Positions 1 through 64,000 of a stretch of DNA of 64,000 nucleotides are shown one piece after another. This DNA is from an uncultured Dehalococcoidia bacterium (GTDB taxonomy: Bacteria > Chloroflexota > Dehalococcoidia > Bin125). The position numbers and the translations under genes are program-made. Numbering within the stretch: the first letter of the stretch is position 1; each line of letters begins with the position of its first letter. The stretch lies in NCBI GenBank assembly GCA_964347635.1, contig CAYFZI010000009.1, positions 1,039-65,038 on the forward strand. The letters run 5' to 3'. The notes below the pieces were generated by a model that worked only from the letters and a program-made list of their open reading frames with translations, had not been told where the DNA came from and did no database searches.

Positions 1-156
1 CTGCTCCGGCCCGGCGCTGCGCAGCGCGACCTGCATCTTTAAGTCGTGATTCGGCTTGCTGCTGGTGAATACCCAGACGCCGCCGCCCACAAGCAGGGCC
101 AGCAGCGCCCACTTCAGCAGCGTCGACCACGACAGCCGCCCCGCCCGCTCCTGCAT
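1..156 (-). CDS. hypothetical membrane-anchored protein, N-terminal fragment (gene runs off the left edge)
   Basis: ATG at 156 with GGGAGGA (complement of 160-166) just upstream. MQERAGRLSWSTLLKWALLALLVGGGVWVFTSSKPNHDLKMQ... is a short basic N-terminus plus one hydrophobic helix. Absent from the ORF track only because it is open-ended. Confidence 0.45.
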   Translation of the reverse strand, partial: MQERAGRLSWSTLLKWALLALLVGGGVWVFTSSKPNHDLKMQVALRSAGPEQ

Positions 157-448
157 TCATCCTCCCGCGCCGCCTGCGCTGCACCGCGCGCACGAAGATT
201 CAGCGTACACACGCATTCCGCCTCGTTCACACACGCCCAGCGAAGCCTTCTTGGCAGCGTGCTTGCCCCCGTCGTCGCCGACACCCTGCCGCCCGCTTGC
301 GGGGGGAGCGGTAGACGGGTCGCAGCATCCATCCCCCGCTAGCGCAGGGGACAGGCGCAGGCAGGGGAAGCGGGAAGACTGGGCCTCTCAAGCTGCGTCG
401 GGGGTTTTGCGGCGTCCGGTTAGTCGTCTGGTTTGCAGTGTCCTGTTA

Positions 449-928
449 TTAGTAGCGTCCGCCCAGCTTTTCGTGGTCCCAGCTGTAGATGCGCGTGGGG
501 TTGATCCGCACCACCGCGCGCTTCGCCGCCTGGCGCCGGCGCTGATCATCGTCCATCGGCGCGGCGCCGCCCGATTGCGCGTTGGGGTTGCGCTTGCGGC
601 CCGTCGCATCCTGCACCGCGATCACCAGATCGGGGTCGTTTTCGATCACGTCCGCGTTGCCTTCGATCACCAGGCCTTTGATCTTCGAGTACTCGGCGCC
701 GCTCTCGAGCATCACCGTGATCCGCGGGTCGCGCTTCAGATTGAGCACCTTCTGCGCTTTGGCGTAGGTCGTGAAGTGAATCTTGTCGTCGATGATCCCG
801 TACCACATCGCAACCAGATGGGGCCAACCGTTGCGGCCGATCGAGGCCACTTGCAGCGTCCAGCCCGTCTCCACGAACTCCTGCATCTCGTCCTCGGTCA
901 TCTCGATCATGCTGCGGCGGCTTGGCAT
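449..928 (-). CDS. pyridoxamine 5'-phosphate oxidase (PPOX) family protein, probable F420/FMN-dependent split-barrel enzyme
   Basis: C-terminal 159 aa of ORF 449..1831; the upstream part is R/A/G junk overlapping fumC. ATG at 928 preceded by GGAGAGGA. Sequence WTLQVASIGRNGWPHLVAMWYGIIDDKIHFTTYAKAQKVLNLKRDPRITVML is typical of PPOX-class proteins. Confidence 0.8.
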   Translation of the reverse strand: MPSRRSMIEMTEDEMQEFVETGWTLQVASIGRNGWPHLVAMWYGIIDDKIHFTTYAKAQKVLNLKRDPRITVMLESGAEYSKIKGLVIEGNADVIENDPDLVIAVQDATGRKRNPNAQSGGAAPMDDDQRRRQAAKRAVVRINPTRIYSWDHEKLGGRY

Positions 929-972
929 CGCGCTGTCCTCTCCGTGCCTCTCGGTGCTTGCTGCGGCGCAGC

Positions 973-2373
973 CTAGGGCCGCGTCATCTCTTCGGGGCGC
1001 ACCCACGCGGCGAACTGGTCGGCGCTGAGCAGGCCCAGCTCGATGCCGGCTGCGGCCAGCGTCGAGTTGTCGGCGTGCGCCTTCTTGGCGATCGCCGCGG
1101 CCTTGTCGTAGCCCAGGTGCGGGTTGAGCGCCGTGACCAGCATCAGCGATGAGCGCATCAACTCGTCGATCCGTTGATCGTTCGGCTCTGTGCCGGCGAT
1201 GCAGTTGTCGGCGAAGGAGACCGCCGCATCGCCCAACAGCCGAATGCTCTGCAGATTGTTGAAGGCGATCACGGGCTTGAACACGTTGAGCTCGAAGTGC
1301 CCGTTCGCCCCGCCCACGCTGACCGCGACCGCGTTGCCCATGACCTGCGCGCAGACCATCGTCAGCGCTTCCGATTGGGTCGGGTTGACCTTGCCCGGCA
1401 TGATGCTGCTGCCGGGCTCGTTGGCCGGCAGGTTGAGCTCGCCTAAGCCGGCGCGCGGGCCGGAGCCGAGCATCCGCACATCGTTGCCGACCTTCATCAG
1501 CGAGGCGGCGATCGTGTTCAGCACGCCGGCCAGCTCGACTTGCGCATCGTGCGCCGCCAGCGCCTCGAACTTGTTCGGCGCCGAGATGAACGGCAGCGCG
1601 GTGATCCGTGCGATCTCCGCCGCCACGCGGTCGGCGTATTCGGGGTGCGAGTTGAGCCCCGTGCCGACAGCGGTGCCGCCCAGCGCCAGCTCGTAGAGCC
1701 GCGGCAGCGCCGCCCGCGCCCGCTCGACGCCGTAGCGCAGCTGCTGGCAGTAGCCCGAAAACTCCTGCCCCAGCGTCAGCGGCACCGCATCCATGAAGTG
1801 CGTGCGCCCGATCTTCACGATCCCGCTCCACGCCTCCGCTTTCGCTTCGAGCGCCCCGAGCAGGTGTTCGAGCGCGGGAATCAGATGCTGCTGCGTCTGC
1901 TCTGCTGTGGCGACCGCCATCGCGCCGGGAAAGACATCGTTGGACGACTGCGACATATTGACGTGGTCGTTGGGGTGGACCGGCGTCTTCGAGCCGCGCT
2001 CGCCGCCGAGCAGCTCGATCGCGCGGTTCGAGATCACCTCGTTGGCGTTCATGTTCGATTGCGTACCGGAGCCGGTCTGCCAGACGACGAGCGGGAAGTG
2101 GTCGTCGAGCTCGCCGTCGATCACCTGCTGCGCGGCTGTGCGGATCGCATCGGCCAGGCCCGCGTCGAGCTTGCCCAAATCCTGATTGACGGTCGCTGAG
2201 GCGTGCTTGATCAGGCCCATCGCGCGCAGCAGCGGGCGCGGCATCCGCTCGCCGCCGATCTTGAAGTTCTCCAGCGAGCGCTGCGTCTGCGCGCCCCAGT
2301 AGCGGTCCGCGGCGACCGCGACCTCGCCCATCGTGTCCGACTCGATCCGCATCTCAGCGCGCTCTTCGCTCAT
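973..2373 (-). CDS. fumC: fumarate hydratase, class II
   Basis: 466 aa, full length. Carries the fumarase/aspartase signature [16 protein letters not shown]. Ends in TAG at 973-975. Confidence 0.97.
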
Positions 2374-2439
2374 GCCTCTGCCCTTCTCTGCTCTCGCTGG
2401 CTGCCGGCCGCCCGCTGTCGACTGTCGGCTGCGCGGCGC

Positions 2440-3372
2440 TCAGGCCAGCCGGGCCAAGTCGTCCACCAGCCCTTGCACCGCGTCGGCGGAGTGCTGCAGC
2501 GCTGCCTGCTCGGCGTCGGTCAGGGAAATCTCCAGCACCCGCTCGATCCCGCCGGAGCCGAGGATCACGGGGACGCCGATGAACAGCCCGTCGATCCCGT
2601 ACTGCCCCTCGAGCAGCGCTGCGCAGGGCAGAATGCGGCGCTTGTTCAGCGCGATGCTGTCGACCATCTGCGCGACCGCCGCGGAGGGCGCGTAGAAGGC
2701 GCTGCCTGTCTTGAGCAGGTTTACGATCTCCGCGCCGCCGCCGCGCGTGCGTTGAATGATCGCCGCGATCTGCTCCGGCGGCAGCAGCTCGGCGATCGGA
2801 ATGCCGGCCGCCGTCGTGTAGGAGGCGAGCGGCACCATCGTGTCGCCGTGGCCGCCCAGCACGTAGGCGTGCACATCCTCGACGCTCACGTTGAGCGCCT
2901 CAGCGACAAACGAGCGGTAGCGCGCCGTATCCAGAATGCCGGCCATCCCGACGACGCGGCTCGGCGGGATGCCGGCCGCGTCGTAGGCCACGTGGCACAT
3001 CGCATCGAGCGGATTGCTGACCACCACCAGCACCGCCTCGGGCGAGGCGGCGATCGCCTTGCGCGAGACATCGTCGACGATCTTCATGTTGATGCTGAGC
3101 AGGTCGTCGCGGCTCATGCCCGGCTTGCGGGCGACGCCGGAGGTGATCACCACAATGTCCGAGCCGGCCGTCGCGGTGTAGTCGGTCGCGCCGCAGAGCG
3201 CTGCATCGACGCCGACGACGGGGCTGGCCTCGAACATGTCCAGCGCCTTGCCCTCGGCCAGGCCCTCGACAATGTCGACCAGGACAACATCGGCGTAGCC
3301 GCGTTCGGCCAGCCGCTGGGCGGTCGTCGCGCCCACGTTGCCCGCTCCGACGACGGTCACCTTTGTGCGCAT
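2440..3372 (-). CDS. mdh: malate dehydrogenase (LDH-like MDH family)
   Basis: 310 aa. N-terminal Rossmann motif [24 protein letters not shown] (complement of 3384-3389) lies 11 nt before ATG 3372. Confidence 0.95.
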
Positions 3373-3563
3373 GGGTCAGCCTGCTCCTTGGTCTGCTGCT
3401 TGTGGTGTGCTGTTTGTTCTGCCGCAAACTTGCCGTCATTCCTGCGAGCGGAGGCCGCCGCCGGCCCCCGCGCTGCCCCGCTTGCCGGGCTGCAGGGCGC
3501 AGCCTGCATAGAAGGCATAGAAGGGAGGCATAGGAGACTGTTCGGCACGCCGCCGGCCGCCTG

Positions 3564-5867
3564 CTAGCCGCGCCCGGAGATCATGTTCAGTGCGCTGCCG
3601 GCCCGGAACCAGGCGATCTGTGCGTCGGTGTAGGAGTGCTGCACGGGCACGCTGTCGGAGCTGCCGTCGGCGCGGTCGATGCGCAGCTCGAGCGGTTCGC
3701 CCGGCGCCATCGCGGCGAGGCCGAGCACCGAGAGCCGATCCGTCTGCCCGATCAGGTCGTAGTGGGCCGGGTCGCTGAAGGTCAGCGCCAGCAGCCCTTG
3801 CTTTTTGAGGTTCGTCTCCGCGATCCGCGCGAAGGAGCGCGCGATCACGACCAGCCCGCCGAGGTGGCGCAGCTCCATCGCCGCGTGCTCGCGGCTCGAA
3901 CCTTCGCCGTAGTTCTCGTCGCCCACGGCGGCCCAGCGCAATCCGGCCTCCTTGTAGGCCCGCGCGACGGCGTTCACGGGTTGGCCGTCCTCGCCGCTGA
4001 GCTGATTGAGCGTCGTGCCGGTCGCGCCGTTGAATGCGTTCACGCCGCCCGCGAACAGATTGCCGGAGATATTGCCCAAGTGCCCGCGGAAGCGCAGCCA
4101 CGCTCCGGCCGGCGAGATGTGGTCCGTGGTCGTCTTGCCGCGCGTCTTGAGCAGCAGCGGCAGCGCCTCGTAGTCGCGCCCGTCCCAGGCCGGGAACGGC
4201 GTGAGCCGTTCCAGGCGGTTGCTCTCGGGCACGATGATCACTTCCACGTTCGAGCCGTCCGCGGGCGGCGCGATATAGCCCGATTCGCCGCCCTCGAAGC
4301 CGCTCGGCGGCAGCTCTGCGCCGCTCGGCGGCGCGAAGCGGAACTGGCCGCCGTCGTGCTCGATCGCGTCGCTGCGCGGGTCGAAATCGATCGCGCCGGC
4401 GAAGGCCGCGGCCACGACCAGCTCGGGGCTGCCGATGAAGGCCAGGGTGTTGCGGTTGGCGTCGTTGCGGCCGGGAAAGTTGCGGTTGAACGAAGTCACG
4501 ATCGTGTTCTGCTCGGCGCCCTCGAGGTCCCCGCGCTTCCACTGCCCGATGCAGGGCCCGCAAGCGTTGGCGAGCACCGTCGCGCCGGCGCGCTCGAACG
4601 CGGCCAGCTGGCCGTCGCGCTCGGTGGTGGCCCGAATCTGCTCCGAACCGGGCGTCACCAGCAGCGGCACCTGCAGCTCGAGGCCGGCCGCGGCGGCCTG
4701 CTGCGCGACATCGGCGGCGCGGCTGATGTCCTCGTAGGAGGAGTTGGTGCAGGAGCCGATCAGCGCGTTGCGCGGCGCGGCGGGGTAGCCCTGCGCGGCC
4801 ATAAAGCCGCCGATTTCGGCCACCGTGTTGTGCAGATCGGGCGTGTGCGGCCCCACCCAGCCGGGCTCCAGCGTGCTCAGGTCGATCTCGATCAAGCGGT
4901 CGAAGATCTGGCCCCGCGCGGCCTCCACGCCGTCGTCCGCGCGCAGCAGCGCCGCGTGCTCGCGCGCCAGCGCCGCGATCGCACCGCGCTCCGTGCTCTC
5001 CAGGTAGGCGGCGGTGCGCTCGTCGAACGGGAACAGCGACGTCGTCGCGCCGATCTCCGCGCCCATATTCGTAATCGTCGCGCGGCCGGTCGCGCTCAGC
5101 GACGCGACGCCCGGCCCGAAGTACTCCAGGATCGCGCCAGTGCCGCCCTTCACGGTTAGCTCGGCGGCGACGCGGAGGATCACATCCTTGGGCGCCGTCC
5201 AGCCGTCCAGCGCGCCGCTCAGATAGACGCCGATCAGGCGCGGCATCGCCACGCCCCAGCCGATCCCCGCCATCACATCCACAGCGTCCGCGCCGCCCAC
5301 GCCGATCGCGATCATCCCCAGCCCGCCGGCGTTCGGCGTGTGGCTGTCGGTGCCGATCATCATGCCGCCCGGGAAGGCGTAGTTTTCCAGCACGACCTGG
5401 TGAATGATCCCGCTGCCGGGCTGCCAGAAGCCCGCCCCGTAGCGCGCTGCGGCGCTGCGCAAAAAGGTGTAGACCTCTTCGTTCTCGTCGATCGCGGCGG
5501 CCAGATCCGGCTCCGCGCCGACGCGCGCTTGGATCAGGTGGTCGCAGTGCACGGTGGTCGGCACGGCGACCCGCTCGAGCCCGGCCAGCTCGAACTGCAG
5601 CAGCGCCATCTGCGCCGTTGCATCCTGCAGCGCGACTCGGTCCGGCTGCAGCTCCGCGTGATCCGCGCCGCGCCCCAGCGGTTGATTGGCGGGGTCGACA
5701 AAATGGCCGAAGAGGATCTTCTCGGTCAGCGTCAGCGGCCGTTCGATGCGGCCGCGGGCAACGCCGACGGCGCTGTGCAGGCGCGCATAGGCGTCCGCGA
5801 TCCGCTGGATCGTGTCGGGCTCATGCATGGGGCGTCCATCTCCGCTCGGCGCGCCGGCGCGCTCCAT
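3564..5867 (-). CDS. acnA: aconitate hydratase, mitochondrial-type (about 760 aa) aconitase
   Basis: PLTLTEKILFGHF...LQPDRVALQDATAQMALLQFELAGLERVAVPTTVHCDHLIQA closely parallels the mitochondrial ACO2 N-terminus. Alternative start ATG 5828 (MHEPDT) has a GGAG upstream and may be the true start. Confidence 0.93.
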   Translation of the reverse strand: MERAGAPSGDGRPMHEPDTIQRIADAYARLHSAVGVARGRIERPLTLTEKILFGHFVDPANQPLGRGADHAELQPDRVALQDATAQMALLQFELAGLERVAVPTTVHCDHLIQARVGAEPDLAAAIDENEEVYTFLRSAAARYGAGFWQPGSGIIHQVVLENYAFPGGMMIGTDSHTPNAGGLGMIAIGVGGADAVDVMAGIGWGVAMPRLIGVYLSGALDGWTAPKDVILRVAAELTVKGGTGAILEYFGPGVASLSATGRATITNMGAEIGATTSLFPFDERTAAYLESTERGAIAALAREHAALLRADDGVEAARGQIFDRLIEIDLSTLEPGWVGPHTPDLHNTVAEIGGFMAAQGYPAAPRNALIGSCTNSSYEDISRAADVAQQAAAAGLELQVPLLVTPGSEQIRATTERDGQLAAFERAGATVLANACGPCIGQWKRGDLEGAEQNTIVTSFNRNFPGRNDANRNTLAFIGSPELVVAAAFAGAIDFDPRSDAIEHDGGQFRFAPPSGAELPPSGFEGGESGYIAPPADGSNVEVIIVPESNRLERLTPFPAWDGRDYEALPLLLKTRGKTTTDHISPAGAWLRFRGHLGNISGNLFAGGVNAFNGATGTTLNQLSGEDGQPVNAVARAYKEAGLRWAAVGDENYGEGSSREHAAMELRHLGGLVVIARSFARIAETNLKKQGLLALTFSDPAHYDLIGQTDRLSVLGLAAMAPGEPLELRIDRADGSSDSVPVQHSYTDAQIAWFRAGSALNMISGRG

Positions 5868-5888
5868 TCGTAATACACCACTAGCGCC

Positions 5889-7460
5889 CTAGAGCGGGAT
5901 GTTCCCGTGCTTCTTGGGCGGCGACGTATCGACCTTGGTGTTGAGCATCGCCAGCGCGCGGATCACCGCGCTGCGCGTGTCGCGCGGGTCGATCACATCG
6001 TCGACGAAGCCGAGCTCGGCGGCTTGGTAGGGGCGGTAGAACTCGGCCTCGTATTCGGCGATCAGCGCGGCGCGTTCGGCCGCCGAATCGGCGGCGGCGG
6101 CGATCCGGCGGCGGTGAATGATGTTCACCGCGCCGTCCGATCCGGTCACCGCGATCTGCGCCGTGGGCCAGGCCAGATTGATATCGGAGCGCAGGTGTTT
6201 CGAGCTCATCACCACATACGCGCCGCCGATCGACTTGCGCAGCGTGACGGCGACCTTCGGCACCGTGGCCTCGGCGTAGGCGTAGAGCAGCTTGGCGCCG
6301 TGCGCGATGATCCCGCCGTACTCCTGCTGCGTGCCGGGCAAAAAGCCGGGCACATCGACGAGCGTCACGATCGGAATGTTCAAGCAGTCGCAGAAGCGCA
6401 CGAAGCGCGCCGCTTTGCGCGAGGCGTCGATGTCCAGCACGCCGGCCAGCGTGTCTGGATCGTTGGCCACGACGCCCACGCCGTAGCCGCCCAGGTGGGC
6501 GAAGCCGATCACGATATTGCGCGCCCACTGAGCCTGAATTTCGAGGAACTGGCCGTTGTCGACCATCTCGCGGATCACGTGGCGGATGTCGTACGGGGCG
6601 CTCGAATCGGCCGGCACCAGATCCAGCAGCGCATCGAGCCGCCGCTCAGGCGGATCGCCCGTATCGACCCAGCGCGGCTCCTCCATGTTGTTCTGGGGCA
6701 GGAAGGTGAGCAGCTCGCGCACCGTGTTGAGCGTCGCGTCCTCGCCGGGAATGCAGAAGTGGGCCACACCGGTGCGCGTCGCGTGGGTCAGCGCGCCGCC
6801 CAGCTCTTCGTGCGTGACCTCTTCACCGCTGACCGCGCGAATCACGTCCGGCCCCGTGATGTACATCTGGCCGCTGCCCTGGACCATGAAAATGAAGTCC
6901 ATGATCGCCGGCGAATAGACGCCGCCGCCCGCGGCCGGGCCGGCGCAGACGGCGATCTGGGGGACCAGGCCGGAGCTCAGCGTGTTGCGCAGGAAAATCT
7001 CGCCGTAACCGCGCAGCGAAGTGACGCCCTCCTGAATCCGCGCGCCGCCGCCGTCGTTGATCGCGACGATCGGCGCGCCGACCTTCATCGAGAGGTCTTG
7101 CACCTTGGCGATTTTTTCCGCCGCCGCCTCCGAGACCGAGCCGCCGTAGAGGGTGAAGTCCTGGGCGTAGGCGAAGACGGTGCGGCCGTCCACCGTGCCG
7201 TGCCCAACGACCACCGCGTCGCCCTCGGGGCGGTTGTTCTCCAGCCCAAACCCCGAGCCGCGGTGCTTGACGAACGGGTCGATCTCGGTGAACGAGCCGG
7301 CATCGAACAGGATGTCGAGCCGCTCGCGGGCGGTCAGCTTGCCGCGCGCGTGCTGGCGCTGCAGCGCGCCGGCGCGCGAGCTCGTCGCCCCGTTGAGGCG
7401 GCGCTCGGCCATCTCCTCCAGGAGCATGTCCATACCTGAGCGGGTGCTCTCTGCAACCAT
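5889..7460 (-). CDS. acyl-CoA carboxylase carboxyltransferase (beta) subunit, propionyl-CoA carboxylase / methylmalonyl-CoA carboxyltransferase family
   Basis: QHARGKLTARERLDILFDAGSFTEIDPFVKHR... and a full two-domain carboxyltransferase body. Start uncertain: ATG 7460, 7433 or the ORF maximum 7520. Confidence 0.9.
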   Translation of the reverse strand: MVAESTRSGMDMLLEEMAERRLNGATSSRAGALQRQHARGKLTARERLDILFDAGSFTEIDPFVKHRGSGFGLENNRPEGDAVVVGHGTVDGRTVFAYAQDFTLYGGSVSEAAAEKIAKVQDLSMKVGAPIVAINDGGGARIQEGVTSLRGYGEIFLRNTLSSGLVPQIAVCAGPAAGGGVYSPAIMDFIFMVQGSGQMYITGPDVIRAVSGEEVTHEELGGALTHATRTGVAHFCIPGEDATLNTVRELLTFLPQNNMEEPRWVDTGDPPERRLDALLDLVPADSSAPYDIRHVIREMVDNGQFLEIQAQWARNIVIGFAHLGGYGVGVVANDPDTLAGVLDIDASRKAARFVRFCDCLNIPIVTLVDVPGFLPGTQQEYGGIIAHGAKLLYAYAEATVPKVAVTLRKSIGGAYVVMSSKHLRSDINLAWPTAQIAVTGSDGAVNIIHRRRIAAAADSAAERAALIAEYEAEFYRPYQAAELGFVDDVIDPRDTRSAVIRALAMLNTKVDTSPPKKHGNIPL

Positions 7461-7623
7461 CGGCGATCCGTTGCATGGTCGAGCGGCGAGGCCTCCGCCC
7501 CGCCGCTTCACGACGCGCATATGCTATCTGGTAGCTGCGGCCCCGTCGGGTCCGGCGCAGCGCGCGTCGAGTTTAACATAGCCCGGATCGCCGAACAATC
7601 GCCGTCCCTGCGCCGCGCGGCGC

Positions 7624-8328
7624 CTAGCCGGGCGGCTCCGTGCGCCCCTCCGGCTCAGTTGTCTGCGCTTCAGCCTGATCTGCCGCCTGATTTTCCACCT
7701 GATCTGCCGGCTGCTCTGCCGCCGGCTCCGGCGGCGGTGGGATGACCAGCTCCTGGCCGACGAAGAGGTTGTCCGCCTCAAAGGCGGACAGGTTGTTGTA
7801 GGCGGCGAGCTCTTCCCAGCCGAAGCCGAAGGAGTCCGCGATACCGGCCAGCGTGTCGCCGGCCTGCACGATGTAGATTTCGCCCGGCCGCTGCTCCGGC
7901 TCCGCCGCCGCTGCTTCGGCGGCCGCCTCCGCCGCCGCAGGCGCCGCGCTGCCGCAGGCGCCTTCGCGAATCGGAATCCGCAGCTCGTCGCCGATCTGCA
8001 GCGTGTTGACGTCGACAATCGTGTTGAGCCGCTGAATCTCCGCCGTGGTGATGCAGAACTGCGACGCGATCGAGTCGAGCGTGTCGCCCGGCTGGACGGC
8101 GTAGATGATCTCCGTCTGCGGGGCGCTCTCGGCCGTGACCGTATCGCGGAAGAGATAGGGCTGGGGCAGCGGGTCGGGCAGCGCCTCAACGGGGATCGCG
8201 CTGCCGTCCGGCAGCTGCGGGCCCGCCTGCGGCGCTGCGCTCAGCGGCGCATCGCCGCCGCCGCAGGCCGCCGGCACGACAGCAGCAAGACATAACAGCA
8301 CGGCGAGGAGAGCGCTCGATGATCTCAC
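7624..8328 (-). CDS. secreted/lipid-anchored protein with two LysM domains
   Basis: Two LysM repeats (YAVQPGDTLDSIASQFCITTAEIQRLN...IGDELRIP and YIVQAGDTLAGIADSFGFGWEELAAYNNL...VGQELVIP). GTG 8328 gives the signal-like SSALLAVLLCLAAVVPAAC and overlaps the upstream stop as GTGA. Confidence 0.8.
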   Translation of the reverse strand: MRSSSALLAVLLCLAAVVPAACGGGDAPLSAAPQAGPQLPDGSAIPVEALPDPLPQPYLFRDTVTAESAPQTEIIYAVQPGDTLDSIASQFCITTAEIQRLNTIVDVNTLQIGDELRIPIREGACGSAAPAAAEAAAEAAAAEPEQRPGEIYIVQAGDTLAGIADSFGFGWEELAAYNNLSAFEADNLFVGQELVIPPPPEPAAEQPADQVENQAADQAEAQTTEPEGRTEPPG

Positions 8329-9794
8329 GGGTCCGCAGCATCGCACGCGAGCCGCGGCTCGATCGCCGAGCCGGCCCGCTCCAGCAAACATTCCAGCACC
8401 GCGTGCGCCAACAGGCCGACATCGCGCACCAGCGCCTCGTCCAGGTTGTCCAGATTGTCGGCCGGCGTGTGCAGGATGCCGCCGCTGAGGAAGGGAAAGA
8501 TGACGGGAATCCCGGCGTTCTGGAAAGGCAGATGATCGGAGCCGATGAGCCACGGCAACTGCCCCGCTTCGACCTCAATCCCGAGCTGCGCGCCCAGCCT
8601 GCCCAGCACGACGGCCAGCTCCGCATCGCCGATCGCAAGGATCGGCCGATTCCCGTCGCCGAATGCATCGAGATTGAGCATCGCGGTGATCGCGTCCAGC
8701 TCGCCCGAATCGCGCGCCGCCGCGATGAACGCCGTCGACCCGTGCAGGCCCAGCTCCTCCGCGCCGAAGCCGATGAGGCACAAGTCCGCAGCGCTATCGG
8801 CCTCCGCCCAGGCCCGCGCCAGCCCCAGCACGGTCGCCGCGCCGCTCGCGTTGTCGTTCGCGCCGACCACGTTCGGCACAGTGTCGTAGTGCCCGCCGAC
8901 GACCACGCGGCAGACGCCGCCGGGCCGCCGCGCCACGACGTTCCATGAGTGGTTGGTCGAAGAGGAGGGCGCCTCGATCACCGCGGCAGCTGCTGCGCGC
9001 GCGCGCAGCAGCTCGCCGCTGCGGCTGTCAGCGGCGAAGACGGGAATTTGCCCCGGCGCTTCGAGTCTGCCGTTGAAGAGCGCCTCGCGCTGGTTGACCA
9101 CCACAAGCGCTGCCGCGCCGGCGGCCTCGGCGTTGCGCTGCTTGGCGCTGAAGCGCAGTTCACCGCGCGCGACCACCGCGATCGCGCCCTCGACATCGAC
9201 GGCGGCGAAGTCCTCGGGCGCGCCGACGCCGGGCACGGCAGCAATCGGCCCCGCCGCCGCGGCCCCAGAGCTTGGCTCCATCCGCCGCAGTTGGAGGCTC
9301 AGCTGCTCCGCTGCAGCGCTGCTCCGGCCGGCCACATTGATGACGTGCAGCGGTTCGCGGAAGCTGAACTCGAACGGCTCGATCGCGGCCGCATAGCCGA
9401 GGCGGCGCAGCTCCGCGGCGAGGAAATCGACCGCCGCCCGCTCGCCGGGCCGGCCGTTGAAGCGCGCCCCAATCTCGCCCGCCAAGGCGCGCAGCTGCGC
9501 GAGCGTGTACTCGGCGTCGTACGGCTCGGGCGCCGCGATCCGGCCGCCGGCGGGTCGGCGCTGATCGCCTCCCGCCGTCTGCTGCGCAGCAGCGGCAGCC
9601 TGCTGCGGCTGCGGCCGTGCTTGCTGCTCTTGTTGCTGCTGCTTCGGCTGCTGCGGCTGCGCTTGCTGCAGCGGCGCCGCTTGGTTGGCTGGTTGGCTGG
9701 CGGGCGCGGATGGAATTGCGTCGCCGCTGCATGCGGCAAGCAGCAGCGCGGCGGCGATTCCAAGCCAGCTCAGGCAGCGACCGGCCGATCTCAC
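8325..9794 (-). CDS. M28-family aminopeptidase lipoprotein with PA (protease-associated) insert
   Basis: Lipobox LLLAAC at the N-terminus and a Gln-rich linker. M28 metal-site context NVVARRPGG...VVVGGHYDTV...GANDNASG...FGAEELGLHGS. GTG start 9794 with GGGAG upstream. Confidence 0.85.
   Translation of the reverse strand: MRSAGRCLSWLGIAAALLLAACSGDAIPSAPASQPANQAAPLQQAQPQQPKQQQQEQQARPQPQQAAAAAQQTAGGDQRRPAGGRIAAPEPYDAEYTLAQLRALAGEIGARFNGRPGERAAVDFLAAELRRLGYAAAIEPFEFSFREPLHVINVAGRSSAAAEQLSLQLRRMEPSSGAAAAGPIAAVPGVGAPEDFAAVDVEGAIAVVARGELRFSAKQRNAEAAGAAALVVVNQREALFNGRLEAPGQIPVFAADSRSGELLRARAAAAAVIEAPSSSTNHSWNVVARRPGGVCRVVVGGHYDTVPNVVGANDNASGAATVLGLARAWAEADSAADLCLIGFGAEELGLHGSTAFIAAARDSGELDAITAMLNLDAFGDGNRPILAIGDAELAVVLGRLGAQLGIEVEAGQLPWLIGSDHLPFQNAGIPVIFPFLSGGILHTPADNLDNLDEALVRDVGLLAHAVLECLLERAGSAIEPRLACDAADP
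9579..9668 (-). repeat. CAG/CAA-rich (CTG on plus strand) trinucleotide-like tract encoding a Gln-rich linker in the M28 lipoprotein
   Basis: Encodes QQAQPQQPKQQQQEQQARPQPQQAAAAAQQ. The plus strand reads ...CTGCTGCTGCTTCGGCTGCTGCGGCTG... Confidence 0.7.
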
Positions 9795-9882
9795 GCTGGG
9801 CTCCCGTCATAAGCGATCGCGCCGCCGCCCGCCGGCAGGAGGGGCAGCGGCGGCAGGCACAGCCGGCCGGCAGCCGCGCCCG

Positions 9883-10296
9883 TCAGCGGCTGCGCCGCCG
9901 GAACCAGCGCTGCAGGGCGTTTCGTGGCGGCGCGTCGTAGCTGATGTAGCGGTCGCGCCAGTAGCCGCCGCGCGTGCTCGGCTTGCCGCGCCCGCCGCCG
10001 CGCGCCGACCAGACGGCCCCGATCAGGAACAGGATCACGCCAACGATCACCGCCCACATGCCGAGCCCGCGGGCGCGCAGGATGAAGCCGGCGATCACGA
10101 ACAATGAGCCGAGCAGCATCAGATGCCCGGCGCTGAGCGAAGCGAGCCGCTCGCTCAGCCGGCGCCCAAAGCGCTGCAGGGCGCGCCGCAGCGGGCCCGG
10201 CCGGCGCTCGCGCCGGCGCCAATCGAAGCCCTCGATCCCAGCCAGCACTTCTTCCACATCGCGTTCGAGCTTGTCCGACATATCCGCGCTCCGCAT
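9883..10296 (-). CDS. hypothetical small membrane protein (two predicted TM helices, Arg-rich termini)
   Basis: 137-aa ORF. HLMLLGSLFVIAGFIL and MWAVIVGVILFLIGAVW are hydrophobic helices. Alternative start ATG 10281 (MSDKLERD). No family recognised. Confidence 0.55.
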   Translation of the reverse strand: MRSADMSDKLERDVEEVLAGIEGFDWRRRERRPGPLRRALQRFGRRLSERLASLSAGHLMLLGSLFVIAGFILRARGLGMWAVIVGVILFLIGAVWSARGGGRGKPSTRGGYWRDRYISYDAPPRNALQRWFRRRSR

Positions 10297-10337
10297 CCGC
10301 CGTTGCCCTCAGTCTAGCTTGCGGAGGCCGCAGAGGG

Positions 10338-10367
10338 GCGAGCGGGCGCGGGTTCATTCCCGCTCGC
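10338..10367. repeat. hairpin GCGAGCGGG-(12 nt incl. GGTTCATT)-CCCGCTCGC
   Basis: 9-bp perfect stem at 10338-10346 and 10359-10367, inside the 299-nt hyuB-downstream spacer. Confidence 0.45.
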
Positions 10368-10432
10368 GCCGCCGTTCCCGCGCTTGAAGCCCCGTCGCAG
10401 AGATCCTCAGTCTCAGCAGGAGCCCGCTTCAT

Positions 10433-10450
10433 TCCCGCGCTGGCGCGGGA
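10433..10450. repeat. 18-nt palindrome TCCCGCGC-TG-GCGCGGGA
   Basis: Exact inverted repeat, immediately after the second TTCATTCCCGC module. Confidence 0.45.
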
Positions 10451-10595
10451 GAGCGCTGCGCGGCGTCTCCCGCAAACGGGGGAATGGGGCGTTCGCGCAG
10501 GCTCTTTCCGCGGTGCCGGCTTGTCCTATGACGCCGGCTCGTTGTACTGCGATCCGCTCGGCTGAGTGTGAATAGGCCCCAACCCGATGCCGGCC

Positions 10596-12191
10596 CTATG
10601 GCGCGCCCCAACCGCCGCCGCCCGGCGTCTCGAGGCGGATCGCGTCGCCCGGGTCGACGGAGATGATCACCTTGCCCGGTAGGGGGCGCAGCACGGGTCG
10701 GCCCTGCTCATCGCTGGTTTCGAGCCAGTTGCGGCCGGCGGCGCCGGGCCCGCCGCCGTTGCTGCCCCAAGCCGGTTGGCGGCGCCGCTCGCTGATCAGC
10801 GTGACGCGCGCGCGGCCCAGAAACTGGGTGCGGCGGATCAGCCCGTGGCCGCCGCGCTGCGCGCCGCCGCCGCCGCTGTTGGGGCGGATGCTGTTCTCGA
10901 GCACGCGCAGCGGGTAGGCCAGCTCCAGCGCTTCGGCCGGGGTGTTGAGCGTATTGGTCATGTGCGAGTGCGCGGCATTGAGGCCGGCGCTGCCGGGCCC
11001 GCCGCCGAGTCCGCCGCCGCTCGTCTCGTAGTAGGCCCAGGGGCCGCCCGTGCGCGGGTCGATCCCGCCGGCGGTGAGGTTGTTCATCGTGCCGCTCGAG
11101 GCCGCCGGCATCCGCTCGGGCAGAATTTGCGCGAACGCGCCCCAGACTGTGTCGACGATCCGCTGGCTCGTCTCCACGTTGCCGGCGGCGACGGCGACCG
11201 GCGGCTGCGCCGCGACCACGCTGCCGGGCGGCAGGCTGAAGCGGACGGGGCGGAACAATCCGGCGTTGGTCGGCGAGCCGGCCGGCAGCAGGCAGCGGAT
11301 CACGTAGTAGCAGGCCGAGCGGGTGACCGGGGCGACGGCGTTGATCGAGGCCGCCCGCTGCGGCGCGCTGCCGCTGAAATCGAAGTGCGCTTGCCCGCCC
11401 TCGAGCGTCAGCGCCAGCCGAATCGGGACCGGCTCCTCGCTGTGGCCGTCGTCGTCGAGCGCGTCCGCGAATGTCCAGCGGCCGCTCGGCAGATCACGCA
11501 GCGCGGCGCGCGCGAGCCGCTCGCCGTAGTCGAGCAGCGCCGCGGTCTGCTGCGGCCAGGCCGCGGCGCCCAGATCGTTGTGCAGCGCCGCTGTGCGCCG
11601 CTCGCCGAGCCGCTGCGCGGCGACTTGGGCGGCGAAATCGCCGCGCCGCTCATCGGGCGTGCGCACGTTGCGCAGGATCAGCTCCAGCGCTTCGGCGACC
11701 AGCTCGCCGCCGCGGTAGAGGCGCAGCGGCGGAATCACCAGCCCTTCCTGGATCAGCTCCTCGGCGACCGGCATCGAGCCCGGCGCCATCCCGCCGATGT
11801 CCGCCTGGTGCGCGCGGCTGGCCACGTAGCCGATCAGCTCTTCGCTCCGCTCCGCAAACACCGGTGAGACCATCGTCACATCGGGCAGGTGGGTGCCGCC
11901 GAGGAACGGGTCGTTGAGGATCGCCAGGTCGCCCGGCGACCAGGGTGCGAGCTTGGCCACAGCCCGGACCGACTCCGGCATCGCGCCCAGATGCACGGGA
12001 ATGTGCGCCGCCTGCGCCAGCAGTCGGCCCTCTGCGTCGAACACGGCGCAGGAAAAGTCGGCCCGCTCCTTGATGTTCGGCGAGAGCGCCGTATGGCGCA
12101 GGGCGGCGCCCATCTCCTCCGCGATCGAGGCCACGAGCGAGTCGAAAATCGCCAGCCGCGCTGGATCGGGTGTTGGGTTGGGGGGCGCCAT
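10596..12191 (-). CDS. hyuB: hydantoinase B / oxoprolinase family protein
   Basis: LAIFDSLVASIAEEMGAALRHTALSPNIKERADFSCAVFDAEGRLLAQAAHIPVHLGAM is the canonical HyuB N-terminus. Start ATG 12191 overlaps the hyuA stop (TGATG). Confidence 0.92.
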   Translation of the reverse strand: MAPPNPTPDPARLAIFDSLVASIAEEMGAALRHTALSPNIKERADFSCAVFDAEGRLLAQAAHIPVHLGAMPESVRAVAKLAPWSPGDLAILNDPFLGGTHLPDVTMVSPVFAERSEELIGYVASRAHQADIGGMAPGSMPVAEELIQEGLVIPPLRLYRGGELVAEALELILRNVRTPDERRGDFAAQVAAQRLGERRTAALHNDLGAAAWPQQTAALLDYGERLARAALRDLPSGRWTFADALDDDGHSEEPVPIRLALTLEGGQAHFDFSGSAPQRAASINAVAPVTRSACYYVIRCLLPAGSPTNAGLFRPVRFSLPPGSVVAAQPPVAVAAGNVETSQRIVDTVWGAFAQILPERMPAASSGTMNNLTAGGIDPRTGGPWAYYETSGGGLGGGPGSAGLNAAHSHMTNTLNTPAEALELAYPLRVLENSIRPNSGGGGAQRGGHGLIRRTQFLGRARVTLISERRRQPAWGSNGGGPGAAGRNWLETSDEQGRPVLRPLPGKVIISVDPGDAIRLETPGGGGWGAP

Positions 12192-14197
12192 CAGCGGCGC
12201 TCCAGCAGCAGCGCGCCCTGCTCGAGGCGGCGCGCGCGCCAATCCGGCGGGACCAGCGTGGTGGCGTCGATCTGCGTGATCACGGCCGGCCCTTCAAGCT
12301 CGGCGCTGAGCTGCGCGCGGTCGATGAAGCGCGTCTGCCGCGCGCGATCCCAGATCACGCTGCGCTGCGTCCCGCCTGGCCCGCCTCGATCCGTCTCGAT
12401 GCTGGGCGGCTGGTCATGGCCGCGTGCGCGCGCTTTCACGCGGGCTGTGACCAGCTCGACCGCGCGAACGTCGTCGCGGAAGCCGAAGCGCTGCTCGTGC
12501 GCTGTCTGAAAGGCCTCCCGAATTGCGCGCGCCGAGCGGTGGTCAGGCAGGTCGACGGTCAGCTCGTGCGATTGGCCTTGGTAGCGCAGGTCGGCGGCGT
12601 ACTCGATCTGCACGCTGCTGTCATAGCCGTCTTGGGCGATCGCTGCGCGCGCCTGTTCGCGCAGCCCGCTGTAGACGGCAGCCAGCGCGGCAGCGTCTGC
12701 CTCGCCGCCGCTGACAGCGTTGGCGGTGTTGGGAATCGCGAAGTGAATGCCGCGTTCGGCGTCGCGCGTCACATCGGAGCTGAGCATGCCGCTGGCGCTG
12801 AGCACGCCGGGCATAGGCGGGATCAGTGCGGCGGGGATGCCCAGCGCGTCGGCCAGGTCGCAGGCGTGCAGCGGCCCGGCTCCGCCGAACGCGACCAGCG
12901 TGAAGTTGGCCGGGTCGTAGCCGCGCTCGACGGAGATCACGCGCAGCGCGCGCGCCATGTTGGCGTTGACCACGTCGATCACGGCTCTGGCCGCGGCGGC
13001 CGGGTCGCCGCCGAACGGCGCGGCGATCGTGCGCAGGGCGCGCGCGGCGCGTTCGCGGTCGAGCGTGATCGCGCCGCCCAGCGGATACTCGGGGCGCAGG
13101 CGGCCGAGCACGGCGTGCGCATCGGTCACGGTCGGCAGCTGTCCGCGGCCGTAGGCGGCCGGGCCGGGGTCCGCGCCGGCGCTCTGCGGGCCCACGCGCA
13201 GCGCCCCGCCGGCATCGAACCAGGCGATCGAGCCGCCGCCCGCGCCCACTGTGTGTAGATCGATCGCCGGGGTGCGAATCGGCATTCCGGCGATCGTCAG
13301 GTCGGTGCGTTCCAGCATGCGCCCGGGGCAGAGCGAGACATCGGCGGAGGTGCCGCCCATATCGAAGGTGATCGCCTGTGCGCGGCCGGCTGCTGCGGCG
13401 GCGGCGAAGGCCCCGGCGACGCCCCCGGCGGGGCCCGAGAGGACCGTCCGCACCGCCTGCGCGCCCGCGCCCGCGGCGCTCAGGCTGCCGCCGTTGGACT
13501 GCATGATCCGCAGCGCCGCCGCCCTGCCGCCGAGCGCCTGCTCGAGCCCGTTGAGATAGCTGGTCATCACCGGCGCCAGGTAGGCGTTGGCCGCGGTGGT
13601 GCTCATGCGCTCATACTCGCGGTGCTGCGGCAGCACCTCGTGCGAGGCGGAGACGCTCAGCCCCCGCGCCCGCGCCGCCGCCCCCGCGCGCTGCTCGTGG
13701 CTTGGATTGATGAACGAGAAGAGGAAGCAGATCGCCGCCGAGCCGACGCCGGCCGCTGCGATCTGGTCGAGCACGCCGGCCAGCTCCGTCTCGTCGAGCG
13801 CCTCGATCACCCGGCCGTCCGCCGCGACGCGCTCGCTGACCTCGAACCGCAGCTCCGCGCCGACCAGCGGCTCGGGCCGCGCCGGGTGCAGCGCGTAGAG
13901 ATCGGGGCGGGCCTGGCGGCCAATCTCCAGCGTGTCGCGGAAACCGCGCGTCGTGATCAGCGCCGTCGGCGCGCCGGTCCGCGTCAGCAGCGTGTTCGTC
14001 GCCACCGTCGAGCCGTGCACGATGTCGCTCGGGCTCCAGCCGAACTCGCGCAGGCCCTCGATGATCGCGCGGCCCGGGTCGGCGGGCGTGGAAGGGCGCT
14101 TCGCGATCCGCGTGCGCCCGCCTTCGACGTAGACAAAGTCGGTGAACGTGCCGCCCACATCGACACCGAGCACACGCCGCTGCCGCCGCTCCGCCAT
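12191..14197 (-). CDS. hyuA: hydantoinase A / oxoprolinase family protein
   Basis: ATG 14197 gives MAERRQRRVLGVDVGGTFTDFV, the canonical HyuA N-terminus. The 79 codons upstream in the ORF track look non-coding. Confidence 0.92.
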   Translation of the reverse strand: MAERRQRRVLGVDVGGTFTDFVYVEGGRTRIAKRPSTPADPGRAIIEGLREFGWSPSDIVHGSTVATNTLLTRTGAPTALITTRGFRDTLEIGRQARPDLYALHPARPEPLVGAELRFEVSERVAADGRVIEALDETELAGVLDQIAAAGVGSAAICFLFSFINPSHEQRAGAAARARGLSVSASHEVLPQHREYERMSTTAANAYLAPVMTSYLNGLEQALGGRAAALRIMQSNGGSLSAAGAGAQAVRTVLSGPAGGVAGAFAAAAAAGRAQAITFDMGGTSADVSLCPGRMLERTDLTIAGMPIRTPAIDLHTVGAGGGSIAWFDAGGALRVGPQSAGADPGPAAYGRGQLPTVTDAHAVLGRLRPEYPLGGAITLDRERAARALRTIAAPFGGDPAAAARAVIDVVNANMARALRVISVERGYDPANFTLVAFGGAGPLHACDLADALGIPAALIPPMPGVLSASGMLSSDVTRDAERGIHFAIPNTANAVSGGEADAAALAAVYSGLREQARAAIAQDGYDSSVQIEYAADLRYQGQSHELTVDLPDHRSARAIREAFQTAHEQRFGFRDDVRAVELVTARVKARARGHDQPPSIETDRGGPGGTQRSVIWDRARQTRFIDRAQLSAELEGPAVITQIDATTLVPPDWRARRLEQGALLLERR

Positions 14198-14250
14198 CCT
14201 GCTCGCTGCTTCCCTGTGTCCGGCGGGCCCAACGCGCCCAGCCTGCGGAT

Positions 14251-14280
14251 CCACCCTGCCGGCTCCAACCGGCAGGGTGG
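14251..14280. promoter_or_regulatory. perfect 12-bp inverted repeat / hairpin CCACCCTGCCGG-CTCCAA-CCGGCAGGGTGG
   Basis: Arms at 14251-14262 and 14269-14280 are exact reverse complements. Lies between the minus-strand TATAAT and the hyuA start, in the hyuA/rplY divergent region. Confidence 0.6.
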
Positions 14281-14318
14281 TTGGGGCAGCCGCTGCGCAG
14301 GCGCTGTGGATGCGCCGC

Positions 14319-14324
14319 ATTATA
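14319..14324 (-). promoter_or_regulatory. perfect TATAAT on the minus strand, about 120 nt upstream of the hyuA ATG
   Basis: The complement of ATTATA at 14319-14324 reads TATAAT. No convincing -35 was found. Confidence 0.35.
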
Positions 14325-14346
14325 TCCCCGCGGCCCCCCATACCGC

Positions 14347-14375
14347 TTGACCGCTCCGCGGCCTGCTCATAGCGT
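14347..14375 (+). promoter_or_regulatory. candidate sigma-70 promoter for rplY: TTGACC-N17-TAGCGT
   Basis: TTGACC at 14347-14352, a 17-nt spacer, TAGCGT at 14370-14375. The SD AGGGCGGAG and ATG 14404 lie downstream. Confidence 0.35.
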
Positions 14376-14403
14376 CGAGTTGAGCAGCAGAGGGCGGAGT
14401 TCG

Positions 14404-15069
14404 ATGGCTGAGCAAGCGACACTGCAAGCGGCAAGGCGCAGCATCACCGGCAGCAAGGTGAAGCAGCTGCGCCGCAGCGGGATCCTGCCCTGCAACGTCT
14501 ACGGGCGCGGGATCGCCTCGATCGCGCTGCAGACGCCGGTGCTCGAGCTGCAGCGGGTCTTCCGCGAAGTCGACCGCAACGCAGTCGTGCAGATGCAGAT
14601 CGACGACGGCAGCGAGGCGATTCCCGTCGTGCTGCGCGAAGTGCAGCGCCACCCCGTGACGCACGAACTGCTGCACGCCGACTTCTACCAGGTCGATCTG
14701 ACCCGCCCGATCCACAGCGAAGCACGCCTGATTTTGGTCGGCGATGCAGAGGGCACCACGCTCGGTGGCACGCTCGTGCAGTCGCTGGAGTACTTGCCGC
14801 TCGAAGCGCTGCCGCTGGAGATGCCCTCGGCGCTGGAAGTAGATGTCAGCGGGCTCGCCGATTTCGGCTCCAGCGTCCTGGTCCGTGATATCGCGCTGCC
14901 CGCGGGCGTGCGCGCGCTGGCCGATGAAGCGGTCGCGGTCGCCACCATGCTGGCGCCGCGCGTCGCCGAGGAAGACGAAGCAGAAGAGGAGCTCGCCGGC
15001 CTCGTCGCCGAAGCAGGCGAAGCGCCTGTCGATGCCCAGCCCGCTCCCGCCGATTCCAGCGAAGCCTGA
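14404..15069 (+). CDS. rplY: 50S ribosomal protein L25 / general stress protein Ctc
   Basis: ATG 14404 after AGGGCGGAG. TGSKVKQLRRSGILPCNVYGRG...REVQRHPVTHELLHADFYQV matches the L25/Ctc fold, followed by an acidic C-terminal tail. Confidence 0.9.
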   Translation: MAEQATLQAARRSITGSKVKQLRRSGILPCNVYGRGIASIALQTPVLELQRVFREVDRNAVVQMQIDDGSEAIPVVLREVQRHPVTHELLHADFYQVDLTRPIHSEARLILVGDAEGTTLGGTLVQSLEYLPLEALPLEMPSALEVDVSGLADFGSSVLVRDIALPAGVRALADEAVAVATMLAPRVAEEDEAEEELAGLVAEAGEAPVDAQPAPADSSEA

Positions 15070-15160
15070 GCCGCGCTCCAAGCTCCCAAGAGGCCTCTGC
15101 AACAGCCCGACTCCTCCCATCCACTGTGTGGCTCGTGTGGGGAGCGAGGCGCCGAAGCAT

Positions 15161-15191
15161 GCCAGCAGTTCTTCTGTCTGTGTCTGCTGGC
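15161..15191. terminator. hairpin between convergent rplY and rlmN (8-bp stem GCCAGCAG/CTGCTGGC, 15-nt T-rich loop)
   Basis: Arms at 15161-15168 and 15184-15191. No U-tract on either side, so it is only terminator-like. Confidence 0.3.
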
Positions 15192-15222
15192 TGTGCAATC
15201 TGCGTAAGCCCTGCGCTTCAAC

Positions 15223-16341
15223 TCAGGCGCTTCGGTCTCCTGCGGCCGGCCCGCGCAGCCGGTCTCCGCGCAGCTGGCCGCAGGCCGCGGCGATGTCGCT
15301 GCCCTTCTCGACACGCACATTGGCCGCGATCCCGCGCTCCTGCAGCGCTTGCTGGAAGCTCAGCGTCGAGCGGCGGCTGGGGCGGCGGCCGAAGACGCCG
15401 GCCGAGGGATTGAACGGGATCAGGTTGACCTGGCAGCGGATCCCCGCGATGCGCTCGGCCAGCGCGCGGGCCTGCGCGCGCGAATCGTTGACCCCGGCCA
15501 GCAGCACATACTCAAACGTCACGCGCCGCCCGGTGCGCTCGCTGTGCTCCCGCGCGGCCTGCACAATTTCGGCCGGCGCGGCCGGCGGCAGCGGCACCAG
15601 CTCGCGCCGCAGCTGTGCATCGGCCGCGTGCAGGCTGACGGCCAGATTGACCTGCGGATGATCCGCGGCGAGCCGCCTGATCTGGGCGGGCAGGCCCACC
15701 GTTGAGACGGTCAGCCGCCGCGGCGACAGGCCGAACGCATCGGAGTCCGAGAGCCGCTGCAGCGCCGCGCTGGTGACATCGTAGTTGGCCAGCGGTTCGC
15801 CCATGCCCATGAAGACGACGTGGGTCAGCTCTTCGCCTTGCGCGCGCGCCCAGCGCCGCGCCAGCAGCGCCTGCAGCAGCACCTCGCCAACCGAGAGCTG
15901 GCGGCGGAAGCCCTGCGCCCCGGTCGCGCAGAAGCTGCAGCCCATCGCACAGCCGGCCTGGGTCGAAAGGCAGACCGTGCGCCGCTCCCGCTGGCTGACA
16001 TCGACTCGCCGTCCGGCGGCTTGGCCGCCGCCAAGCTCGTGCGGCTCGCGGCGAATCAGCACGGTCTCGATCATCTCGCCGTCGGCGAGCGGCAGGAGCG
16101 CCTTGGTTGTCGAGCCGTCGGCGCTTGTCTCCGTGCTGAGCGGCTCGGGCGCCGCGGCGCTGTGCGCGGCGAGCTGCCCGCGCAGCGGCTGCGGCAGATC
16201 GCTCATTGCCAGCGGGTCGAGCACGCCGCGCCGCCAAATCTGCCGATAGACCTGCCGCGCCCGATAGCCCGGCTGGCCCAGCTGCGCGAGCAGCTGCGTC
16301 AGCTGCTCCAGGCTCAGCTCGAGCAGCCCCTGCTCAGCCAT
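15223..16341 (-). CDS. rlmN: 23S rRNA (adenine2503-C2)-methyltransferase, radical SAM
   Basis: 372 aa. Contains YRARQVYRQIW and the radical-SAM cluster motif CAMGCSFCATG. Confidence 0.95.
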   Translation of the reverse strand: MAEQGLLELSLEQLTQLLAQLGQPGYRARQVYRQIWRRGVLDPLAMSDLPQPLRGQLAAHSAAAPEPLSTETSADGSTTKALLPLADGEMIETVLIRREPHELGGGQAAGRRVDVSQRERRTVCLSTQAGCAMGCSFCATGAQGFRRQLSVGEVLLQALLARRWARAQGEELTHVVFMGMGEPLANYDVTSAALQRLSDSDAFGLSPRRLTVSTVGLPAQIRRLAADHPQVNLAVSLHAADAQLRRELVPLPPAAPAEIVQAAREHSERTGRRVTFEYVLLAGVNDSRAQARALAERIAGIRCQVNLIPFNPSAGVFGRRPSRRSTLSFQQALQERGIAANVRVEKGSDIAAACGQLRGDRLRGPAAGDRSA

Positions 16342-16367
16342 CGAGCGGCCCCCGCTTAGCCATTGAG

Positions 16368-17348
16368 CTAGCCATCGAGCGACCGAAAGCGCTTGCCGAC
16401 CAGCCCGCCGGCGCCGCGCACGAACTCCGTCGCCGAGAGCTCCCGCTTGCCGGCCCGCTGTAGACGCTCGATCACCGCGATCCCGCCCCCGGCGGCGACG
16501 CGGATCACCTCATCGGCCGCGATGATCACACCCGGAGGTGTACCGGGCGGCGCACCTTCAAGTACGCCGCCGTTGCCCTCAGCGGTCACGGCCGCCAGCC
16601 GCACGCGCTGCCCCTCAAGCTCGCAGAATGCGCCCGGCCACGGTGTGTAGGCGCGCACCTGGCGGGCGATCTGCGCCGCATCGGCCGTCCAGTCGATCGC
16701 GCCGGCCCGCTTGCGGACGCGCCGTGCACGGGTCGCGCGGCTGGCGTCCTGCGGCTGCGGCTCCAGTTCGCCGTCCAGCCAGCGCGGGATTGTCTCCAGC
16801 AGCAGCGCTGCGCCCAACGCCGCCAACCGTTCGCTCAGCTGCCCTGCTGTCTCGCGCTCCCCGATCGGCGTCCCGCGCTGGGCCAGAATCGGCCCTGTGT
16901 CCTCCGTCTCGTCCAGGAGCATGATCGTCGCGCCGGTCTGTTCGTCCCCGGCCAGGATCGCTGCGGAGACCGGTGCGGCGCCGCGCTAGCGCGGGAGCAG
17001 CGAGGCGTGCACGTTGAGCGTGCCCCAGCGCGGCGCCTGCAGCACGGCGGGCGGCAGCAGCTGGCCGTAGGCGGCGACGATCTGCAAATCGGCTTGCAGG
17101 GCGGCGACTGCGGCGATCGCCTGCGGATCGCGCAGGCGCGGCGGCTGCAGCACGGTGATCCCGGCCGCCGCCGCGAGCTCGGCGGTCGCCGGCCGCGCCG
17201 GCCGCCGACCGCGGCCCGCCGGCCGATCGGGCTGGGCGACCACGCCGAGCGGGCGGTAGGGGCTCTCGAGCAGCGCTTGCAGCGTGGGCACGGCGAAGTC
17301 GGGCGAGCCGAAGAAGACTACCCGCAGGCGCTCCGCAGCGCCGCTCAT
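16368..17348 (-). pseudogene. fmt: methionyl-tRNA formyltransferase interrupted by one in-frame TAG (16986-16988)
   Basis: ORFs 16986..17348 and 16368..16922 are in the same frame. Read through, the junction is [40 protein letters not shown]. The stop replaces the aromatic residue of the conserved SLLPR[W/Y]RGAAP motif. Confidence 0.85.
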
Positions 17349-17384
17349 CCAGCACCGCTCATGGAGCGAGCATCGGCCGCAGCG

Positions 17385-17609
17385 TCAGAGCCGCACCGCG
17401 GTGATCGAGAGCGCCACAAACAGCACCATCAGCGCGATCGTGCCGCGGAACAGGGTGCGCTCGAGGCCCCGCCGGGTGCGGTACGTCTCGCCGCCCGCGC
17501 CGCCGAAGATGTTGCCCAAGCCCGCGCCCTTGGCCTGCATCACGACCGCGCTGATCACCATCAGCGCGACCAGGATCTGAAACAGATTGAGAATTTCCGA
17601 GCTGCTCAT
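17385..17609 (-). CDS. secG: preprotein translocase subunit SecG
   Basis: ATG 17609 gives a 74-aa protein, MSSSEILNLFQILVALMVISAVVMQAKGAGLGNIFGGAGG...TIALMVLFVALSI. Two TM helices flank the Gly-rich loop typical of SecG. Confidence 0.85.
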   Translation of the reverse strand: MSSSEILNLFQILVALMVISAVVMQAKGAGLGNIFGGAGGETYRTRRGLERTLFRGTIALMVLFVALSITAVRL

Positions 17610-17625
17610 CGCCCACGCCCATTCA

Positions 17626-18993
17626 TCACGCCGGCGAGCGGGCGGCGCTGCGCGGCTGGCGCCCCGGCAGGCGGCGCGGCTCGACGGCCGCCTCGCCGCG
17701 CTCATGGTACGTGGTCAGAATGGCAGCGGCGAGTTTGCCCGCGTCGTGCCGGTAACGGTTGCCCGTATCGACGATGTCGGCCTCGATGATCGCCGCGCCG
17801 TCGAGCGGCTGGCCGCCCTCGAGCTGTACCGGCTCGGAGTGCCAGCGGCGCGGCAGCCGCGCCGATGCGTTGCTGTTCGCCAGCACGAAGTCGAACGGCG
17901 TCCCGCCGATGTGGTCGGCGATCGTGCGCACGTGGTCCTGCACGCTGTAGTGGTCCGTCTCGCCGTGCTGGGTGGCCACGTTGGAGATGTAGAGCTTCAT
18001 CGCCTGCGACTCCTGAAAGGCCAGCCGCAGGTTCGGCACCAGCAGGTTCGGCAGCACGCTCGTGTACAGGCTGCCCGGCCCCACAATGATCATGTCTGCG
18101 TTGGTGATCGCGTTGATCGTGTCGGGGTAAGCGGGGGGGCTCTGCGGCTCCAGAGTCAACTGGCGGATCTGCTTCTCCGCCGAGGTGATCCGCGATTCGC
18201 CGCGGATCATTTCGCCGTCGCTGGTCAGCGCGGCCAGGCGGATGTCCTCCAGCGTCGAAGGCAGAATCCGCCCGCTCACCGCGAGCACCCGACCGGTCTC
18301 CCGAATCGCATCCTCCATGCTGCCCGTGATCTCCGACATCGCTGCGATGAACAGATTGCCGAACGAGTGGCCGGCCAGTTCTGCGCCGGAGTCCTCGCGG
18401 AAGCGGTATTGGAAGAGCCGCGTCATCAGCGGCTCGGCGTCGGCCAGGGCGGCGATGCAGTTGCGCAGATCGCCGGGCGGCAGCATCCCCATGTCGCGCC
18501 GCAGCCGCCCCGATGAGCCGCCGTCGTCGGCCACGGTCACGATCGCGGTGATGTTGTCGCTGTACTCCTTCAGTCCGCGCAGCAGCACCGAGAGGCCGGT
18601 GCCGCCGCCCAGGCAGACGATCCGCGGCCCCCGCCCGGCGAAGCGGTAGCGGTGGATCAGCTCCACCAGCGGCTTGTCGCTGTCGCCGTTCACGCGCGCC
18701 GAGCTGCGCGCCGCGGCCACCACGTGGGTGGTGAACTTCCAAACCCCGACGCTGACGCAGAGCAGCGCCAGCGCGATCAGAATCCCGCCCCGCGCGGCGT
18801 AGGGCAGAAACTGCAGGGTGATGTAGTAGAACTCGTTCGGCAGCGCGGCCGACACATAGAGCTCGCGCAGCAGAAAGGCGACGCCCAACCCGAGCAGCCC
18901 GGTGCCCGCGAACAAGAGCACGAACCAACGCTTGACGCCGAGCCCGGGCACCAACCACTTGCGCAGACTTGGGTCCTGCAGACGGCGCGGCAT
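17626..18993 (-). CDS. YvcK/CofD-family (UPF0052, gluconeogenesis factor-like) protein with N-terminal membrane extension
   Basis: IVCLGGGTGLSVLLRGLKEYSDNITAIVTVADDGGSSGRLRRDMGMLPPGDLRNC is the YvcK core. About 120 N-terminal residues carry 2-3 hydrophobic helices. Start ATG 18993. Confidence 0.88.
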   Translation of the reverse strand: MPRRLQDPSLRKWLVPGLGVKRWFVLLFAGTGLLGLGVAFLLRELYVSAALPNEFYYITLQFLPYAARGGILIALALLCVSVGVWKFTTHVVAAARSSARVNGDSDKPLVELIHRYRFAGRGPRIVCLGGGTGLSVLLRGLKEYSDNITAIVTVADDGGSSGRLRRDMGMLPPGDLRNCIAALADAEPLMTRLFQYRFREDSGAELAGHSFGNLFIAAMSEITGSMEDAIRETGRVLAVSGRILPSTLEDIRLAALTSDGEMIRGESRITSAEKQIRQLTLEPQSPPAYPDTINAITNADMIIVGPGSLYTSVLPNLLVPNLRLAFQESQAMKLYISNVATQHGETDHYSVQDHVRTIADHIGGTPFDFVLANSNASARLPRRWHSEPVQLEGGQPLDGAAIIEADIVDTGNRYRHDAGKLAAAILTTYHERGEAAVEPRRLPGRQPRSAARSPA

Positions 18994-19000
18994 CGGCCTC

Positions 19001-19006
19001 ACTATA
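19001..19006 (-). promoter_or_regulatory. -10-like hexamer TATAGT, 7 nt upstream of the yvcK-like ATG (leaderless-type arrangement)
   Basis: The complement of ACTATA at 19001-19006 reads TATAGT. Spacer 18994-19000, ATG at 18993, no SD possible. Confidence 0.4.
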
Positions 19007-19107
19007 TGCAGCCGCGCCCGCACGCGGTAGCGTGCAGCCCGAACCGCGGCGCCCCCGGCAGGCGCCCGCCCCGCCACCAGTAGCTAGTCCGAGGAGTGAG
19101 GAATCCG

Positions 19108-20127
19108 ATGGAACAGCGGCAATTCGGCAGCAGCGGCCTGACCGCCTCGGCGATCGGCTTCGGCACCTGGGAGATGAGCACCACGATGTACGGCCACATC
19201 GATGTGGGCGAAGCCAGCCGTGCGGTCAACGCCGCGATCGACCGCGGCATCACGCTCTTCGACACGGCCGAGGTCTACGGGCCCTACCACTCCGAAGAGC
19301 TCCTCGCCGCCGCGCTCGGCGCGCGCCGCAACGAGATCGTGCTCGTCACCAAAGTCGGCTTCGAATACGACGACCGCCCCCAAGTCGTCGGCGTCAACGC
19401 CGCGCGCGAGCACATCATTGAGCGCACCGAGGGCTGCCTGCGGCGGCTCCAGACGGACGTGATCGACCTGATGCTGATTCACTGGCCGGACCACGACACG
19501 CCGCTGGAGGAGACGATCGAAGGCCTCGAACGGCTCAAGCAGGACGGCAAAATCCGCCACTACGGCGTCTCCAACTTCAACATCGACATGATGCAGGAGT
19601 GCCAGCGCTACGGCTCGATCGCGGCCAATCAGGTCGGCTACCACATGTTCGACCGCCGCATGGAGCACCGCGTGCTGCCCTGGTGCCTGGCCAACGGGGT
19701 CGGCTACATGGCCTACGGCTCACTCGCATTCGGTCTGTTGACCGGCGCCTTCCAGCCCGACCACAGCTTCGAGGAGGGCGATTGGCGGCGCGCCGGCACC
19801 GCCTTCAATTTGCCCCTCTTCGAGCGCGAAGAGTTCATCAAGGAGGTCGAGGTCACCCGCCGCCTCGCCGAGCTGGCCGACGGCTACGGCAAAAGCGCCG
19901 CGCAGCTGGCGATCGCCTGGGTGCTCGATCACCCGGCCGTCTCCTGCGCGCTGGTCGGCATGCGCAACGAGCGCGAGCTGGAGGAAAACGTGGCCGCGGC
20001 GGATTGGAAGCTGAACGACGAAATCCGCAACGGCGTCAACGCGATCTTCGAGGACGTCGGCGTGCCGACGTATCAGAACACTGCTCAAGTGCTCTACGCT
20101 GCGCGCGCCATTGGCCGCAACCGCTAA
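19108..20127 (+). CDS. aldo/keto reductase
   Basis: ATG 19108 follows GAGGAGTGAGGA (19091-19102). MEQRQFGSSGLTASAIGFGTWEM...FDTAEVYG...LIHWPD are AKR hallmarks. Confidence 0.92.
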   Translation: MEQRQFGSSGLTASAIGFGTWEMSTTMYGHIDVGEASRAVNAAIDRGITLFDTAEVYGPYHSEELLAAALGARRNEIVLVTKVGFEYDDRPQVVGVNAAREHIIERTEGCLRRLQTDVIDLMLIHWPDHDTPLEETIEGLERLKQDGKIRHYGVSNFNIDMMQECQRYGSIAANQVGYHMFDRRMEHRVLPWCLANGVGYMAYGSLAFGLLTGAFQPDHSFEEGDWRRAGTAFNLPLFEREEFIKEVEVTRRLAELADGYGKSAAQLAIAWVLDHPAVSCALVGMRNERELEENVAAADWKLNDEIRNGVNAIFEDVGVPTYQNTAQVLYAARAIGRNR

Positions 20128-20151
20128 CCCCCCCCTCCCGCAACAAGTCAA

Positions 20152-20185
20152 GTGGAGCCGGACGCCCCCGCCCGGTCCGCTCCAC
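20152..20185 (+). terminator. strong GC hairpin 25 nt after the AKR stop (11 bp with one bulge)
   Basis: GTGGAGCcGGAC (20152-20163) pairs with GTCCGCTCCAC (20175-20185). No trailing U-tract. Confidence 0.35.
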
Positions 20186-20213
20186 AACAGAAGTGCAGGA
20201 AGCCGCCCCGCGC

Positions 20214-20232
20214 CCCCCACGACAAGTGGGGG
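20214..20232. repeat. hairpin CCCCCAC-GACAA-GTGGGGG (family with 29261-29282)
   Basis: 7-bp perfect stem. The 10-mer CAAGTGGGGG is repeated exactly at 29273-29282. Confidence 0.45.
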
Positions 20233-20272
20233 AGAGGGCGAAGGCGGGGGAGAGGAAAGTCTGCGCCTCCGC

Positions 20273-20278
20273 TAAACT
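20273..20278 (+). promoter_or_regulatory. -10-like hexamer TAAACT, 6 nt upstream of cc1 ATG 20285
   Basis: TAAACT-CACTCC-ATGG. Same context as cc2 (TAGCAT-CGCTCC-ATGG). Confidence 0.4.
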
Positions 20279-20284
20279 CACTCC

Positions 20285-20926
20285 ATGGTTATGGATAAGC
20301 CTGCCCTCGCCAGCGCTCTCACTGAAGGCGGCCTGGATTCAGAGTCTGCCCGCCGCTTCGTCGACCTGATCGAGCGCCAGCAGGCGGAGCTGGCCACCCA
20401 GGCCGAGGTCAACCGCCGCCTGGATGAGCAAGGCGAGCGGCTCGGCGACCGCATCGCCGCCCTCGAGCAGCGGTTCATCGACCTCTACGGCGGCCTCGAG
20501 CGCCGGCTCGACGACGCCAAGGCGGAACATGAGCGCCGCTTCGACGGCCTGGAGCGTCAGCTCGACAACTCCGAGGCAGAAAACGAACGTCGTTTCAACG
20601 GCCTGGAGCGTCAACTCGACAACTCCAGCGCGGAAACCAAGCGCGGCCACGACGGTCTGCAGCGCCAGCTTGACGACTCCAAGGCGGAAAACGAGCGCGG
20701 CCACGGTGGTCTGCAGCGCCAGATCGACGATGTCAAGGCGGAAATCAAGAGCAGCCACGACGGTCTGCAGCGCCAGATCGATGATGTCAAGGCAGAAGTT
20801 GATCGCCGCATCGACGACCTCCGCGACGCCGTCAATCAGCGCTTCAACCTCGTTTTCTGGACGATCGGCGCCAGCATCGCGATCAACGTCGCCCTCTTCG
20901 GCGTGATCCTGTCCAGGCTCTTCTAG
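20285..20926 (+). CDS. tail-anchored coiled-coil repeat protein (cc1; DUF1640/CCDC90-like architecture, tentative)
   Basis: 213 aa. Short N-terminal head (M)VMDKPALASALTEGGLDSESARRFVDLI, five in-frame 18-aa repeats, and a single C-terminal TM (FWTIGASIAINVALFGVIL) 4 residues before the stop. No signal peptide. Confidence 0.75.
   Translation: MVMDKPALASALTEGGLDSESARRFVDLIERQQAELATQAEVNRRLDEQGERLGDRIAALEQRFIDLYGGLERRLDDAKAEHERRFDGLERQLDNSEAENERRFNGLERQLDNSSAETKRGHDGLQRQLDDSKAENERGHGGLQRQIDDVKAEIKSSHDGLQRQIDDVKAEVDRRIDDLRDAVNQRFNLVFWTIGASIAINVALFGVILSRLF
20522..20791 (+). repeat. five in-frame 54-bp tandem repeats (18-aa units) inside cc1
   Basis: Units start at 20522, 20576, 20630, 20684 and 20738. 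They encode AEHERRFDGLERQLDNSE, AENERRFNGLERQLDNSS, AETKRGHDGLQRQLDDSK, AENERGHGGLQRQIDDVK and AEIKSSHDGLQRQIDDVK. Confidence 0.9.
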
Positions 20927-21085
20927 CGCCCGCCTATTCGTAAAGCCGGTGTAACTCCGCCGCTGCTGTTGATTGTAGACAGAACGGGGGATACCTTCCC
21001 GCTCGGCACGGCCTGGCACAAGCGGGCCGCCGCAGCTTGGGCTGCACGGCGCCGCTGGACGCGGCGGAAAGGACCCTCTGGACTC

Positions 21086-24052
21086 ATGCACGCGATGAAC
21101 GGAATTATCGGCCGCCGCGCCTGGCTGCCGGCGCTGGCAACCCTGTCGGCGCTGCTCGCCGTTGCGGTGCTGGCGCTCGCCCCGGCGCGCGCCGCGCCGC
21201 CGGATAACCTGGCGCTCTCGCTCAGCCTGGTCGGCGATTCGGACAACGTGGTGCCGGCCGGCGGGAATCTGCAGGTCGCCGCGAGGCTCAGCTACACCGC
21301 CCAATACGCTCAAGATCTAGTAGTGACCGGCGGCGCGCTGCGCGTCGCCGGCGGCCGCGAGTGGGAATCGAACGGGCGCAGCTCGCTCGGCGTCGAGCCC
21401 GCCGACTTCGGCCCGAAGCGGTACTACGCAGGGGCCGGGAACCGCGTCGCGGTGCAGGAGCGCACGAGCGCTGAGGGCGGCAGCATCGCGGTCGTCGGGG
21501 CGCGCGGCGAAACCGTCAACACGCACGACGCCGCAGGCGCGGCCGACCTCTTCGTGGGCGGCCGGTTTGTCACGCGGCTGACCGCCGACGGCAACGTGCG
21601 TGCGGGCGCCATCTTCGGGCTGTCGGTTGCCGTAGGCGGCGGCTACATCGTCGTCGGCGCGCCGTTCGAAGGCGGTAGCGGGTACGACGTGAATGAGCCC
21701 CAGGGCGCTGTCTACGTTTTCGACGACACGGGCGAACGGGTCGCCAGACTCACCCCGGGCCTGAATGCGGGCGATCCGGGCCAGTATGTGGCCTGGGACA
21801 CCAAGCCCAACCGACACCCGATTAACCGATTCGGCGACGACGTGGCGATCGACGACGCGGGCAATACCATCGTGGTCGCCGCCAAGTCGGCGAAAGCGCA
21901 GCGGAACACGGCGACCGTCTTTGTGTTCACGAAGCCGGCAGGCGGCTGGGCCGACAGGAGCACAGACGACAACGTTCCGTGGCTCTCATCGAGCGACCAG
22001 AACTACCGGTACCGTTTTGCCGCCCCTTCAGGCATCGACATCTCAGCCGACGGCAACATCATCGTTTGGGCCTTTGAGAATGTCTCCAAATCCATCATCG
22101 CGGTCCACGAAAAACCGGGAAGCGGTTGGGGCAACCTTCATCAAGGCTTTGTGACGCTAGACACCACGGAGGATTTTGACCAGCACCGCCCGGGCGAATC
22201 AATAGCCATCAGCGATGACGGCACCACGATCGCCGCCAGCGGCAACAGCCGCTGGGCGGCTGATAGCTATAATGAAGGCACCACGCCCGTCGGCCAGATC
22301 ATCCCAAACCCGGGCCGCGCCTACGTGTGGGAGCGGGACGGTAGCACTTGGACCAACCATACGGACCACGATGCGCTGCTGAGCGACCCAGAGAGCGCCC
22401 ATGGCGACCTGTTCGGCCGGAGCGTGGCGATCAACGGCGACGGCAGCACGATCGTCGTCTCGAACGGCTCGAAATCAGCCAACAACTACGCGGCCGGCGA
22501 GGCGCATGTGTTCGTACGGCCCGGCGCCGCCGGCACCTGGGCGGACGAGGACGAAGCAGACGTCGTGCTGCGATCGCCGCAGAGCGGGGCCCAGCTGTTA
22601 TTCGGATTCGGCGTGGCGCTCGACGGCGACACGCTCGTCGTCGGCCAGGAGGAGTCGCTCACCATCTACCAGATCGCGACCGGCCACGGCCGCGCCTTCA
22701 CCTTCGACATCTCGGCAACCCCGAATGAGGCCGCGGTGCAGCGCACCGGGGCCGAGCTGGTGGGGCCGGTGCGGTGGAACAACTGCACGCTGAGGTGGCT
22801 GGACGGGGTGAAGACCTATACCTGTGATCTCGCGACGGTGGCCGCCGCCGCCATCAACATCCCGGCCGGCACGCCGGACGGCACGTTCACGATCTCGGGC
22901 AGCGTCACCGTGGACGGCGGCGAATCGGGCACCGACGACGACGTGACCTACAGCGCCAGCCTGGAGGTCGAGGTCAGCAGTGAACCTGCGATCGCCGCCG
23001 AGTACGGAGGCTTGGCTTGGGACGCCGCGGCATTAATCCGATACGAAATCAATCAAGCGCTTCTCAGTATCGACGAGGGCGCCCCCGGATCGTACGGTTT
23101 CGACAGCGAGTCTTGGGTCTGCAGCAGCCGCTGCCGCTACTTGAACGTCACGTGGAGCGGTATCCTCCCGCGTGCAGAGCAGGGCAGGGCATACACCATC
23201 ACCATTGCCCGTAACCGCATCCCGGCCGCGCAGGACCTCGGCATTACCGATGATGAATTCGGAAAAGTGCTGGTGCCGACGCAAATGTCCCTGTCCATAT
23301 CCGGCAGCAGCACTTCCCAGCAATACGTGCCTATACCTTGGGCGGGCGAAACCGTGACCGTTACGGTCAGCGGAGACGGTGCGGAAGCATCCGCCGCCGT
23401 GAAGATTCCCGCTCCTGACCGCCCTGCTGTTTTCAGCTCCAGGGCGATGGCGGATCAGGTCGGCGCGACGCTGGCGGCGGATCCCGACGCCGCCGATCTG
23501 CCGATCGTGATGTCCGTCTGGCGCAAGGTCTCAGGGGCCACCCACTACGAAGTGCAGTACACCTTCCGGACCCGCTCCAGAGACGAAGAACGCCTGACGA
23601 AGGTGACCCGCATCGTGAGGTACAGCGATCTCTCCGACCAAAGCGGAGACTCTGGGCAGTATTCAAGCTTCAGCGCCAACTGGGATCAGCACCCGAACGC
23701 GTCGGTGCGGGGCTTGGAGGACAGCGACTTCGGCGAGGAGGGTGAATGGATGGGCGCGTTGATCACCCTGCCCGAGCTGCTGGCCGGCGAGGCCGGCTGG
23801 CCGGCGGATGCACTGGCTGCGAAGACCGAGATCACCGCGGCGCTGCGCGCAGGCAAGGAGAACGCGGTCGGCGTGCGGGTTCGCCCGCTGGCGGCCTGCG
23901 CCGCCCTGCTCATCCAGAGCGATCACTGCTTTGATCGGCACCTGCAGCAGCCGGGGGTCCTAGCGCTGTGGGGCAGGAAGAGCAAGATCACCTACGTGAC
24001 GTTCAATGGCGCCAACGCGCAGGAGTGGATCAGCTCCGCCGCCGGCGGCTAG
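21086..24052 (+). CDS. large secreted FG-GAP (integrin-alpha-like beta-propeller) repeat protein with uncharacterised C-terminal half
   Basis: ATG 21086 gives the signal peptide MHAMNGIIGRRAWLPALATLSALLAVAVLALAPARA. At least 5 FG-GAP-like units: FGLSVAVGGGYIVVGAP, FGDDVAIDDAGNTIVVAA, PGESIAISDDGTTIAASG, FGRSVAINGDGSTIVVSN, FGFGVALDGDTLVVGQ. FN3-like ATHYEVQY lies near the C-terminus. Confidence 0.8.
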   Translation: MHAMNGIIGRRAWLPALATLSALLAVAVLALAPARAAPPDNLALSLSLVGDSDNVVPAGGNLQVAARLSYTAQYAQDLVVTGGALRVAGGREWESNGRSSLGVEPADFGPKRYYAGAGNRVAVQERTSAEGGSIAVVGARGETVNTHDAAGAADLFVGGRFVTRLTADGNVRAGAIFGLSVAVGGGYIVVGAPFEGGSGYDVNEPQGAVYVFDDTGERVARLTPGLNAGDPGQYVAWDTKPNRHPINRFGDDVAIDDAGNTIVVAAKSAKAQRNTATVFVFTKPAGGWADRSTDDNVPWLSSSDQNYRYRFAAPSGIDISADGNIIVWAFENVSKSIIAVHEKPGSGWGNLHQGFVTLDTTEDFDQHRPGESIAISDDGTTIAASGNSRWAADSYNEGTTPVGQIIPNPGRAYVWERDGSTWTNHTDHDALLSDPESAHGDLFGRSVAINGDGSTIVVSNGSKSANNYAAGEAHVFVRPGAAGTWADEDEADVVLRSPQSGAQLLFGFGVALDGDTLVVGQEESLTIYQIATGHGRAFTFDISATPNEAAVQRTGAELVGPVRWNNCTLRWLDGVKTYTCDLATVAAAAINIPAGTPDGTFTISGSVTVDGGESGTDDDVTYSASLEVEVSSEPAIAAEYGGLAWDAAALIRYEINQALLSIDEGAPGSYGFDSESWVCSSRCRYLNVTWSGILPRAEQGRAYTITIARNRIPAAQDLGITDDEFGKVLVPTQMSLSISGSSTSQQYVPIPWAGETVTVTVSGDGAEASAAVKIPAPDRPAVFSSRAMADQVGATLAADPDAADLPIVMSVWRKVSGATHYEVQYTFRTRSRDEERLTKVTRIVRYSDLSDQSGDSGQYSSFSANWDQHPNASVRGLEDSDFGEEGEWMGALITLPELLAGEAGWPADALAAKTEITAALRAGKENAVGVRVRPLAACAALLIQSDHCFDRHLQQPGVLALWGRKSKITYVTFNGANAQEWISSAAGG

Positions 24053-24080
24053 GGGCTGTTCACCCTGACAGCCCAACCTC

Positions 24081-24116
24081 CATCCCTGCTCCTCCGCTTG
24101 CGGGGGAGCAGGGATG
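24081..24116 (+). terminator. 12-bp perfect hairpin 29 nt after the FG-GAP gene stop, loop carries a CCGCTTGCGG core
   Basis: CATCCCTGCTCC (24081-24092) and GGAGCAGGGATG (24105-24116) are exact complements. No U-tract. Confidence 0.4.
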
Positions 24117-24191
24117 TGTGCAGCGAATCTTCCCGGCCGGCAGGCCAATGCAGCATTAGCTTCGTCCGTCCGTTCGCCCTTCCCGCGGCGG

Positions 24192-24200
24192 TGGTAGCAT
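24192..24200 (+). promoter_or_regulatory. extended -10-like TGgTAGCAT, 6 nt upstream of cc2 ATG 24207
   Basis: TGG TAGCAT at 24192-24200, then CGCTCC, then ATG. Confidence 0.4.
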
Positions 24201-24206
24201 CGCTCC

Positions 24207-24800
24207 ATGGACAAGCTGCGCGTCTACGAAGCATTCCGGGCAGCAGGTATGGACGACGCAGCCTCAACGCGGCTGGCCGACGCTCTCTATGACGGCCGCT
24301 CGGGGCTGATCGCAAGCGGCGACCTGGAGTCCGCGCTCGCACGGCTCGGCTCCGACTTCGAATCCGCGCTCGCGCTGCTCAAGTCCGACCTTGAAGCCGC
24401 CGTCGCGCTGCTGGACCAGCGGCTGACGGCGCTGGAAGGGAAGGTTGACCGCGAGTTCGCCGCTGTTCGCAGTGAGATCCAGGATCTGCGTGAGGAGCTG
24501 CGCGACTTGCGCAGCGAGATGGTGGAGCGCGATGAGCGTCTGCGCGGTGAGATGGTGGAGCGCGACGAGCGTCTGCGCGGGGAGCTGCGCGACTTGCGCA
24601 GCGAGATGGTGGAGCGCGATGAGCGTCTGCGCGGTGAGATGGTGGAGCGCGACGGGCGTCTGCGCGGGGAGCTGCGCGACTTGCGAGGCGAGATGGCTCA
24701 GCGCGATGAACGTCTGCGCCGCGACATGACTTGGGCTTTAGGCGCGCTGTTTACCCTCATCGTGGCGCTGATGGGCATCGTGATCGGCTTCGCCGTCTGA
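24207..24800 (+). CDS. tail-anchored coiled-coil repeat protein (cc2; paralogous architecture to cc1)
   Basis: 197 aa. Head MDKLRVYEAFRAAGMDDAASTRLADAL, 11-aa/29-aa tandem repeats (EMVERDERLRG), and a C-terminal TM (WALGALFTLIVALMGIVIGFAV) ending at the stop. Confidence 0.75.
   Translation: MDKLRVYEAFRAAGMDDAASTRLADALYDGRSGLIASGDLESALARLGSDFESALALLKSDLEAAVALLDQRLTALEGKVDREFAAVRSEIQDLREELRDLRSEMVERDERLRGEMVERDERLRGELRDLRSEMVERDERLRGEMVERDGRLRGELRDLRGEMAQRDERLRRDMTWALGALFTLIVALMGIVIGFAV
24495..24720 (+). repeat. 87-bp tandem repeat (two copies 86/87 identical plus a diverged partial third), each containing two 33-bp sub-repeats, inside cc2
   Basis: Copies start at 24495, 24582 and 24669. The only difference between copies 1 and 2 is GACGAG versus GACGGG. 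Confidence 0.92.
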
Positions 24801-24839
24801 TTTTCCCCGCTCTCGCTTGCAAGCGGGGGCGGCAGAAAA
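24801..24839. other. TTTT-hairpin-AAAA element between convergent cc2 and gatB
   Basis: CCCCGCT (24805-24811) pairs with AGCGGGG (24822-24828). Contains the 12-nt perfect palindrome CGCTTGCAAGCG (24814-25). The T-run is 5' and the A-run 3' on both strands. Confidence 0.4.
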
Positions 24840-24877
24840 GCCTGCAGTCTGTAGATGAGGGCGCCGCGCGGCCGGGG

Positions 24878-26359
24878 CTAGCCGCCCAGCGCTGCTTGGA
24901 GCAGCCCGCTTGCCTGCTTGGGATTGGCTTGGCCGCGGCTGAGCCGCATGACCTGGCCGACCAGGAATTTGAGCGCTTCCGGCTTGCCGCTGCGGTAATC
25001 GTCGGCCGCTTGGGAGTGCTCCTCGAGCACCTGGCGGATGATCGGGCTGAGCGCGTCCTCGCCGCTGATCTGCGCGAGGCCGAGGCGCTCGACGATCGCT
25101 TCCGCGCCCCCGCCCGATTGATACATCTCGGCGAACACGTCTTTGGCCTGGGTGTTGCTGATCTTGCCGCCCTCGATCAGCTGCACCAGCGCGGCCAGCT
25201 GTGCGGGCTGCAGCGCGATCGTTTCCAGCGCGCCCCGGCGCTCGTGCATGAGCCGGTTGAGTTCGCCGACGATCCAGTTGGCGATTGCCCGCGGGGCGGC
25301 GGCGGGCGGAGCGCTGCCGAGCGCGGAGACGGCGGCTTCGAACCAGTCTGCGCGGGCCGGTTCCTCGGTCAGCAGGCCGGATTCAAAGGGCGGCAGGCCG
25401 TACTGCGTTTCAAAGCGGGCGCGGCGGGCGGCGGGCAGCTCGGGCAGCGAGCGGCGCAGCTGCTCGACGGCGGCGCGCTCGATCATCAGCGGCGGCAGGT
25501 CGGGTTCGGGGAAGTAGCGGTAGTCGTGCGCTGCTTCCTTGGAGCGCTGCGAGACGGTGCGCTGCTCATCCTCATCCCAGCCGCGCGTTTCCTGCGCGAT
25601 CGCCCCGCCGGCCTCGAGTGCCTGGGCCTGCCGCACGCTCTCGAACTCCAGCGCGCGCTGGACGCTGCGGAAGGAGTTCATGTTCTTCACTTCGACCTTC
25701 GCGCCCAGCTGCGGATCGCCGCGGCGGCGCAGCGAGATATTGGCGTCGCAGCGGAACGACCCCTTTTCCATATCGGCGCTCGAGACGCCGAGGTAGCGCA
25801 GGATCTGGCGCAGCTGGACGAGGTATTGGCGTGCCTGCCGGGGGCTGCGCATGTCGGGCTCGGAGACGATCTCCATCAGCGGCACGCCGGAGCGGTTGAC
25901 GTCGACCAGCGAGAAGCGCTCGCCGGCCTCGTTGTCGCGGTGCAGCAGGCGGGCTGTGTCCTCCTCGAGATGCACGCGGGTGATGCCGATTCGGCAGAGG
26001 CCCAAGTCTTCGCTTTCAACGTCGAGCCAGCCGGCCTCGCTGAGCGGCATGTCGTACTGCGAGATCTGGTAGCCCTTCATCAGGTCGGGGTAGGGGTAGT
26101 TCTTGCGGTCGAACTTGGAGAGCTCGGGGATGCGCATGTTGAGCGCCAGCGCGGTGCGGATCGTCCATTCGACGGCGGCGGCGTTGATCACCGGTAGGGT
26201 GCCGGGCATGCCGAGGCAGAGCGGGCAGACATAGGTGTTGGGGGCGGCGTCAGCGTAGTCGGCCGGGCAGCGGCAGAACATCTTGCTCGCGGTGCGCAGC
26301 TGGGCGTGCACCTCGAGGCCGATGACGGTTTCCCAGTCGGCGCCGGCAGTGTTGGTCAT
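24878..26359 (-). CDS. gatB: Asp-tRNA(Asn)/Glu-tRNA(Gln) amidotransferase subunit B
   Basis: 493 aa. [24 protein letters not shown]...[15 protein letters not shown] is the canonical GatB N-terminus. Confidence 0.96.
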
Positions 26360-26365
26360 GCGGAC

Positions 26366-26371
26366 AGTCTA
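26366..26371 (-). promoter_or_regulatory. -10-like hexamer TAGACT, 6 nt upstream of gatB ATG 26359
   Basis: The complement of AGTCTA at 26366-26371 reads TAGACT. Confidence 0.4.
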
Positions 26372-26410
26372 CGACGGCCTGCGCTACGGGCGCAGAACGC
26401 ACGGCTCGGC

Positions 26411-26416
26411 TAGGCT
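26411..26416 (+). promoter_or_regulatory. -10-like hexamer TAGGCT, 6 nt upstream of the metallophosphoesterase ATG 26423
   Basis: TAGGCT-GCCCGC-ATG. Back-to-back with the gatB hexamer in a 63-nt divergent spacer. Confidence 0.35.
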
Positions 26417-26422
26417 GCCCGC

Positions 26423-27262
26423 ATGTCTATGTCTTCCACCTCTACCCGCTATGCCGCGCACGAGCGCTTGCACGGGTTGGCCGCCCCGCCCCGCCCGCTG
26501 CGCATGCTGCACACCTCCGATGTCCACCTTGGCGCCTACACCTCCGAGCCGCTGCGCGAGAACGGCGCGCTCGAGCCGGCCCTGCGCGCCTTCCAGCACG
26601 TGCTCGCGCTCGGCGCGGAGGCTGAGGCCGATCTCGTCGTGATCGCCGGCGACTTCTTCGATCACGTGCGCGTCAAGCGGCCCTACGTCGAGGCCGCCGG
26701 AGCTCTGCTCGAAGCGGCGGCGCGGCCGGTGGTGATCCTGCCCGGCAACCACGATCCGCACATGCCCGACGGCATCTACGCCAGGTTTCCTGAGGCCTTT
26801 CCCGCCAACGTGCACATCATCGCTTCCGCTGAGGGCGAGCTGATCGTGCTCGATGAGCCGGGCGTGCAGCTCTGGGGCCAGGCGCACGAGAGCTACAACG
26901 ACTTCGCGCCGGCCGCCGTCTGCCCGGCCTGGCGGCGCGACCGCGGCCGCCCCCTCTGGCGCATCGCCGTCGCCCACGGCTACTACGTCGGCACCGGCGA
27001 ATCGCGCTATTCGTACCAGATCCGCGCCTCCGACCTGGCCGCACTCGACGCCGACTACGTGGCGCTCGGCCACATCGACGTGCACGAAGGCGTGGGCGGC
27101 GGCGCGGTGCCGGCCTACTACCCGGGCGCGCCGCGCCACTCCGGCGGGGCGACGATTGTCGATCTATCCAGCGAGGGGGTGGTCGTGCGCCATGAGCTGC
27201 ACGCGGGCCACAACGAGCAGCGCGCTCAGCACGCCGCCCCCATGTTTCCCGGCTCCGCCTGA
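26423..27262 (+). CDS. metallophosphoesterase (calcineurin-like, SbcD/Mre11-type fold)
   Basis: Motifs LHTSDVHLG, VVIAGDFFDH and LPGNHD. A start at 26423 or a few codons downstream is possible. Confidence 0.8.
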   Translation: MSMSSTSTRYAAHERLHGLAAPPRPLRMLHTSDVHLGAYTSEPLRENGALEPALRAFQHVLALGAEAEADLVVIAGDFFDHVRVKRPYVEAAGALLEAAARPVVILPGNHDPHMPDGIYARFPEAFPANVHIIASAEGELIVLDEPGVQLWGQAHESYNDFAPAAVCPAWRRDRGRPLWRIAVAHGYYVGTGESRYSYQIRASDLAALDADYVALGHIDVHEGVGGGAVPAYYPGAPRHSGGATIVDLSSEGVVVRHELHAGHNEQRAQHAAPMFPGSA

Positions 27263-27283
27263 GGAGGCCGAGGGAGGTGCAGC

Positions 27284-28273
27284 GTGGCGTTTCGCGCGTT
27301 CGTCGTGAACAAGAGCGGCAGCGATTTCAGCCTCGGCGTCGAAGCGCTGGATGAGTCGCAGCTGCCCGAGGGCGATGTCACCGTCGCTGTCGAGTGGTCC
27401 GACCTGAACTACAAGGACGGCCTCGCCTGCACCCCCAACGGGCGCGTGGTGACCAGCTATCCGATGGTGCCGGGGATCGATTTCGCGGGCACGGTGCTGG
27501 AATCGGTGGATGCCCGCTTTCGCGCCGGCGACGCCGTGATCGCGACGGGCTACGAGCTTGGTACGGGCCGCGCCGGCGGCTACGCCGAGCGGGCGCGCGT
27601 CCCGGCCGATTGGCTGGTGCACGCGCCCGAGGGGATGAGCAGCGAGGAGTCGATGGCGCTGGGCACGGCGGGGCTGACGGCGGCGATCTCGATCGATCGG
27701 ATCGAGCAGGCCGGCATCGGCCCCGGCGACGGCCCGGTGGTGGTGACCGGGGCAACCGGCGGGGTCGGTTCGACTGCGGTGGCGATGCTGGCCGCGCGCG
27801 GCTACAGCGTTGCGGCGAGCACGGGCAAGGCGGACGCGCACGGTTTCCTGCGCGCGCTGGGGGCTGCAGAAATCCTCGACCGCGGGGAGCTGGCCGCAGA
27901 GAGCCGGCGCCCGCTCGAACGCGAGCGCTGGGCCGCCGCAGTCGACCCGGTCGGCGGCTCGACCACCGCCTCGATCCTGCGCCAGACCAAGTACGGCGGC
28001 GTCGTCGCGCTCTCGGGGCTGACCGGCGGCGTACAGATCGGCACCAACGTGATGCCGTTCATCCTGCGCGGCGTGCAGCTGGCCGGGATTGAGTCGGTCT
28101 ACTACCCGCAGGAGCGCCGCCCGGCGCTGTGGCAGCGGATGGCGGACGATTTCGCCGCGGGCAGCCTGCTCGAGCTGGTTGAGGAACGAATCGGCCTTGA
28201 GTCGGTCGCCGATGCCGCGGCCAAGATTCTCGCCGGCGGCGTGCGCGGGCGGATCCTCGTCCAGCCCGGCTGA
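27284..28273 (+). CDS. YhdH/AcuI-family NADPH:quinone (acrylyl-CoA) oxidoreductase, MDR superfamily
   Basis: GTG 27284 after AGGGAGG. LDESQLPEGDVTVAVEWSDLNYKDGLA...YPMVPGIDFAGTV parallels the E. coli YhdH N-terminus. Confidence 0.88.
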   Translation: MAFRAFVVNKSGSDFSLGVEALDESQLPEGDVTVAVEWSDLNYKDGLACTPNGRVVTSYPMVPGIDFAGTVLESVDARFRAGDAVIATGYELGTGRAGGYAERARVPADWLVHAPEGMSSEESMALGTAGLTAAISIDRIEQAGIGPGDGPVVVTGATGGVGSTAVAMLAARGYSVAASTGKADAHGFLRALGAAEILDRGELAAESRRPLERERWAAAVDPVGGSTTASILRQTKYGGVVALSGLTGGVQIGTNVMPFILRGVQLAGIESVYYPQERRPALWQRMADDFAAGSLLELVEERIGLESVADAAAKILAGGVRGRILVQPG

Positions 28274-28320
28274 GGCTCCGACAGCGGCTGACAATTGACG
28301 ATTGAGTAGGGAGGTGAATC

Positions 28321-29238
28321 ATGAGGATCGGCATCTTCAGCGGCGCGACCGGGCCGGCGGCGCGGATCGGCGATCTGGTCGCCGATGCGCGGCAGGCGGA
28401 GGCCGAAGGCTTCGCCGCGTTTGCAATGGCGAACATCTTCTCGCACGACGCGATGGGCGCGCTGACCCTCGCTGCGGCGCAGACCGAGCGGATCGAGCTG
28501 ATGACCGCCGTCGTGCCCACCTATCCGCGCCACCCGCACGCGATGGCGCAGCAGGCCGCCACGGTGCAGGCCGCGGGCGGCGGACAGCGCTTCGTGCTCG
28601 GCATCGGCCTCTCCCACGCCGTCGTGATCGAGGGCATGTTCGGCATGTCCTTCGACCGCCCGGCGCGGCACATGCAGGAGTACCTCGATCTGCTGCTGCC
28701 GCTGCTGGCGGGAGAGCGCGTGCAATATGAGGGCGAGCAGTACCGTGGCAACCTGTTCCTCGAAGTGGCCGATGCCGAGCCGGTCTCCTGCATGCTGGCG
28801 GCGATGGGGCCGGCGATGCTGCGCCTCGCCGGCGCGCGGACGGACGGCACGATTCTGTGGATGACCGCGGCCCGCGCGGTTGAATCGCACATCGCGCCGA
28901 GAATCAACGCCGCCGCCCGCGAGGCCGGGCGGCCGGACCCGCGGATCGTGGTTGGCCTGCCGGTGATGCTGACCAACGACAACGATGCGGCCCGCGAGGC
29001 GGCGGCCGCGCAGTTCGCCAACTACGGCAACCTGCCCTCCTACCGCGGGATGCTCGATATCGAAGGCGCGGCGCACCCTGCCGATGTGGCGATCGTCGGA
29101 TCGGAAGAGGGTGTCGAGGCCGGCCTGCGGCGGCTGATCGATGCCGGCGCGACAGATTTCGGAGCGGTCACCTTCGGCAGCGAAGAGGAGTGCAGCCGCA
29201 CACGCGCGTTTCTCGCCGATCTCGCCCCCGAGCTCTAG
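28321..29238 (+). CDS. luciferase-like monooxygenase (LLM) class, probable F420-dependent oxidoreductase
   Basis: ATG after GGGAGG (28309-28314 region). MRIGIFSG...AEAEGFAAFAMANIFSHDAMGALTLAAAQTERIELMTAVVPTYPRHP is typical of the LLM/F420 family. Confidence 0.85.
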   Translation: MRIGIFSGATGPAARIGDLVADARQAEAEGFAAFAMANIFSHDAMGALTLAAAQTERIELMTAVVPTYPRHPHAMAQQAATVQAAGGGQRFVLGIGLSHAVVIEGMFGMSFDRPARHMQEYLDLLLPLLAGERVQYEGEQYRGNLFLEVADAEPVSCMLAAMGPAMLRLAGARTDGTILWMTAARAVESHIAPRINAAAREAGRPDPRIVVGLPVMLTNDNDAAREAAAAQFANYGNLPSYRGMLDIEGAAHPADVAIVGSEEGVEAGLRRLIDAGATDFGAVTFGSEEECSRTRAFLADLAPEL

Positions 29239-29407
29239 CGCCGCCTGCTTTTCCCATCTCCCCCTACACAAGCAAGTGGGGGCAAGTGGTGGGATGCTGC
29301 GGAGCGACGGGGAGGGGGAGCGCCCCGCTTCGAGCAGGCTGCCAAGCCACCCTCTGTCTCTTCGGCATCTCTCCCGCCAGTGGCGGCAGCAGCTCAGCGC
29401 CGCGGGC

Positions 29408-31633
29408 TTACTCGATGTAGTCGCGGAGGCGGGTCGCACGGGTGGGGTGGCGCAGCTTGCGCAGCGCTTTGGCTTCGATCTGGCGGATCCGTTCGCGGGT
29501 CACATCGAAGACTTTGCCGACCTCTTCGAGTGTGCGGCTGCGGCCGTCGTGGAGGCCGAAGCGGAGCTCAAGCACTTTGCGCTCGCGCGGCGAGAGCGAA
29601 TGCAGAACCGCCGTGACGGTCTCTTTGAGCAGCTGCTGGCCGGCCGCGGCGTCGGGCGCAACCATTTTTTCGTCCTCGACGAAGTCGCCCAGGTGCGAGT
29701 CTTCCTCTTCACCAATCGGCGTCTCGAGCGAGACCGGCTCCTGCGAGACCTTGACGATCTCGCGTACGCGCTGGGCATCGACGCCCATGCCGTCGCCGAT
29801 CTCCTCAAAGGTCGGCTCGCGGCCGAGTTCCTGGACGAGCCGGCGTGAGACGCGCACCTGTTTGTTGATCGTTTCGACCATGTGCACGGGGATGCGGATC
29901 GTGCGCGCCTGGTCGGCGATCGCGCGGGTGATCGCCTGGCGGATCCACCAGGTCGCGTAGGTGGAGAACTTGTAGCCCTTGCGGTAGTCGAACTTTTCGA
30001 CGGCGCGGACGAGGCCGATGTTGCCTTCCTGGATTAGGTCGAGCATCGACATGCCGCGTCCGATGTACTTTTTGGCGACGGAGACGACGAGCCGCAGGTT
30101 GGCCTCGGTGAGGCGTTTTTCGGAGAGGTAGGCGTCCTCTTTGAGGATGCCGATGTGCCGCTCGCAGCGCGGGGCGATCGTTTCCAGCCGTTCGAGCAGC
30201 GGCTCGCGCGGCGGGATCAGCTTCTCGAGCCCGTCAGCGGCGGCGATCGCGCGGCGCACAAGCCGCGGCGGCCACAGGTGGGTGACGACAGAGACCTGCA
30301 CGAGCCGCTCCTCGGCGAGCGCTTCCTCGTACTCCAGCTCAGACATCAGCACGCTGCGCAGGTCGGCGTCCATCTCGCCGTCGACGCGTTCGCGGAAGTC
30401 GGCGTCCTGGATCAGGTCGAAGAGCGGCAGCTGGTCTTTGCCGATCGCTTTGGCGACGGTGGCGATGTCGGGGAGCAGGTATTCAAGTTGGAGCAGCAGG
30501 AAGATGATGACCACGACGGCGCTGGGTGAATGGCCCTGGCGCAGCCGCCACTCCTCCTCGAAGTCGCGCAGCCAGTTGCCTTCTTCCATCTGGCGCGAGA
30601 GGTCGCGCTCGTCGGCCGCGGTGAGCAGATTGACGCGGCCAATCTCGCGCAGATACATCCGCACCGGATCGTCGATGCTCTCGGCCTCCTCGATGACCGA
30701 TTGGCGGCCGATCGCGCGCATTTCGAGCATCCGGCGGGAGTCGCCGGGGGCGGGCAGCTTGACTCCCGCGGCGGCCTGCTCCTGCTTGCCTTCGGCCGCC
30801 GCGAGCAGCGCCTGCAGGCGCTCGAGGCTTGGTTGATCGGCGTCGGGCTTGAGCGTGAAGCGGGCGACGGCCGCGTTGCTGATCTGGCGCTCCTCGTGCA
30901 TCTTCGCCTGGTTGCGGCGTTCGGCCGCTTTCTTCGGCGTGGGTGCGGCCTTGGTCGACTTCTTCGTGGTGCGCTTGGGCTGTTCGGCGAGGTTGATCGA
31001 GCGCCGCCCGGCGGGCATCGAGAACTCATCGACCGGCGCGGTCAAAGCGCGTACCCGCGCCTCGCCCTCCGATTTGGCAACCGCGCGCGGTTTGCGCTGT
31101 CCGGGCGCCTCGGCCGTGATCTGGCGATCCCGCATCTGCTCCCTGATCAGCATGCGGAGGGTGCCGACGGTGCCGTTGGTCTGGGCCACGCGCTTGCTGC
31201 GGTTGAGCAGCGCCTGCGCCGAGCCGGGCGCGGCGGCGCGGCGGCGGCGTTTTTTCGCTGCCTTCGGAGCTTGGGCCGGGGCGTCCTCGCCGCTCTTGCC
31301 GGCCTCAGCCTCAACAACGCCGTTGGCGGCGCCGTTCGCTGCAGCAGCGGGCGCAGGCTCAGCGGCCGCTGCTGCAGCCCCATTGGCGGACTCGGGGCTG
31401 GGCGCGGCAACCGTCACATTCGAGGTCTCGGGGCTGGCCGCTGCGGCTGTCTCGATAGAGGGCTCGGGGTTGGCCGCTGCGGTCGTCCCGTTGGAGGGCT
31501 CAGAGCTGGGTGCGGCGGCCGTCCCGTTAGCGGACTCCGGTTTGGGCGCTGCGGCCGGCGGCGCGGGGGCGGTTTCCGATGCGGCGGCGGGTTCCTCGCT
31601 GACGAGGCTCGGCGCGGTCGTTTGGGTGGTCAT
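29408..31633 (-). CDS. rpoD: primary RNA polymerase sigma factor (sigma-70 group 1) with about 300-aa low-complexity N-terminal extension and a region 1.2-2.1 insertion
   Basis: Contains [70 protein letters not shown] and a C-terminal region 4 ([28 protein letters not shown]). Confidence 0.96.
31358..31540 (-). repeat. about five imperfect 36-nt (12-aa) tandem repeats in the rpoD N-terminal extension
   Basis: Units [49 protein letters not shown] and [13 protein letters not shown]. Confidence 0.7.
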
Positions 31634-33561
31634 TGCTGGCTCCCTTTCACGGCTGGCCGGACCAGCGGCTGGGCGGCGTCTCTGCGCTGGCGGTGGTGCA
31701 GCGATAACGCGTCGTCGCGGGCTTGCACGACGCGGGCGGCGGCTTCACTGAGGTCGGGGTCGAGTTCGTCGGCGCCGCCGGAGCTGACGGCGTCGGCGGC
31801 CAAGGCGACGGCGGCGCGATCGAGCTGCGCTTCGATCTGGGCGATGCCCTGGGCCTGGAGGCGGAGCGACTCGCGGGTGCGCCGAGCGGCGAGGCGTCCG
31901 ACCGCCTGGCGCGCGGCGGCGCGCGCTTCGGCGCTGCTGTAGGGCGGCAGTTCGCGCGCGGCGCCGCGCAAGTCGGCGATGCGTTCCTGCGTCGCCACGG
32001 GCAGCTCGCCCGCCCAGTCGGCGCTGTTGGGCTGAGCGAGCCGGGCGGCCAGAATTGTGCGGTCTTCAGCGTCGTCGATCAGCGCCGCTGCATCCGGGCT
32101 GCACGCTGCAAGCTCTGCAGCGGCTTCGCTGCGGCTCACGGCGAGGCGGAGCAGATACTCCTGCGCCGCGTCGGCGGCGCGGCGTTTGCCCTGTGCGGGC
32201 GGCGGCTCTGAGCCGTGCGGCGCGCTCGACGCGGCTGCGGGGCCGGTCCGGCGGGGCAGCGCGGAGACCTCGATGCGGCCGTAGGCGGCGAGGCGCTGCA
32301 GGTACTCGCCGCGCACCACGGGGTCGGCGACGGCCTGCACCAGCGGGGCCAGCTCGTTGACGAAGTTGGAGCGCCCGCGGGCGTCCTCCAGATCGTGCGT
32401 CTCGCGGCCGCGCTCGAAAAGCCAATCGAGGAACGCCGGGGCTTTCTCGACGAGCTCGGCCCAGAGCTGCGGGTCGCGCCGAATCAAGTCGTCGGGGTCG
32501 CGGCCGGCGGGCAGCTCAATGATGCGGATGTCGGCGGCCAGCTGATCCTGCCGGCGAATCAGCCCGCGGCGGTCGAGCACGGCCCGGCGCTGGACGCCCA
32601 GCCCGGCCCGCACCGTCTCGATCCCCCGCCGCGTCGCCGCCTGGCCGGCGGCGTCGGCGTCGAGCGCGAAGCGAATGTCGCGGGTCAGCGGCTTGAGCAG
32701 CGCGACCTGCGCGTCGGTCAGGGCGGTGCCCATCGAGGCGACCGTCTGCGGCGTGCCGTGCTCGTGGGCGCTGATCACGTCGGTGTAGCCCTCGACGACG
32801 ATGACATGGCCGGCGCTGCGGATCGGATCGCGGGCGAGGTCGAGGCCGTAGAGCAGCGAGCGCTTCTCGAAGAGCGGCGATTCGGGCGTGTTGACATACT
32901 TGGCCGGCTCATCGATCAGCGTCCGCCCGCCGAAGCCGACGCACTCGCCGCGGGCGTTGCGGATCGGGAAGATCAGCCGGTCGCGGAAGCGGTCGCGCGG
33001 GCCTTGCTCGGTGACGACGATGAGGCCGGCGCGCTCCAGCTCGGCGCTGCGGAAGCCGCGCGCGCTGAGGTGGCGGGTGAGCTCGTCGGGCTCTGGGCCG
33101 GCCGCGCCGAGGCCGAACTTCTGCACGCTGTCGGCGCCCAGCCCGCGCTGCGCGAGGTGTTCGCGGGCGGCGCGGCCGGCGGGCTGGTCGAGCCGGCGCC
33201 GCCACCAGGCGAGGGCGGCATCGTTGGCGGCGAGCAGCCGCTCGCGCTCCTGGTCGCGCGCCGCCGCCTCGGGGCTGCGCGGCTGCAGCGGCACGCCGGC
33301 GATCCGCGCAAGGCGCACGAGCGCTTCGCGGAACTCGACGCTTTCACGCTTCATGACCCAGCTGAAGGCGTCGCCGCCCTCGCTGCAGGCGCCGAAACAG
33401 CGCCACGTTTGGCGGCGCGGATCGACGATGAAGGAGGGGGTTTTCTCTTCGTGGAAGGGGCAGCGGGCTTTGAATATCTGGCCGCTGCGCTGCAGCGCAA
33501 CGGACTCGCCGACCAGATCGACGATGTCGATCCGGGCCTTGATCTCGTCGGTAACCGACAC
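31630..33561 (-). CDS. dnaG: DNA primase
   Basis: GTG start 33561. Zinc-binding [25 protein letters not shown] and a TOPRIM region ([11 protein letters not shown]). The stop overlaps the rpoD ATG (ATGA). Confidence 0.95.
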
Positions 33562-33657
33562 CGGCTACGCCCGCACAGTTGTGAGACTTATCAGGCAGGA
33601 AGGGGGCACCACTCAATCTTACCGCATTGCTGCGCAGTGAACAGTTGCGTGTTCGGG

Positions 33658-35355
33658 TCAGGGGCTGATTTCGACGCGGATCAGGTTGTTGGTTTCGTTC
33701 GATTCGGGTGTGCTGTTGTTAGGGTCGAGGACGATCACGACCGTACCGCTGTGGACGGCGGAGCCGGCGAGGATTTCGCTGCCGCGCGGCGGGAGCGGCG
33801 CGGCTGCCGCGCCGCGGGCGATCGTTTCGAGGATCTGGCCGTTCTCGGCGAGTATGTGGATGACGAACTCGTCCGATGCGGCCTCGCCGGCGTTGACGAC
33901 GGTCAGCAGCGCGTAGCCGTCGTCGGTGAAGCGCGCTTCGAGGAATGCCAGGTCGGCAAGGCGGTCGGCGGGCTCGTCGGACGGGTCGTCGGCAGGGTCG
34001 GCGGGTTCGGAGGCTTGCTGCCCGCCGTCCGGCGCTGTTTCGCCGTCCTCGGCCGCAGGCTCGCCCTCGGGGCCGCTGCTGTCCGGGCTGTCGGCCGGTG
34101 AGAGCTGCAGCTGGAAGGTGTTGTTGCTGGCGTCGGCGTCGCGCTCCGATTCGAGCGCGAGCAGGGCGTCGGTCGGCTCAGCGACGCGGACTTGCAGGGG
34201 TACGTTGGCGCGCTGCTCGGGATCGAGCGTGAGCAGCGCGCCGGCGGAGGCGAGCAGGCTGGCGTCGCGGGTGCGGATCAGCGAGAGCGCGATCTCGACC
34301 CGCTCGGCCCGGCCGCCGCCGCTGTTGATGATCGTGACCGAAATGCCCTCAGCATCTTGCCGCACGGTCAGGATCGCCAGGTCGGCCGCGCTGCTGTCGA
34401 TTGACTGCTGCGCCGCTTGCGGCTCGTCTGCCGACTCCGCCTGCGGCTCGTTGTCGGCCTGATCCGCGGCCGGCTCGCCGCTCACGACGATCCTGATCAG
34501 ATCCTCGAAGCGCTCCTGGTCCACAGTCAGCGCGACGAGCTGCAAATCGTAGGGGCCGGCCTCTGTGAACCACGCCTGGACACCGCGGACGACCTCGCGG
34601 TAAACGCCGCCCGCGGCGTCCACGTCGGGGGTGGCGGAGTAGGCCAGCTGCGAGCGGCCGAAGGATCCATCGGCCAGCACGGGCGTGACATAAAAGAGCA
34701 CGCTCGACAACGGGCCGGTGCCCGAGGTTTCGAGCTCGACATCGAAGCTTTCGCCGGAGCTGAGGTCGTAGCGGGCGCCGCTCTCGGGGCTGAGGATGCG
34801 CGCTGCGCCGTTGGTCGGCGGTGCGGCGCGGGGCGCGGCCGCGGCCTGTTCGGAGCCGCCGCCGTTCGCCCCGGCGGGCTGCGCCTGAGCGGTCGCCTGC
34901 GGCTGGGCGGCGCCGGCCTGCTGGCGCGCTTGCTGCCTTGCCTGGTCGACGCGCTGCGCGTCGTCGGTGACGTCGACGCGGATGCTGGTTTCAGGCTGCG
35001 CGCCGGCGGTGTCGGTGGCGACGATGCGCAGCGCGGCGAAGCCAAGCGCCTCGGGCGTCCAGAAGAGCACGGCGGTGTAGCGGCCCTGATCGTAATCGGC
35101 GATCGGGGTGGCCTGGGTGACGATGACGCCGTCGACGATCAGCGTGAAGATGGTGATCGGCTCGCCGCTGCGGACACTGACCTCGACTTCGAGCGGTTGG
35201 CCGAGCAGGACCGGCTGGTCGTTGATCAGGGAGACGAGGATGACGGGCTGTTCGGCGTCGGAGTCGCCGGCGAAGCGGGTCACGAGCAGGACGGCGACGA
35301 GGACGATGGCAGCGAGCGCGATCAGCACGATCAGGCTGCCGATGCGGCTTCCCAT
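33658..35355 (-). CDS. membrane-anchored extracellular protein with Ig-like / CARDB-like repeats and acidic linkers
   Basis: N-terminal anchor SLIVLIALAAIVLVAVLLV. CARDB-like terminal strands (DASNNTFQLQLSP and PESNETNNLIRVEISP). Acidic Pro/Asp/Glu linkers. Confidence 0.7.
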   Translation of the reverse strand: MGSRIGSLIVLIALAAIVLVAVLLVTRFAGDSDAEQPVILVSLINDQPVLLGQPLEVEVSVRSGEPITIFTLIVDGVIVTQATPIADYDQGRYTAVLFWTPEALGFAALRIVATDTAGAQPETSIRVDVTDDAQRVDQARQQARQQAGAAQPQATAQAQPAGANGGGSEQAAAAPRAAPPTNGAARILSPESGARYDLSSGESFDVELETSGTGPLSSVLFYVTPVLADGSFGRSQLAYSATPDVDAAGGVYREVVRGVQAWFTEAGPYDLQLVALTVDQERFEDLIRIVVSGEPAADQADNEPQAESADEPQAAQQSIDSSAADLAILTVRQDAEGISVTIINSGGGRAERVEIALSLIRTRDASLLASAGALLTLDPEQRANVPLQVRVAEPTDALLALESERDADASNNTFQLQLSPADSPDSSGPEGEPAAEDGETAPDGGQQASEPADPADDPSDEPADRLADLAFLEARFTDDGYALLTVVNAGEAASDEFVIHILAENGQILETIARGAAAAPLPPRGSEILAGSAVHSGTVVIVLDPNNSTPESNETNNLIRVEISP

Positions 35356-35416
35356 GCGCTGCTCTCGCTCTCGCCGCGGCCGCTGGGCTGCGGGCGTCAG
35401 GCGGGGCGCGCCGCTG

Positions 35417-37696
35417 CTAGCCGAGCACCCGCGCTTCGGCTGCCGCTACCAGCTGCCGGGTCTGTTCGATCATGTCGGGTGTGACAGAGATCGACGTGAT
35501 CCCCCACTCGACTAGACGCTCGGCGAGGTCGGGATGTTCCGAGGGTCCCTGTCCGCAGACGGAAACGGTGACACCGCAGCGCTTGCCCGTCTCGATCACG
35601 CTGCGGATCGCCTGCAGCACCGCGGGGTTGCGCTCATCGAAGGTGTCGCTGAAGCGTTCGGAATCGCGGTCGATCCCGAGCGTCAGCTGAGTGAGGTCGT
35701 TGGAGCCGATCGAGACGCCGTCGACGCCCTGGGCGATGAACTCCTCGAGCAGCCAGACGTTGGAGGGCACCTCGACCATGATCCAGATCTTGAAGCTGTC
35801 CGAACGCTGCAGCCCAAAGCCCTCGACGAGGTCGATAACCTGGCGCAGCTCCTCGGGGGTGCGCACGAAGGGGATCATCAGGTGCAGCCCCGGGTATTGG
35901 CGACGGACGCGCTCGAGCGCGCGCAGTTCGAGCGCGAAGAGATCGGGCTCGCGCACGTAGCGGGCCGCGCCGCGGTAGCCGATCATCGGGTTTTCCTCGT
36001 TCGGCTCGTAATCCGCGCCGCCCTTGAGGTTGGCGTATTCGTTGGTCTTGAAGTCGGTCGCGCGGTAGATGACGGGGCGCGGGTGGAAAGCGGCGGCGAT
36101 GCTGCGCAGCCCCTCGGCGAGGCCGTCGACGTATTCGTCGGCGCGGCCGCTGTCGAGGAAGGAGCGGGGATGCTCGCCGATGCGGGCGATGATGAACTCG
36201 GCGCGCAGCAGGCCAACGCCGTCGACAGCGCGCTGCGCGACGCGCTCGGCGATCTCCGGGTTGGCGAGATTCACATAAATCTTGGTCTGCGTGTCGGGCG
36301 CATCGGCTTGCCGCTGCTGCTGCTGGCGGCGCCACCACTCGATCAGTTCCGTCTGCTCGGCCTCGTAGACGCGCCCCGTTGCGCCGTCGACGGTGACGAT
36401 CAGGTCTTCGGCGAGCCCGCGGGCGCCGGCGGCGCCGACGATGCAGGGCACGCCGAGTTCGCGGCTGATGATCGCGGCGTGGCAGGTGCGCCCGCCCTTT
36501 TCGGTGATGATCGCGGCGGCGCGCTTCATCGCGGGGACGAAGTCGGGCGTGGTCATCTCCGCGATCAGCACATCGCCCGCTTCGATCATGCTGGTCTGCG
36601 AGGGGTTGGCGACGACGCGCACACGCCCGGCGGCGACGCCGGGGCTGGCCGGCGAGCCGCTGAGCAGCGGCTCGCTCTGCAGCGCGGGCGCCGAGCCGAG
36701 GTCGCCGGCGGGCTGCGCGAGCGTGGTGATCGGCCGCGTCTGGAGCAGATAGAAGCGCCCCTCTGCCCAGCCCCATTCGATGTCCTGCGGTCCGCCGTAG
36801 TGGCGCTCGATCCGCTTGCCGAGCCGCGTCAGTTCGATCACCTGAGCGTCGCTGAGCTTGGCTCGGCCGCCGTCGGCCGCGCTGAGCGGCTGCCAGATGT
36901 TCGCTTCGCCGCCGCTGCCGTTGGGGTTGCGGATCAGCCTGCGCTCCTGCTGGAAGATCTGGCGCTGGATGATCGCTTCGCTGGATTTCTCGACTTCGAA
37001 GTGGTCAGGGCTGACCAGCCCGGCGACGACCGCCTCGCCGAGGCCGAAGGCGGCCTCGATGACGACGCGCTCGGGATCGTTGGTGATCGGGTCGATCGTG
37101 AACATCACGCCGGAGGCCTGAGACTGCACCATGCGCTGCACGGGCACGGCGAGGTCGACCTCGGCGTGCCCCCAGCCGGCGTGCTCGCGGTAGAAGACGG
37201 CGCGGGCCTCGAACAGCGAGGCCCAGCAGCGCTGGACGGCGTCGACGACATCGGCGGCGCCCTCGATGTTGAGGTAGGTGGACTGCTGCCCGGCGAATGA
37301 GGCTTCGGCGAGGTCTTCGGCGGTGGCCGAGGAGCGGACGGCGACGGCCCCCCCGCCGAGCGCGCGGTAGGCGCGCTCAATCTCGCCGCGCAGCTGCGCC
37401 GGCATTGCCGCCTGCTCGATCGCCGCCCGAATCTCGCAGCTGACGCGCTGCAGCGCCTCGTCGTCCTCGACGTCGAGCCCCTCGATCATCGCGGCGATGC
37501 GGCCTTCCAGGCCGGTCTCCACGAGGAATGCGCGGTAGGCGGCGGTGGTCACGACGAAGCCCGGCGGGACCGGGATCTGGGCCTGGGTCAGTTCGCCGAG
37601 ATTGGCGCCCTTCCCGCCCACGAGCGGCACCGCCTCGCGGCCAACCTGGTCAAACCAGACGATCGAGGCGTGTTCGAGGGCGGAGTAAGGGGGCAT
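35417..37696 (-). CDS. ppsA: phosphoenolpyruvate synthase (pyruvate, water dikinase)
   Basis: 759 aa. Three parts: the N-terminal ATP-grasp (VPLVGGKGANLGEL), the phosphohistidine domain (TEKGGRTCHAAIISRELGVPCIVG) and the C-terminal PEP-utilising TIM barrel. Confidence 0.95.
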   Translation of the reverse strand: MPPYSALEHASIVWFDQVGREAVPLVGGKGANLGELTQAQIPVPPGFVVTTAAYRAFLVETGLEGRIAAMIEGLDVEDDEALQRVSCEIRAAIEQAAMPAQLRGEIERAYRALGGGAVAVRSSATAEDLAEASFAGQQSTYLNIEGAADVVDAVQRCWASLFEARAVFYREHAGWGHAEVDLAVPVQRMVQSQASGVMFTIDPITNDPERVVIEAAFGLGEAVVAGLVSPDHFEVEKSSEAIIQRQIFQQERRLIRNPNGSGGEANIWQPLSAADGGRAKLSDAQVIELTRLGKRIERHYGGPQDIEWGWAEGRFYLLQTRPITTLAQPAGDLGSAPALQSEPLLSGSPASPGVAAGRVRVVANPSQTSMIEAGDVLIAEMTTPDFVPAMKRAAAIITEKGGRTCHAAIISRELGVPCIVGAAGARGLAEDLIVTVDGATGRVYEAEQTELIEWWRRQQQQRQADAPDTQTKIYVNLANPEIAERVAQRAVDGVGLLRAEFIIARIGEHPRSFLDSGRADEYVDGLAEGLRSIAAAFHPRPVIYRATDFKTNEYANLKGGADYEPNEENPMIGYRGAARYVREPDLFALELRALERVRRQYPGLHLMIPFVRTPEELRQVIDLVEGFGLQRSDSFKIWIMVEVPSNVWLLEEFIAQGVDGVSIGSNDLTQLTLGIDRDSERFSDTFDERNPAVLQAIRSVIETGKRCGVTVSVCGQGPSEHPDLAERLVEWGITSISVTPDMIEQTRQLVAAAEARVLG

Positions 37697-37823
37697 GGTG
37701 TATCCCGTCGGAGTCAGGCGGAGGATATCACCGCATGAACCTGACGCTAGCGGGCGCTGGTGCTCCGCCGGCTGTTCCGTCGAGCAGAGAAGCGCTGCGG
37801 GCGGTGCTGCGCTGCATCGGCGG

Positions 37824-39668
<1,845 letters not shown>

Positions 39669-39695
39669 GATGGTTCCCGCAGCCCCGCCCGCCGC

Positions 39696-41090
39696 TCAGC
39701 CGGCGCTGGTCCAGGACCGCCCGTTGGAGCGGGTCGGTTGGACGCTGGCCGCGCCGGCCTGCGCGATCGACTCTACGAGGTCGGAGAGGGTGTAGACAAA
39801 CGAGAGCGGCCTGCCGAGCTTGGCTTCCAGCTGCTCGGGGGTCATGTCGTCGAGGAAGCGGCGGCCGAAGTAGTCGAGGCTGGCGCGGGGCAGAAAGACG
39901 CGGTCGCCGACCGGGCGGCCGCTCAGCGCGGCCTCAAAATCGCCGCCCGAGAGCAGCCCGGACACGTTCACCCGATCGCCGAACAGCGAGTTGGGTACGG
40001 CGATCACTTCGATCGCCGCCCCGAGCCGCGGGCCCGCGTCCTGGGCCAACCGCTCGAGTGTGGGCGCGATCAATGCGCCGCATGCGAGCGTCAGCCGCTG
40101 GGGGCGATCGCCGCTCAGCTGAATCCGCCCTGCCGCCAGCCGCCGGCGCGTGCGGGCCCAGTCGTCCAGCAATGTGCGCACCATGCCGATGCCGTTCTCC
40201 CACTGGGGAAAGCCGTCGTAGCGCGCGGCTGCGGGGATTCGGGCGCCGGCGGTGAGATAGAGCTCATCGGAGGGAAACACGATCGAAGCTCCGCGCTGCC
40301 CGCGCGCGCGCCGCTGCCAGCGGCGCAGCCGGCGCAGCGTGCGCCGCGCCGCGGCCGGCGTGCAGGCGCGCATTCCCTCGTCGTCGATCCGCGCTTCGCC
40401 CTGGATGCTGGAGCCGACCGGCACAACGCCGATCGAGAGCACATTCTCGTGCTCAAGCAGCGCGCCGACCGTCTCATCGAGCGCATCGCCGTCGTTGACG
40501 CCGGGGCAGAGCACGACCTGCGTGTGGGCTTCGATGCGCATTTGCGCCAGGCGGCGCAGCTGGCTGCGGATGTCGGGCGCGCGGGGGTTGCCGAGCATGC
40601 GGCGGCGCAGTTCGAGGTTGGTCGCGTGCACCGACACGTGCAGCGGGCTGAGGCGCTGCTCCTCGAGCCGCGCCCAATCGTCGCCGCTCAGGTTGGTCAG
40701 GGTGACGAAGTTGCCGTGCAGGAAGGAGAGGCGGTAGTCGTCGTCTTTCACGTAGAGCGGCCGCCGCAGCCCTTTGGGCAGCCCTTTGAGGAAGCAGAAG
40801 AAGCAGGCGTTGTTGCAGATCCGCGTGCCGTCGAAGGCGTCGTCGCTGAATTCGATGCCGAGCGGCTCATCGATCGGCTTTTCGAATTCCACGATCCCAG
40901 GCTCGCCGTCGTGGATCACATCGAGCGTGACGATGCTGTCAGTGGTCTGGAAGCGGTAGTCGAGCGGATCGCGCGGGGGCGCGCCGTTGACGCGCAGCAC
41001 GCGGTCGCCGGGCTGGAGTCCGGCCGCGTCGGCGAGCGATTCGGGCTCGACCGACGCGATCGCGCCGCTGTTGCGTACCCGCCGGGCCAT
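39696..41090 (-). CDS. DUF512-family protein (N-terminal PDZ-like domain plus Cys-rich radical-SAM-like core), function unknown
   Basis: GLQPGDRVLRVNG (PDZ-like) followed by RICNNACFFCFLKGLPKGLRRPLYVKDDDYRLSFLHGNFVTLTNL, as in DUF512 proteins of Firmicutes and Chloroflexi. Confidence 0.8.
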   Translation of the reverse strand: MARRVRNSGAIASVEPESLADAAGLQPGDRVLRVNGAPPRDPLDYRFQTTDSIVTLDVIHDGEPGIVEFEKPIDEPLGIEFSDDAFDGTRICNNACFFCFLKGLPKGLRRPLYVKDDDYRLSFLHGNFVTLTNLSGDDWARLEEQRLSPLHVSVHATNLELRRRMLGNPRAPDIRSQLRRLAQMRIEAHTQVVLCPGVNDGDALDETVGALLEHENVLSIGVVPVGSSIQGEARIDDEGMRACTPAAARRTLRRLRRWQRRARGQRGASIVFPSDELYLTAGARIPAAARYDGFPQWENGIGMVRTLLDDWARTRRRLAAGRIQLSGDRPQRLTLACGALIAPTLERLAQDAGPRLGAAIEVIAVPNSLFGDRVNVSGLLSGGDFEAALSGRPVGDRVFLPRASLDYFGRRFLDDMTPEQLEAKLGRPLSFVYTLSDLVESIAQAGAASVQPTRSNGRSWTSAG

Positions 41091-41103
41091 CCGCGCGGCC
41101 GCC

Positions 41104-41979
41104 TCAGGCGCTGGCGGCGAGCTGTGCGCCGATCTGCTCGATCCGCTCAGCGACGGCGTCGATCGAGAAGTCGGGCGTCGAGGCGCCGGCCGTCACGCCG
41201 ATGTCATGGTGCCCGTGGAACCACTCGTCGCGGAGCTCGGCGGCCGTCTCGACGTGGTACGTCTCGACGCCGTTGGCCCGCGCGAGGTCGGCCAGGTGGC
41301 GGGTGTTGGCGCTGTTGTGCCCGCCGACGACGATCATCAAATCGACCTCCGTGGCTAGGTCGCGGGTCGCGGCCTGCTGTGAGGTGGTCGCGTTGCAGAG
41401 CACGTTGACGACGCGAATCTCGGTCAGCTGGTCGATCCGCTTGGTCATCAGGTTGGCCACGAACTGCGCGAAGCGCTCGGGCGTGTGGGTGGTCTGAGAG
41501 ATCACGCCGATCTTGCTCGGCAGGTATTCGGGCAGCGTCTCGAGCGACTCGTCCGGGACAACGACGCCGCGTCCGCGGCACCAGCCGAGCACGCCTTTGA
41601 CTTCGGGGTGGGTCGGGTCGCCGAAGATGATCACGGTGAAACCGCGGTCGGCGAGGTTGCGCGCCGCGCGCTGCGAGCGGGCGACGAACTGGCAAGTCGT
41701 ATCGATGACCTCGAAGCCCTGCGCCTCGATGTCGCGCACGACTGTCTCGCCGACGCCGTGGGCGGTGATCGCGACGGTCGAGGTGCCGACGCCCTCGACG
41801 GTGCGGTTTTCATTGACGGCGATGCCGGTTTCTTCGAGCTGCGCGACGACCTGCGGATTGTGCACGACCTGGCCGAGCGTCGTCACCGGACGCCCCTCGG
41901 CGGCGGCCTCCTGCATCATGTCCACGGCGCGCCGCACGCCGAAGCAGAAGCCCATATCGCGCGCGCGGTGGATCCTCAT
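41104..41979 (-). CDS. ispH: 4-hydroxy-3-methylbut-2-enyl diphosphate reductase
   Basis: ATG 41979 (MRIHRARDMGFCFGVRRAV) overlaps the plsC stop by 1 nt (TGATG). LytB repeats are present (VVHNPQV, GHNSANT). Confidence 0.93.
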   Translation of the reverse strand: MRIHRARDMGFCFGVRRAVDMMQEAAAEGRPVTTLGQVVHNPQVVAQLEETGIAVNENRTVEGVGTSTVAITAHGVGETVVRDIEAQGFEVIDTTCQFVARSQRAARNLADRGFTVIIFGDPTHPEVKGVLGWCRGRGVVVPDESLETLPEYLPSKIGVISQTTHTPERFAQFVANLMTKRIDQLTEIRVVNVLCNATTSQQAATRDLATEVDLMIVVGGHNSANTRHLADLARANGVETYHVETAAELRDEWFHGHHDIGVTAGASTPDFSIDAVAERIEQIGAQLAASA

Positions 41980-42812
41980 CAGCACACCCCTTGATCGGCA
42001 GGCGGACGCGCCTCAGCGCGGCGCGCCGCGGCAACATCCAGATCCGCGTAAACCCCACGATACGATGCAGGCAGCTGGGCGGCAATCTCGGCCATCAGGC
42101 GGTTGTGCGCGCGGATCACGTCGGCGCGCCGAATGCGCGGGCCGCGGGTGAGCACGAACGGCTCGCCGGCCGCCAGCTGCACGGGCGCTTGACGCAGAAT
42201 TGCCCGCCAGCCGCCGCGCAAGTGCTCGCTGCCCCAGATGCCGACCGGCACCACCGGCGCGCCGCTGCGCAAGGCCAGCAGAGCGGTGCCGGTGTGCGCC
42301 TCCATCATTGCGCCGGTGTCGGAGCGGTGGCCTTCGGGGAACATGCCCACCGCCGCGCCGGCGGCGAGCAGCCGTTCGGCCTCCCGCAGCGCCGCCCGGT
42401 CGGCCCGCCCGCGCCGCACCGGAAAGCCGCCCGAGAGCGCGAACAGATAGCCGATCACCGGCTCCTTCTGAAACAGCTCCACTTTCGACATGTAGCGCGG
42501 CGAGCGGGGGTAGAGCGCTGAGGCGATCATCGCCGGATCGGCGGAGGAGAGATGGTTGGAAGCGATGATCACGCCGCCTGCGGGGATCCGTTCGAAGTTG
42601 CGCCATTCGCAGCGGATGATGCGCAGGAACGCGAAGCGGGCGAAGAAGCCGGCGACGATGAACCAGGCCCGCGAGGCGTTGGGCATGCCTTCCAGGCCGA
42701 TCTGCCGCAGCGCCTCGGATTCGCCGAAGAGGGCGCGGGTCAGCTGGCGGGTGACCCAGCGGTAGATGCGCCTGCCTCTGCCGAGCTGCCCGCTGCCGCT
42801 CTGCGCCGCCAT
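41979..42812 (-). CDS. plsC: 1-acyl-sn-glycerol-3-phosphate acyltransferase
   Basis: Acyltransferase HX4D block IIASNHLSSADP and FPEGHRS. An N-terminal amphipathic/hydrophobic segment is present. Confidence 0.88.
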   Translation of the reverse strand: MAAQSGSGQLGRGRRIYRWVTRQLTRALFGESEALRQIGLEGMPNASRAWFIVAGFFARFAFLRIIRCEWRNFERIPAGGVIIASNHLSSADPAMIASALYPRSPRYMSKVELFQKEPVIGYLFALSGGFPVRRGRADRAALREAERLLAAGAAVGMFPEGHRSDTGAMMEAHTGTALLALRSGAPVVPVGIWGSEHLRGGWRAILRQAPVQLAAGEPFVLTRGPRIRRADVIRAHNRLMAEIAAQLPASYRGVYADLDVAAARRAEARPPADQGVC

Positions 42813-42826
42813 CGGGGCTGCCTGCC

Positions 42827-43540
42827 TCAGCCTGCTGCGGGCGCCGCGTGCGGCAGGATCCGCTGGACGATCGCGTAGGCGGCATCGATCGCCGCGTCGA
42901 GCGTGAGTTCGCTGGTATCGAGCGTGATCGCGTCGTCGGCGGCGGCGAGCGGCGATGCGGCGCGGCTGCGGTCGTGGGCGTCGCGGCGGCGGGTGAGCTC
43001 CAGCACGCGCTGCTCATCGCTGCCCGCGCCGTTGGCGGCCTCGGCCGAGCGGCGCCGCGCGCGTACTTCATCGGAGGCGGTCAGGAAGATCTTGACCGGC
43101 GCGTTGGGCAGGACGACGGTGCCGATGTCGCGCCCGACAACCACCAGCCGCCCCGCCGCCGCCGCCTCGCATTGCAGCCGCACCAGCTGCCGCCGCACGC
43201 CGGCGACCGCCGCGACGGTTGAGACCGCCGCCTCGACGTGCGGCTGGCGGAGGCGGACGGTGGCGTTGACGCCGTCCAGCTCGATCTGCAGATCGGGCGA
43301 AGCGGCGTCGGCGGCGGCGCGGATGAGGCGCACATCGGTCTCGCGTGCGAGGTCGGCCAGCGCTACGCCGTCGTCGAGTGAGACGCCGCGCTCCAGCGCC
43401 AGCCAGGTCAGCGCGCGGTACATGATGCCGGTGTCGAACAGCCCCCAGCCAAGCCGCGCCGCAAGCGCGCGGCCGACGACAGTCTTGCCGGAAGCGACGG
43501 GGCCGTCGATCGCGACGAGTGGAGGAGCGCGCTCAGTCAT
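42827..43540 (-). CDS. cmk: cytidylate kinase
   Basis: ATG 43540 (MTERAPPLVAIDGPVASGKTVVGRALAARLGWGLFDTGIMYRA). P-loop plus Cmk motifs. Overlaps the upstream stop by 8 nt. Confidence 0.92.
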   Translation of the reverse strand: MTERAPPLVAIDGPVASGKTVVGRALAARLGWGLFDTGIMYRALTWLALERGVSLDDGVALADLARETDVRLIRAAADAASPDLQIELDGVNATVRLRQPHVEAAVSTVAAVAGVRRQLVRLQCEAAAAGRLVVVGRDIGTVVLPNAPVKIFLTASDEVRARRRSAEAANGAGSDEQRVLELTRRRDAHDRSRAASPLAAADDAITLDTSELTLDAAIDAAYAIVQRILPHAAPAAG

Positions 43541-44366
43541 CGCTGCGATCATAGTCGGCAGAGTCGGCGCGGCTGGCACGGCCGGCGCGGCTGGCAGTGC
43601 CGGCGGTTTGAGCGGCGCCGTCTTCGGCTAGGCCGGCGGCGCGGCGCAGCAGGCGCACTTCGCGCGCTGAGAGCGGCCGCAGCCGGCCGACTGGCAGGTC
43701 GCGCAGCAGGACCGGGCCGAAGGCGACGCGACGGAGCCGCACAACCGGGTACCCGACCGCCTCGCAGAGCCGCCGCAGCTCGCGCTTGCGGCCCGTGTGC
43801 AGCGTCAGCCGCAGCCAGGATGTGCGGCCCGCCGGCATCTCGCGGCCGGGTCGTTTGGAGCGGCGCGGCTTGGCCCGCAGCAGGCCGTCGGCCGCGTGTA
43901 CACCCGCGAAGATGGCGTCGAGCGCGGCGTCGTCGGGCCGGCCCTGCAGCTCGGCGAGATAGGTGCGGGCGACCTCGCGGCGGGGGTGCAGCAGACCGTC
44001 GATCAGCGGCCCGTCGTTGCTGAGCAGCAGCAGCCCTTCGCTGTCGCGGTCGAGCCGTCCGATCGGGACGCAGCGGCCGGCGTCATCCGGCAGGAAGTCG
44101 ACGGCGCTGCGGCGTCCGCGGTCGTCGCGGGCTGTCGAAACAACGCCGTGCGGCTTGTTGAGCGCGTAGTAGCGCAGCGGCTGCGCGGCCGGCAGCGGTC
44201 TGCCGTCGACCTCGATCGCCGCCGCGGCGGGGTCGACGCGAACGGCCGGATCGCGGACAACCGCGCCGTCGATCTGCACGCGCCCGGCGGTCACCAGCGC
44301 GTCGCAGGCGCGGCGCGAGCCGATCCCCGCCCGCGCCAGCACGACCGCCAGCCGCCGCGCGCTCAC
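43533..44366 (-). CDS. RsuA/RluB-family pseudouridine synthase with S4 domain
   Basis: GTG 44366 (VSARRLAVVLARAGIGSRRACDALVTAGRVQIDG is the S4 domain). Catalytic GRLDRDSEGLLLLSNDG. GTGA overlap with the upstream stop. Confidence 0.88.
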   Translation of the reverse strand: MSARRLAVVLARAGIGSRRACDALVTAGRVQIDGAVVRDPAVRVDPAAAAIEVDGRPLPAAQPLRYYALNKPHGVVSTARDDRGRRSAVDFLPDDAGRCVPIGRLDRDSEGLLLLSNDGPLIDGLLHPRREVARTYLAELQGRPDDAALDAIFAGVHAADGLLRAKPRRSKRPGREMPAGRTSWLRLTLHTGRKRELRRLCEAVGYPVVRLRRVAFGPVLLRDLPVGRLRPLSAREVRLLRRAAGLAEDGAAQTAGTASRAGRASRADSADYDRSDD

Positions 44367-45979
44367 CGCTGCTCGCCGTCCCAGGGATGGGCGGGCTGTT
44401 CGCGGGCCGCCGAAGCTTCGGGGGGCGGGGCGTCTGCGGCGATCGCGCTGTAGTCGAGCAGCGCGGGCTCGGGCGGCGGCGGTTCGGGGAGCGGCGGCGC
44501 CTCCGCCGCTTCGCGCTGCCCGGGAGCCCAACGGCGCAGCAGCAGCGCGAGCAGCAGGCCGCCGAGCCCGGCGGAGACGACCATCCACGGGTTGATCCCG
44601 CTCTCGGATTGCAATTCGTGTATCTGGATCGGCTGCGGAGCCGCGCGCTCGACCGGTTCGACGACGACATCGAGCGTTTCGAGCGCCGGCGAGACGGCGG
44701 GGCCGCCCGGCGACGGGGTCTGGTTGGCGACCCAGACGCGCGGCGTGAGCGCCAGCGAGACGCCGGCGGCCGGGGCGGGGAAGGCCGGCACGCCGTACTC
44801 GATGGTCGCGACGATCGCGCCGTCAGGCGCGATCAGCTGCAGCGTGTCGCCGTCGTTGTTGAGCCCATTGCCGATCGCTCCATCGAGGATCCGAATGTCG
44901 GTCTCGGCGCCGAGCAGCGGCGCGGGGGCGAAGACGACGCGTTGGCCGGGTTCGAGCAGGCCCCACAGCTCGCGGCTGGAGCGCTCGTCGCCGATTCGCC
45001 AGCCGGCCAGGTCGACCGCTTCCAGACCGTCGTTGATCAGCTCGACCCATTCCGGTTGGCCGGGCAGCGGGCGGGGCATGAACTCGGCGACGCGAATACT
45101 GGCGGCGTTCGCCGCCGCTGCGGATTCAGCGTCCGCCGTCGGTGCTGGCTCGGCGTCGGCTGTCGGCGCGGAGTCGGCAGCGCCGCCGGCGGGCGGGCTG
45201 GAGGGCCAGGAAGCGGCCGCGGCGAGTTGGCCGTCGGGAGAACGCAGCTCGATGGCGAGATCGGCCGCCGCAGCGTCGATCGCGACCTGCAGCGCGCCGT
45301 TTGCGGGCGCGCTCCGGCCGGCCAGATTCAGGCGGGCGGCGCCGTGTTCGAGCGACCAGCCGTCGAGCGCCTGGTCCCACTCGCAGGCGTTGACGATCTT
45401 GACAACGCCGCCGCTGCCGGCCTCGATCTTGAGGCGGGCCGGGCGTGCGGCCGGGCGCGGCAGGGGAATCGGCGCCGCGCCGAAGTGCAGCGGCGCGCCG
45501 GCGGCGGGCGGCGGCGGCCCGCCGCCGCTGGCGCTGCCCCAAGAGACGGCGTCGATCAGGCTGCCGTTTCCGTCGCGCAGTTCGAGCAGGTCGCCGCGGT
45601 TGGCCAGGCCGCCACCGATCGCGGAGTCGCTCAACACGTCGTCCGCATCGGCCGCGGGGGCTTCGATCAGCGCCGAGCAGGCAGCGGCTACCAGCAGCGA
45701 GGCGCCCGGCGGCAGGATCCGATCGGCGAGCGGGTCGCTGCTCGAGTTGTCCGCCAGCGTCCAGCCGCGCAGGGCGGCGGGTTCGGCGCTCAGGTTGGTC
45801 AGCAGCACCCACTCATGGGCGGCGTCGCTGCGGCCCATGCCGGCGTTGATCAGCGCTGCAGTGATCTCGACGGGGCCGTCGCCGGCCTGGCCGCCGCGGG
45901 CGGCGGGCGGCAGTGCGGCGCCAATCAGCAGCGCCGCAGCGATCAGAGCGGCGCCGCGGGCAAGCCTAGGAGCGCACAC
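44363..45979 (-). CDS. type-I membrane protein with three lamin-tail-domain (LTD)-like modules and a Pro-rich cytoplasmic tail
   Basis: Signal peptide ARGAALIAAALLIGAALPPAARG. LTD-like motifs EWVLLTNLSAEPAALRGWTLADNSS, VKIVNACEWDQALDGWSLEHG and EWVELINDGLEAVDLAGWRIGDERSS. C-terminal TM WMVVSAGLGGLLLALLL. Confidence 0.7.
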   Translation of the reverse strand: MCAPRLARGAALIAAALLIGAALPPAARGGQAGDGPVEITAALINAGMGRSDAAHEWVLLTNLSAEPAALRGWTLADNSSSDPLADRILPPGASLLVAAACSALIEAPAADADDVLSDSAIGGGLANRGDLLELRDGNGSLIDAVSWGSASGGGPPPPAAGAPLHFGAAPIPLPRPAARPARLKIEAGSGGVVKIVNACEWDQALDGWSLEHGAARLNLAGRSAPANGALQVAIDAAAADLAIELRSPDGQLAAAASWPSSPPAGGAADSAPTADAEPAPTADAESAAAANAASIRVAEFMPRPLPGQPEWVELINDGLEAVDLAGWRIGDERSSRELWGLLEPGQRVVFAPAPLLGAETDIRILDGAIGNGLNNDGDTLQLIAPDGAIVATIEYGVPAFPAPAAGVSLALTPRVWVANQTPSPGGPAVSPALETLDVVVEPVERAAPQPIQIHELQSESGINPWMVVSAGLGGLLLALLLRRWAPGQREAAEAPPLPEPPPPEPALLDYSAIAADAPPPEASAAREQPAHPWDGEQR

Positions 45980-46352
45980 TGATCCACTGTCGGACCGTGA
46001 TCTGCTGCTCGATCATCGTGGTGCGCGTCACCTGCGGGCGCGGCTGCCGGCGGCCCTGCACCAGGCCGCGCGCCTGGCGCGCCAGCGCAGGCGCGGCGCA
46101 GCGCATCGTCCAGTCGGTCAGGGCGGCGGCGGCGATCACCGCAGCGGCGCTGCGCAGGGCCGGCGCGAAGGGCGCGAGATCGGCGCGCACGGCAGGCAGC
46201 AGCGCCATCCGCTCCGCACCGCTCCGGACCTCGGTGGGGATCAGCGCGCGGCTGGCCGCGCTGTCTGTGAGCGCGCGGCCGCAGGCGGGGCAGAAGTTGT
46301 CGTTGTCCGCGCCGCCGGCGCGCTGAGCACAGCGGGTGCAGGCTTGCAGCAT
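45966..46352 (-). CDS. hypothetical zinc-ribbon protein
   Basis: MLQACTRCAQRAGGADNDNFCPACGRAL is a CxxC...CxxC ribbon, followed by a hydrophobic stretch AAAVIAAAAL. The 3' end overlaps the LTD gene start by 14 nt. Coding status is plausible but unproven. Confidence 0.5.
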   Translation of the reverse strand: MLQACTRCAQRAGGADNDNFCPACGRALTDSAASRALIPTEVRSGAERMALLPAVRADLAPFAPALRSAAAVIAAAALTDWTMRCAAPALARQARGLVQGRRQPRPQVTRTTMIEQQITVRQWISVRS

Positions 46353-46359
46353 GGCTGCG

Positions 46360-46365
46360 AGTATA
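46360..46365 (-). promoter_or_regulatory. -10-like hexamer TATACT, 7 nt upstream of the zinc-ribbon gene ATG 46352
   Basis: The complement of AGTATA at 46360-46365 reads TATACT. Confidence 0.4.
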
Positions 46366-46394
46366 TGCGCGGCTCAGCAGCGTTTTGCAAAGTT

Positions 46395-46444
46395 CCCCCT
46401 CCGCAAGCGGCGGGAGCGCTGCCTTCCCAAACAGGTGGAGGGGG
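46395..46444. repeat. long hairpin CCCCCTCC ... GGAGGGGG enclosing a CCGCAAGCGG core
   Basis: 8-bp arms at 46395-46402 and 46437-46444. Lies in the spacer between the formyltransferase-like gene and the zinc-ribbon gene. Confidence 0.45.
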
Positions 46445-46509
46445 TGCGCATGCTCGCTGCGGCGGCTTCCCTGAGCTGCTGGCTGCGCTGCACGCTCCGC
46501 CCCGCCGCC

Positions 46510-47295
46510 CTATCCAGAGCCGTGCCCAGAGCGGTGCATTGCCGCTTCGACTGAGGTTGTGAGATCGAGCGGCGCGGCGGGCCGATCGAGGTCGGTGCGG
46601 CCGTCGGCGATCGCGCGAAGCGTCTCGACCACGAAGATCGGTTCACGCTCCGCGCCGGCGGCCCGGATCGCCTGGAACAGCGCCGATTGTTCATCTCCCG
46701 CCGTGTGTTCGGCCTGCCAGAGCGGGGCGAACTGGCCGCCGCGGATGCCGTAGCGGCAGAGGCTGACAACCGCGCCGCGATCGAGCGCGGCGTTGATCCG
46801 CTGGAGCATCATGCCGCTCTCCTGCGCGCGCTCCGCGATCAGTTGGTGAATCACCGCCTGCCAGGTCCCGATCGGGCCGTCGGGCAGCGCGGGGTGCAGG
46901 TTGAGCATCGGCAGCGCCTCGAAGAGCACATCGGTCGCGACCAGCATGTAGCCGGCCAGCAGCGCCAGATCGGGTCGGTGCGGCGAGATCTGTGCGAGCG
47001 CGCGGGCGTCGAAGTCTCGCCGCCAGGGCGCCAGCTCGCCATGGGGATCGGAGATTGCCCCGTGGACGCGCCGCCGCCAGGCGAGCGAGCTGCTGGTGAT
47101 CAGCGGGATGCCGGCCTGCGCGGCATCATCGAGGAAGGCATCGGTCTTGGCCGATTGGCCGCGTTCGCGGTTGCAGAACACGCAGACGATTTCGGCGTCG
47201 AGGCGGCCCTCGGCGATGGCGTGCAGGGCGGCGCGAAGCAGCAGCCGCGAGCTGGTCCCGCGGGCCGATGCAAACCAGGCGATCCGCAGGGTCAT
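46510..47295 (-). CDS. formyltransferase-domain (PurN-like) protein, specific function unclear
   Basis: RIAWFASARGTSSR...PDLALLAGYMLVATDVLFEALPMLNLHPALPDGPIG resembles the PurN/Fmt N-terminal domain (NxHPSLLP block). The ATG overlaps the xseB stop (ATGA). Confidence 0.7.
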   Translation of the reverse strand: MTLRIAWFASARGTSSRLLLRAALHAIAEGRLDAEIVCVFCNRERGQSAKTDAFLDDAAQAGIPLITSSSLAWRRRVHGAISDPHGELAPWRRDFDARALAQISPHRPDLALLAGYMLVATDVLFEALPMLNLHPALPDGPIGTWQAVIHQLIAERAQESGMMLQRINAALDRGAVVSLCRYGIRGGQFAPLWQAEHTAGDEQSALFQAIRAAGAEREPIFVVETLRAIADGRTDLDRPAAPLDLTTSVEAAMHRSGHGSG

Positions 47296-47561
47296 TCATC
47301 CGTCTCATAGGCGGAGGCCTGCAGCTGCTCAATCCGCAGCTGGGCCTGGTCGAGCAGCTGCTGGGCGCGCGCGCCCAGCGCGATCCCCTCGCCGTAGGCC
47401 GTCACCATTTGGTCGAGCGGCAGTCCGCCGGCCTCGAGCTGCGCGATGACCAGCTCCAGCTGCGCAACGACCTGCTCAAAGCGCAGCGCCGGATCGACTG
47501 TCGTGTCGACCGCAGCGCCGACTGCAGTGCCGAGCGCCGGCTGCGCTGCGTCTTCAGCCAT
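47292..47561 (-). CDS. xseB: exodeoxyribonuclease VII small subunit
   Basis: LRFEQVVAQLELVIAQLEAGGLPLDQMVTAYGEGIALGARAQQLLDQAQLRIEQL is the canonical XseB helix-hairpin. ATG 47561 overlaps the xseA stop by 8 nt. Confidence 0.88.
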   Translation of the reverse strand: MAEDAAQPALGTAVGAAVDTTVDPALRFEQVVAQLELVIAQLEAGGLPLDQMVTAYGEGIALGARAQQLLDQAQLRIEQLQASAYETDE

Positions 47562-48888
47562 CCTGCCCGCCCTTCGGATCGTCTGCATCGACCGATTCAA
47601 TCAGCGCGCCAAGCCGCCCGTCGTGCATGCGAATCCGCACGCGCTGGCCGGCTGTCAGGCTCGCCGCCGAGACGGCCGGCGCGCCGTCGGCGCGGCTGAT
47701 CATCGCATATCCGCGCGCCAGCGTGGCGCTCGGGTCGAGCGCGGCCAAGCGTCCGCGCGACGCGGCCAGCGCTGTGCTGTGCGCGTTCAGCGCGCCCGCG
47801 GCGGCGCGCTCGACGCTGCGCAGCTGCTGGTACAGGCGGATCCGCAGCGCGCCCGGATCGGGCGCGGCGGCGGCCAGGCGCGCCTGCGACTCGGTCAAGC
47901 GCTGCTGCAGGCGCGCGGCGCGGCCCTCGACGATCTGCGAGCCGACGAGCAGCAACCCGCGGACGCGCGCCGCTTCCTCGACGCGGTCGGGCGCGGCCAG
48001 CTCGGCGGCCGCCGAAGGTGTGGGCGCGCGCACGTCGGCGACGAAATCGGCGATCGTGAAGTCGGTCTCGTGCCCCACCGCCGAGATCACCGGGATCGGG
48101 CTGGCGAAGACCGCGCGGGCGACCGGCTCCTCGTTGTAGGCCCAGAGGTCCTCGGGCGAACCGCCGCCGCGCGCGACGATCAGCAGATCGGGCGCTTCGC
48201 CGCGCTCGCGGTCCGCAAACGCAGCCAGCGCAGCGGCGATCGATTCGGCGGCGCCCTCGCCCTGGGTGAGGCAGGGGCTGAGGATCAGCGCCGCCAGCGG
48301 CCAGCGGCGCGCCAGCACCTGCTGGACATCGTGCCAGACCGCGCCGGCGGGCGAGGTGACGACGCCGATCCGCCGCGGGTAGCGCGGCAGCGGGCGCTTG
48401 CGCTCGGGTGCGAACAGCCCCTCCGCCTCCAGCATCGCGCGCATCCGCTCGAACTCCGCCTGCAGCACGCCGGTGCCGCGCGGGCGCACGCTGTCGACGA
48501 TCAGCTGGAGATCGCCGCGCTCGCGGTAGACGCCGACCTGTCCGTGCGCCAGCAGTTCATCGCCCTGATCGATCTGCGCGCCGCGGTTGCGCCCGCGGAA
48601 GAACACGCAGGAGAGCGCGCCGTTCTCGTCGGCGAGCCGAAAGTAGATATGCCCCGCGCCCGAGCGGCTGAAGTTGCGCACCTCGCCCTCGACCCAGACG
48701 TCTTGCAGCAGCCGATCGGCTTCGAGCAGCCCCGTGATGCGGTCGACGATCTCGCCGACGGGATAGGACTGCGGAGCCGCCGCCGCCGGCTCGGCTGGTT
48801 CGGGGTCGCCGAAAGCAAGCTGGCGGCGGTCGGCTGCGCGCTGCGCCGCGCGGCGCGCGTGCCAGCTGCGCGGCGCTCGCCGCGGCAT
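47554..48888 (-). CDS. xseA: exodeoxyribonuclease VII large subunit
   Basis: OB-fold N-terminus (VWVEGEVRNFSRSGAGHIYFRLADENGALSCVFF) plus the catalytic/coiled-coil body. 444 aa. Confidence 0.92.
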   Translation of the reverse strand: MPRRAPRSWHARRAAQRAADRRQLAFGDPEPAEPAAAAPQSYPVGEIVDRITGLLEADRLLQDVWVEGEVRNFSRSGAGHIYFRLADENGALSCVFFRGRNRGAQIDQGDELLAHGQVGVYRERGDLQLIVDSVRPRGTGVLQAEFERMRAMLEAEGLFAPERKRPLPRYPRRIGVVTSPAGAVWHDVQQVLARRWPLAALILSPCLTQGEGAAESIAAALAAFADRERGEAPDLLIVARGGGSPEDLWAYNEEPVARAVFASPIPVISAVGHETDFTIADFVADVRAPTPSAAAELAAPDRVEEAARVRGLLLVGSQIVEGRAARLQQRLTESQARLAAAAPDPGALRIRLYQQLRSVERAAAGALNAHSTALAASRGRLAALDPSATLARGYAMISRADGAPAVSAASLTAGQRVRIRMHDGRLGALIESVDADDPKGGQDG

Positions 48889-48901
48889 CGCGGCCCCCGC
48901 C

Positions 48902-49468
48902 TCAGGCCGACTCTGCCCGCTCCAGATACTGCCCGCTGCGCGTGTCGACCTTGACCATGTCGCCGGGGCCGATGAAGAGCGGTACGTTGATCGTTAGCCC
49001 CGTTTCCAGCGTGGCCGGCTTCGTCGCCCCGGTTGCGGTGTCGCCCTTGATGCCGGGATCACTGATGTCGACGCGCAGCGGCACGGCGGCCGGCAGCTCG
49101 ACGGCGATCGGGTCTTCGCCCACGACCAGCACCTCGACCTCAGAGTTCTCCGCCATGTATTGCACCGCCTCGCCGACCACCTCGGCTGAGAGCGGCTGCT
49201 GCTCGTAGGACTCGGTGTCCATGAAGTAGAACAGGCCGCCGTCGCGGTAGAGGTACTGCATGGTCTGGTGCTCGGTGCGCACGCGGCGAAACTTCGTGCC
49301 GGCCTGGAAGGTGCGCTCGATTGTGTGGCCGGCGCGCACATCGCGCAGCTTGATCCGCGCCTGCGCCGAGCCGCGGCCGACTTTGATGTGCTCCCAATCG
49401 ACGATTTGGTACTCAGCGCCGTCGAGCTCGATCACGAAGCCGCGTTTCAGGTCACCGGTCGAGATCAT
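48902..49468 (-). CDS. efp: elongation factor P
   Basis: 188 aa. MISTGDLKRGFVIELDGAEYQIVDWEHIKVGRGSAQARIKLRDV is the canonical EF-P N-terminus. Confidence 0.97.
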   Translation of the reverse strand: MISTGDLKRGFVIELDGAEYQIVDWEHIKVGRGSAQARIKLRDVRAGHTIERTFQAGTKFRRVRTEHQTMQYLYRDGGLFYFMDTESYEQQPLSAEVVGEAVQYMAENSEVEVLVVGEDPIAVELPAAVPLRVDISDPGIKGDTATGATKPATLETGLTINVPLFIGPGDMVKVDTRSGQYLERAESA

Positions 49469-49500
49469 TGCGGGCCGTCCTTACATCACGTGCAGGCGCG

Positions 49501-50583
49501 TTAGGCCATGCGCAGCTTCGGGCTGGCTGCGAACGATACAAAGCCCTCAGCGGTCAGCAGGCCCATGTCTTCGATCCGCACACCGCCCCACTCGGGCAGA
49601 TAGATGCCGGGCTCGATCGTGATCACGGAGCCTTCCTGCAGCACGTCTTCAGAGGTCTTGCCGATATGCGGCGCTTCGTGAATCTGCAGGCCGACGCCGT
49701 GCCCAAGTCCGTGCCCGAAGCGCTCGCCGTAGCCGGCCCCGTCGATCACGTCAAACGCGATCGCGTGCGCATCCTTGGCCCGCATGCCCGGCTCAACGAG
49801 CTGGGCGGCGGCGTCATGGGCCGCGAGCACGATGTCGTAGATCTCGCGGAAGCGCGCATCCGGCTCGCCGAGCGCGAAGGTGCGCGTCATATCGGCGCAG
49901 TAGCCGTCGATCCGCACGCCCATATCGATGATGATCGGCGCGCCTTCGCCGACCGCGGCGGCGCGCGGGCGGGCGTGCGGCCGCGCGCCCCAGGGGCCGG
50001 CTGCGACGATCGTGTCGAAGGCCATCGCCTCAGCGCCGCGGGTGCGGGCGTATTGCTCGATCTCCCAAGCCGTGCGGCGCTCCGTCCAGTCGGGCTGGAT
50101 GTGTTGGCACGCATAGGCGAAGGCCTCGTCGGTCAGCCGCGCGGCGCGGCGCAGGGCGTCGATCTCGGCCTCGTCTTTGCTGCTGCGCACGCGCTCGATG
50201 ATCGCGTTTGTCTGGACGAGCGCGGGTCGGCGGGAGGCGGGCAGCGCGGCGTTGGCCTCGCGCAGCGCCTTGTGCCCCGCGACGCTTAGCTCAGCTGCTT
50301 CAAAGCCCAGCCGGGCCCGTCCGATCGGCTTGCTGAAGTCGCTCCACCAGCTGCTCAGCTTGTCTTGGATGTGCAGGATTTCGAAGTCGGGCGCTTCGGC
50401 GGCGGCCTGCTCGAGATAGCGGAAATCGGTCGCGAGGGCGGCGTGCCCGCGGCCAATCAGCAGCCAGCCGCTGGAGCCGCTGAAGCCGCTGGCGTAGCGG
50501 CGGTTGTAGGGGCTGCCGATCAGCAGCGCCTCGATTTCGGCTTCGGCGAGGGCGGCGCGGATGCGCTCGAGTCGGTCGCTCAT
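49501..50583 (-). CDS. pepP: M24-family Xaa-Pro aminopeptidase
   Basis: Creatinase-like N-domain plus the pita-bread domain with HGLGHGVGLQIHE and the EPG/IEDM metal ligands. The aroQ-pepP-efp order matches Bacillus yqhS-yqhT-efp. Confidence 0.9.
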   Translation of the reverse strand: MSDRLERIRAALAEAEIEALLIGSPYNRRYASGFSGSSGWLLIGRGHAALATDFRYLEQAAAEAPDFEILHIQDKLSSWWSDFSKPIGRARLGFEAAELSVAGHKALREANAALPASRRPALVQTNAIIERVRSSKDEAEIDALRRAARLTDEAFAYACQHIQPDWTERRTAWEIEQYARTRGAEAMAFDTIVAAGPWGARPHARPRAAAVGEGAPIIIDMGVRIDGYCADMTRTFALGEPDARFREIYDIVLAAHDAAAQLVEPGMRAKDAHAIAFDVIDGAGYGERFGHGLGHGVGLQIHEAPHIGKTSEDVLQEGSVITIEPGIYLPEWGGVRIEDMGLLTAEGFVSFAASPKLRMA

Positions 50584-50614
50584 CGGCTCTAGCCTGACAT
50601 AGGGGTTTGGCGCA

Positions 50615-51061
50615 TTAGGAAGGCTTGGCCCGCTCTTGCAGCATCGGCACGAGCGCGTCGAGCGCGGCCAGATAGCCGCGCCAGCCGAGGCCGCAGACGA
50701 CGCCGTCCATCACGGGGGCGGTCACGAGGTTGTGTCGGAACGACTCGCGCGCGTGCACGTTGCTGAGGTGGACTTCCATTTTGCCGCCGGGAAAGGCTTC
50801 GAGCGCGTCGCGCAGCGAGTAGCCGTAGTGGGCAAGCGCACCGGGGTTGATGATCAGGCCTTCGGCGCTGCGTTCCTGCTGGATGAAGTCGATGATCGCG
50901 CCCTCGTGGTTGGAGTGGTAGGGGCGGATCGCGACGCCCCACTCCTCGGCGCGCTTGCGCACTAGCTCCTCGATTTCGGAGAGCGTTTGGCTGCCGTAGA
51001 TCTCCGGCCGGCGCTGCCCGAGGATGTTCAGGTTGGGGCCTGAAATCAGCAGCACCTTCAT
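50615..51061 (-). CDS. aroQ: type II 3-dehydroquinate dehydratase
   Basis: ATG 51061 (MKVLLISGPNLNILGQRRPEIYG) with GAGGA 6 nt upstream. NHEGAIID and INPGALAHYS-type motifs. Confidence 0.93.
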   Translation of the reverse strand: MKVLLISGPNLNILGQRRPEIYGSQTLSEIEELVRKRAEEWGVAIRPYHSNHEGAIIDFIQQERSAEGLIINPGALAHYGYSLRDALEAFPGGKMEVHLSNVHARESFRHNLVTAPVMDGVVCGLGWRGYLAALDALVPMLQERAKPS

Positions 51062-51069
51062 GCGTGTCC

Positions 51070-51987
51070 TCACTCCCCGCCTTCGGCCTCGGCCGGCCGG
51101 TTCGGGAATGCGCGGCGCGTCCGCTGCTCGCGCAGCAGCTCCGCGATGCCGTCCAAGGCATCCTCAACGGCGGCCCGCTTGCCGCGCTCGCTGACGTGCG
51201 TGTAGAGCTGCGTGGTGGAGACGCTGGCGTGCCCCAACAGCTCCTGAACGACGCGGAGGTCGGCGCCGCCGTCGAGCATATGAGTGGCGAACGAGTGCCG
51301 CAACAGATGCGGATGGACGCGGCCGCCAAGCCCGGCCTGGGCGGCGCAGCGCTGCACGCGCAGCTGCACCGCGCGGGCCGAGAGCGGGCCGCCGTAGCGG
51401 TTCAGCCAGAGCCAGTCGGCGCTGCGCTCGCCGGCCAGCGCCGCCCGCCCGCCCTGCAGGTAATCGCGCAGCGAACGCTCGGCCGGCCCGCCGAGCAGAG
51501 CGGCGCGCTCCTTGCCGCCCTTGCCGCGCACCACGAAGAGCATCGCGTCTGGGTCGTAGTCGCCGACCCGCATGGCGACCAGCTCGCTGACGCGCAGGCC
51601 GCAGCTGTAGAGCACATCGAGGATCGCGCGGTCGCGCAGCCCGGCCGGCGTTGAGCGATCGGGCGCCGCCAGCAGCGCCGCGATCTGCTCGGGGCTGAGC
51701 GTCTTGGGCAGCTGCACGGGGGCTTTGGGCGCGGCCGCCAGTTCGAGCGGGTTGCTGGGCAGCCGGCCGTCGCGGTGCAGGCGGCGCACGAACGATTTGA
51801 CCGTGCCGGCGCGCCGCCGAATGCTGGCCTCAGCTGTCCCGGCGTCGTAGAGGTCGGCCAGATAGCGGCGGTATTCGCGCCGCGTCAGCGCGGGCAGCTC
51901 GATCTGCTGCCCGCTCAGCCAGCGCAGGAAATGGCTCAGATCGCTGCGGTAGTTGCGCAGCGTGTGGGGCGAGAGGCCGCGGCTCAC
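51070..51987 (-). CDS. xerC: tyrosine recombinase XerC/XerD (CodV-like); true N-terminus unresolved
   Basis: Catalytic RHSFATHML...LLGHASVSTTQLYTHV. GTG 51987 is the first canonical start, but conserved N-terminal sequence (DLEEPWRGQLERYLERLR) continues upstream in frame to a TAA at 52096-52098 with no ATG/GTG/TTG. Confidence 0.85.
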   Translation of the reverse strand: MSRGLSPHTLRNYRSDLSHFLRWLSGQQIELPALTRREYRRYLADLYDAGTAEASIRRRAGTVKSFVRRLHRDGRLPSNPLELAAAPKAPVQLPKTLSPEQIAALLAAPDRSTPAGLRDRAILDVLYSCGLRVSELVAMRVGDYDPDAMLFVVRGKGGKERAALLGGPAERSLRDYLQGGRAALAGERSADWLWLNRYGGPLSARAVQLRVQRCAAQAGLGGRVHPHLLRHSFATHMLDGGADLRVVQELLGHASVSTTQLYTHVSERGKRAAVEDALDGIAELLREQRTRRAFPNRPAEAEGGE

Positions 51988-52092
51988 GCGCAGCCGCTCC
52001 AGATAGCGCTCCAGCTGCCCGCGCCAGGGCTCTTCAAGGTCGGATGCAACGCTGTCGATGGCGCGTCCGCGCCCGCCAAGCCACGCTGCCTG

Positions 52093-52098
52093 AGCTTA
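52093..52098 (-). promoter_or_regulatory. -10-like hexamer TAAGCT upstream of xerC
   Basis: The complement of AGCTTA at 52093-52098 reads TAAGCT. A GTG lies 8 nt downstream (52084-52082) but is +1 out of frame with the xerC body. Confidence 0.25.
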
Positions 52099-52178
52099 CA
52101 CCGCCCGCCCGCAAGCTTTGCACAACGCTCACAGCGCCCGCTCCGCCTACCCCGCGTGCGAAGAGGCAGCAGCGGAGC

Positions 52179-54692
52179 CTAGCGCCGCCGAGCGCCGGCG
52201 CCGCGCCGGCCGCGCGCTCCGCTCCTGGGCCGCTTGGGCTCCGCCAGCAGCGCCAGCGCCCGCTCGAGGTCAATCGTCTCAATGTCGTCTGTGTCCTTCA
52301 GGTTGCGCCGCTCTTTGCCGCTTTGCACGTAGGGGCCCCAGCGGCCCGGACGCACGACGACCTCTTCGCCGCTGCCGGGGTGTGCGCCGAGCAGCTTGGG
52401 GAAGCGCAGCCACTCGATCGCGTCTTCGAGCGTCACCGCGTCGAGCTCCATGCCGGCGGGCACCGAGGCGCGGCGCGGCTTGGGCGCACCGCGCCCGCGC
52501 TGCGTTTCGCCGATCTGGACGAACGGGCCGAAGCGGCCGTTCATCAGCCACACGTCGTCCTCGTGTTCGGGGTGCCGGCCGAGCAGGCGGGGCAGCTGCA
52601 TCGCGTTCTCGAGCAGCTCCGTCGCGGCGCTCAAGCTCAGATCGGCGGGCGCCATGTCGGGCGGCAGCGGCGCGGTGCGGCTCTGCTCGCCGGCGCCGCG
52701 GCGCAGAAAGGCCGAGCCGCCGCGCACCCGCACCTCGATGCGGTCGGGATCGGCGCCGCCGTTGCTGGGTGCTGTGAGCCGCAGGCCGTCTTCGCTGAGC
52801 TCCAGGGCCCAGAAAGGGATCGTGGCGATCTTCTCCTGCACCCGCGTTTTCAGGCCCGATTCGCCGTCGGGCCCGAAGTAGAAATGCGAGAGGTGGGTTT
52901 CGGAATCGGTCTCGCCGTTAGCGATCTGGTCCAGCTGGTCTTCCATCGCGGCGGTGAACTCGGCGTTGACGAGGTCGGCGAAGTGCTGGGTGAGCAGATC
53001 GGTGACGGCGAACCCGAGGAAGGTGGGGATCAGCGTCTGGCCCTTGCGGCTGACGTACTCGCGCTGGGTCAGCGTGCCGATCACGGCGGCGTAGGTGCTG
53101 GGCCGGCCGAGCCCGTCCTCTTCGAGCTTGCGCACCAGCGAGGCCTCGCTGTAGCGCGCCGGCGGCTGCGTTTCGCGGCCGCTCGTTTCGAGCGCTTCGA
53201 GCGCGGCCGGCTCGCCCTCGCGGAGCGGCGGCAGCACCGCGCCGCCGCCGCTGCCGCCGCGCGGCGGCAGGACGCGGTACCAGCCGTCGAAGAGCACGAC
53301 CTGCCCCGAGGCGCTCATCTCGGCCGGGTCGTCGGCGGGGCGCTCAGGCAGCGCGCTGCTGAACGTCGCGGAGGTGCGTTCGACGCGCGCGTTGGCCATC
53401 TGGCTGGCCAGCGTGCGGCGCCAGATCAGGTCGTAGAGGCGGTACTCATCAGCCTCCAGCACGCCGCGCAGCGACTCGGGCGTGCGCGCCAGATCGGTGG
53501 GGCGAATTGCCTCGTGCGCCTCCTGCGCGTTGCGCGAGCGGGTGCGGTAGATGCGCCGCTCGGCGTATGCAGCGCCGAACTGGGCGCGCACGAAGCCGTC
53601 CGCCTGCTCGAGCGCCTGCTCCGAGAGCGTCACCGAGTCGGTGCGCATGTAGGTGATCAGGCCGACCCGCTCTGAGCCGGTGTCCTTGCCCTGATAGAGC
53701 GCCTGGGCGGCGCCCATCGTGCGGCGGGCCGCGAAGCCGAGCCGGTTGGAGGCGTCCTGCTGCAGCGTTGATGTGGTGTAGGGCGGGCGCGGGCGCAGCG
53801 ACGCCTGGCGCCGCTCGATCGCGCTCACGCGCCAATCGGCGGCCTCGAGGAAGGGCGCGATCGCGCCCAGCGAGGCGCGCGTCTCGTGCCGCTTGTCCGC
53901 TTCGCTGAGCTGCCCGGCCGCGTCGAAGTCGGCGCTGGAGGATGCGAGCTGGCGCCCCCCGAGCGCCGTCAGCCTGGCGCGGACCACGCCCTGCTCGACG
54001 CGGAAGTCCGCCTCGGCGCCCCAGTATTCGGCCGTCACAAAGGCCATCCGCTCGCGCTCGCGCTCGACCAGGAAGCGCAGCGCGACGCTCTGCACCCGCC
54101 CCGCCGACGTGCCCTGGCCGAGCTTGCGCCAGAGCACCGGCGAGAGCGAGTAGCCGTAGAGGCGGTCGAGGATGCGGCGCGATTCCTGCGCTTCGACCAG
54201 ATTGAGATCCAGGCTGCGCGGCTCCGCCAGCGCCTGCTCGATCGCGTCGCGCGTGATCTCGTGGAAGACGATCCGCTCGTGCGGCACCTTGGGCTTGAGC
54301 ACCTCGACGAGGTGCCAGCCGATCGACTCGCCCTCGCGGTCCTCATCGGTGGCCAGCAGCACATGATCGGCGCTCTTGAGCTCCTTGCGCAGGCGCGTGA
54401 TGTGGCTGCGGCTCTCGCGCGGCACGATGTAGTGCGGCTCGAACCCGTTATCGACATCGACGGCGAAGTCGGCCCACGGCTTGCCTTTGATCGCGGCCGG
54501 GCGTTCGGCGGCGCGGCGCGGAAGATCGCGAATGTGCCCGAAGCATGCGGAGACGACATAATCATCGCCCAAAAACTGGCCGATCGTGTCCGCCTTCGCG
54601 CCCGATTCGACGATCACCAGCGTCTTGCCGGCGGCGGCCTCCCCGCGCTGCTGCATGCGGCCCGCGGAGCGCCCGCGCTTAGCTTCGGACAT
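52179..54692 (-). CDS. topA: DNA topoisomerase I
   Basis: TOPRIM LVIVESGAKADTIGQFLG, the active-site region ITYMRTDS, C-terminal GxxGPY/F repeats and a basic tail. Ends in TAG at 52179-52181. Confidence 0.96.
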   Translation of the reverse strand: MSEAKRGRSAGRMQQRGEAAAGKTLVIVESGAKADTIGQFLGDDYVVSACFGHIRDLPRRAAERPAAIKGKPWADFAVDVDNGFEPHYIVPRESRSHITRLRKELKSADHVLLATDEDREGESIGWHLVEVLKPKVPHERIVFHEITRDAIEQALAEPRSLDLNLVEAQESRRILDRLYGYSLSPVLWRKLGQGTSAGRVQSVALRFLVERERERMAFVTAEYWGAEADFRVEQGVVRARLTALGGRQLASSSADFDAAGQLSEADKRHETRASLGAIAPFLEAADWRVSAIERRQASLRPRPPYTTSTLQQDASNRLGFAARRTMGAAQALYQGKDTGSERVGLITYMRTDSVTLSEQALEQADGFVRAQFGAAYAERRIYRTRSRNAQEAHEAIRPTDLARTPESLRGVLEADEYRLYDLIWRRTLASQMANARVERTSATFSSALPERPADDPAEMSASGQVVLFDGWYRVLPPRGGSGGGAVLPPLREGEPAALEALETSGRETQPPARYSEASLVRKLEEDGLGRPSTYAAVIGTLTQREYVSRKGQTLIPTFLGFAVTDLLTQHFADLVNAEFTAAMEDQLDQIANGETDSETHLSHFYFGPDGESGLKTRVQEKIATIPFWALELSEDGLRLTAPSNGGADPDRIEVRVRGGSAFLRRGAGEQSRTAPLPPDMAPADLSLSAATELLENAMQLPRLLGRHPEHEDDVWLMNGRFGPFVQIGETQRGRGAPKPRRASVPAGMELDAVTLEDAIEWLRFPKLLGAHPGSGEEVVVRPGRWGPYVQSGKERRNLKDTDDIETIDLERALALLAEPKRPRSGARGRRGAGARRR

Positions 54693-55770
54693 AGAGCATC
54701 GGTCCCACCTGTCGCACCAACCCCTTCAGTTCGAGCATGGCCAGCGCGGCGCTGACCTCGTTGGCCGGGATCGCGGCCGCGCGCGAAGCCTCATCGACGT
54801 GCAGCGGCTCGGGGCCCAGCGCCTCGAGGACGGCGGCCTGCGTCGGGTCCTCGGGCAGCTGCTCGCTGAGCGAAATTTGCCGCTCGATCTGCTCGATCTG
54901 CAGCTCCTCGAGCATGTCCGCCGCGCAGGTCACGAGCTTGCCCAGGCCGCGTTGAATGATCAAATTGGCGCCCTCGCTCTCGGGCGACGTGATGCGCCCC
55001 GGCACGACGAAGACCTCGCGGCCCTGATCGAGCGCAGAGGTGACGGTATGCCAGGTGCCGGATTTCTTGCCCGCCTCGGTGACCAGCGTGCCCAGCGTCA
55101 TGCCGGCCAGGATGCGGTTGCGGCGCGGAAAGTTGTCCGCCTTGGGCCGCGCGCCGAGCGGATACTCGCTGACCACCGCGCCGGCCCCGGCATCGACGAT
55201 CCGCGCCGCCAGCGGCTTGTGCTCGGGCGGGTAGAGCTTGTCGATCCCGCCGGCCACCACGGCCACGGTCCGCCCGCCGCGGGCCAGCGCCGTCTGATGC
55301 GCGATCCCGTCGACGCCGCGGGCCAGGCCGCTGACCAGCGTGACGCCGGCGTCGGCCAGCTCGGCGCTGAGCGACTCGGTGACCTGCCGCCCGTAGGCGC
55401 TGGGGCGGCGCGTGCCGACGACGGCGATTGACCACTCGTCGCGCTCAGCCAGCTCGCCGTAGAGGTAGAGCAGCGGCGGCGGGTCGGCGATTTGACTCAA
55501 GCGCTTCGGATAGCGTTCATCATGCCAGCTGAGGGCCTGGATCCCGGCCTCCTCAACGCGGGTCCGCTCCTGGGCGGGGTTGAGCGCCGTCCGCGCGGCG
55601 CTGAGCCGCTCAACCGCCGCTGCATCGAGGCCCGCTTCGCGCCAGCCGCTTGGATCGCCGTGCCAGGCCGCCTCAAGCGTCTCGAAGCGCTGTTCGAGCC
55701 CGCGCATCCGCACCGGGCCGATCCCGGAGACGAAGCTGAAGGCGATGCGGTACGCGAGCTCGTCGGGCAC
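54679..55770 (-). CDS. dprA: DNA-processing protein DprA (Smf)
   Basis: GTG 55770. AVVGTRRPSAYG...SGLARGVDGIAHQTAL Rossmann-like DprA core and a C-terminal winged-helix-like LAMLELKGLV. Confidence 0.92.
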   Translation of the reverse strand: MPDELAYRIAFSFVSGIGPVRMRGLEQRFETLEAAWHGDPSGWREAGLDAAAVERLSAARTALNPAQERTRVEEAGIQALSWHDERYPKRLSQIADPPPLLYLYGELAERDEWSIAVVGTRRPSAYGRQVTESLSAELADAGVTLVSGLARGVDGIAHQTALARGGRTVAVVAGGIDKLYPPEHKPLAARIVDAGAGAVVSEYPLGARPKADNFPRRNRILAGMTLGTLVTEAGKKSGTWHTVTSALDQGREVFVVPGRITSPESEGANLIIQRGLGKLVTCAADMLEELQIEQIERQISLSEQLPEDPTQAAVLEALGPEPLHVDEASRAAAIPANEVSAALAMLELKGLVRQVGPMLYVRS

Positions 55771-55778
55771 GACTCGCT

Positions 55779-55784
55779 ACATTA
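55779..55784 (-). promoter_or_regulatory. -10-like hexamer TAATGT, 8 nt upstream of dprA GTG 55770
   Basis: The complement of ACATTA at 55779-55784 reads TAATGT. Confidence 0.3.
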
Positions 55785-55823
55785 CGCGCCGTTGCCGCCG
55801 CTGTCACGCCGCCGCGCCCGCCC

Positions 55824-57101
55824 TCACGCGCCGCTGCGCTCGGCGGCCGTCGCCTGCTCCTCGCGGCGGCGCGCCCGCACCGCCGCGATCCGCCGCCCGT
55901 CCATCGCCTCGACGCGCACCGCGATCGCGTCGATCTGCACCTCATCGCCGACTGAAGGGATCGCGCCGAGGCGGTCAAACAGCAGCCCGGCGACCGTGTC
56001 GTAATCGCCCTGCTGAACCTGGCAGCCGAGCTGCGTCAGCGCGGCCACCGGGGCGCGCCCGTCGAGCAGCAGCTCGCCGTCGATCAACTGGGCCGGCTCG
56101 CTCGCGGCGGCGGCGTCGTACTCGTCGGCGATCTCGCCGACGATCTCCTCGACCAGGTCCTCGAGCGTGATCAGGCCCGCCGTGCCCCCGTATTCATCGA
56201 GCACGATCGCCATGTGCACCCGCTCGCGGCGGAAATCGGTCAGCAAATCGTCGATCAGCTTCGATTCGGGAATCAGCATCGGCTCCCGCGCCAGCTGTGC
56301 CGCGCTCTCGCCGGATTCGTGCAGCAGCGCCGCCATCACATCTTTGGCGTAGAGGATGCCGGTGATGTGGTCGACGCTGTCCTCGTAGAGCGGGACGCGC
56401 GAAAAGCCGCGGCTGATGAAGAACTCGGCGGCCTCCTCGAGGCTGGTGTCGGCGGCCAGCGCGCCGATATCGGGGCGCGGCGTCATCGCTTCGCGCACGA
56501 TCCGGTCGCCGATCCCGATCACCCCGGCGATCATCGCCCGCTCCTCGGCCTCGATGCCCTCCTGATCCTCCTCCAGCACGACTTCGATCGCGGTGGGATC
56601 GGGCGCCAGTTCGCGCTGCGAGGCGCCGATCCGAGCGAGCAGCCGGGCGGGCGCCTCGAGGATCGCCGCGGGCACCAGGAATGCGGCGTCGAGCAGGTCG
56701 ATCGCCGGCGCAAAGCGCATCGCGAACGCCTCCGGCCAGGTCGCCGCCAAGCGCCGCGGCACGGATTGGATCAGCGCCGCGACGACCGCGCCGATCGCGC
56801 CGGTCGCGGCGACCGACGCCCACGAATCGCCGATCTCGTTGATCACGATGTAGTAGACCGCGGTGAAGCCGGCCGCCACGGCGACGGTGCGGCCGACGGC
56901 GATCGAGCCGAGCGCGCGCTCGCGGTCGGCCGTGATCGCCTGCAGCCGCTGCGCGCGGGGGTTGTCGGGTGCGCGTTCGGCCAGCAGGCGCGCGCGCGAG
57001 CGGCTCAGCGAGATCACGCCCGACTCGGCGATCGCCTCCAATGCCAGCAGCACCAGGCTGAGGATCAGGATCACCAGCGCGGCGATCGAGCCCCCGCTCA
57101 C
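55824..57101 (-). CDS. CNNM/HlyC-CorC family membrane protein (DUF21 + CBS pair + CorC_HlyC domain)
   Basis: N-terminal DUF21 TM region, CBS pair ([11 protein letters not shown]...ILYAKDV), then [23 protein letters not shown] and a CorC C-terminal domain. GTG 57101 overlaps the glmU stop (GTGA). Confidence 0.9.
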
Positions 57102-58525
57102 CGCTCACTCCGCTTCCGCCGCACGCGCGGCGCGAGCCGCGCCGGATGCCCCACGGCGTTGCCCTCGGCGGGCACATCCTTGGTCACCACCGCGCCCGCG
57201 CCGGTGCGGGCGCGGGCGCCGATTTCGAGCGGCGCGATGAGCAGCGTGTCGCTGCCGATGAACGCCTCCGCGCCGATCCGCGTCAGCCGCTTCTGCTCGC
57301 CGTCGTAGTTGCAGGTGATCGCGCCGGCGCCGATGTTCGCGCGCGCGCCGATCTCCGCGTCGCCCAGATAGGAAAAGTGGCCGACTTTGACTCCAGCTTC
57401 GAGCCGCGCGTTCTTCAGCTCTGCGTGCGTGCCGATCTGAACATCATCGCCCAGCACGCAGCCGGCTCGAATCGTCGAGTAGGGTCCCACCGCGACGCGC
57501 TCGCCGAGCCGCGAGCCGCTGACCGTGCAGGACTCCAGCGCGCAATTCGCGCCCAGCTCGGCATCGCGCAGGATCGCGTTGGGGCCCACGCGCGCGCCGG
57601 CGCCGATCCGGGTGCGGCCGCGCAGGTGGCTGCCCGGCTCGATCACCGCGCCGGCTGCGGCTTCGGCATCCACATCCGCCCAGGTGCTCGCGGGATCGAT
57701 GATCACCGCGCCGCCCGCCGCGAGCCGCTGCAGCGTGCGCGTGCGTACGCTGCGCTCGGCTGCTGCGAGATCAGCGGGCGTCTCGATATTCAGGCGGCCT
57801 TCAGGCAGCGGGACCTCCACAGCAGCCAGACTGCCCGCCGCCGCGGCGTCGGCGATTACATCGGTGGCGTAGCGCTCGCCGCGGCCGCCGGCGCTGCGCT
57901 CGAGCGCGGCCCAGAGCCAGGCGCTGCGGAAGCGGTAGATCCCCACGTTGACTTCGTCGATCTGCAGCTGCTCCGCCGAAGCCTCGCGCGCTTCGACCAC
58001 AGCGCAGACGCGGCCCTCGGCATCGCGCACGATCCGCCCCATGGCGGCCGGCTCGGCGACCCGCGCGGTTGCCAGCAGCGCGTCCCTGCCGGGCGCTGCG
58101 AGCAAGGGGGCGATCTGGCGCTCGGTCAAGAGGCCGAGGTCGCCGTTGACGAGCAGCAGCTCGCTGCTCTGCACCTGCGCCCGCGCCGCGCGGGCCGCGT
58201 CGGCGGTACCGGTCGGCTCGGGCTGTTCGGCGAATGCGAGGTCCAGGCTCGGCGGCGCGCGCCCGCCGAGCGCGGCGCGAATCTGCTCGCCGCGCGCTCC
58301 GCCCGGCGTGACCACGACGGCGCGCCCGATCCCGCTGGCGGCCAGCGCGTGCAGCACATGCCCGGCGAGCGGGCGCCCAGCGAGCGGCTGCAATACTTTG
58401 GGCGCCGCCGAGCGCATCCGCGCGCCGCGCCCGGCGGCGAGCACAATCGCCGTCGCTGCGGCGCCGGCAGATTGGTCGGCGCGGCGGGGCTGCGGCGGTT
58501 CGTGGGGATCGTCGTCAGCCGGCAA
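57098..58525 (-). CDS. glmU: bifunctional UDP-N-acetylglucosamine pyrophosphorylase / glucosamine-1-phosphate N-acetyltransferase
   Basis: AIVLAAGRGARMRSAAPKVLQPLAGRPL plus C-terminal left-handed beta-helix hexapeptide repeats. Start uncertain: TTG 58525 is used here. In-frame GTG 58594 and GTG 58660 are also open, but 58660 would lie inside the alaS promoter region. Confidence 0.88.
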   Translation of the reverse strand: MPADDDPHEPPQPRRADQSAGAAATAIVLAAGRGARMRSAAPKVLQPLAGRPLAGHVLHALAASGIGRAVVVTPGGARGEQIRAALGGRAPPSLDLAFAEQPEPTGTADAARAARAQVQSSELLLVNGDLGLLTERQIAPLLAAPGRDALLATARVAEPAAMGRIVRDAEGRVCAVVEAREASAEQLQIDEVNVGIYRFRSAWLWAALERSAGGRGERYATDVIADAAAAGSLAAVEVPLPEGRLNIETPADLAAAERSVRTRTLQRLAAGGAVIIDPASTWADVDAEAAAGAVIEPGSHLRGRTRIGAGARVGPNAILRDAELGANCALESCTVSGSRLGERVAVGPYSTIRAGCVLGDDVQIGTHAELKNARLEAGVKVGHFSYLGDAEIGARANIGAGAITCNYDGEQKRLTRIGAEAFIGSDTLLIAPLEIGARARTGAGAVVTKDVPAEGNAVGHPARLAPRVRRKRSER

Positions 58526-58648
58526 AACCAGGCCTGGAACCCTTCGCGGCGTGCGGCCGCCGCTGCGGCGGCCGCCGTGGCGCGACGCTAGCACGTTTTG
58601 GGGCCGCGCGGCTGCGCCGACTGCAGCTGCCGCAGGCGCACACCGCGA

Positions 58649-58654
58649 TATAGT
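58649..58654 (+). promoter_or_regulatory. -10-like hexamer TATAGT upstream of alaS (9 nt before in-frame ATG 58664, 21 nt before ATG 58676)
   Basis: TATAGT matches the TATAAT consensus at 5 of 6 positions, in an otherwise GC-rich divergent spacer. Confidence 0.4.
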
Positions 58655-58675
58655 CGGCACTTGATGGGATCAGCG

Positions 58676-61528
58676 ATGGACGCCCAGACAATCCGCGACA
58701 CCTTCACCGACTTCTTTGTCGCGCGCGGCCACCTGCGCGTGGCCAGCGCGCCGCTGATCGCGCCGGGCGACCCGACGCTGCTGTTCACCTCGGCTGGGAT
58801 GGTGCCCTTCAAGCCGTTCTTCGCCGGCGAGGCGCAGCCGCCGCACCACCGCTTGACCTCGATCCAGAAGTGCTTCCGCACGACCGACATCGATGAGGTC
58901 GGCGACGCCAGCCATCTGACGATGTTCGAGATGCTGGGCAACTTCTCGCTGGGCGACTATTTCAAGGCCGAGGCGCAGGCCTGGGCCTGGGAGCTGGTCA
59001 CCGAGGTGCTGGGGATCGCGCCCGAGCTGCTCGTCGCGACGGTCTTCACCGACGACGACTTCGCCTACGAGCAGTGGCGCAAGATCGGCCTGCCCGACTC
59101 GAAGATCTTCCGCTACGGAGCCGATCAGGGCAACTTCTGGGCTGCCGGCCCGGAAGGCCCCTGCGGGCCCTGCTCGGAGCTGCACTACGACATGCAGCCC
59201 GACCCCCGCGCCCCCCAGGCCGGGCCGGCCGATGATGAAGCGCGCTTCCTCGAAATCTGGAACCTCGTCTTCATGCAGTACAACCGCTTGCCCGGCGGCT
59301 CGCTGGTCGACCTGCCGGCGCAGAACATCGACACCGGCGCCGGCCTGGAGCGCTGGGCGATGATGCTGCAGCACAAATCGAACCTCTACGAGACCGACCT
59401 GTTCGCGCCGCTGCTCGATTTCGTCGGCGAGCGCTGCTCGCTCGAGTACGCCAGCGCCGGCGCCGCACAGCGCCGCTCGATGCGCGTCGTCGCCGAGCAC
59501 GGGCGGGCGATGACCTTTCTGATCGCCGACGGCGCGATTCCCAGCAATGAGGGCCGCGGCTACGTGCTGCGGCGGCTGATTCGGCGCGCCCTCTACCACG
59601 CCGATCAGCTCGGCCTCGATGCGCCGATCCTCTCCAGCGCCGCCGCGCAGGTGCGCGCCGCGATGGGCGGCGGCTATCCCGAGCTCATCGATCAGCAGGC
59701 CCTGGTCGACAATGTGCTCAATCAGGAGGAGGAGCGCTTCCGCCAGACGCTCGCGACCGGCCGCACGCTGCTCGAAGAGCAGACCATCCCGCTCAAGCGC
59801 CGCTTCGGCGAGATCACCGAACGGTTCACCTCGCTGCCGCCGGCCGAAGCCAGCGCCGCCGCCTGGCTCGCGGAGCTCGAACGCGCCGCTGCCGATCTGG
59901 AAATTCACAACCGCCGCATGGGCGCGATCACGGTCGGTGAAGTGCTCGCCCCGGCGCAGCAGGCTGCCGCCGATGGATCGTCCATCGACGGCGCGCTGGC
60001 CGCTGCGCAGCAGGCTGCCGGCCGCATCTCCGGCCAAGAGGCGTTCGTGCTCTACGACACCTACGGCGTCCCCCGCGAGCTCTCCGCCGCCGTCGCCGAG
60101 GCGGCCGGGCTGGGCTTTGACGAGGACGGCTTTGCGGCCGCGCTGGCCGGCCAGCAGGAACGCGCGCGCGAGTTCGCCAAGTTCGGCGCCGACGGCGAAG
60201 CGGCCGCGTTCGCTGAGATGGATGCCGCCTCCGGCTTCTCCGGCTACGAGCAGATCGTGGGCAGCTCCCGCATCGCCGCGATCGTGCGCGGCGGCAAACG
60301 CGCCGCGCGCGCCGCTGCGGGCGAGACGGTCAGCATCGTGCTCGAGCGCACGCCGTTCTACGCCGAGGGCGGCGGCCAGGTCGGCGACGCGGGGCTGATC
60401 AGCGCCGAAGGCGCGCAGTTCGAAGTCGCCGACACCCGCGCTTGGGGCGACGTGATCGCGCATGTCGGCGCGGTCACCGCCGGCGCGTTCTCCGTCGGCG
60501 ATGCGGTGGAAGCCCGCGTTGACCGCCGCCGCCGCGCGGATACGACCCGCAACCACACCGCCACGCATCTGCTGCACGCCGCCCTGCGCCAGGTGCTCGG
60601 GGAGCACGTTCGCCAGGCGGGTTCGCTGGTCGCGCCCGACCATCTGCGCTTCGACTACACGCAGTCGGAGTCGCCGACGCCCGAGCAGCTGCGCGAGGTG
60701 CAGCGCGTGGTGCGCGCGCGGATCCGCGAGAATCTCCCCGTCGAGACGCTCGAATTGCCCTACGAGCGGGCGCTGGAACGCGGTGCGACGGCGATCTTCG
60801 GCGAGAAATACGCCACCGAGGTTCGCGTCGTCGAAATCTGCGACCCCAGCCCGCACGTGCACGACTGTTTCAGCAAAGAGCTCTGCGGCGGCACCCACGC
60901 GCCCGCGACCGGCTTCGTGGGCGACTTTCAGATCATCTCCGAGGGCAGCGTGGGGGCCGGGGTGCGGCGCATCGAGGCGCTCACCGGCGGGGCGGCTGAG
61001 GCTTGGCTCGAGCAGCGCCTGAGCACGCTCGACGATGTTGCCCAATCGCTCCGCGCGAGCGCCGAGGCGCTGCCCGGCCGGATCGAGCAAATGCGCGCTG
61101 AACTGCAGCAGCTGCGCCGCCGGCTCGCCGCCGTCGAGGCTCAGACCGGCGCCTCGATAGCCGAGCGGCTCGCCGCCAATCCGATAGAGGTCGAAGGCGC
61201 CGCAGTGGTTGCGGGCCGCGTCGAGGTCGACTCGGCCGCCGCCCTGCGCAGCGCCGGCGACGAGGTGCGGCGGCGCCTCGATGAGGGCGTGATCGTGCTC
61301 GGCGCGGTCGCCGGCGGGCGGCCCCGCTTCGTGGCGATGGTGACGCCCGGGTTGGTTGAACGCGGGCTGCACGCGGGGCGGCTGATCGGCGGGATCGCGC
61401 GGATTGCGGGCGGCGGCGGCGGCGGCAAGGCGGAGATGGCGCAGGCCGGCGGGCGCGACGCCAGCCGCCTCGACGCCGCGCTGGCGGCGGCGGCCGAGGC
61501 CGTGCGCGCCCAGCTCGCCGACGCCTGA
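58676..61528 (+). CDS. alaS: alanine--tRNA ligase
   Basis: MDAQTIRDTFTDFFVARGHLRVASAPLI..., the editing-domain HTATHLLHAAL motif and a C-terminal DHHA1-like region. An in-frame ATG at 58664 is an alternative (possibly leaderless) start. Confidence 0.96.
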   Translation: MDAQTIRDTFTDFFVARGHLRVASAPLIAPGDPTLLFTSAGMVPFKPFFAGEAQPPHHRLTSIQKCFRTTDIDEVGDASHLTMFEMLGNFSLGDYFKAEAQAWAWELVTEVLGIAPELLVATVFTDDDFAYEQWRKIGLPDSKIFRYGADQGNFWAAGPEGPCGPCSELHYDMQPDPRAPQAGPADDEARFLEIWNLVFMQYNRLPGGSLVDLPAQNIDTGAGLERWAMMLQHKSNLYETDLFAPLLDFVGERCSLEYASAGAAQRRSMRVVAEHGRAMTFLIADGAIPSNEGRGYVLRRLIRRALYHADQLGLDAPILSSAAAQVRAAMGGGYPELIDQQALVDNVLNQEEERFRQTLATGRTLLEEQTIPLKRRFGEITERFTSLPPAEASAAAWLAELERAAADLEIHNRRMGAITVGEVLAPAQQAAADGSSIDGALAAAQQAAGRISGQEAFVLYDTYGVPRELSAAVAEAAGLGFDEDGFAAALAGQQERAREFAKFGADGEAAAFAEMDAASGFSGYEQIVGSSRIAAIVRGGKRAARAAAGETVSIVLERTPFYAEGGGQVGDAGLISAEGAQFEVADTRAWGDVIAHVGAVTAGAFSVGDAVEARVDRRRRADTTRNHTATHLLHAALRQVLGEHVRQAGSLVAPDHLRFDYTQSESPTPEQLREVQRVVRARIRENLPVETLELPYERALERGATAIFGEKYATEVRVVEICDPSPHVHDCFSKELCGGTHAPATGFVGDFQIISEGSVGAGVRRIEALTGGAAEAWLEQRLSTLDDVAQSLRASAEALPGRIEQMRAELQQLRRRLAAVEAQTGASIAERLAANPIEVEGAAVVAGRVEVDSAAALRSAGDEVRRRLDEGVIVLGAVAGGRPRFVAMVTPGLVERGLHAGRLIGGIARIAGGGGGGKAEMAQAGGRDASRLDAALAAAAEAVRAQLADA

Positions 61529-61539
61529 GCGCCCGCGCC

Positions 61540-62025
61540 GTGCAGCGCCGCTGCGTGCTCGGCCTCGACCCCGGCGAGCGTTGGCTCGGTCTGGCCCGCG
61601 CCGCTGCCGATACGCGCGTCGCCTTCCCGCTCGGCACCGTTGACCTGGCCCAGGCCGCCGCTGAAGACGGCCCCGCCGCCGCGATCCGCGCGCTGCTCGG
61701 CGGCGAGCTGGTCGAGGCCGTGGTGATCGGGGTGCCGGTCCGCGCCGACGGCGCCGAAGACGCGCAGGCGGCCCGCTTCCGCCGCTTCGGCGAGCGGCTC
61801 GCCGCCGAGCTGGGCGCTGCCTCGCACGCGCAGAGCGAGCGCCACAGTTCGCTCGATACCGCGTTCGCCGCGCCGCAGCGCCGCCGCCCGCGCGGTGGCA
61901 AGGCGCGCCGCGTGCGCCGCCGCAGCCCGCGTGAGCAGCAGCGCGAACGGTGCGCCGCCCACGCCCGCGCCGCCGCGCGCATTCTCCAGCGCTGGCTCGA
62001 TCAGCAGCCCGCCGCGGCGCCGTGA
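61540..62025 (+). CDS. ruvX: Holliday-junction resolvase-like nuclease RuvX (YqgF)
   Basis: GTG 61540. VLGLDPGERWLGLARAAAD...VVIGVPVRADG...SERHSS..AARILQRWLD follows the YqgF pattern, with an Arg-rich insertion near the C-terminus. Confidence 0.82.
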   Translation: MQRRCVLGLDPGERWLGLARAAADTRVAFPLGTVDLAQAAAEDGPAAAIRALLGGELVEAVVIGVPVRADGAEDAQAARFRRFGERLAAELGAASHAQSERHSSLDTAFAAPQRRRPRGGKARRVRRRSPREQQRERCAAHARAAARILQRWLDQQPAAAP

Positions 62026-62032
62026 GGGCGCC

Positions 62033-63100
62033 GTGAGCTGGCCGCTCAATCTGCTCGCCGCTGTGATCGCCGCGCTGCTGTGCGCTGCTGCCACGCTCCT
62101 GATCACCGGCAGCCCCAACGCCGTCTTCGATTCTGCGCGGTCATCGGCCTCGACCCGCCCGGCGGCCGCGCCGGCCGGCGCGGTTGAGCTGCAGCCCGGC
62201 GACACGGCGGCGCAGATCGCGCAGCGGCTCTATGCGGCCGCGCTGATCGACTCGCCGCAGCGCTGGACGACGATCGTGCAGCTGCTCGGCTGGGAAGAGC
62301 ATCTCGAAGTCGGCTCCTACACCTTCGAGGCCGGCCTGACCAGCTACGAAATCGCCCGCCGCATCCATAACGGCGAGCGCACCCCGCTGCGCGTGACGGT
62401 GCCCGAAGGGCTGCGCCTGGAGCAGATCGGCGAGCTGCTCGAAGCCGAGGCGGTGGTCAGCGCGGCCGACTTCCAAGCAGCGCTGGGCCGGGCCGAGAAC
62501 GCCGCCGGGACACTCGCCGCCGCGCGCCCGCCGGGCATCGGCCTGGAGGGGTACCTGTTCGCCGGCACCTACGATTTTCCGCTCGCGGTGAGCGCCGATC
62601 AGGTCGTGCGCCTGATGGCCGAGCGGTTCGACGCCGCGCTCAGCCCGCAGCTGCTCGCCGCCGCGGCCGATTCGGGGCGTACGCTGCACGCAGTGCTGAC
62701 CGTCGCCTCGATTGTCGAGCGTGAGGCTGTCGTCAGTGAGGAGCGCGCGATCATCGCAGCTGTGCTCTGGAACCGAATCGAGCTGGGAATGCCGCTGCAA
62801 GTCGACTCGACGCTGCAGTACGCCGTTGCCGAGGACCCGGCCAGCGTCGCCGCGTACGGCTGGTGGAAGGCGGAGCTGACACTCGAAGATCTCGCCGTGC
62901 CCTCAGCTTGGAATACCTACGCCGCGGCCGGTCTGCCGCCCGCGCCGATCGCCGCGCCGAGCCTGGACTCGCTGCGCGCAGCGGTCGCGCCGGCCGACGT
63001 GAGCTACCTCTTCTTCTTCGCCCGCGGCGACGGCACGCACGCCTTCGCCGACACCTACGAGGAGCACCAAGCCAATATTGAGCGCTGGAGCGCCGGATGA
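62033..63100 (+). CDS. mltG: endolytic murein transglycosylase MltG (YceG family)
   Basis: GTG 62033 gives the TM anchor WPLNLLAAVIAALLCAAATLLI. YceG motifs VTVPEGLRLEQIGELL, TVASIVEREA, NTY and GLPPAPIAAPS. Confidence 0.9.
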   Translation: MSWPLNLLAAVIAALLCAAATLLITGSPNAVFDSARSSASTRPAAAPAGAVELQPGDTAAQIAQRLYAAALIDSPQRWTTIVQLLGWEEHLEVGSYTFEAGLTSYEIARRIHNGERTPLRVTVPEGLRLEQIGELLEAEAVVSAADFQAALGRAENAAGTLAAARPPGIGLEGYLFAGTYDFPLAVSADQVVRLMAERFDAALSPQLLAAAADSGRTLHAVLTVASIVEREAVVSEERAIIAAVLWNRIELGMPLQVDSTLQYAVAEDPASVAAYGWWKAELTLEDLAVPSAWNTYAAAGLPPAPIAAPSLDSLRAAVAPADVSYLFFFARGDGTHAFADTYEEHQANIERWSAG

Positions 63101-63957
63101 CGGCGCGCGTCGGCGTGATCGGCCGCCCCGTCGCGCACAGCATTTCGCCGCGTTTCCAGCAGGCCGGCTTCGACGCGATCGGCTTCGACGCGCGCTACGA
63201 GGCGTGGGATACCGCGCCGCACGAGCTGCCGGCGCTGATCGAGAGTCTGCGCGGGCCCGGCGCGCTGGGCGCGAACGTCACGATTCCCTACAAGGAGGCG
63301 GCGGTGCGGCATGTCGACGGGCTGCACCAGACCGCACGGTTCGCGGGCGCGGTCAACACGATTGTCAACAACGCGGGGCAGCTGCAGGGCTACAACACCG
63401 ATGTGACCGGCTTCCAGCGCTCGCTGGCGCAGGCCGGCTGCGATCCGGCCGGTGCGCAGGTCCTGCTGTGGGGCGCCGGCGGGGCGGCGCGCGCGGCCGC
63501 CTGGGCTCTGATCTGGCGCGGCGCTGCGGCGCTCACGATCGTCAACCGCACCGCGGTGCGCGCCGGCCGCCTCCGCCACGACCTCGCCTCCGCCTCTGCC
63601 GGGGTGCGCCTGCGCTCGCTCGGCGCCGACGCCGAAGAAGTCCCGGATGCGCTCGGCGAGGCTCAGATCGTGGTCCAGTGCACCTCTGTCGGCCTGCGCG
63701 GCAGCGCCTCTGAAGGGCGCCTGCCGTTCGACCCCGCCCTCCTGCACGCCGATGCGTTCGTCGCCGAGCTGATCGCGAACCCGCGCGAGACGCCGCTGGT
63801 GCGGGCTGCGCGCGCGGCCGGCCGCGGCGCGGTCGGCGGGCTGCCGATGCTGGTTTACCAGGGTGCAGCGGCGTTCGAGCTGTGGACGGAGCAGGCGGCG
63901 CCGACCGAGCTGATGCTGGCAGCGGCCGACGCGGCAATGGTGGAGGGCGGCGCATGA
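63097..63957 (+). CDS. aroE: shikimate dehydrogenase
   Basis: VIGRPVAHSISPRFQQAGF...GANVTIPYKEAA...NTIVN...GYNTD...LLWGAGGAARAAAWAL. The ATG overlaps the mltG stop (ATGA). Confidence 0.93.
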   Translation: MTARVGVIGRPVAHSISPRFQQAGFDAIGFDARYEAWDTAPHELPALIESLRGPGALGANVTIPYKEAAVRHVDGLHQTARFAGAVNTIVNNAGQLQGYNTDVTGFQRSLAQAGCDPAGAQVLLWGAGGAARAAAWALIWRGAAALTIVNRTAVRAGRLRHDLASASAGVRLRSLGADAEEVPDALGEAQIVVQCTSVGLRGSASEGRLPFDPALLHADAFVAELIANPRETPLVRAARAAGRGAVGGLPMLVYQGAAAFELWTEQAAPTELMLAAADAAMVEGGA

Positions 63958-64000
63958 GCGAGGGCGTCACGATCGGCTTCGCGATCATCGCGGCGCTCTT
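63954..64000 (+). CDS. partial CDS, hydrophobic N-terminus (MSEGVTIGFAIIAAL...), runs off the right edge
   Basis: The ATG at 63954 overlaps the aroE stop (ATGA), matching the coupling style used elsewhere in the window. Only 15 codons are visible. Confidence 0.35.
   Translation, partial: MSEGVTIGFAIIAAL

Follow-up and report, generated by a model that had tools for sequence, protein, structure and literature searches.

The proteins encoded by the locus described here resemble two unrelated groups of known proteins. DUF1640/CCDC90-like proteins (PF07798, with human MCUR1 and CCDC90B, structures 6H9M and 6H9L) are the closest counterparts of the two smaller products, with which they have in common a head motif of the form D-T-x-x-x-x-x-x-L-x-x-A-G-F/L...A-E, a beta-layer-type motif (degenerate in the two products) at the junction of head and stalk, a long coiled-coil stalk, a single C-terminal membrane helix and a size of 130-230 aa. 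No prokaryotic DUF1640 protein has, to our knowledge, been assigned a function. The integrin alpha head, in which a thigh-like Ig domain accompanies the seven-bladed propeller, and the bacterial FG-GAP_2 (PF14312) surface proteins are the closest counterparts of the third product, which resembles them in having a beta-sandwich domain after seven FG-GAP blades and in being exported with a signal peptide. A further comparison is with the simple-sequence contingency loci of Neisseria, Haemophilus and Bordetella, where poly-G or poly-C tracts lie in promoters or at the 5' ends of coding regions.

The window (the whole stretch of DNA analysed, 64,000 nucleotides) belongs to contig CAYFZI010000009.1 of an uncultured Dehalococcoidia bacterium. 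The three genes, cc1, the FG-GAP gene and cc2, are all on the + strand (Table 1), with an aldo/keto reductase gene upstream and the convergent gatB gene downstream, as had been claimed in an earlier reading made from the letters and open reading frames (hereafter the sequence-only reading). The FG-GAP open reading frame extends over 20969-24052 from a TTG codon, but its likely start is the ATG at 21086, which matches the N-termini of homologs in alignment. The sequence-only reading took the block for the only non-housekeeping one in the window, but several further large open reading frames there have no Pfam match. The block is best read, with a probability of about 70%, as three genes of two unrelated kinds, each transcribed on its own, that are neighbours within one species and not an obligate module.

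Table 1. Features of the three-gene block (positions in the window).
Feature	Position	Strand	Remarks
-10-like hexamer TAAACT, 6 nt before cc1 ATG	20273..20278	+	putative leaderless promoter
cc1, 213 aa, divergent DUF1640/CCDC90-like	20285..20926	+	head, degenerate beta-layer motif LATQAE, repeat stalk, C-terminal TM
cc1 stalk array, six 18-residue (54-nt) repeats	20492..20815	+	type GLxRQLDDxKAExxRxxD
cc1 C-terminal transmembrane helix, aa 187-213	20843..20923	+	hydropathy scan
FG-GAP upstream region, common to paralogs	20936..21085	+	TTGATT-17-TACCTT, GGAAAGGA ribosome-binding site
Secreted FG-GAP / integrin-alpha-like protein, 988 aa	21086..24052	+	
Predicted signal peptide MHAMNGIIGRRAWLPALATLSALLAVAVLALAPARA, contains RR	21086..21193	+	hydropathy, alignment
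Family-conserved part, aa ~40-632	21203..22981	+	N-terminal beta domain, seven FG-GAP blades, Cys-containing Ig-like domain
Orphan C-terminal 358 aa	22976..24049	+	replaces Big_1-like Ig repeats and conserved C-terminal domain of the family
Strong hairpin after FG-GAP gene, 16-17 bp stem	24081..24116	+	likely terminator; z = -3.9; unique in window
-10-like hexamer TAGCAT, 6 nt upstream of cc2 ATG	24195..24200	+	TGg before (extended -10)
cc2, 197 aa, divergent DUF1640/CCDC90-like protein	24207..24800	+	
cc2 stalk array A, 11-residue units	24320..24412	+	type DLEAAxALLxS; 3 units in window
cc2 stalk array B, 29-residue (11+11+7) units	24485..24719	+	ELRDLRSEMVERDERLRGEMVERDERLRG; 2.7 copies in window
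cc2 C-terminal transmembrane helix, aa 173-197	24723..24797	+	RLRRD just before; hydropathy scan
Palindromic hairpin, 11-bp stem	24807..24832	.	between convergent cc2 and gatB; z = -0.6, no better than shuffles

Neither cc protein reaches the PF07798 cut-off of 33.5 bits (22.8 for cc2, 13.8 for cc1). Of the 54 sequences in the family alignment, which consists of cc1, cc2 and 52 relatives, 40 match PF07798 at E <= 1e-3 (best E = 9.4e-14); by transitive homology, therefore, cc1 and cc2 are divergent DUF1640/CCDC90-like members. With a profile built jointly from cc1, cc2 and their close relatives, 242 cluster representatives were found, mostly of 120-220 aa, with end-to-end matches. Since apolipoprotein 11-mer repeats dominated the PDB search with the full-length family profile (which also hit 6H9M at E = 4.8e-7 and 6H9L at E = 6.7e-7), a profile of the heads only, including those of cc1 and cc2, was compared with the PDB; its best match was 6H9M (CCDC90B), at E = 6.9e-5, over the head helices. 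The DUF1640/CCDC90-MCUR1 link proposed in the sequence-only reading thus gains support from both the PF07798 matches of the family and the heads-only profile. A PDB search with one short relative of cc2 was uninformative, as was a Foldseek search with the cc2 monomer model, which is expected for one long helix, and a scan of JGI metagenome contigs with the cc2 alignment found no relative.

For DUF1640 proteins, a beta-layer motif [aliphatic]-A-T-K-[polar]-[D/E] has been described at the start of the stalk (PMC4786415). The consensus of the present family at this site is LATKxDL; in cc1 the lysine is replaced by glutamine, and cc2 has a degenerate IASGDL, its closest relatives having VTKDD or LTKDD. 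Besides this degeneracy and their scores below the Pfam cut-off, cc1 and cc2 differ from described members in stalks made of near-perfect tandem repeats whose copy number varies by strain, and from CCDC90B and MCUR1 in having no mitochondrial context. The two are distant paralogs from two old subfamilies: their paralogy, already claimed from the letters, holds at a protein identity of only 21%, with a common MVMD[KR] start, the residues G16, R24 and D27, and a W..G motif in the transmembrane helix.

Each cc protein consists of a two-helix head, the degenerate beta-layer motif at the head-stalk junction, a stalk helix of ~150-160 residues in which units of 11, 18 or 29 residues are repeated, and one membrane helix at the C-terminus. 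This layout, proposed earlier, is supported by hydropathy scans, which also confirmed that neither protein has an N-terminal hydrophobic segment, and by the AlphaFold2 monomer model of cc2 (mean pLDDT 93.8), with helices at residues 3-12 and 17-31, a break at 32-36 that coincides exactly with the position of the beta-layer motif, and one continuous helix at 37-196 with pLDDT above 90. Because there is no signal peptide and positive charges precede the transmembrane helix, cc1 and cc2 are probably tail-anchored proteins with head and stalk in the cytoplasm and, in the predicted topology, at most 0-4 residues beyond the membrane. By analogy with the solved eukaryotic relatives 6H9M and 6H9L, which we take to be trimers, they may form a parallel coiled-coil stalk ~22-24 nm long. 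Such a stalk would serve as a membrane-tethered scaffold or spacer that keeps a small binding head at a set distance from the membrane.

The tandem repeats of the stalks that the sequence-only reading had noticed are in frame and far above chance (cc1, 54-nt unit, 5.4 copies, score 253; cc2, a 33-nt unit and an 87-nt unit, the latter with 2.7 copies and a score of 407). Their number differs among strains that are 96.5-97% identical in DNA, and stalk length changes by whole 18-aa or 11-aa repeats. The cc1 protein has four repeats in contig L008, six in the window and L076, and seven in L004, for lengths of 177, 213 and 231 aa, respectively. Array A of cc2 has three units in the window and ten in L004, with four and five units in the complete and partial cc2-type copies of L006, a second locus of the same species; array B is present in 2.7 copies in the window versus ~1 in L004. 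Unequal recombination or slippage in in-frame repeats alters stalk length between strains. All repeat unit lengths fit a period of ~3.6-3.67 residues per turn, and gain or loss of whole units therefore leaves head and anchor in register.

The middle gene encodes an exported protein of a lineage-specific, multi-copy family, with a seven-bladed integrin-alpha-like propeller and Ig-like domains. Its match to Pfam PF14312 (67.6 bits against a cut-off of 23, E = 1.1e-18) is accompanied by seven FG...GAP-type blades readable by eye, where at least five had been claimed. Motifs such as ISADGN, ISDDGT and INGDGS are also visible and may be counterparts of calcium-binding DxDxDG loops. The AlphaFold2 model is mostly confident over residues 40-632, with some short low-confidence loops, and in Foldseek its top matches are integrin alpha5, alphaIIb, alphaV and alphaM (E about 1e-11 to 1e-10), in keeping with an integrin-alpha-type propeller; E-values for integrin alpha heads lie between 9e-12 and 1e-9, and the TM-score (target) reaches 0.59. 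In line with the signal peptide claimed earlier, the N-terminus has a hydrophobic stretch (aa 11-38) that ends in APARA/AP; no FN3 domain was detectable in the C-terminal half, where an FN3-like motif had been suggested. Although the integrin alpha head is the best structural match, sequence identity to it is only 12-15%. Unlike an integrin alpha subunit, the protein has neither a transmembrane segment nor a cytoplasmic tail (hydropathy finds no hydrophobic segment after residue 194), no beta-subunit-like gene lies near its gene, and its C-terminal 358 aa have no relatives. It is integrin-like in fold only and not a true integrin alpha subunit; it probably serves as a ligand-binding or adhesion protein at the cell surface.

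The FG-GAP family has three to seven copies per genome in Dehalococcoidia, with seven in the metagenome-assembled genome CATQGW01. The paralogs compared (P0009-P0039) have the upstream region, the signal peptide and the first ~630 residues in common with the window copy at 39-63% identity, including a conserved Cys pair and the motif IPAGTPDGTFTIS. Homology ends at nt 22922-22975. Beyond this point the paralogs have Big_1-like Ig repeats and then a conserved domain at the C-terminus, LLW..G.W.RY..DG..IPGS.DFEV.RGAILWL, whereas the window copy has its orphan C-terminus. The window copy is chimeric: it belongs to the family in its upstream region and over ~630 residues, and the 358 residues that follow are a replacement. 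The orphan C-terminus has matches within the same species only, none in Pfam or the PDB, and a pLDDT below 40 in AlphaFold2. It is judged to be coding because its in-frame GC3 is 0.79 and its dN/dS 0.47; for the FG-GAP gene, dN/dS is 0.47-0.65, versus 0-0.17 for flanking housekeeping genes. Derivation from a frameshifted C-terminus of a paralog was rejected by tblastn in all frames.

Many FG-GAP paralogs outside the window carry poly-G tracts in the promoter (G15-G25) and poly-C tracts in the signal peptide (C11-C17). At one orthologous locus tract lengths vary between strains, with versions in frame and out of frame, and errors of length in the assemblies are possible. This variation looks like phase variation, to judge from the tracts themselves: as in the contingency loci of host-adapted bacteria, the homopolymers lie between -35-like and -10-like hexamers and in signal-peptide codons. 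The likeness, known from between-strain assemblies only, holds for the paralogs and not for the window gene, which carries neither tract and has only G5 at the promoter position; no homopolymer of 9 or more occurs anywhere in the window.

The three genes appear to be transcribed separately, as the sequence-only reading had suggested: cc1 and cc2 have -10 boxes of their own and the FG-GAP gene has its own ~150-nt upstream region, common to its paralogs. The more specific claim of a -10-like box and/or a strong hairpin for each gene stands for the boxes of cc1 and cc2 and for the hairpin after the FG-GAP gene; it fails for strong hairpins after cc2, where the stem folds no better than shuffled sequence, and after cc1, which has none. 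A scan for consensus sigma-70 promoters and terminators found nothing upstream of the three genes, and the cc boxes were recognised only by aligning cc upstream regions. The layout TANNNT-N6-ATG is present in all eight cc genes examined, versus 4 of 1074 ATGs in the window. Because the TANNNT box lies exactly 6 nt before each cc ATG, cc1 and cc2 are each predicted to be expressed from their own promoter as a leaderless mRNA.

The sequence-only reading had seen in the trio a possible envelope or adhesion module, and in its functional form this reading makes a DUF1640 protein the membrane partner of the propeller (anchor, export helper or transmembrane coupler), at least for the FG-GAP and cc2 products; such a partner would matter most for a copy without the usual C-terminal domain. 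All three same-species contigs that span the site (window, L004 and L076) have the complete trio, a fourth, L008, ending right after cc1, and GC3 is 0.79-0.85 in the three genes versus 0.89-0.91 in flanking housekeeping genes. At L006 two cc2-type genes come after an FG-GAP paralog. The L006 and window loci are 72-77% identical in their coding regions, and this recurrence could stem from functional coupling and not from an old segmental duplication. However, the trio is kept within one species only; just two of the 16 FG-GAP genes examined, both of this species (window and L006), have a cc gene nearby, with none within 10 kb of the other 14 (L005, L007, L009-L014, L019 and L073), and in relatives cc2 orthologs adjoin relA (sister genomes) and cc1-type genes adjoin topA or sdh. 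These findings give no support to a conserved module. The sequence-only reading had held that scattered cc genes, never adjacent to FG-GAP genes, would speak against it; cc genes did prove scattered, yet a cc2-type gene after an FG-GAP gene is found at a second locus. The separate promoters and the strong hairpin downstream of the FG-GAP gene, before cc2, also argue against joint function, and the few cc residues predicted to lie beyond the membrane would allow only minimal contact with an exported propeller, so that a functional module of any extent is unlikely. More doubtful still is a strain-variable envelope locus in which a "locked-on", C-terminally re-tooled member of a phase-variable adhesin family would act with a cc2-type DUF1640 partner, and in which the number of stalk repeats would tune the length of a cytoplasmic spacer; the cooperation is proposed because the FG-GAP/cc2-type pair is present at two loci. 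Most likely the three genes are neighbours and do not form a machine.

Horizontal acquisition, with the cc genes as cargo or boundary genes of a mobile island moving between sites, would fit the different positions of cc genes in close relatives, among them a cc1-type gene beside a topA gene 94% identical to that of the window, which has a xerC-like gene there. The homology of cc copies reaches no further than 30-60 nt before the ATG on one side and the stop codon on the other, a terminase gene lies near the L006 locus, the lower GC3 of the block points the same way, and prophage regions of Liberibacter are reported to contain DUF1640 genes (PMC5291501). Yet no direct or inverted terminal repeats, tRNA gene, integrase or transposase occur in or beside the block, and GC (~62-73%) shows no sharp break across it; a search for boundaries gave no meaningful inverted repeats, no tRNA genes and no Rfam match, and no relative came to light that lacks the block at this site, between reductase gene and gatB. 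The suggestion that the cc paralogs mark the ends of an island finds no flanking repeats, tRNA genes or integrase to sustain it, and the low identity of cc1 to cc2 also speaks against it. In phage genome searches cc2 had no match among 50,697 genomes and the one FG-GAP match, in Vibrio phage nt-1, was marginal; the PHROG matches are coiled-coil noise only. A mobile island is accordingly improbable. Far less probable is a phage origin of the cc proteins, as lysis, spanin or holin-like proteins, or a part for them in anti-phage defence; the matches in favour are weak, to a PHROG Rz-like spanin (E = 0.008) and to PADLOC PDC-M40C, ZorA and LmuB (E = 1e-6 to 1e-3). All of these lie in the coiled-coil region and are typical of composition or periodicity, the apolipoprotein matches being of the same kind; no partner genes of those systems lie nearby, and the cc head matches CCDC90B specifically. 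Phage and defence identities were also rejected for the trio proteins in NCBIfam, PHROGs and PADLOC, where weak coiled-coil matches were obtained, none near cut-off.

For loci of this kind, the comparison cautions that adjacency of genes inside one species is not evidence for a module. The homopolymer tracts of the FG-GAP paralogs suggest that uncultured Dehalococcoidia turn surface proteins on and off, for which no report was found in the literature on the phylum; if this is true, it would imply strong selection from hosts, phages or grazers. Should the improbable strain-variable envelope locus prove real, it would provide the first functional context for prokaryotic DUF1640 proteins and the first phase-variable integrin-like adhesin contingency family described in Chloroflexota. 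The natural stalk-length variants of near-identical strains, set apart by the number of stalk repeats only, could be used to ask whether stalk length matters, in a family that spans bacteria and mitochondria (MCUR1 and CCDC90B).

The sequence-only reading described the trio correctly, since its three + strand ORFs, the in-frame repeats and C-terminal helices of the coiled-coil proteins cc1 and cc2, and the signal-like segment and FG-GAP_2 match of the large protein between them were all recovered. The start given for the large ORF is the probable one because it aligns with the N-termini of homologs. The nearest named genomes are metagenome-assembled genomes of uncultured Dehalococcoidia (Chloroflexota); the best match among species representatives has ~40% protein identity, and the window species itself is absent from them. 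Three further contigs of this species were compared: L004 (96.5-97% DNA identity, colinear with the window across 22 kb), L076 (cc1 and cc2 products identical to those of the window) and the partial L008, which stops after cc1. The trio lies between the reductase gene and gatB in all three contigs that cross the block (window, L004 and L076). Several long ORFs elsewhere in the window match nothing in Pfam at E <= 1e-5, and at 68% GC some of them may be spurious.

Coordinates of genes, tracts and repeats (in the window unless a comparison locus, L, is named)
Feature	Location	Strand	Remark
Aldo/keto reductase gene	19096-20127		flanks trio
cc1	20285-20926	+	213 aa
Large FG-GAP ORF	20969-24052	+	probable start ATG at 21086, 988 aa
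FG-GAP signal peptide	21086-21193		
cc2	24207-24800	+	197 aa
gatB	24878-26359	-	convergent with cc2, flanks trio
Metallophosphoesterase gene	26423-27262	+	divergent from gatB
Long ORF, no Pfam match	33658-35355	-	
Long ORF, no Pfam match	37695-41408	+	
Long ORF, no Pfam match	44387-45982	+	
Long ORF, no Pfam match	47446-48954	+	
Long ORF, no Pfam match	58670-61372	-	
xerC-like gene	51070-52179		tyrosine recombinase
cc1-type gene	L077:79-492		convergent to topA
Split FG-GAP paralog P0014	L005:22054-23279		765 aa
Terminase_3 stretch	L006:8273-9625		upstream of FG-GAP paralog
Poly-G	L005:9885		G25
Poly-G	L005:13421		G15
Poly-G	L007:9919		G16
Poly-G	L009:9820		G16
Poly-G	L010:9790		G18
Poly-G	L019:9779		G24
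Poly-G	L073:9749		G17
Poly-C	L010:9963		C17
Poly-C	L011:9969		C14
Poly-C	L014:9968		C15
Poly-C	L073:9962		C15
Poly-C	L078:1395		C16
Poly-C	L079:1586		C11
Palindromic repeats	L010:13380-13760		
Palindromic repeats	L007:9167-9937		
Palindromic repeats	L009:9700-9760		

By hydropathy, cc1 and cc2 each end in a single hydrophobic helix at the very C-terminus and have none at the N-terminus. Pfam PF07798 (DUF1640) scores cc2 at 22.8 bits and cc1 at 13.8 bits, both under the cut-off of 33.5. Among 1.84 billion cluster representatives, 242 proteins match a profile built from cc1, cc2 and their nearest relatives at E <= 1e-3; most are 120-220 aa long and align end to end. The head aligns cleanly as D-(T/K)-x6-L-x2-A-G-(F/L)-x4-A, then ~15 residues, then L-A-T-K-x-D-L. 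The assignment to DUF1640, suggested in the sequence-only reading, is supported by the 40 of 54 aligned family sequences (cc1, cc2 and 52 relatives) that match PF07798 at E <= 1e-3 (best 9.4e-14), and by a head-only profile that ranks the CCDC90B head 6H9M first in the PDB (E = 6.9e-5) and 6H9L next, a match that reflects the head and not coiled-coil composition. DUF1640 proteins are integral membrane proteins of prokaryotes and mitochondria, and the start of their stalk bears a beta-layer motif, [aliphatic]-A-T-K-[polar]-[D/E] (Hartmann et al., PMC4786415). At this position cc1 has LATQAE and cc2 a degenerate IASGDL, the nearest relatives of cc2 having VTKDD or LTKDD. The AlphaFold2 model of cc2 (mean pLDDT 93.8) consists of two short head helices (3-12 and 17-31), a break at 32-36, exactly at the motif position, and a single unbroken helix of residues 37-196, membrane segment included. 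The two proteins have 21% pairwise identity (E = 0.002 in a single comparison), and their cross-matches pass through short relatives (E = 1e-6 to 1e-8); common to both are an MVMD(K/R) start, G16, R24, D27 and a W..G motif within the membrane helix. Each belongs to a separate subfamily with members from other species, and they are distant paralogs. These tests support cc1 and cc2 as divergent members of the DUF1640/CCDC90-like family.

The large protein matches Pfam FG-GAP_2 at 67.6 bits (cut-off 23), and by hydropathy its N-terminal signal-like segment ends APARA/AP. GRRAWL in the signal peptide resembles a twin-arginine motif, in place of which the more distant paralogs have RPR. Sequence search found 72 relatives, the close ones from Dehalococcoidia genomes with 3-7 copies each. 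Conservation extends from the signal peptide to residue ~630 and takes in an N-terminal beta domain, the seven FG-GAP blades and an Ig-like domain that contains Cys and bears the motif IPAGTPDGTFTIS. Most of residues 40-632 are modelled with confidence by AlphaFold2, and the top structural matches of the model are the heads of integrins alpha5, alphaIIb, alphaV and alphaM (E = 9e-12 to 1e-9). The resemblance of the protein to integrin alpha is limited to the fold, since both a membrane anchor and a beta-subunit partner are lacking. Similarity to every paralog ends at nt 22922-22975; beyond this point the paralogs, but not the window protein, carry Big_1-like Ig repeats and a conserved terminal domain. 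Its last 358 residues have matches only within its own species, none in Pfam or the PDB, and a pLDDT below 40; no FN3 domain was detected where an FN3-like motif had been claimed. Their in-frame GC3 of 0.79 and dN/dS of 0.47 indicate that the region is coding. A frameshifted paralog tail was ruled out. With its shared front, abrupt end of homology and species-only tail, the gene is a chimera. Its dN/dS of 0.47-0.65, against 0-0.17 in flanking housekeeping genes (small counts), shows faster protein-level evolution than in the neighbouring genes along its whole length, a pattern common in surface proteins. One family member, P0014, is split, its conserved C-terminal part having been annotated as a gene of its own (389 aa), and is therefore a pseudogene or a frameshifted copy.

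The proposal that the trio forms a module was not supported when 16 FG-GAP genes were surveyed with ~10 kb flanks each, in the window species (window, 1; L005, 3; L006, 1) and in sister lineages (L007, 2; L009, 2; one each in L010-L014, L019 and L073). Genes of the cc type are near FG-GAP genes at only two of these, in the window and L006. Elsewhere, a cc2 ortholog is directly downstream of relA/spoT in three sister genomes, one cc1-type gene adjoins succinate dehydrogenase genes, and another (56% identical) is convergent to a topA that is 94% identical in DNA to that of the window, which has a xerC-like gene there; the position of DUF1640 genes thus differs between close relatives. The predicted topology puts the cc head and stalk in the cytoplasm and no more than four residues outside, which would allow only minimal contact with an exported propeller. 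The alternative suggestion, that the paralogs mark the ends of an inserted island, is not supported either, as no boundary repeats, tRNA genes or integrase were found at the trio. A functional link between the FG-GAP gene and cc2 is improbable: the sole point for it is that in L006 an FG-GAP paralog is followed by two cc2-type genes, a pattern equally compatible with an FG-GAP-cc2 pair having been duplicated long ago. Coding regions of the window and L006 loci are 72-77% identical and their intergenic DNA is unalignable; the L006 contig stops within the second cc2 copy. Genes for Terminase_3, a NosD/beta-helix protein and a Big_1 protein just upstream of the L006 paralog may be what is left of a prophage. 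We therefore regard the trio as a juxtaposition specific to this species.

Across five genomic contexts, the aligned upstream regions of eight cc genes all have a TANNNT hexamer (TAAACT, TACACT, TATGCT, or TAGCAT, preceded by TG in cc2 copies) exactly 6 nt 5' of the ATG, and none has a Shine-Dalgarno sequence. This layout occurs at only 4 of 1074 window ATGs, including those of cc1 and cc2; the other two are taken to be those of gatB and the metallophosphoesterase gene, which in L004 have TAGACT and TAGGCT exactly 6 nt before ATG. From these motifs we infer that cc genes are transcribed as leaderless mRNAs from dedicated promoters; the L004 sites point to a leaderless subset among the housekeeping genes of this organism, others having clear Shine-Dalgarno sites. 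A ribosome-binding site (GGAAAGGA) precedes the FG-GAP gene, which shares ~150 nt of upstream DNA with its paralogs and is followed by a hairpin with a 16-bp stem (z = -3.9). With the cc boxes, these features make three separate transcripts most likely, as the sequence-only reading had suspected.

Tandem Repeats Finder detected an in-frame 54-nt unit in cc1 (5.4 copies, score 253), and in cc2 an in-frame 33-nt unit and an 87-nt unit (2.7 copies, score 407). In register, cc1 has a head and neck of 69 residues, then 18-residue units GLxRQLDDxKAExxRxxD, then the anchor, with four units in L008 (177 aa), six in the window and L076 (213 aa) and seven in L004 (231 aa). The cc2 stalk contains two arrays: array A, of 11-residue units DLEAAxALLxS (three in the window, ten in L004, four and five in the complete and partial L006 copies), and array B, of 29-residue units (11+11+7), with 2.7 copies in the window against about one in L004. 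The genomes that differ in stalk length in this way are ~97% identical, and the repeat style recurs across the whole family. In their alignable parts, with dN/dS values of 0.13 and 0.25, the cc genes are under purifying selection. At 3.6-3.67 residues per helical turn, units of 11, 18 and 29 residues span 3, 5 and 8 turns, a hendecad-type periodicity in coiled-coil theory; gain or loss of whole units would therefore alter stalk length while head and anchor keep their relative orientation. We know of no established function for DUF1640 in prokaryotes.

Long homopolymers cluster at the 5' ends of FG-GAP paralogs, with almost no others of at least 9 in these 20-kb loci. Poly-G tracts of 15-25 lie between -35-like (TTGAC or ACTTT) and -10-like (TAGCGT, TAAGTT, TAAAAA or TAAATC) hexamers, which suggests promoter-spacer phase variation; poly-C tracts of 11-17 lie within signal-peptide codons and read PPP to PPPPP. 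At the orthologous HpaB, FG-GAP, PNPOx locus of three genomes, the promoter tracts are G19, G18 and G18, and the GTTTTG-to-GTTAAC stretch is 16, 12 and 18 nt; two of these lengths, 12 and 18 nt, preserve the reading frame, which is lost at 16 nt, and the gene with the 16-nt version was called N-terminally truncated. The paralog tracts match the pattern of simple-sequence phase variation, although assemblies can misstate homopolymer lengths. Both tracts are absent from the window copy, which has G5 at the homologous promoter position, and no homopolymer of at least 9 is present anywhere in the window. The intergenic DNA surrounding FG-GAP paralogs contains clusters of palindromic repeats (GTCATTCCCGCG-N4-CGCGGGAATGAC or ATTGCCGC-N-GCGGCAATGAC), and one such stretch in L007 was called as a 256-aa 'gene'. 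The interest of these findings lies in strain-level variation of stalk length within the DUF1640 family, in the orphan C-terminus of the chimeric FG-GAP gene and, outside the window, in an apparently phase-variable family of FG-GAP paralogs.
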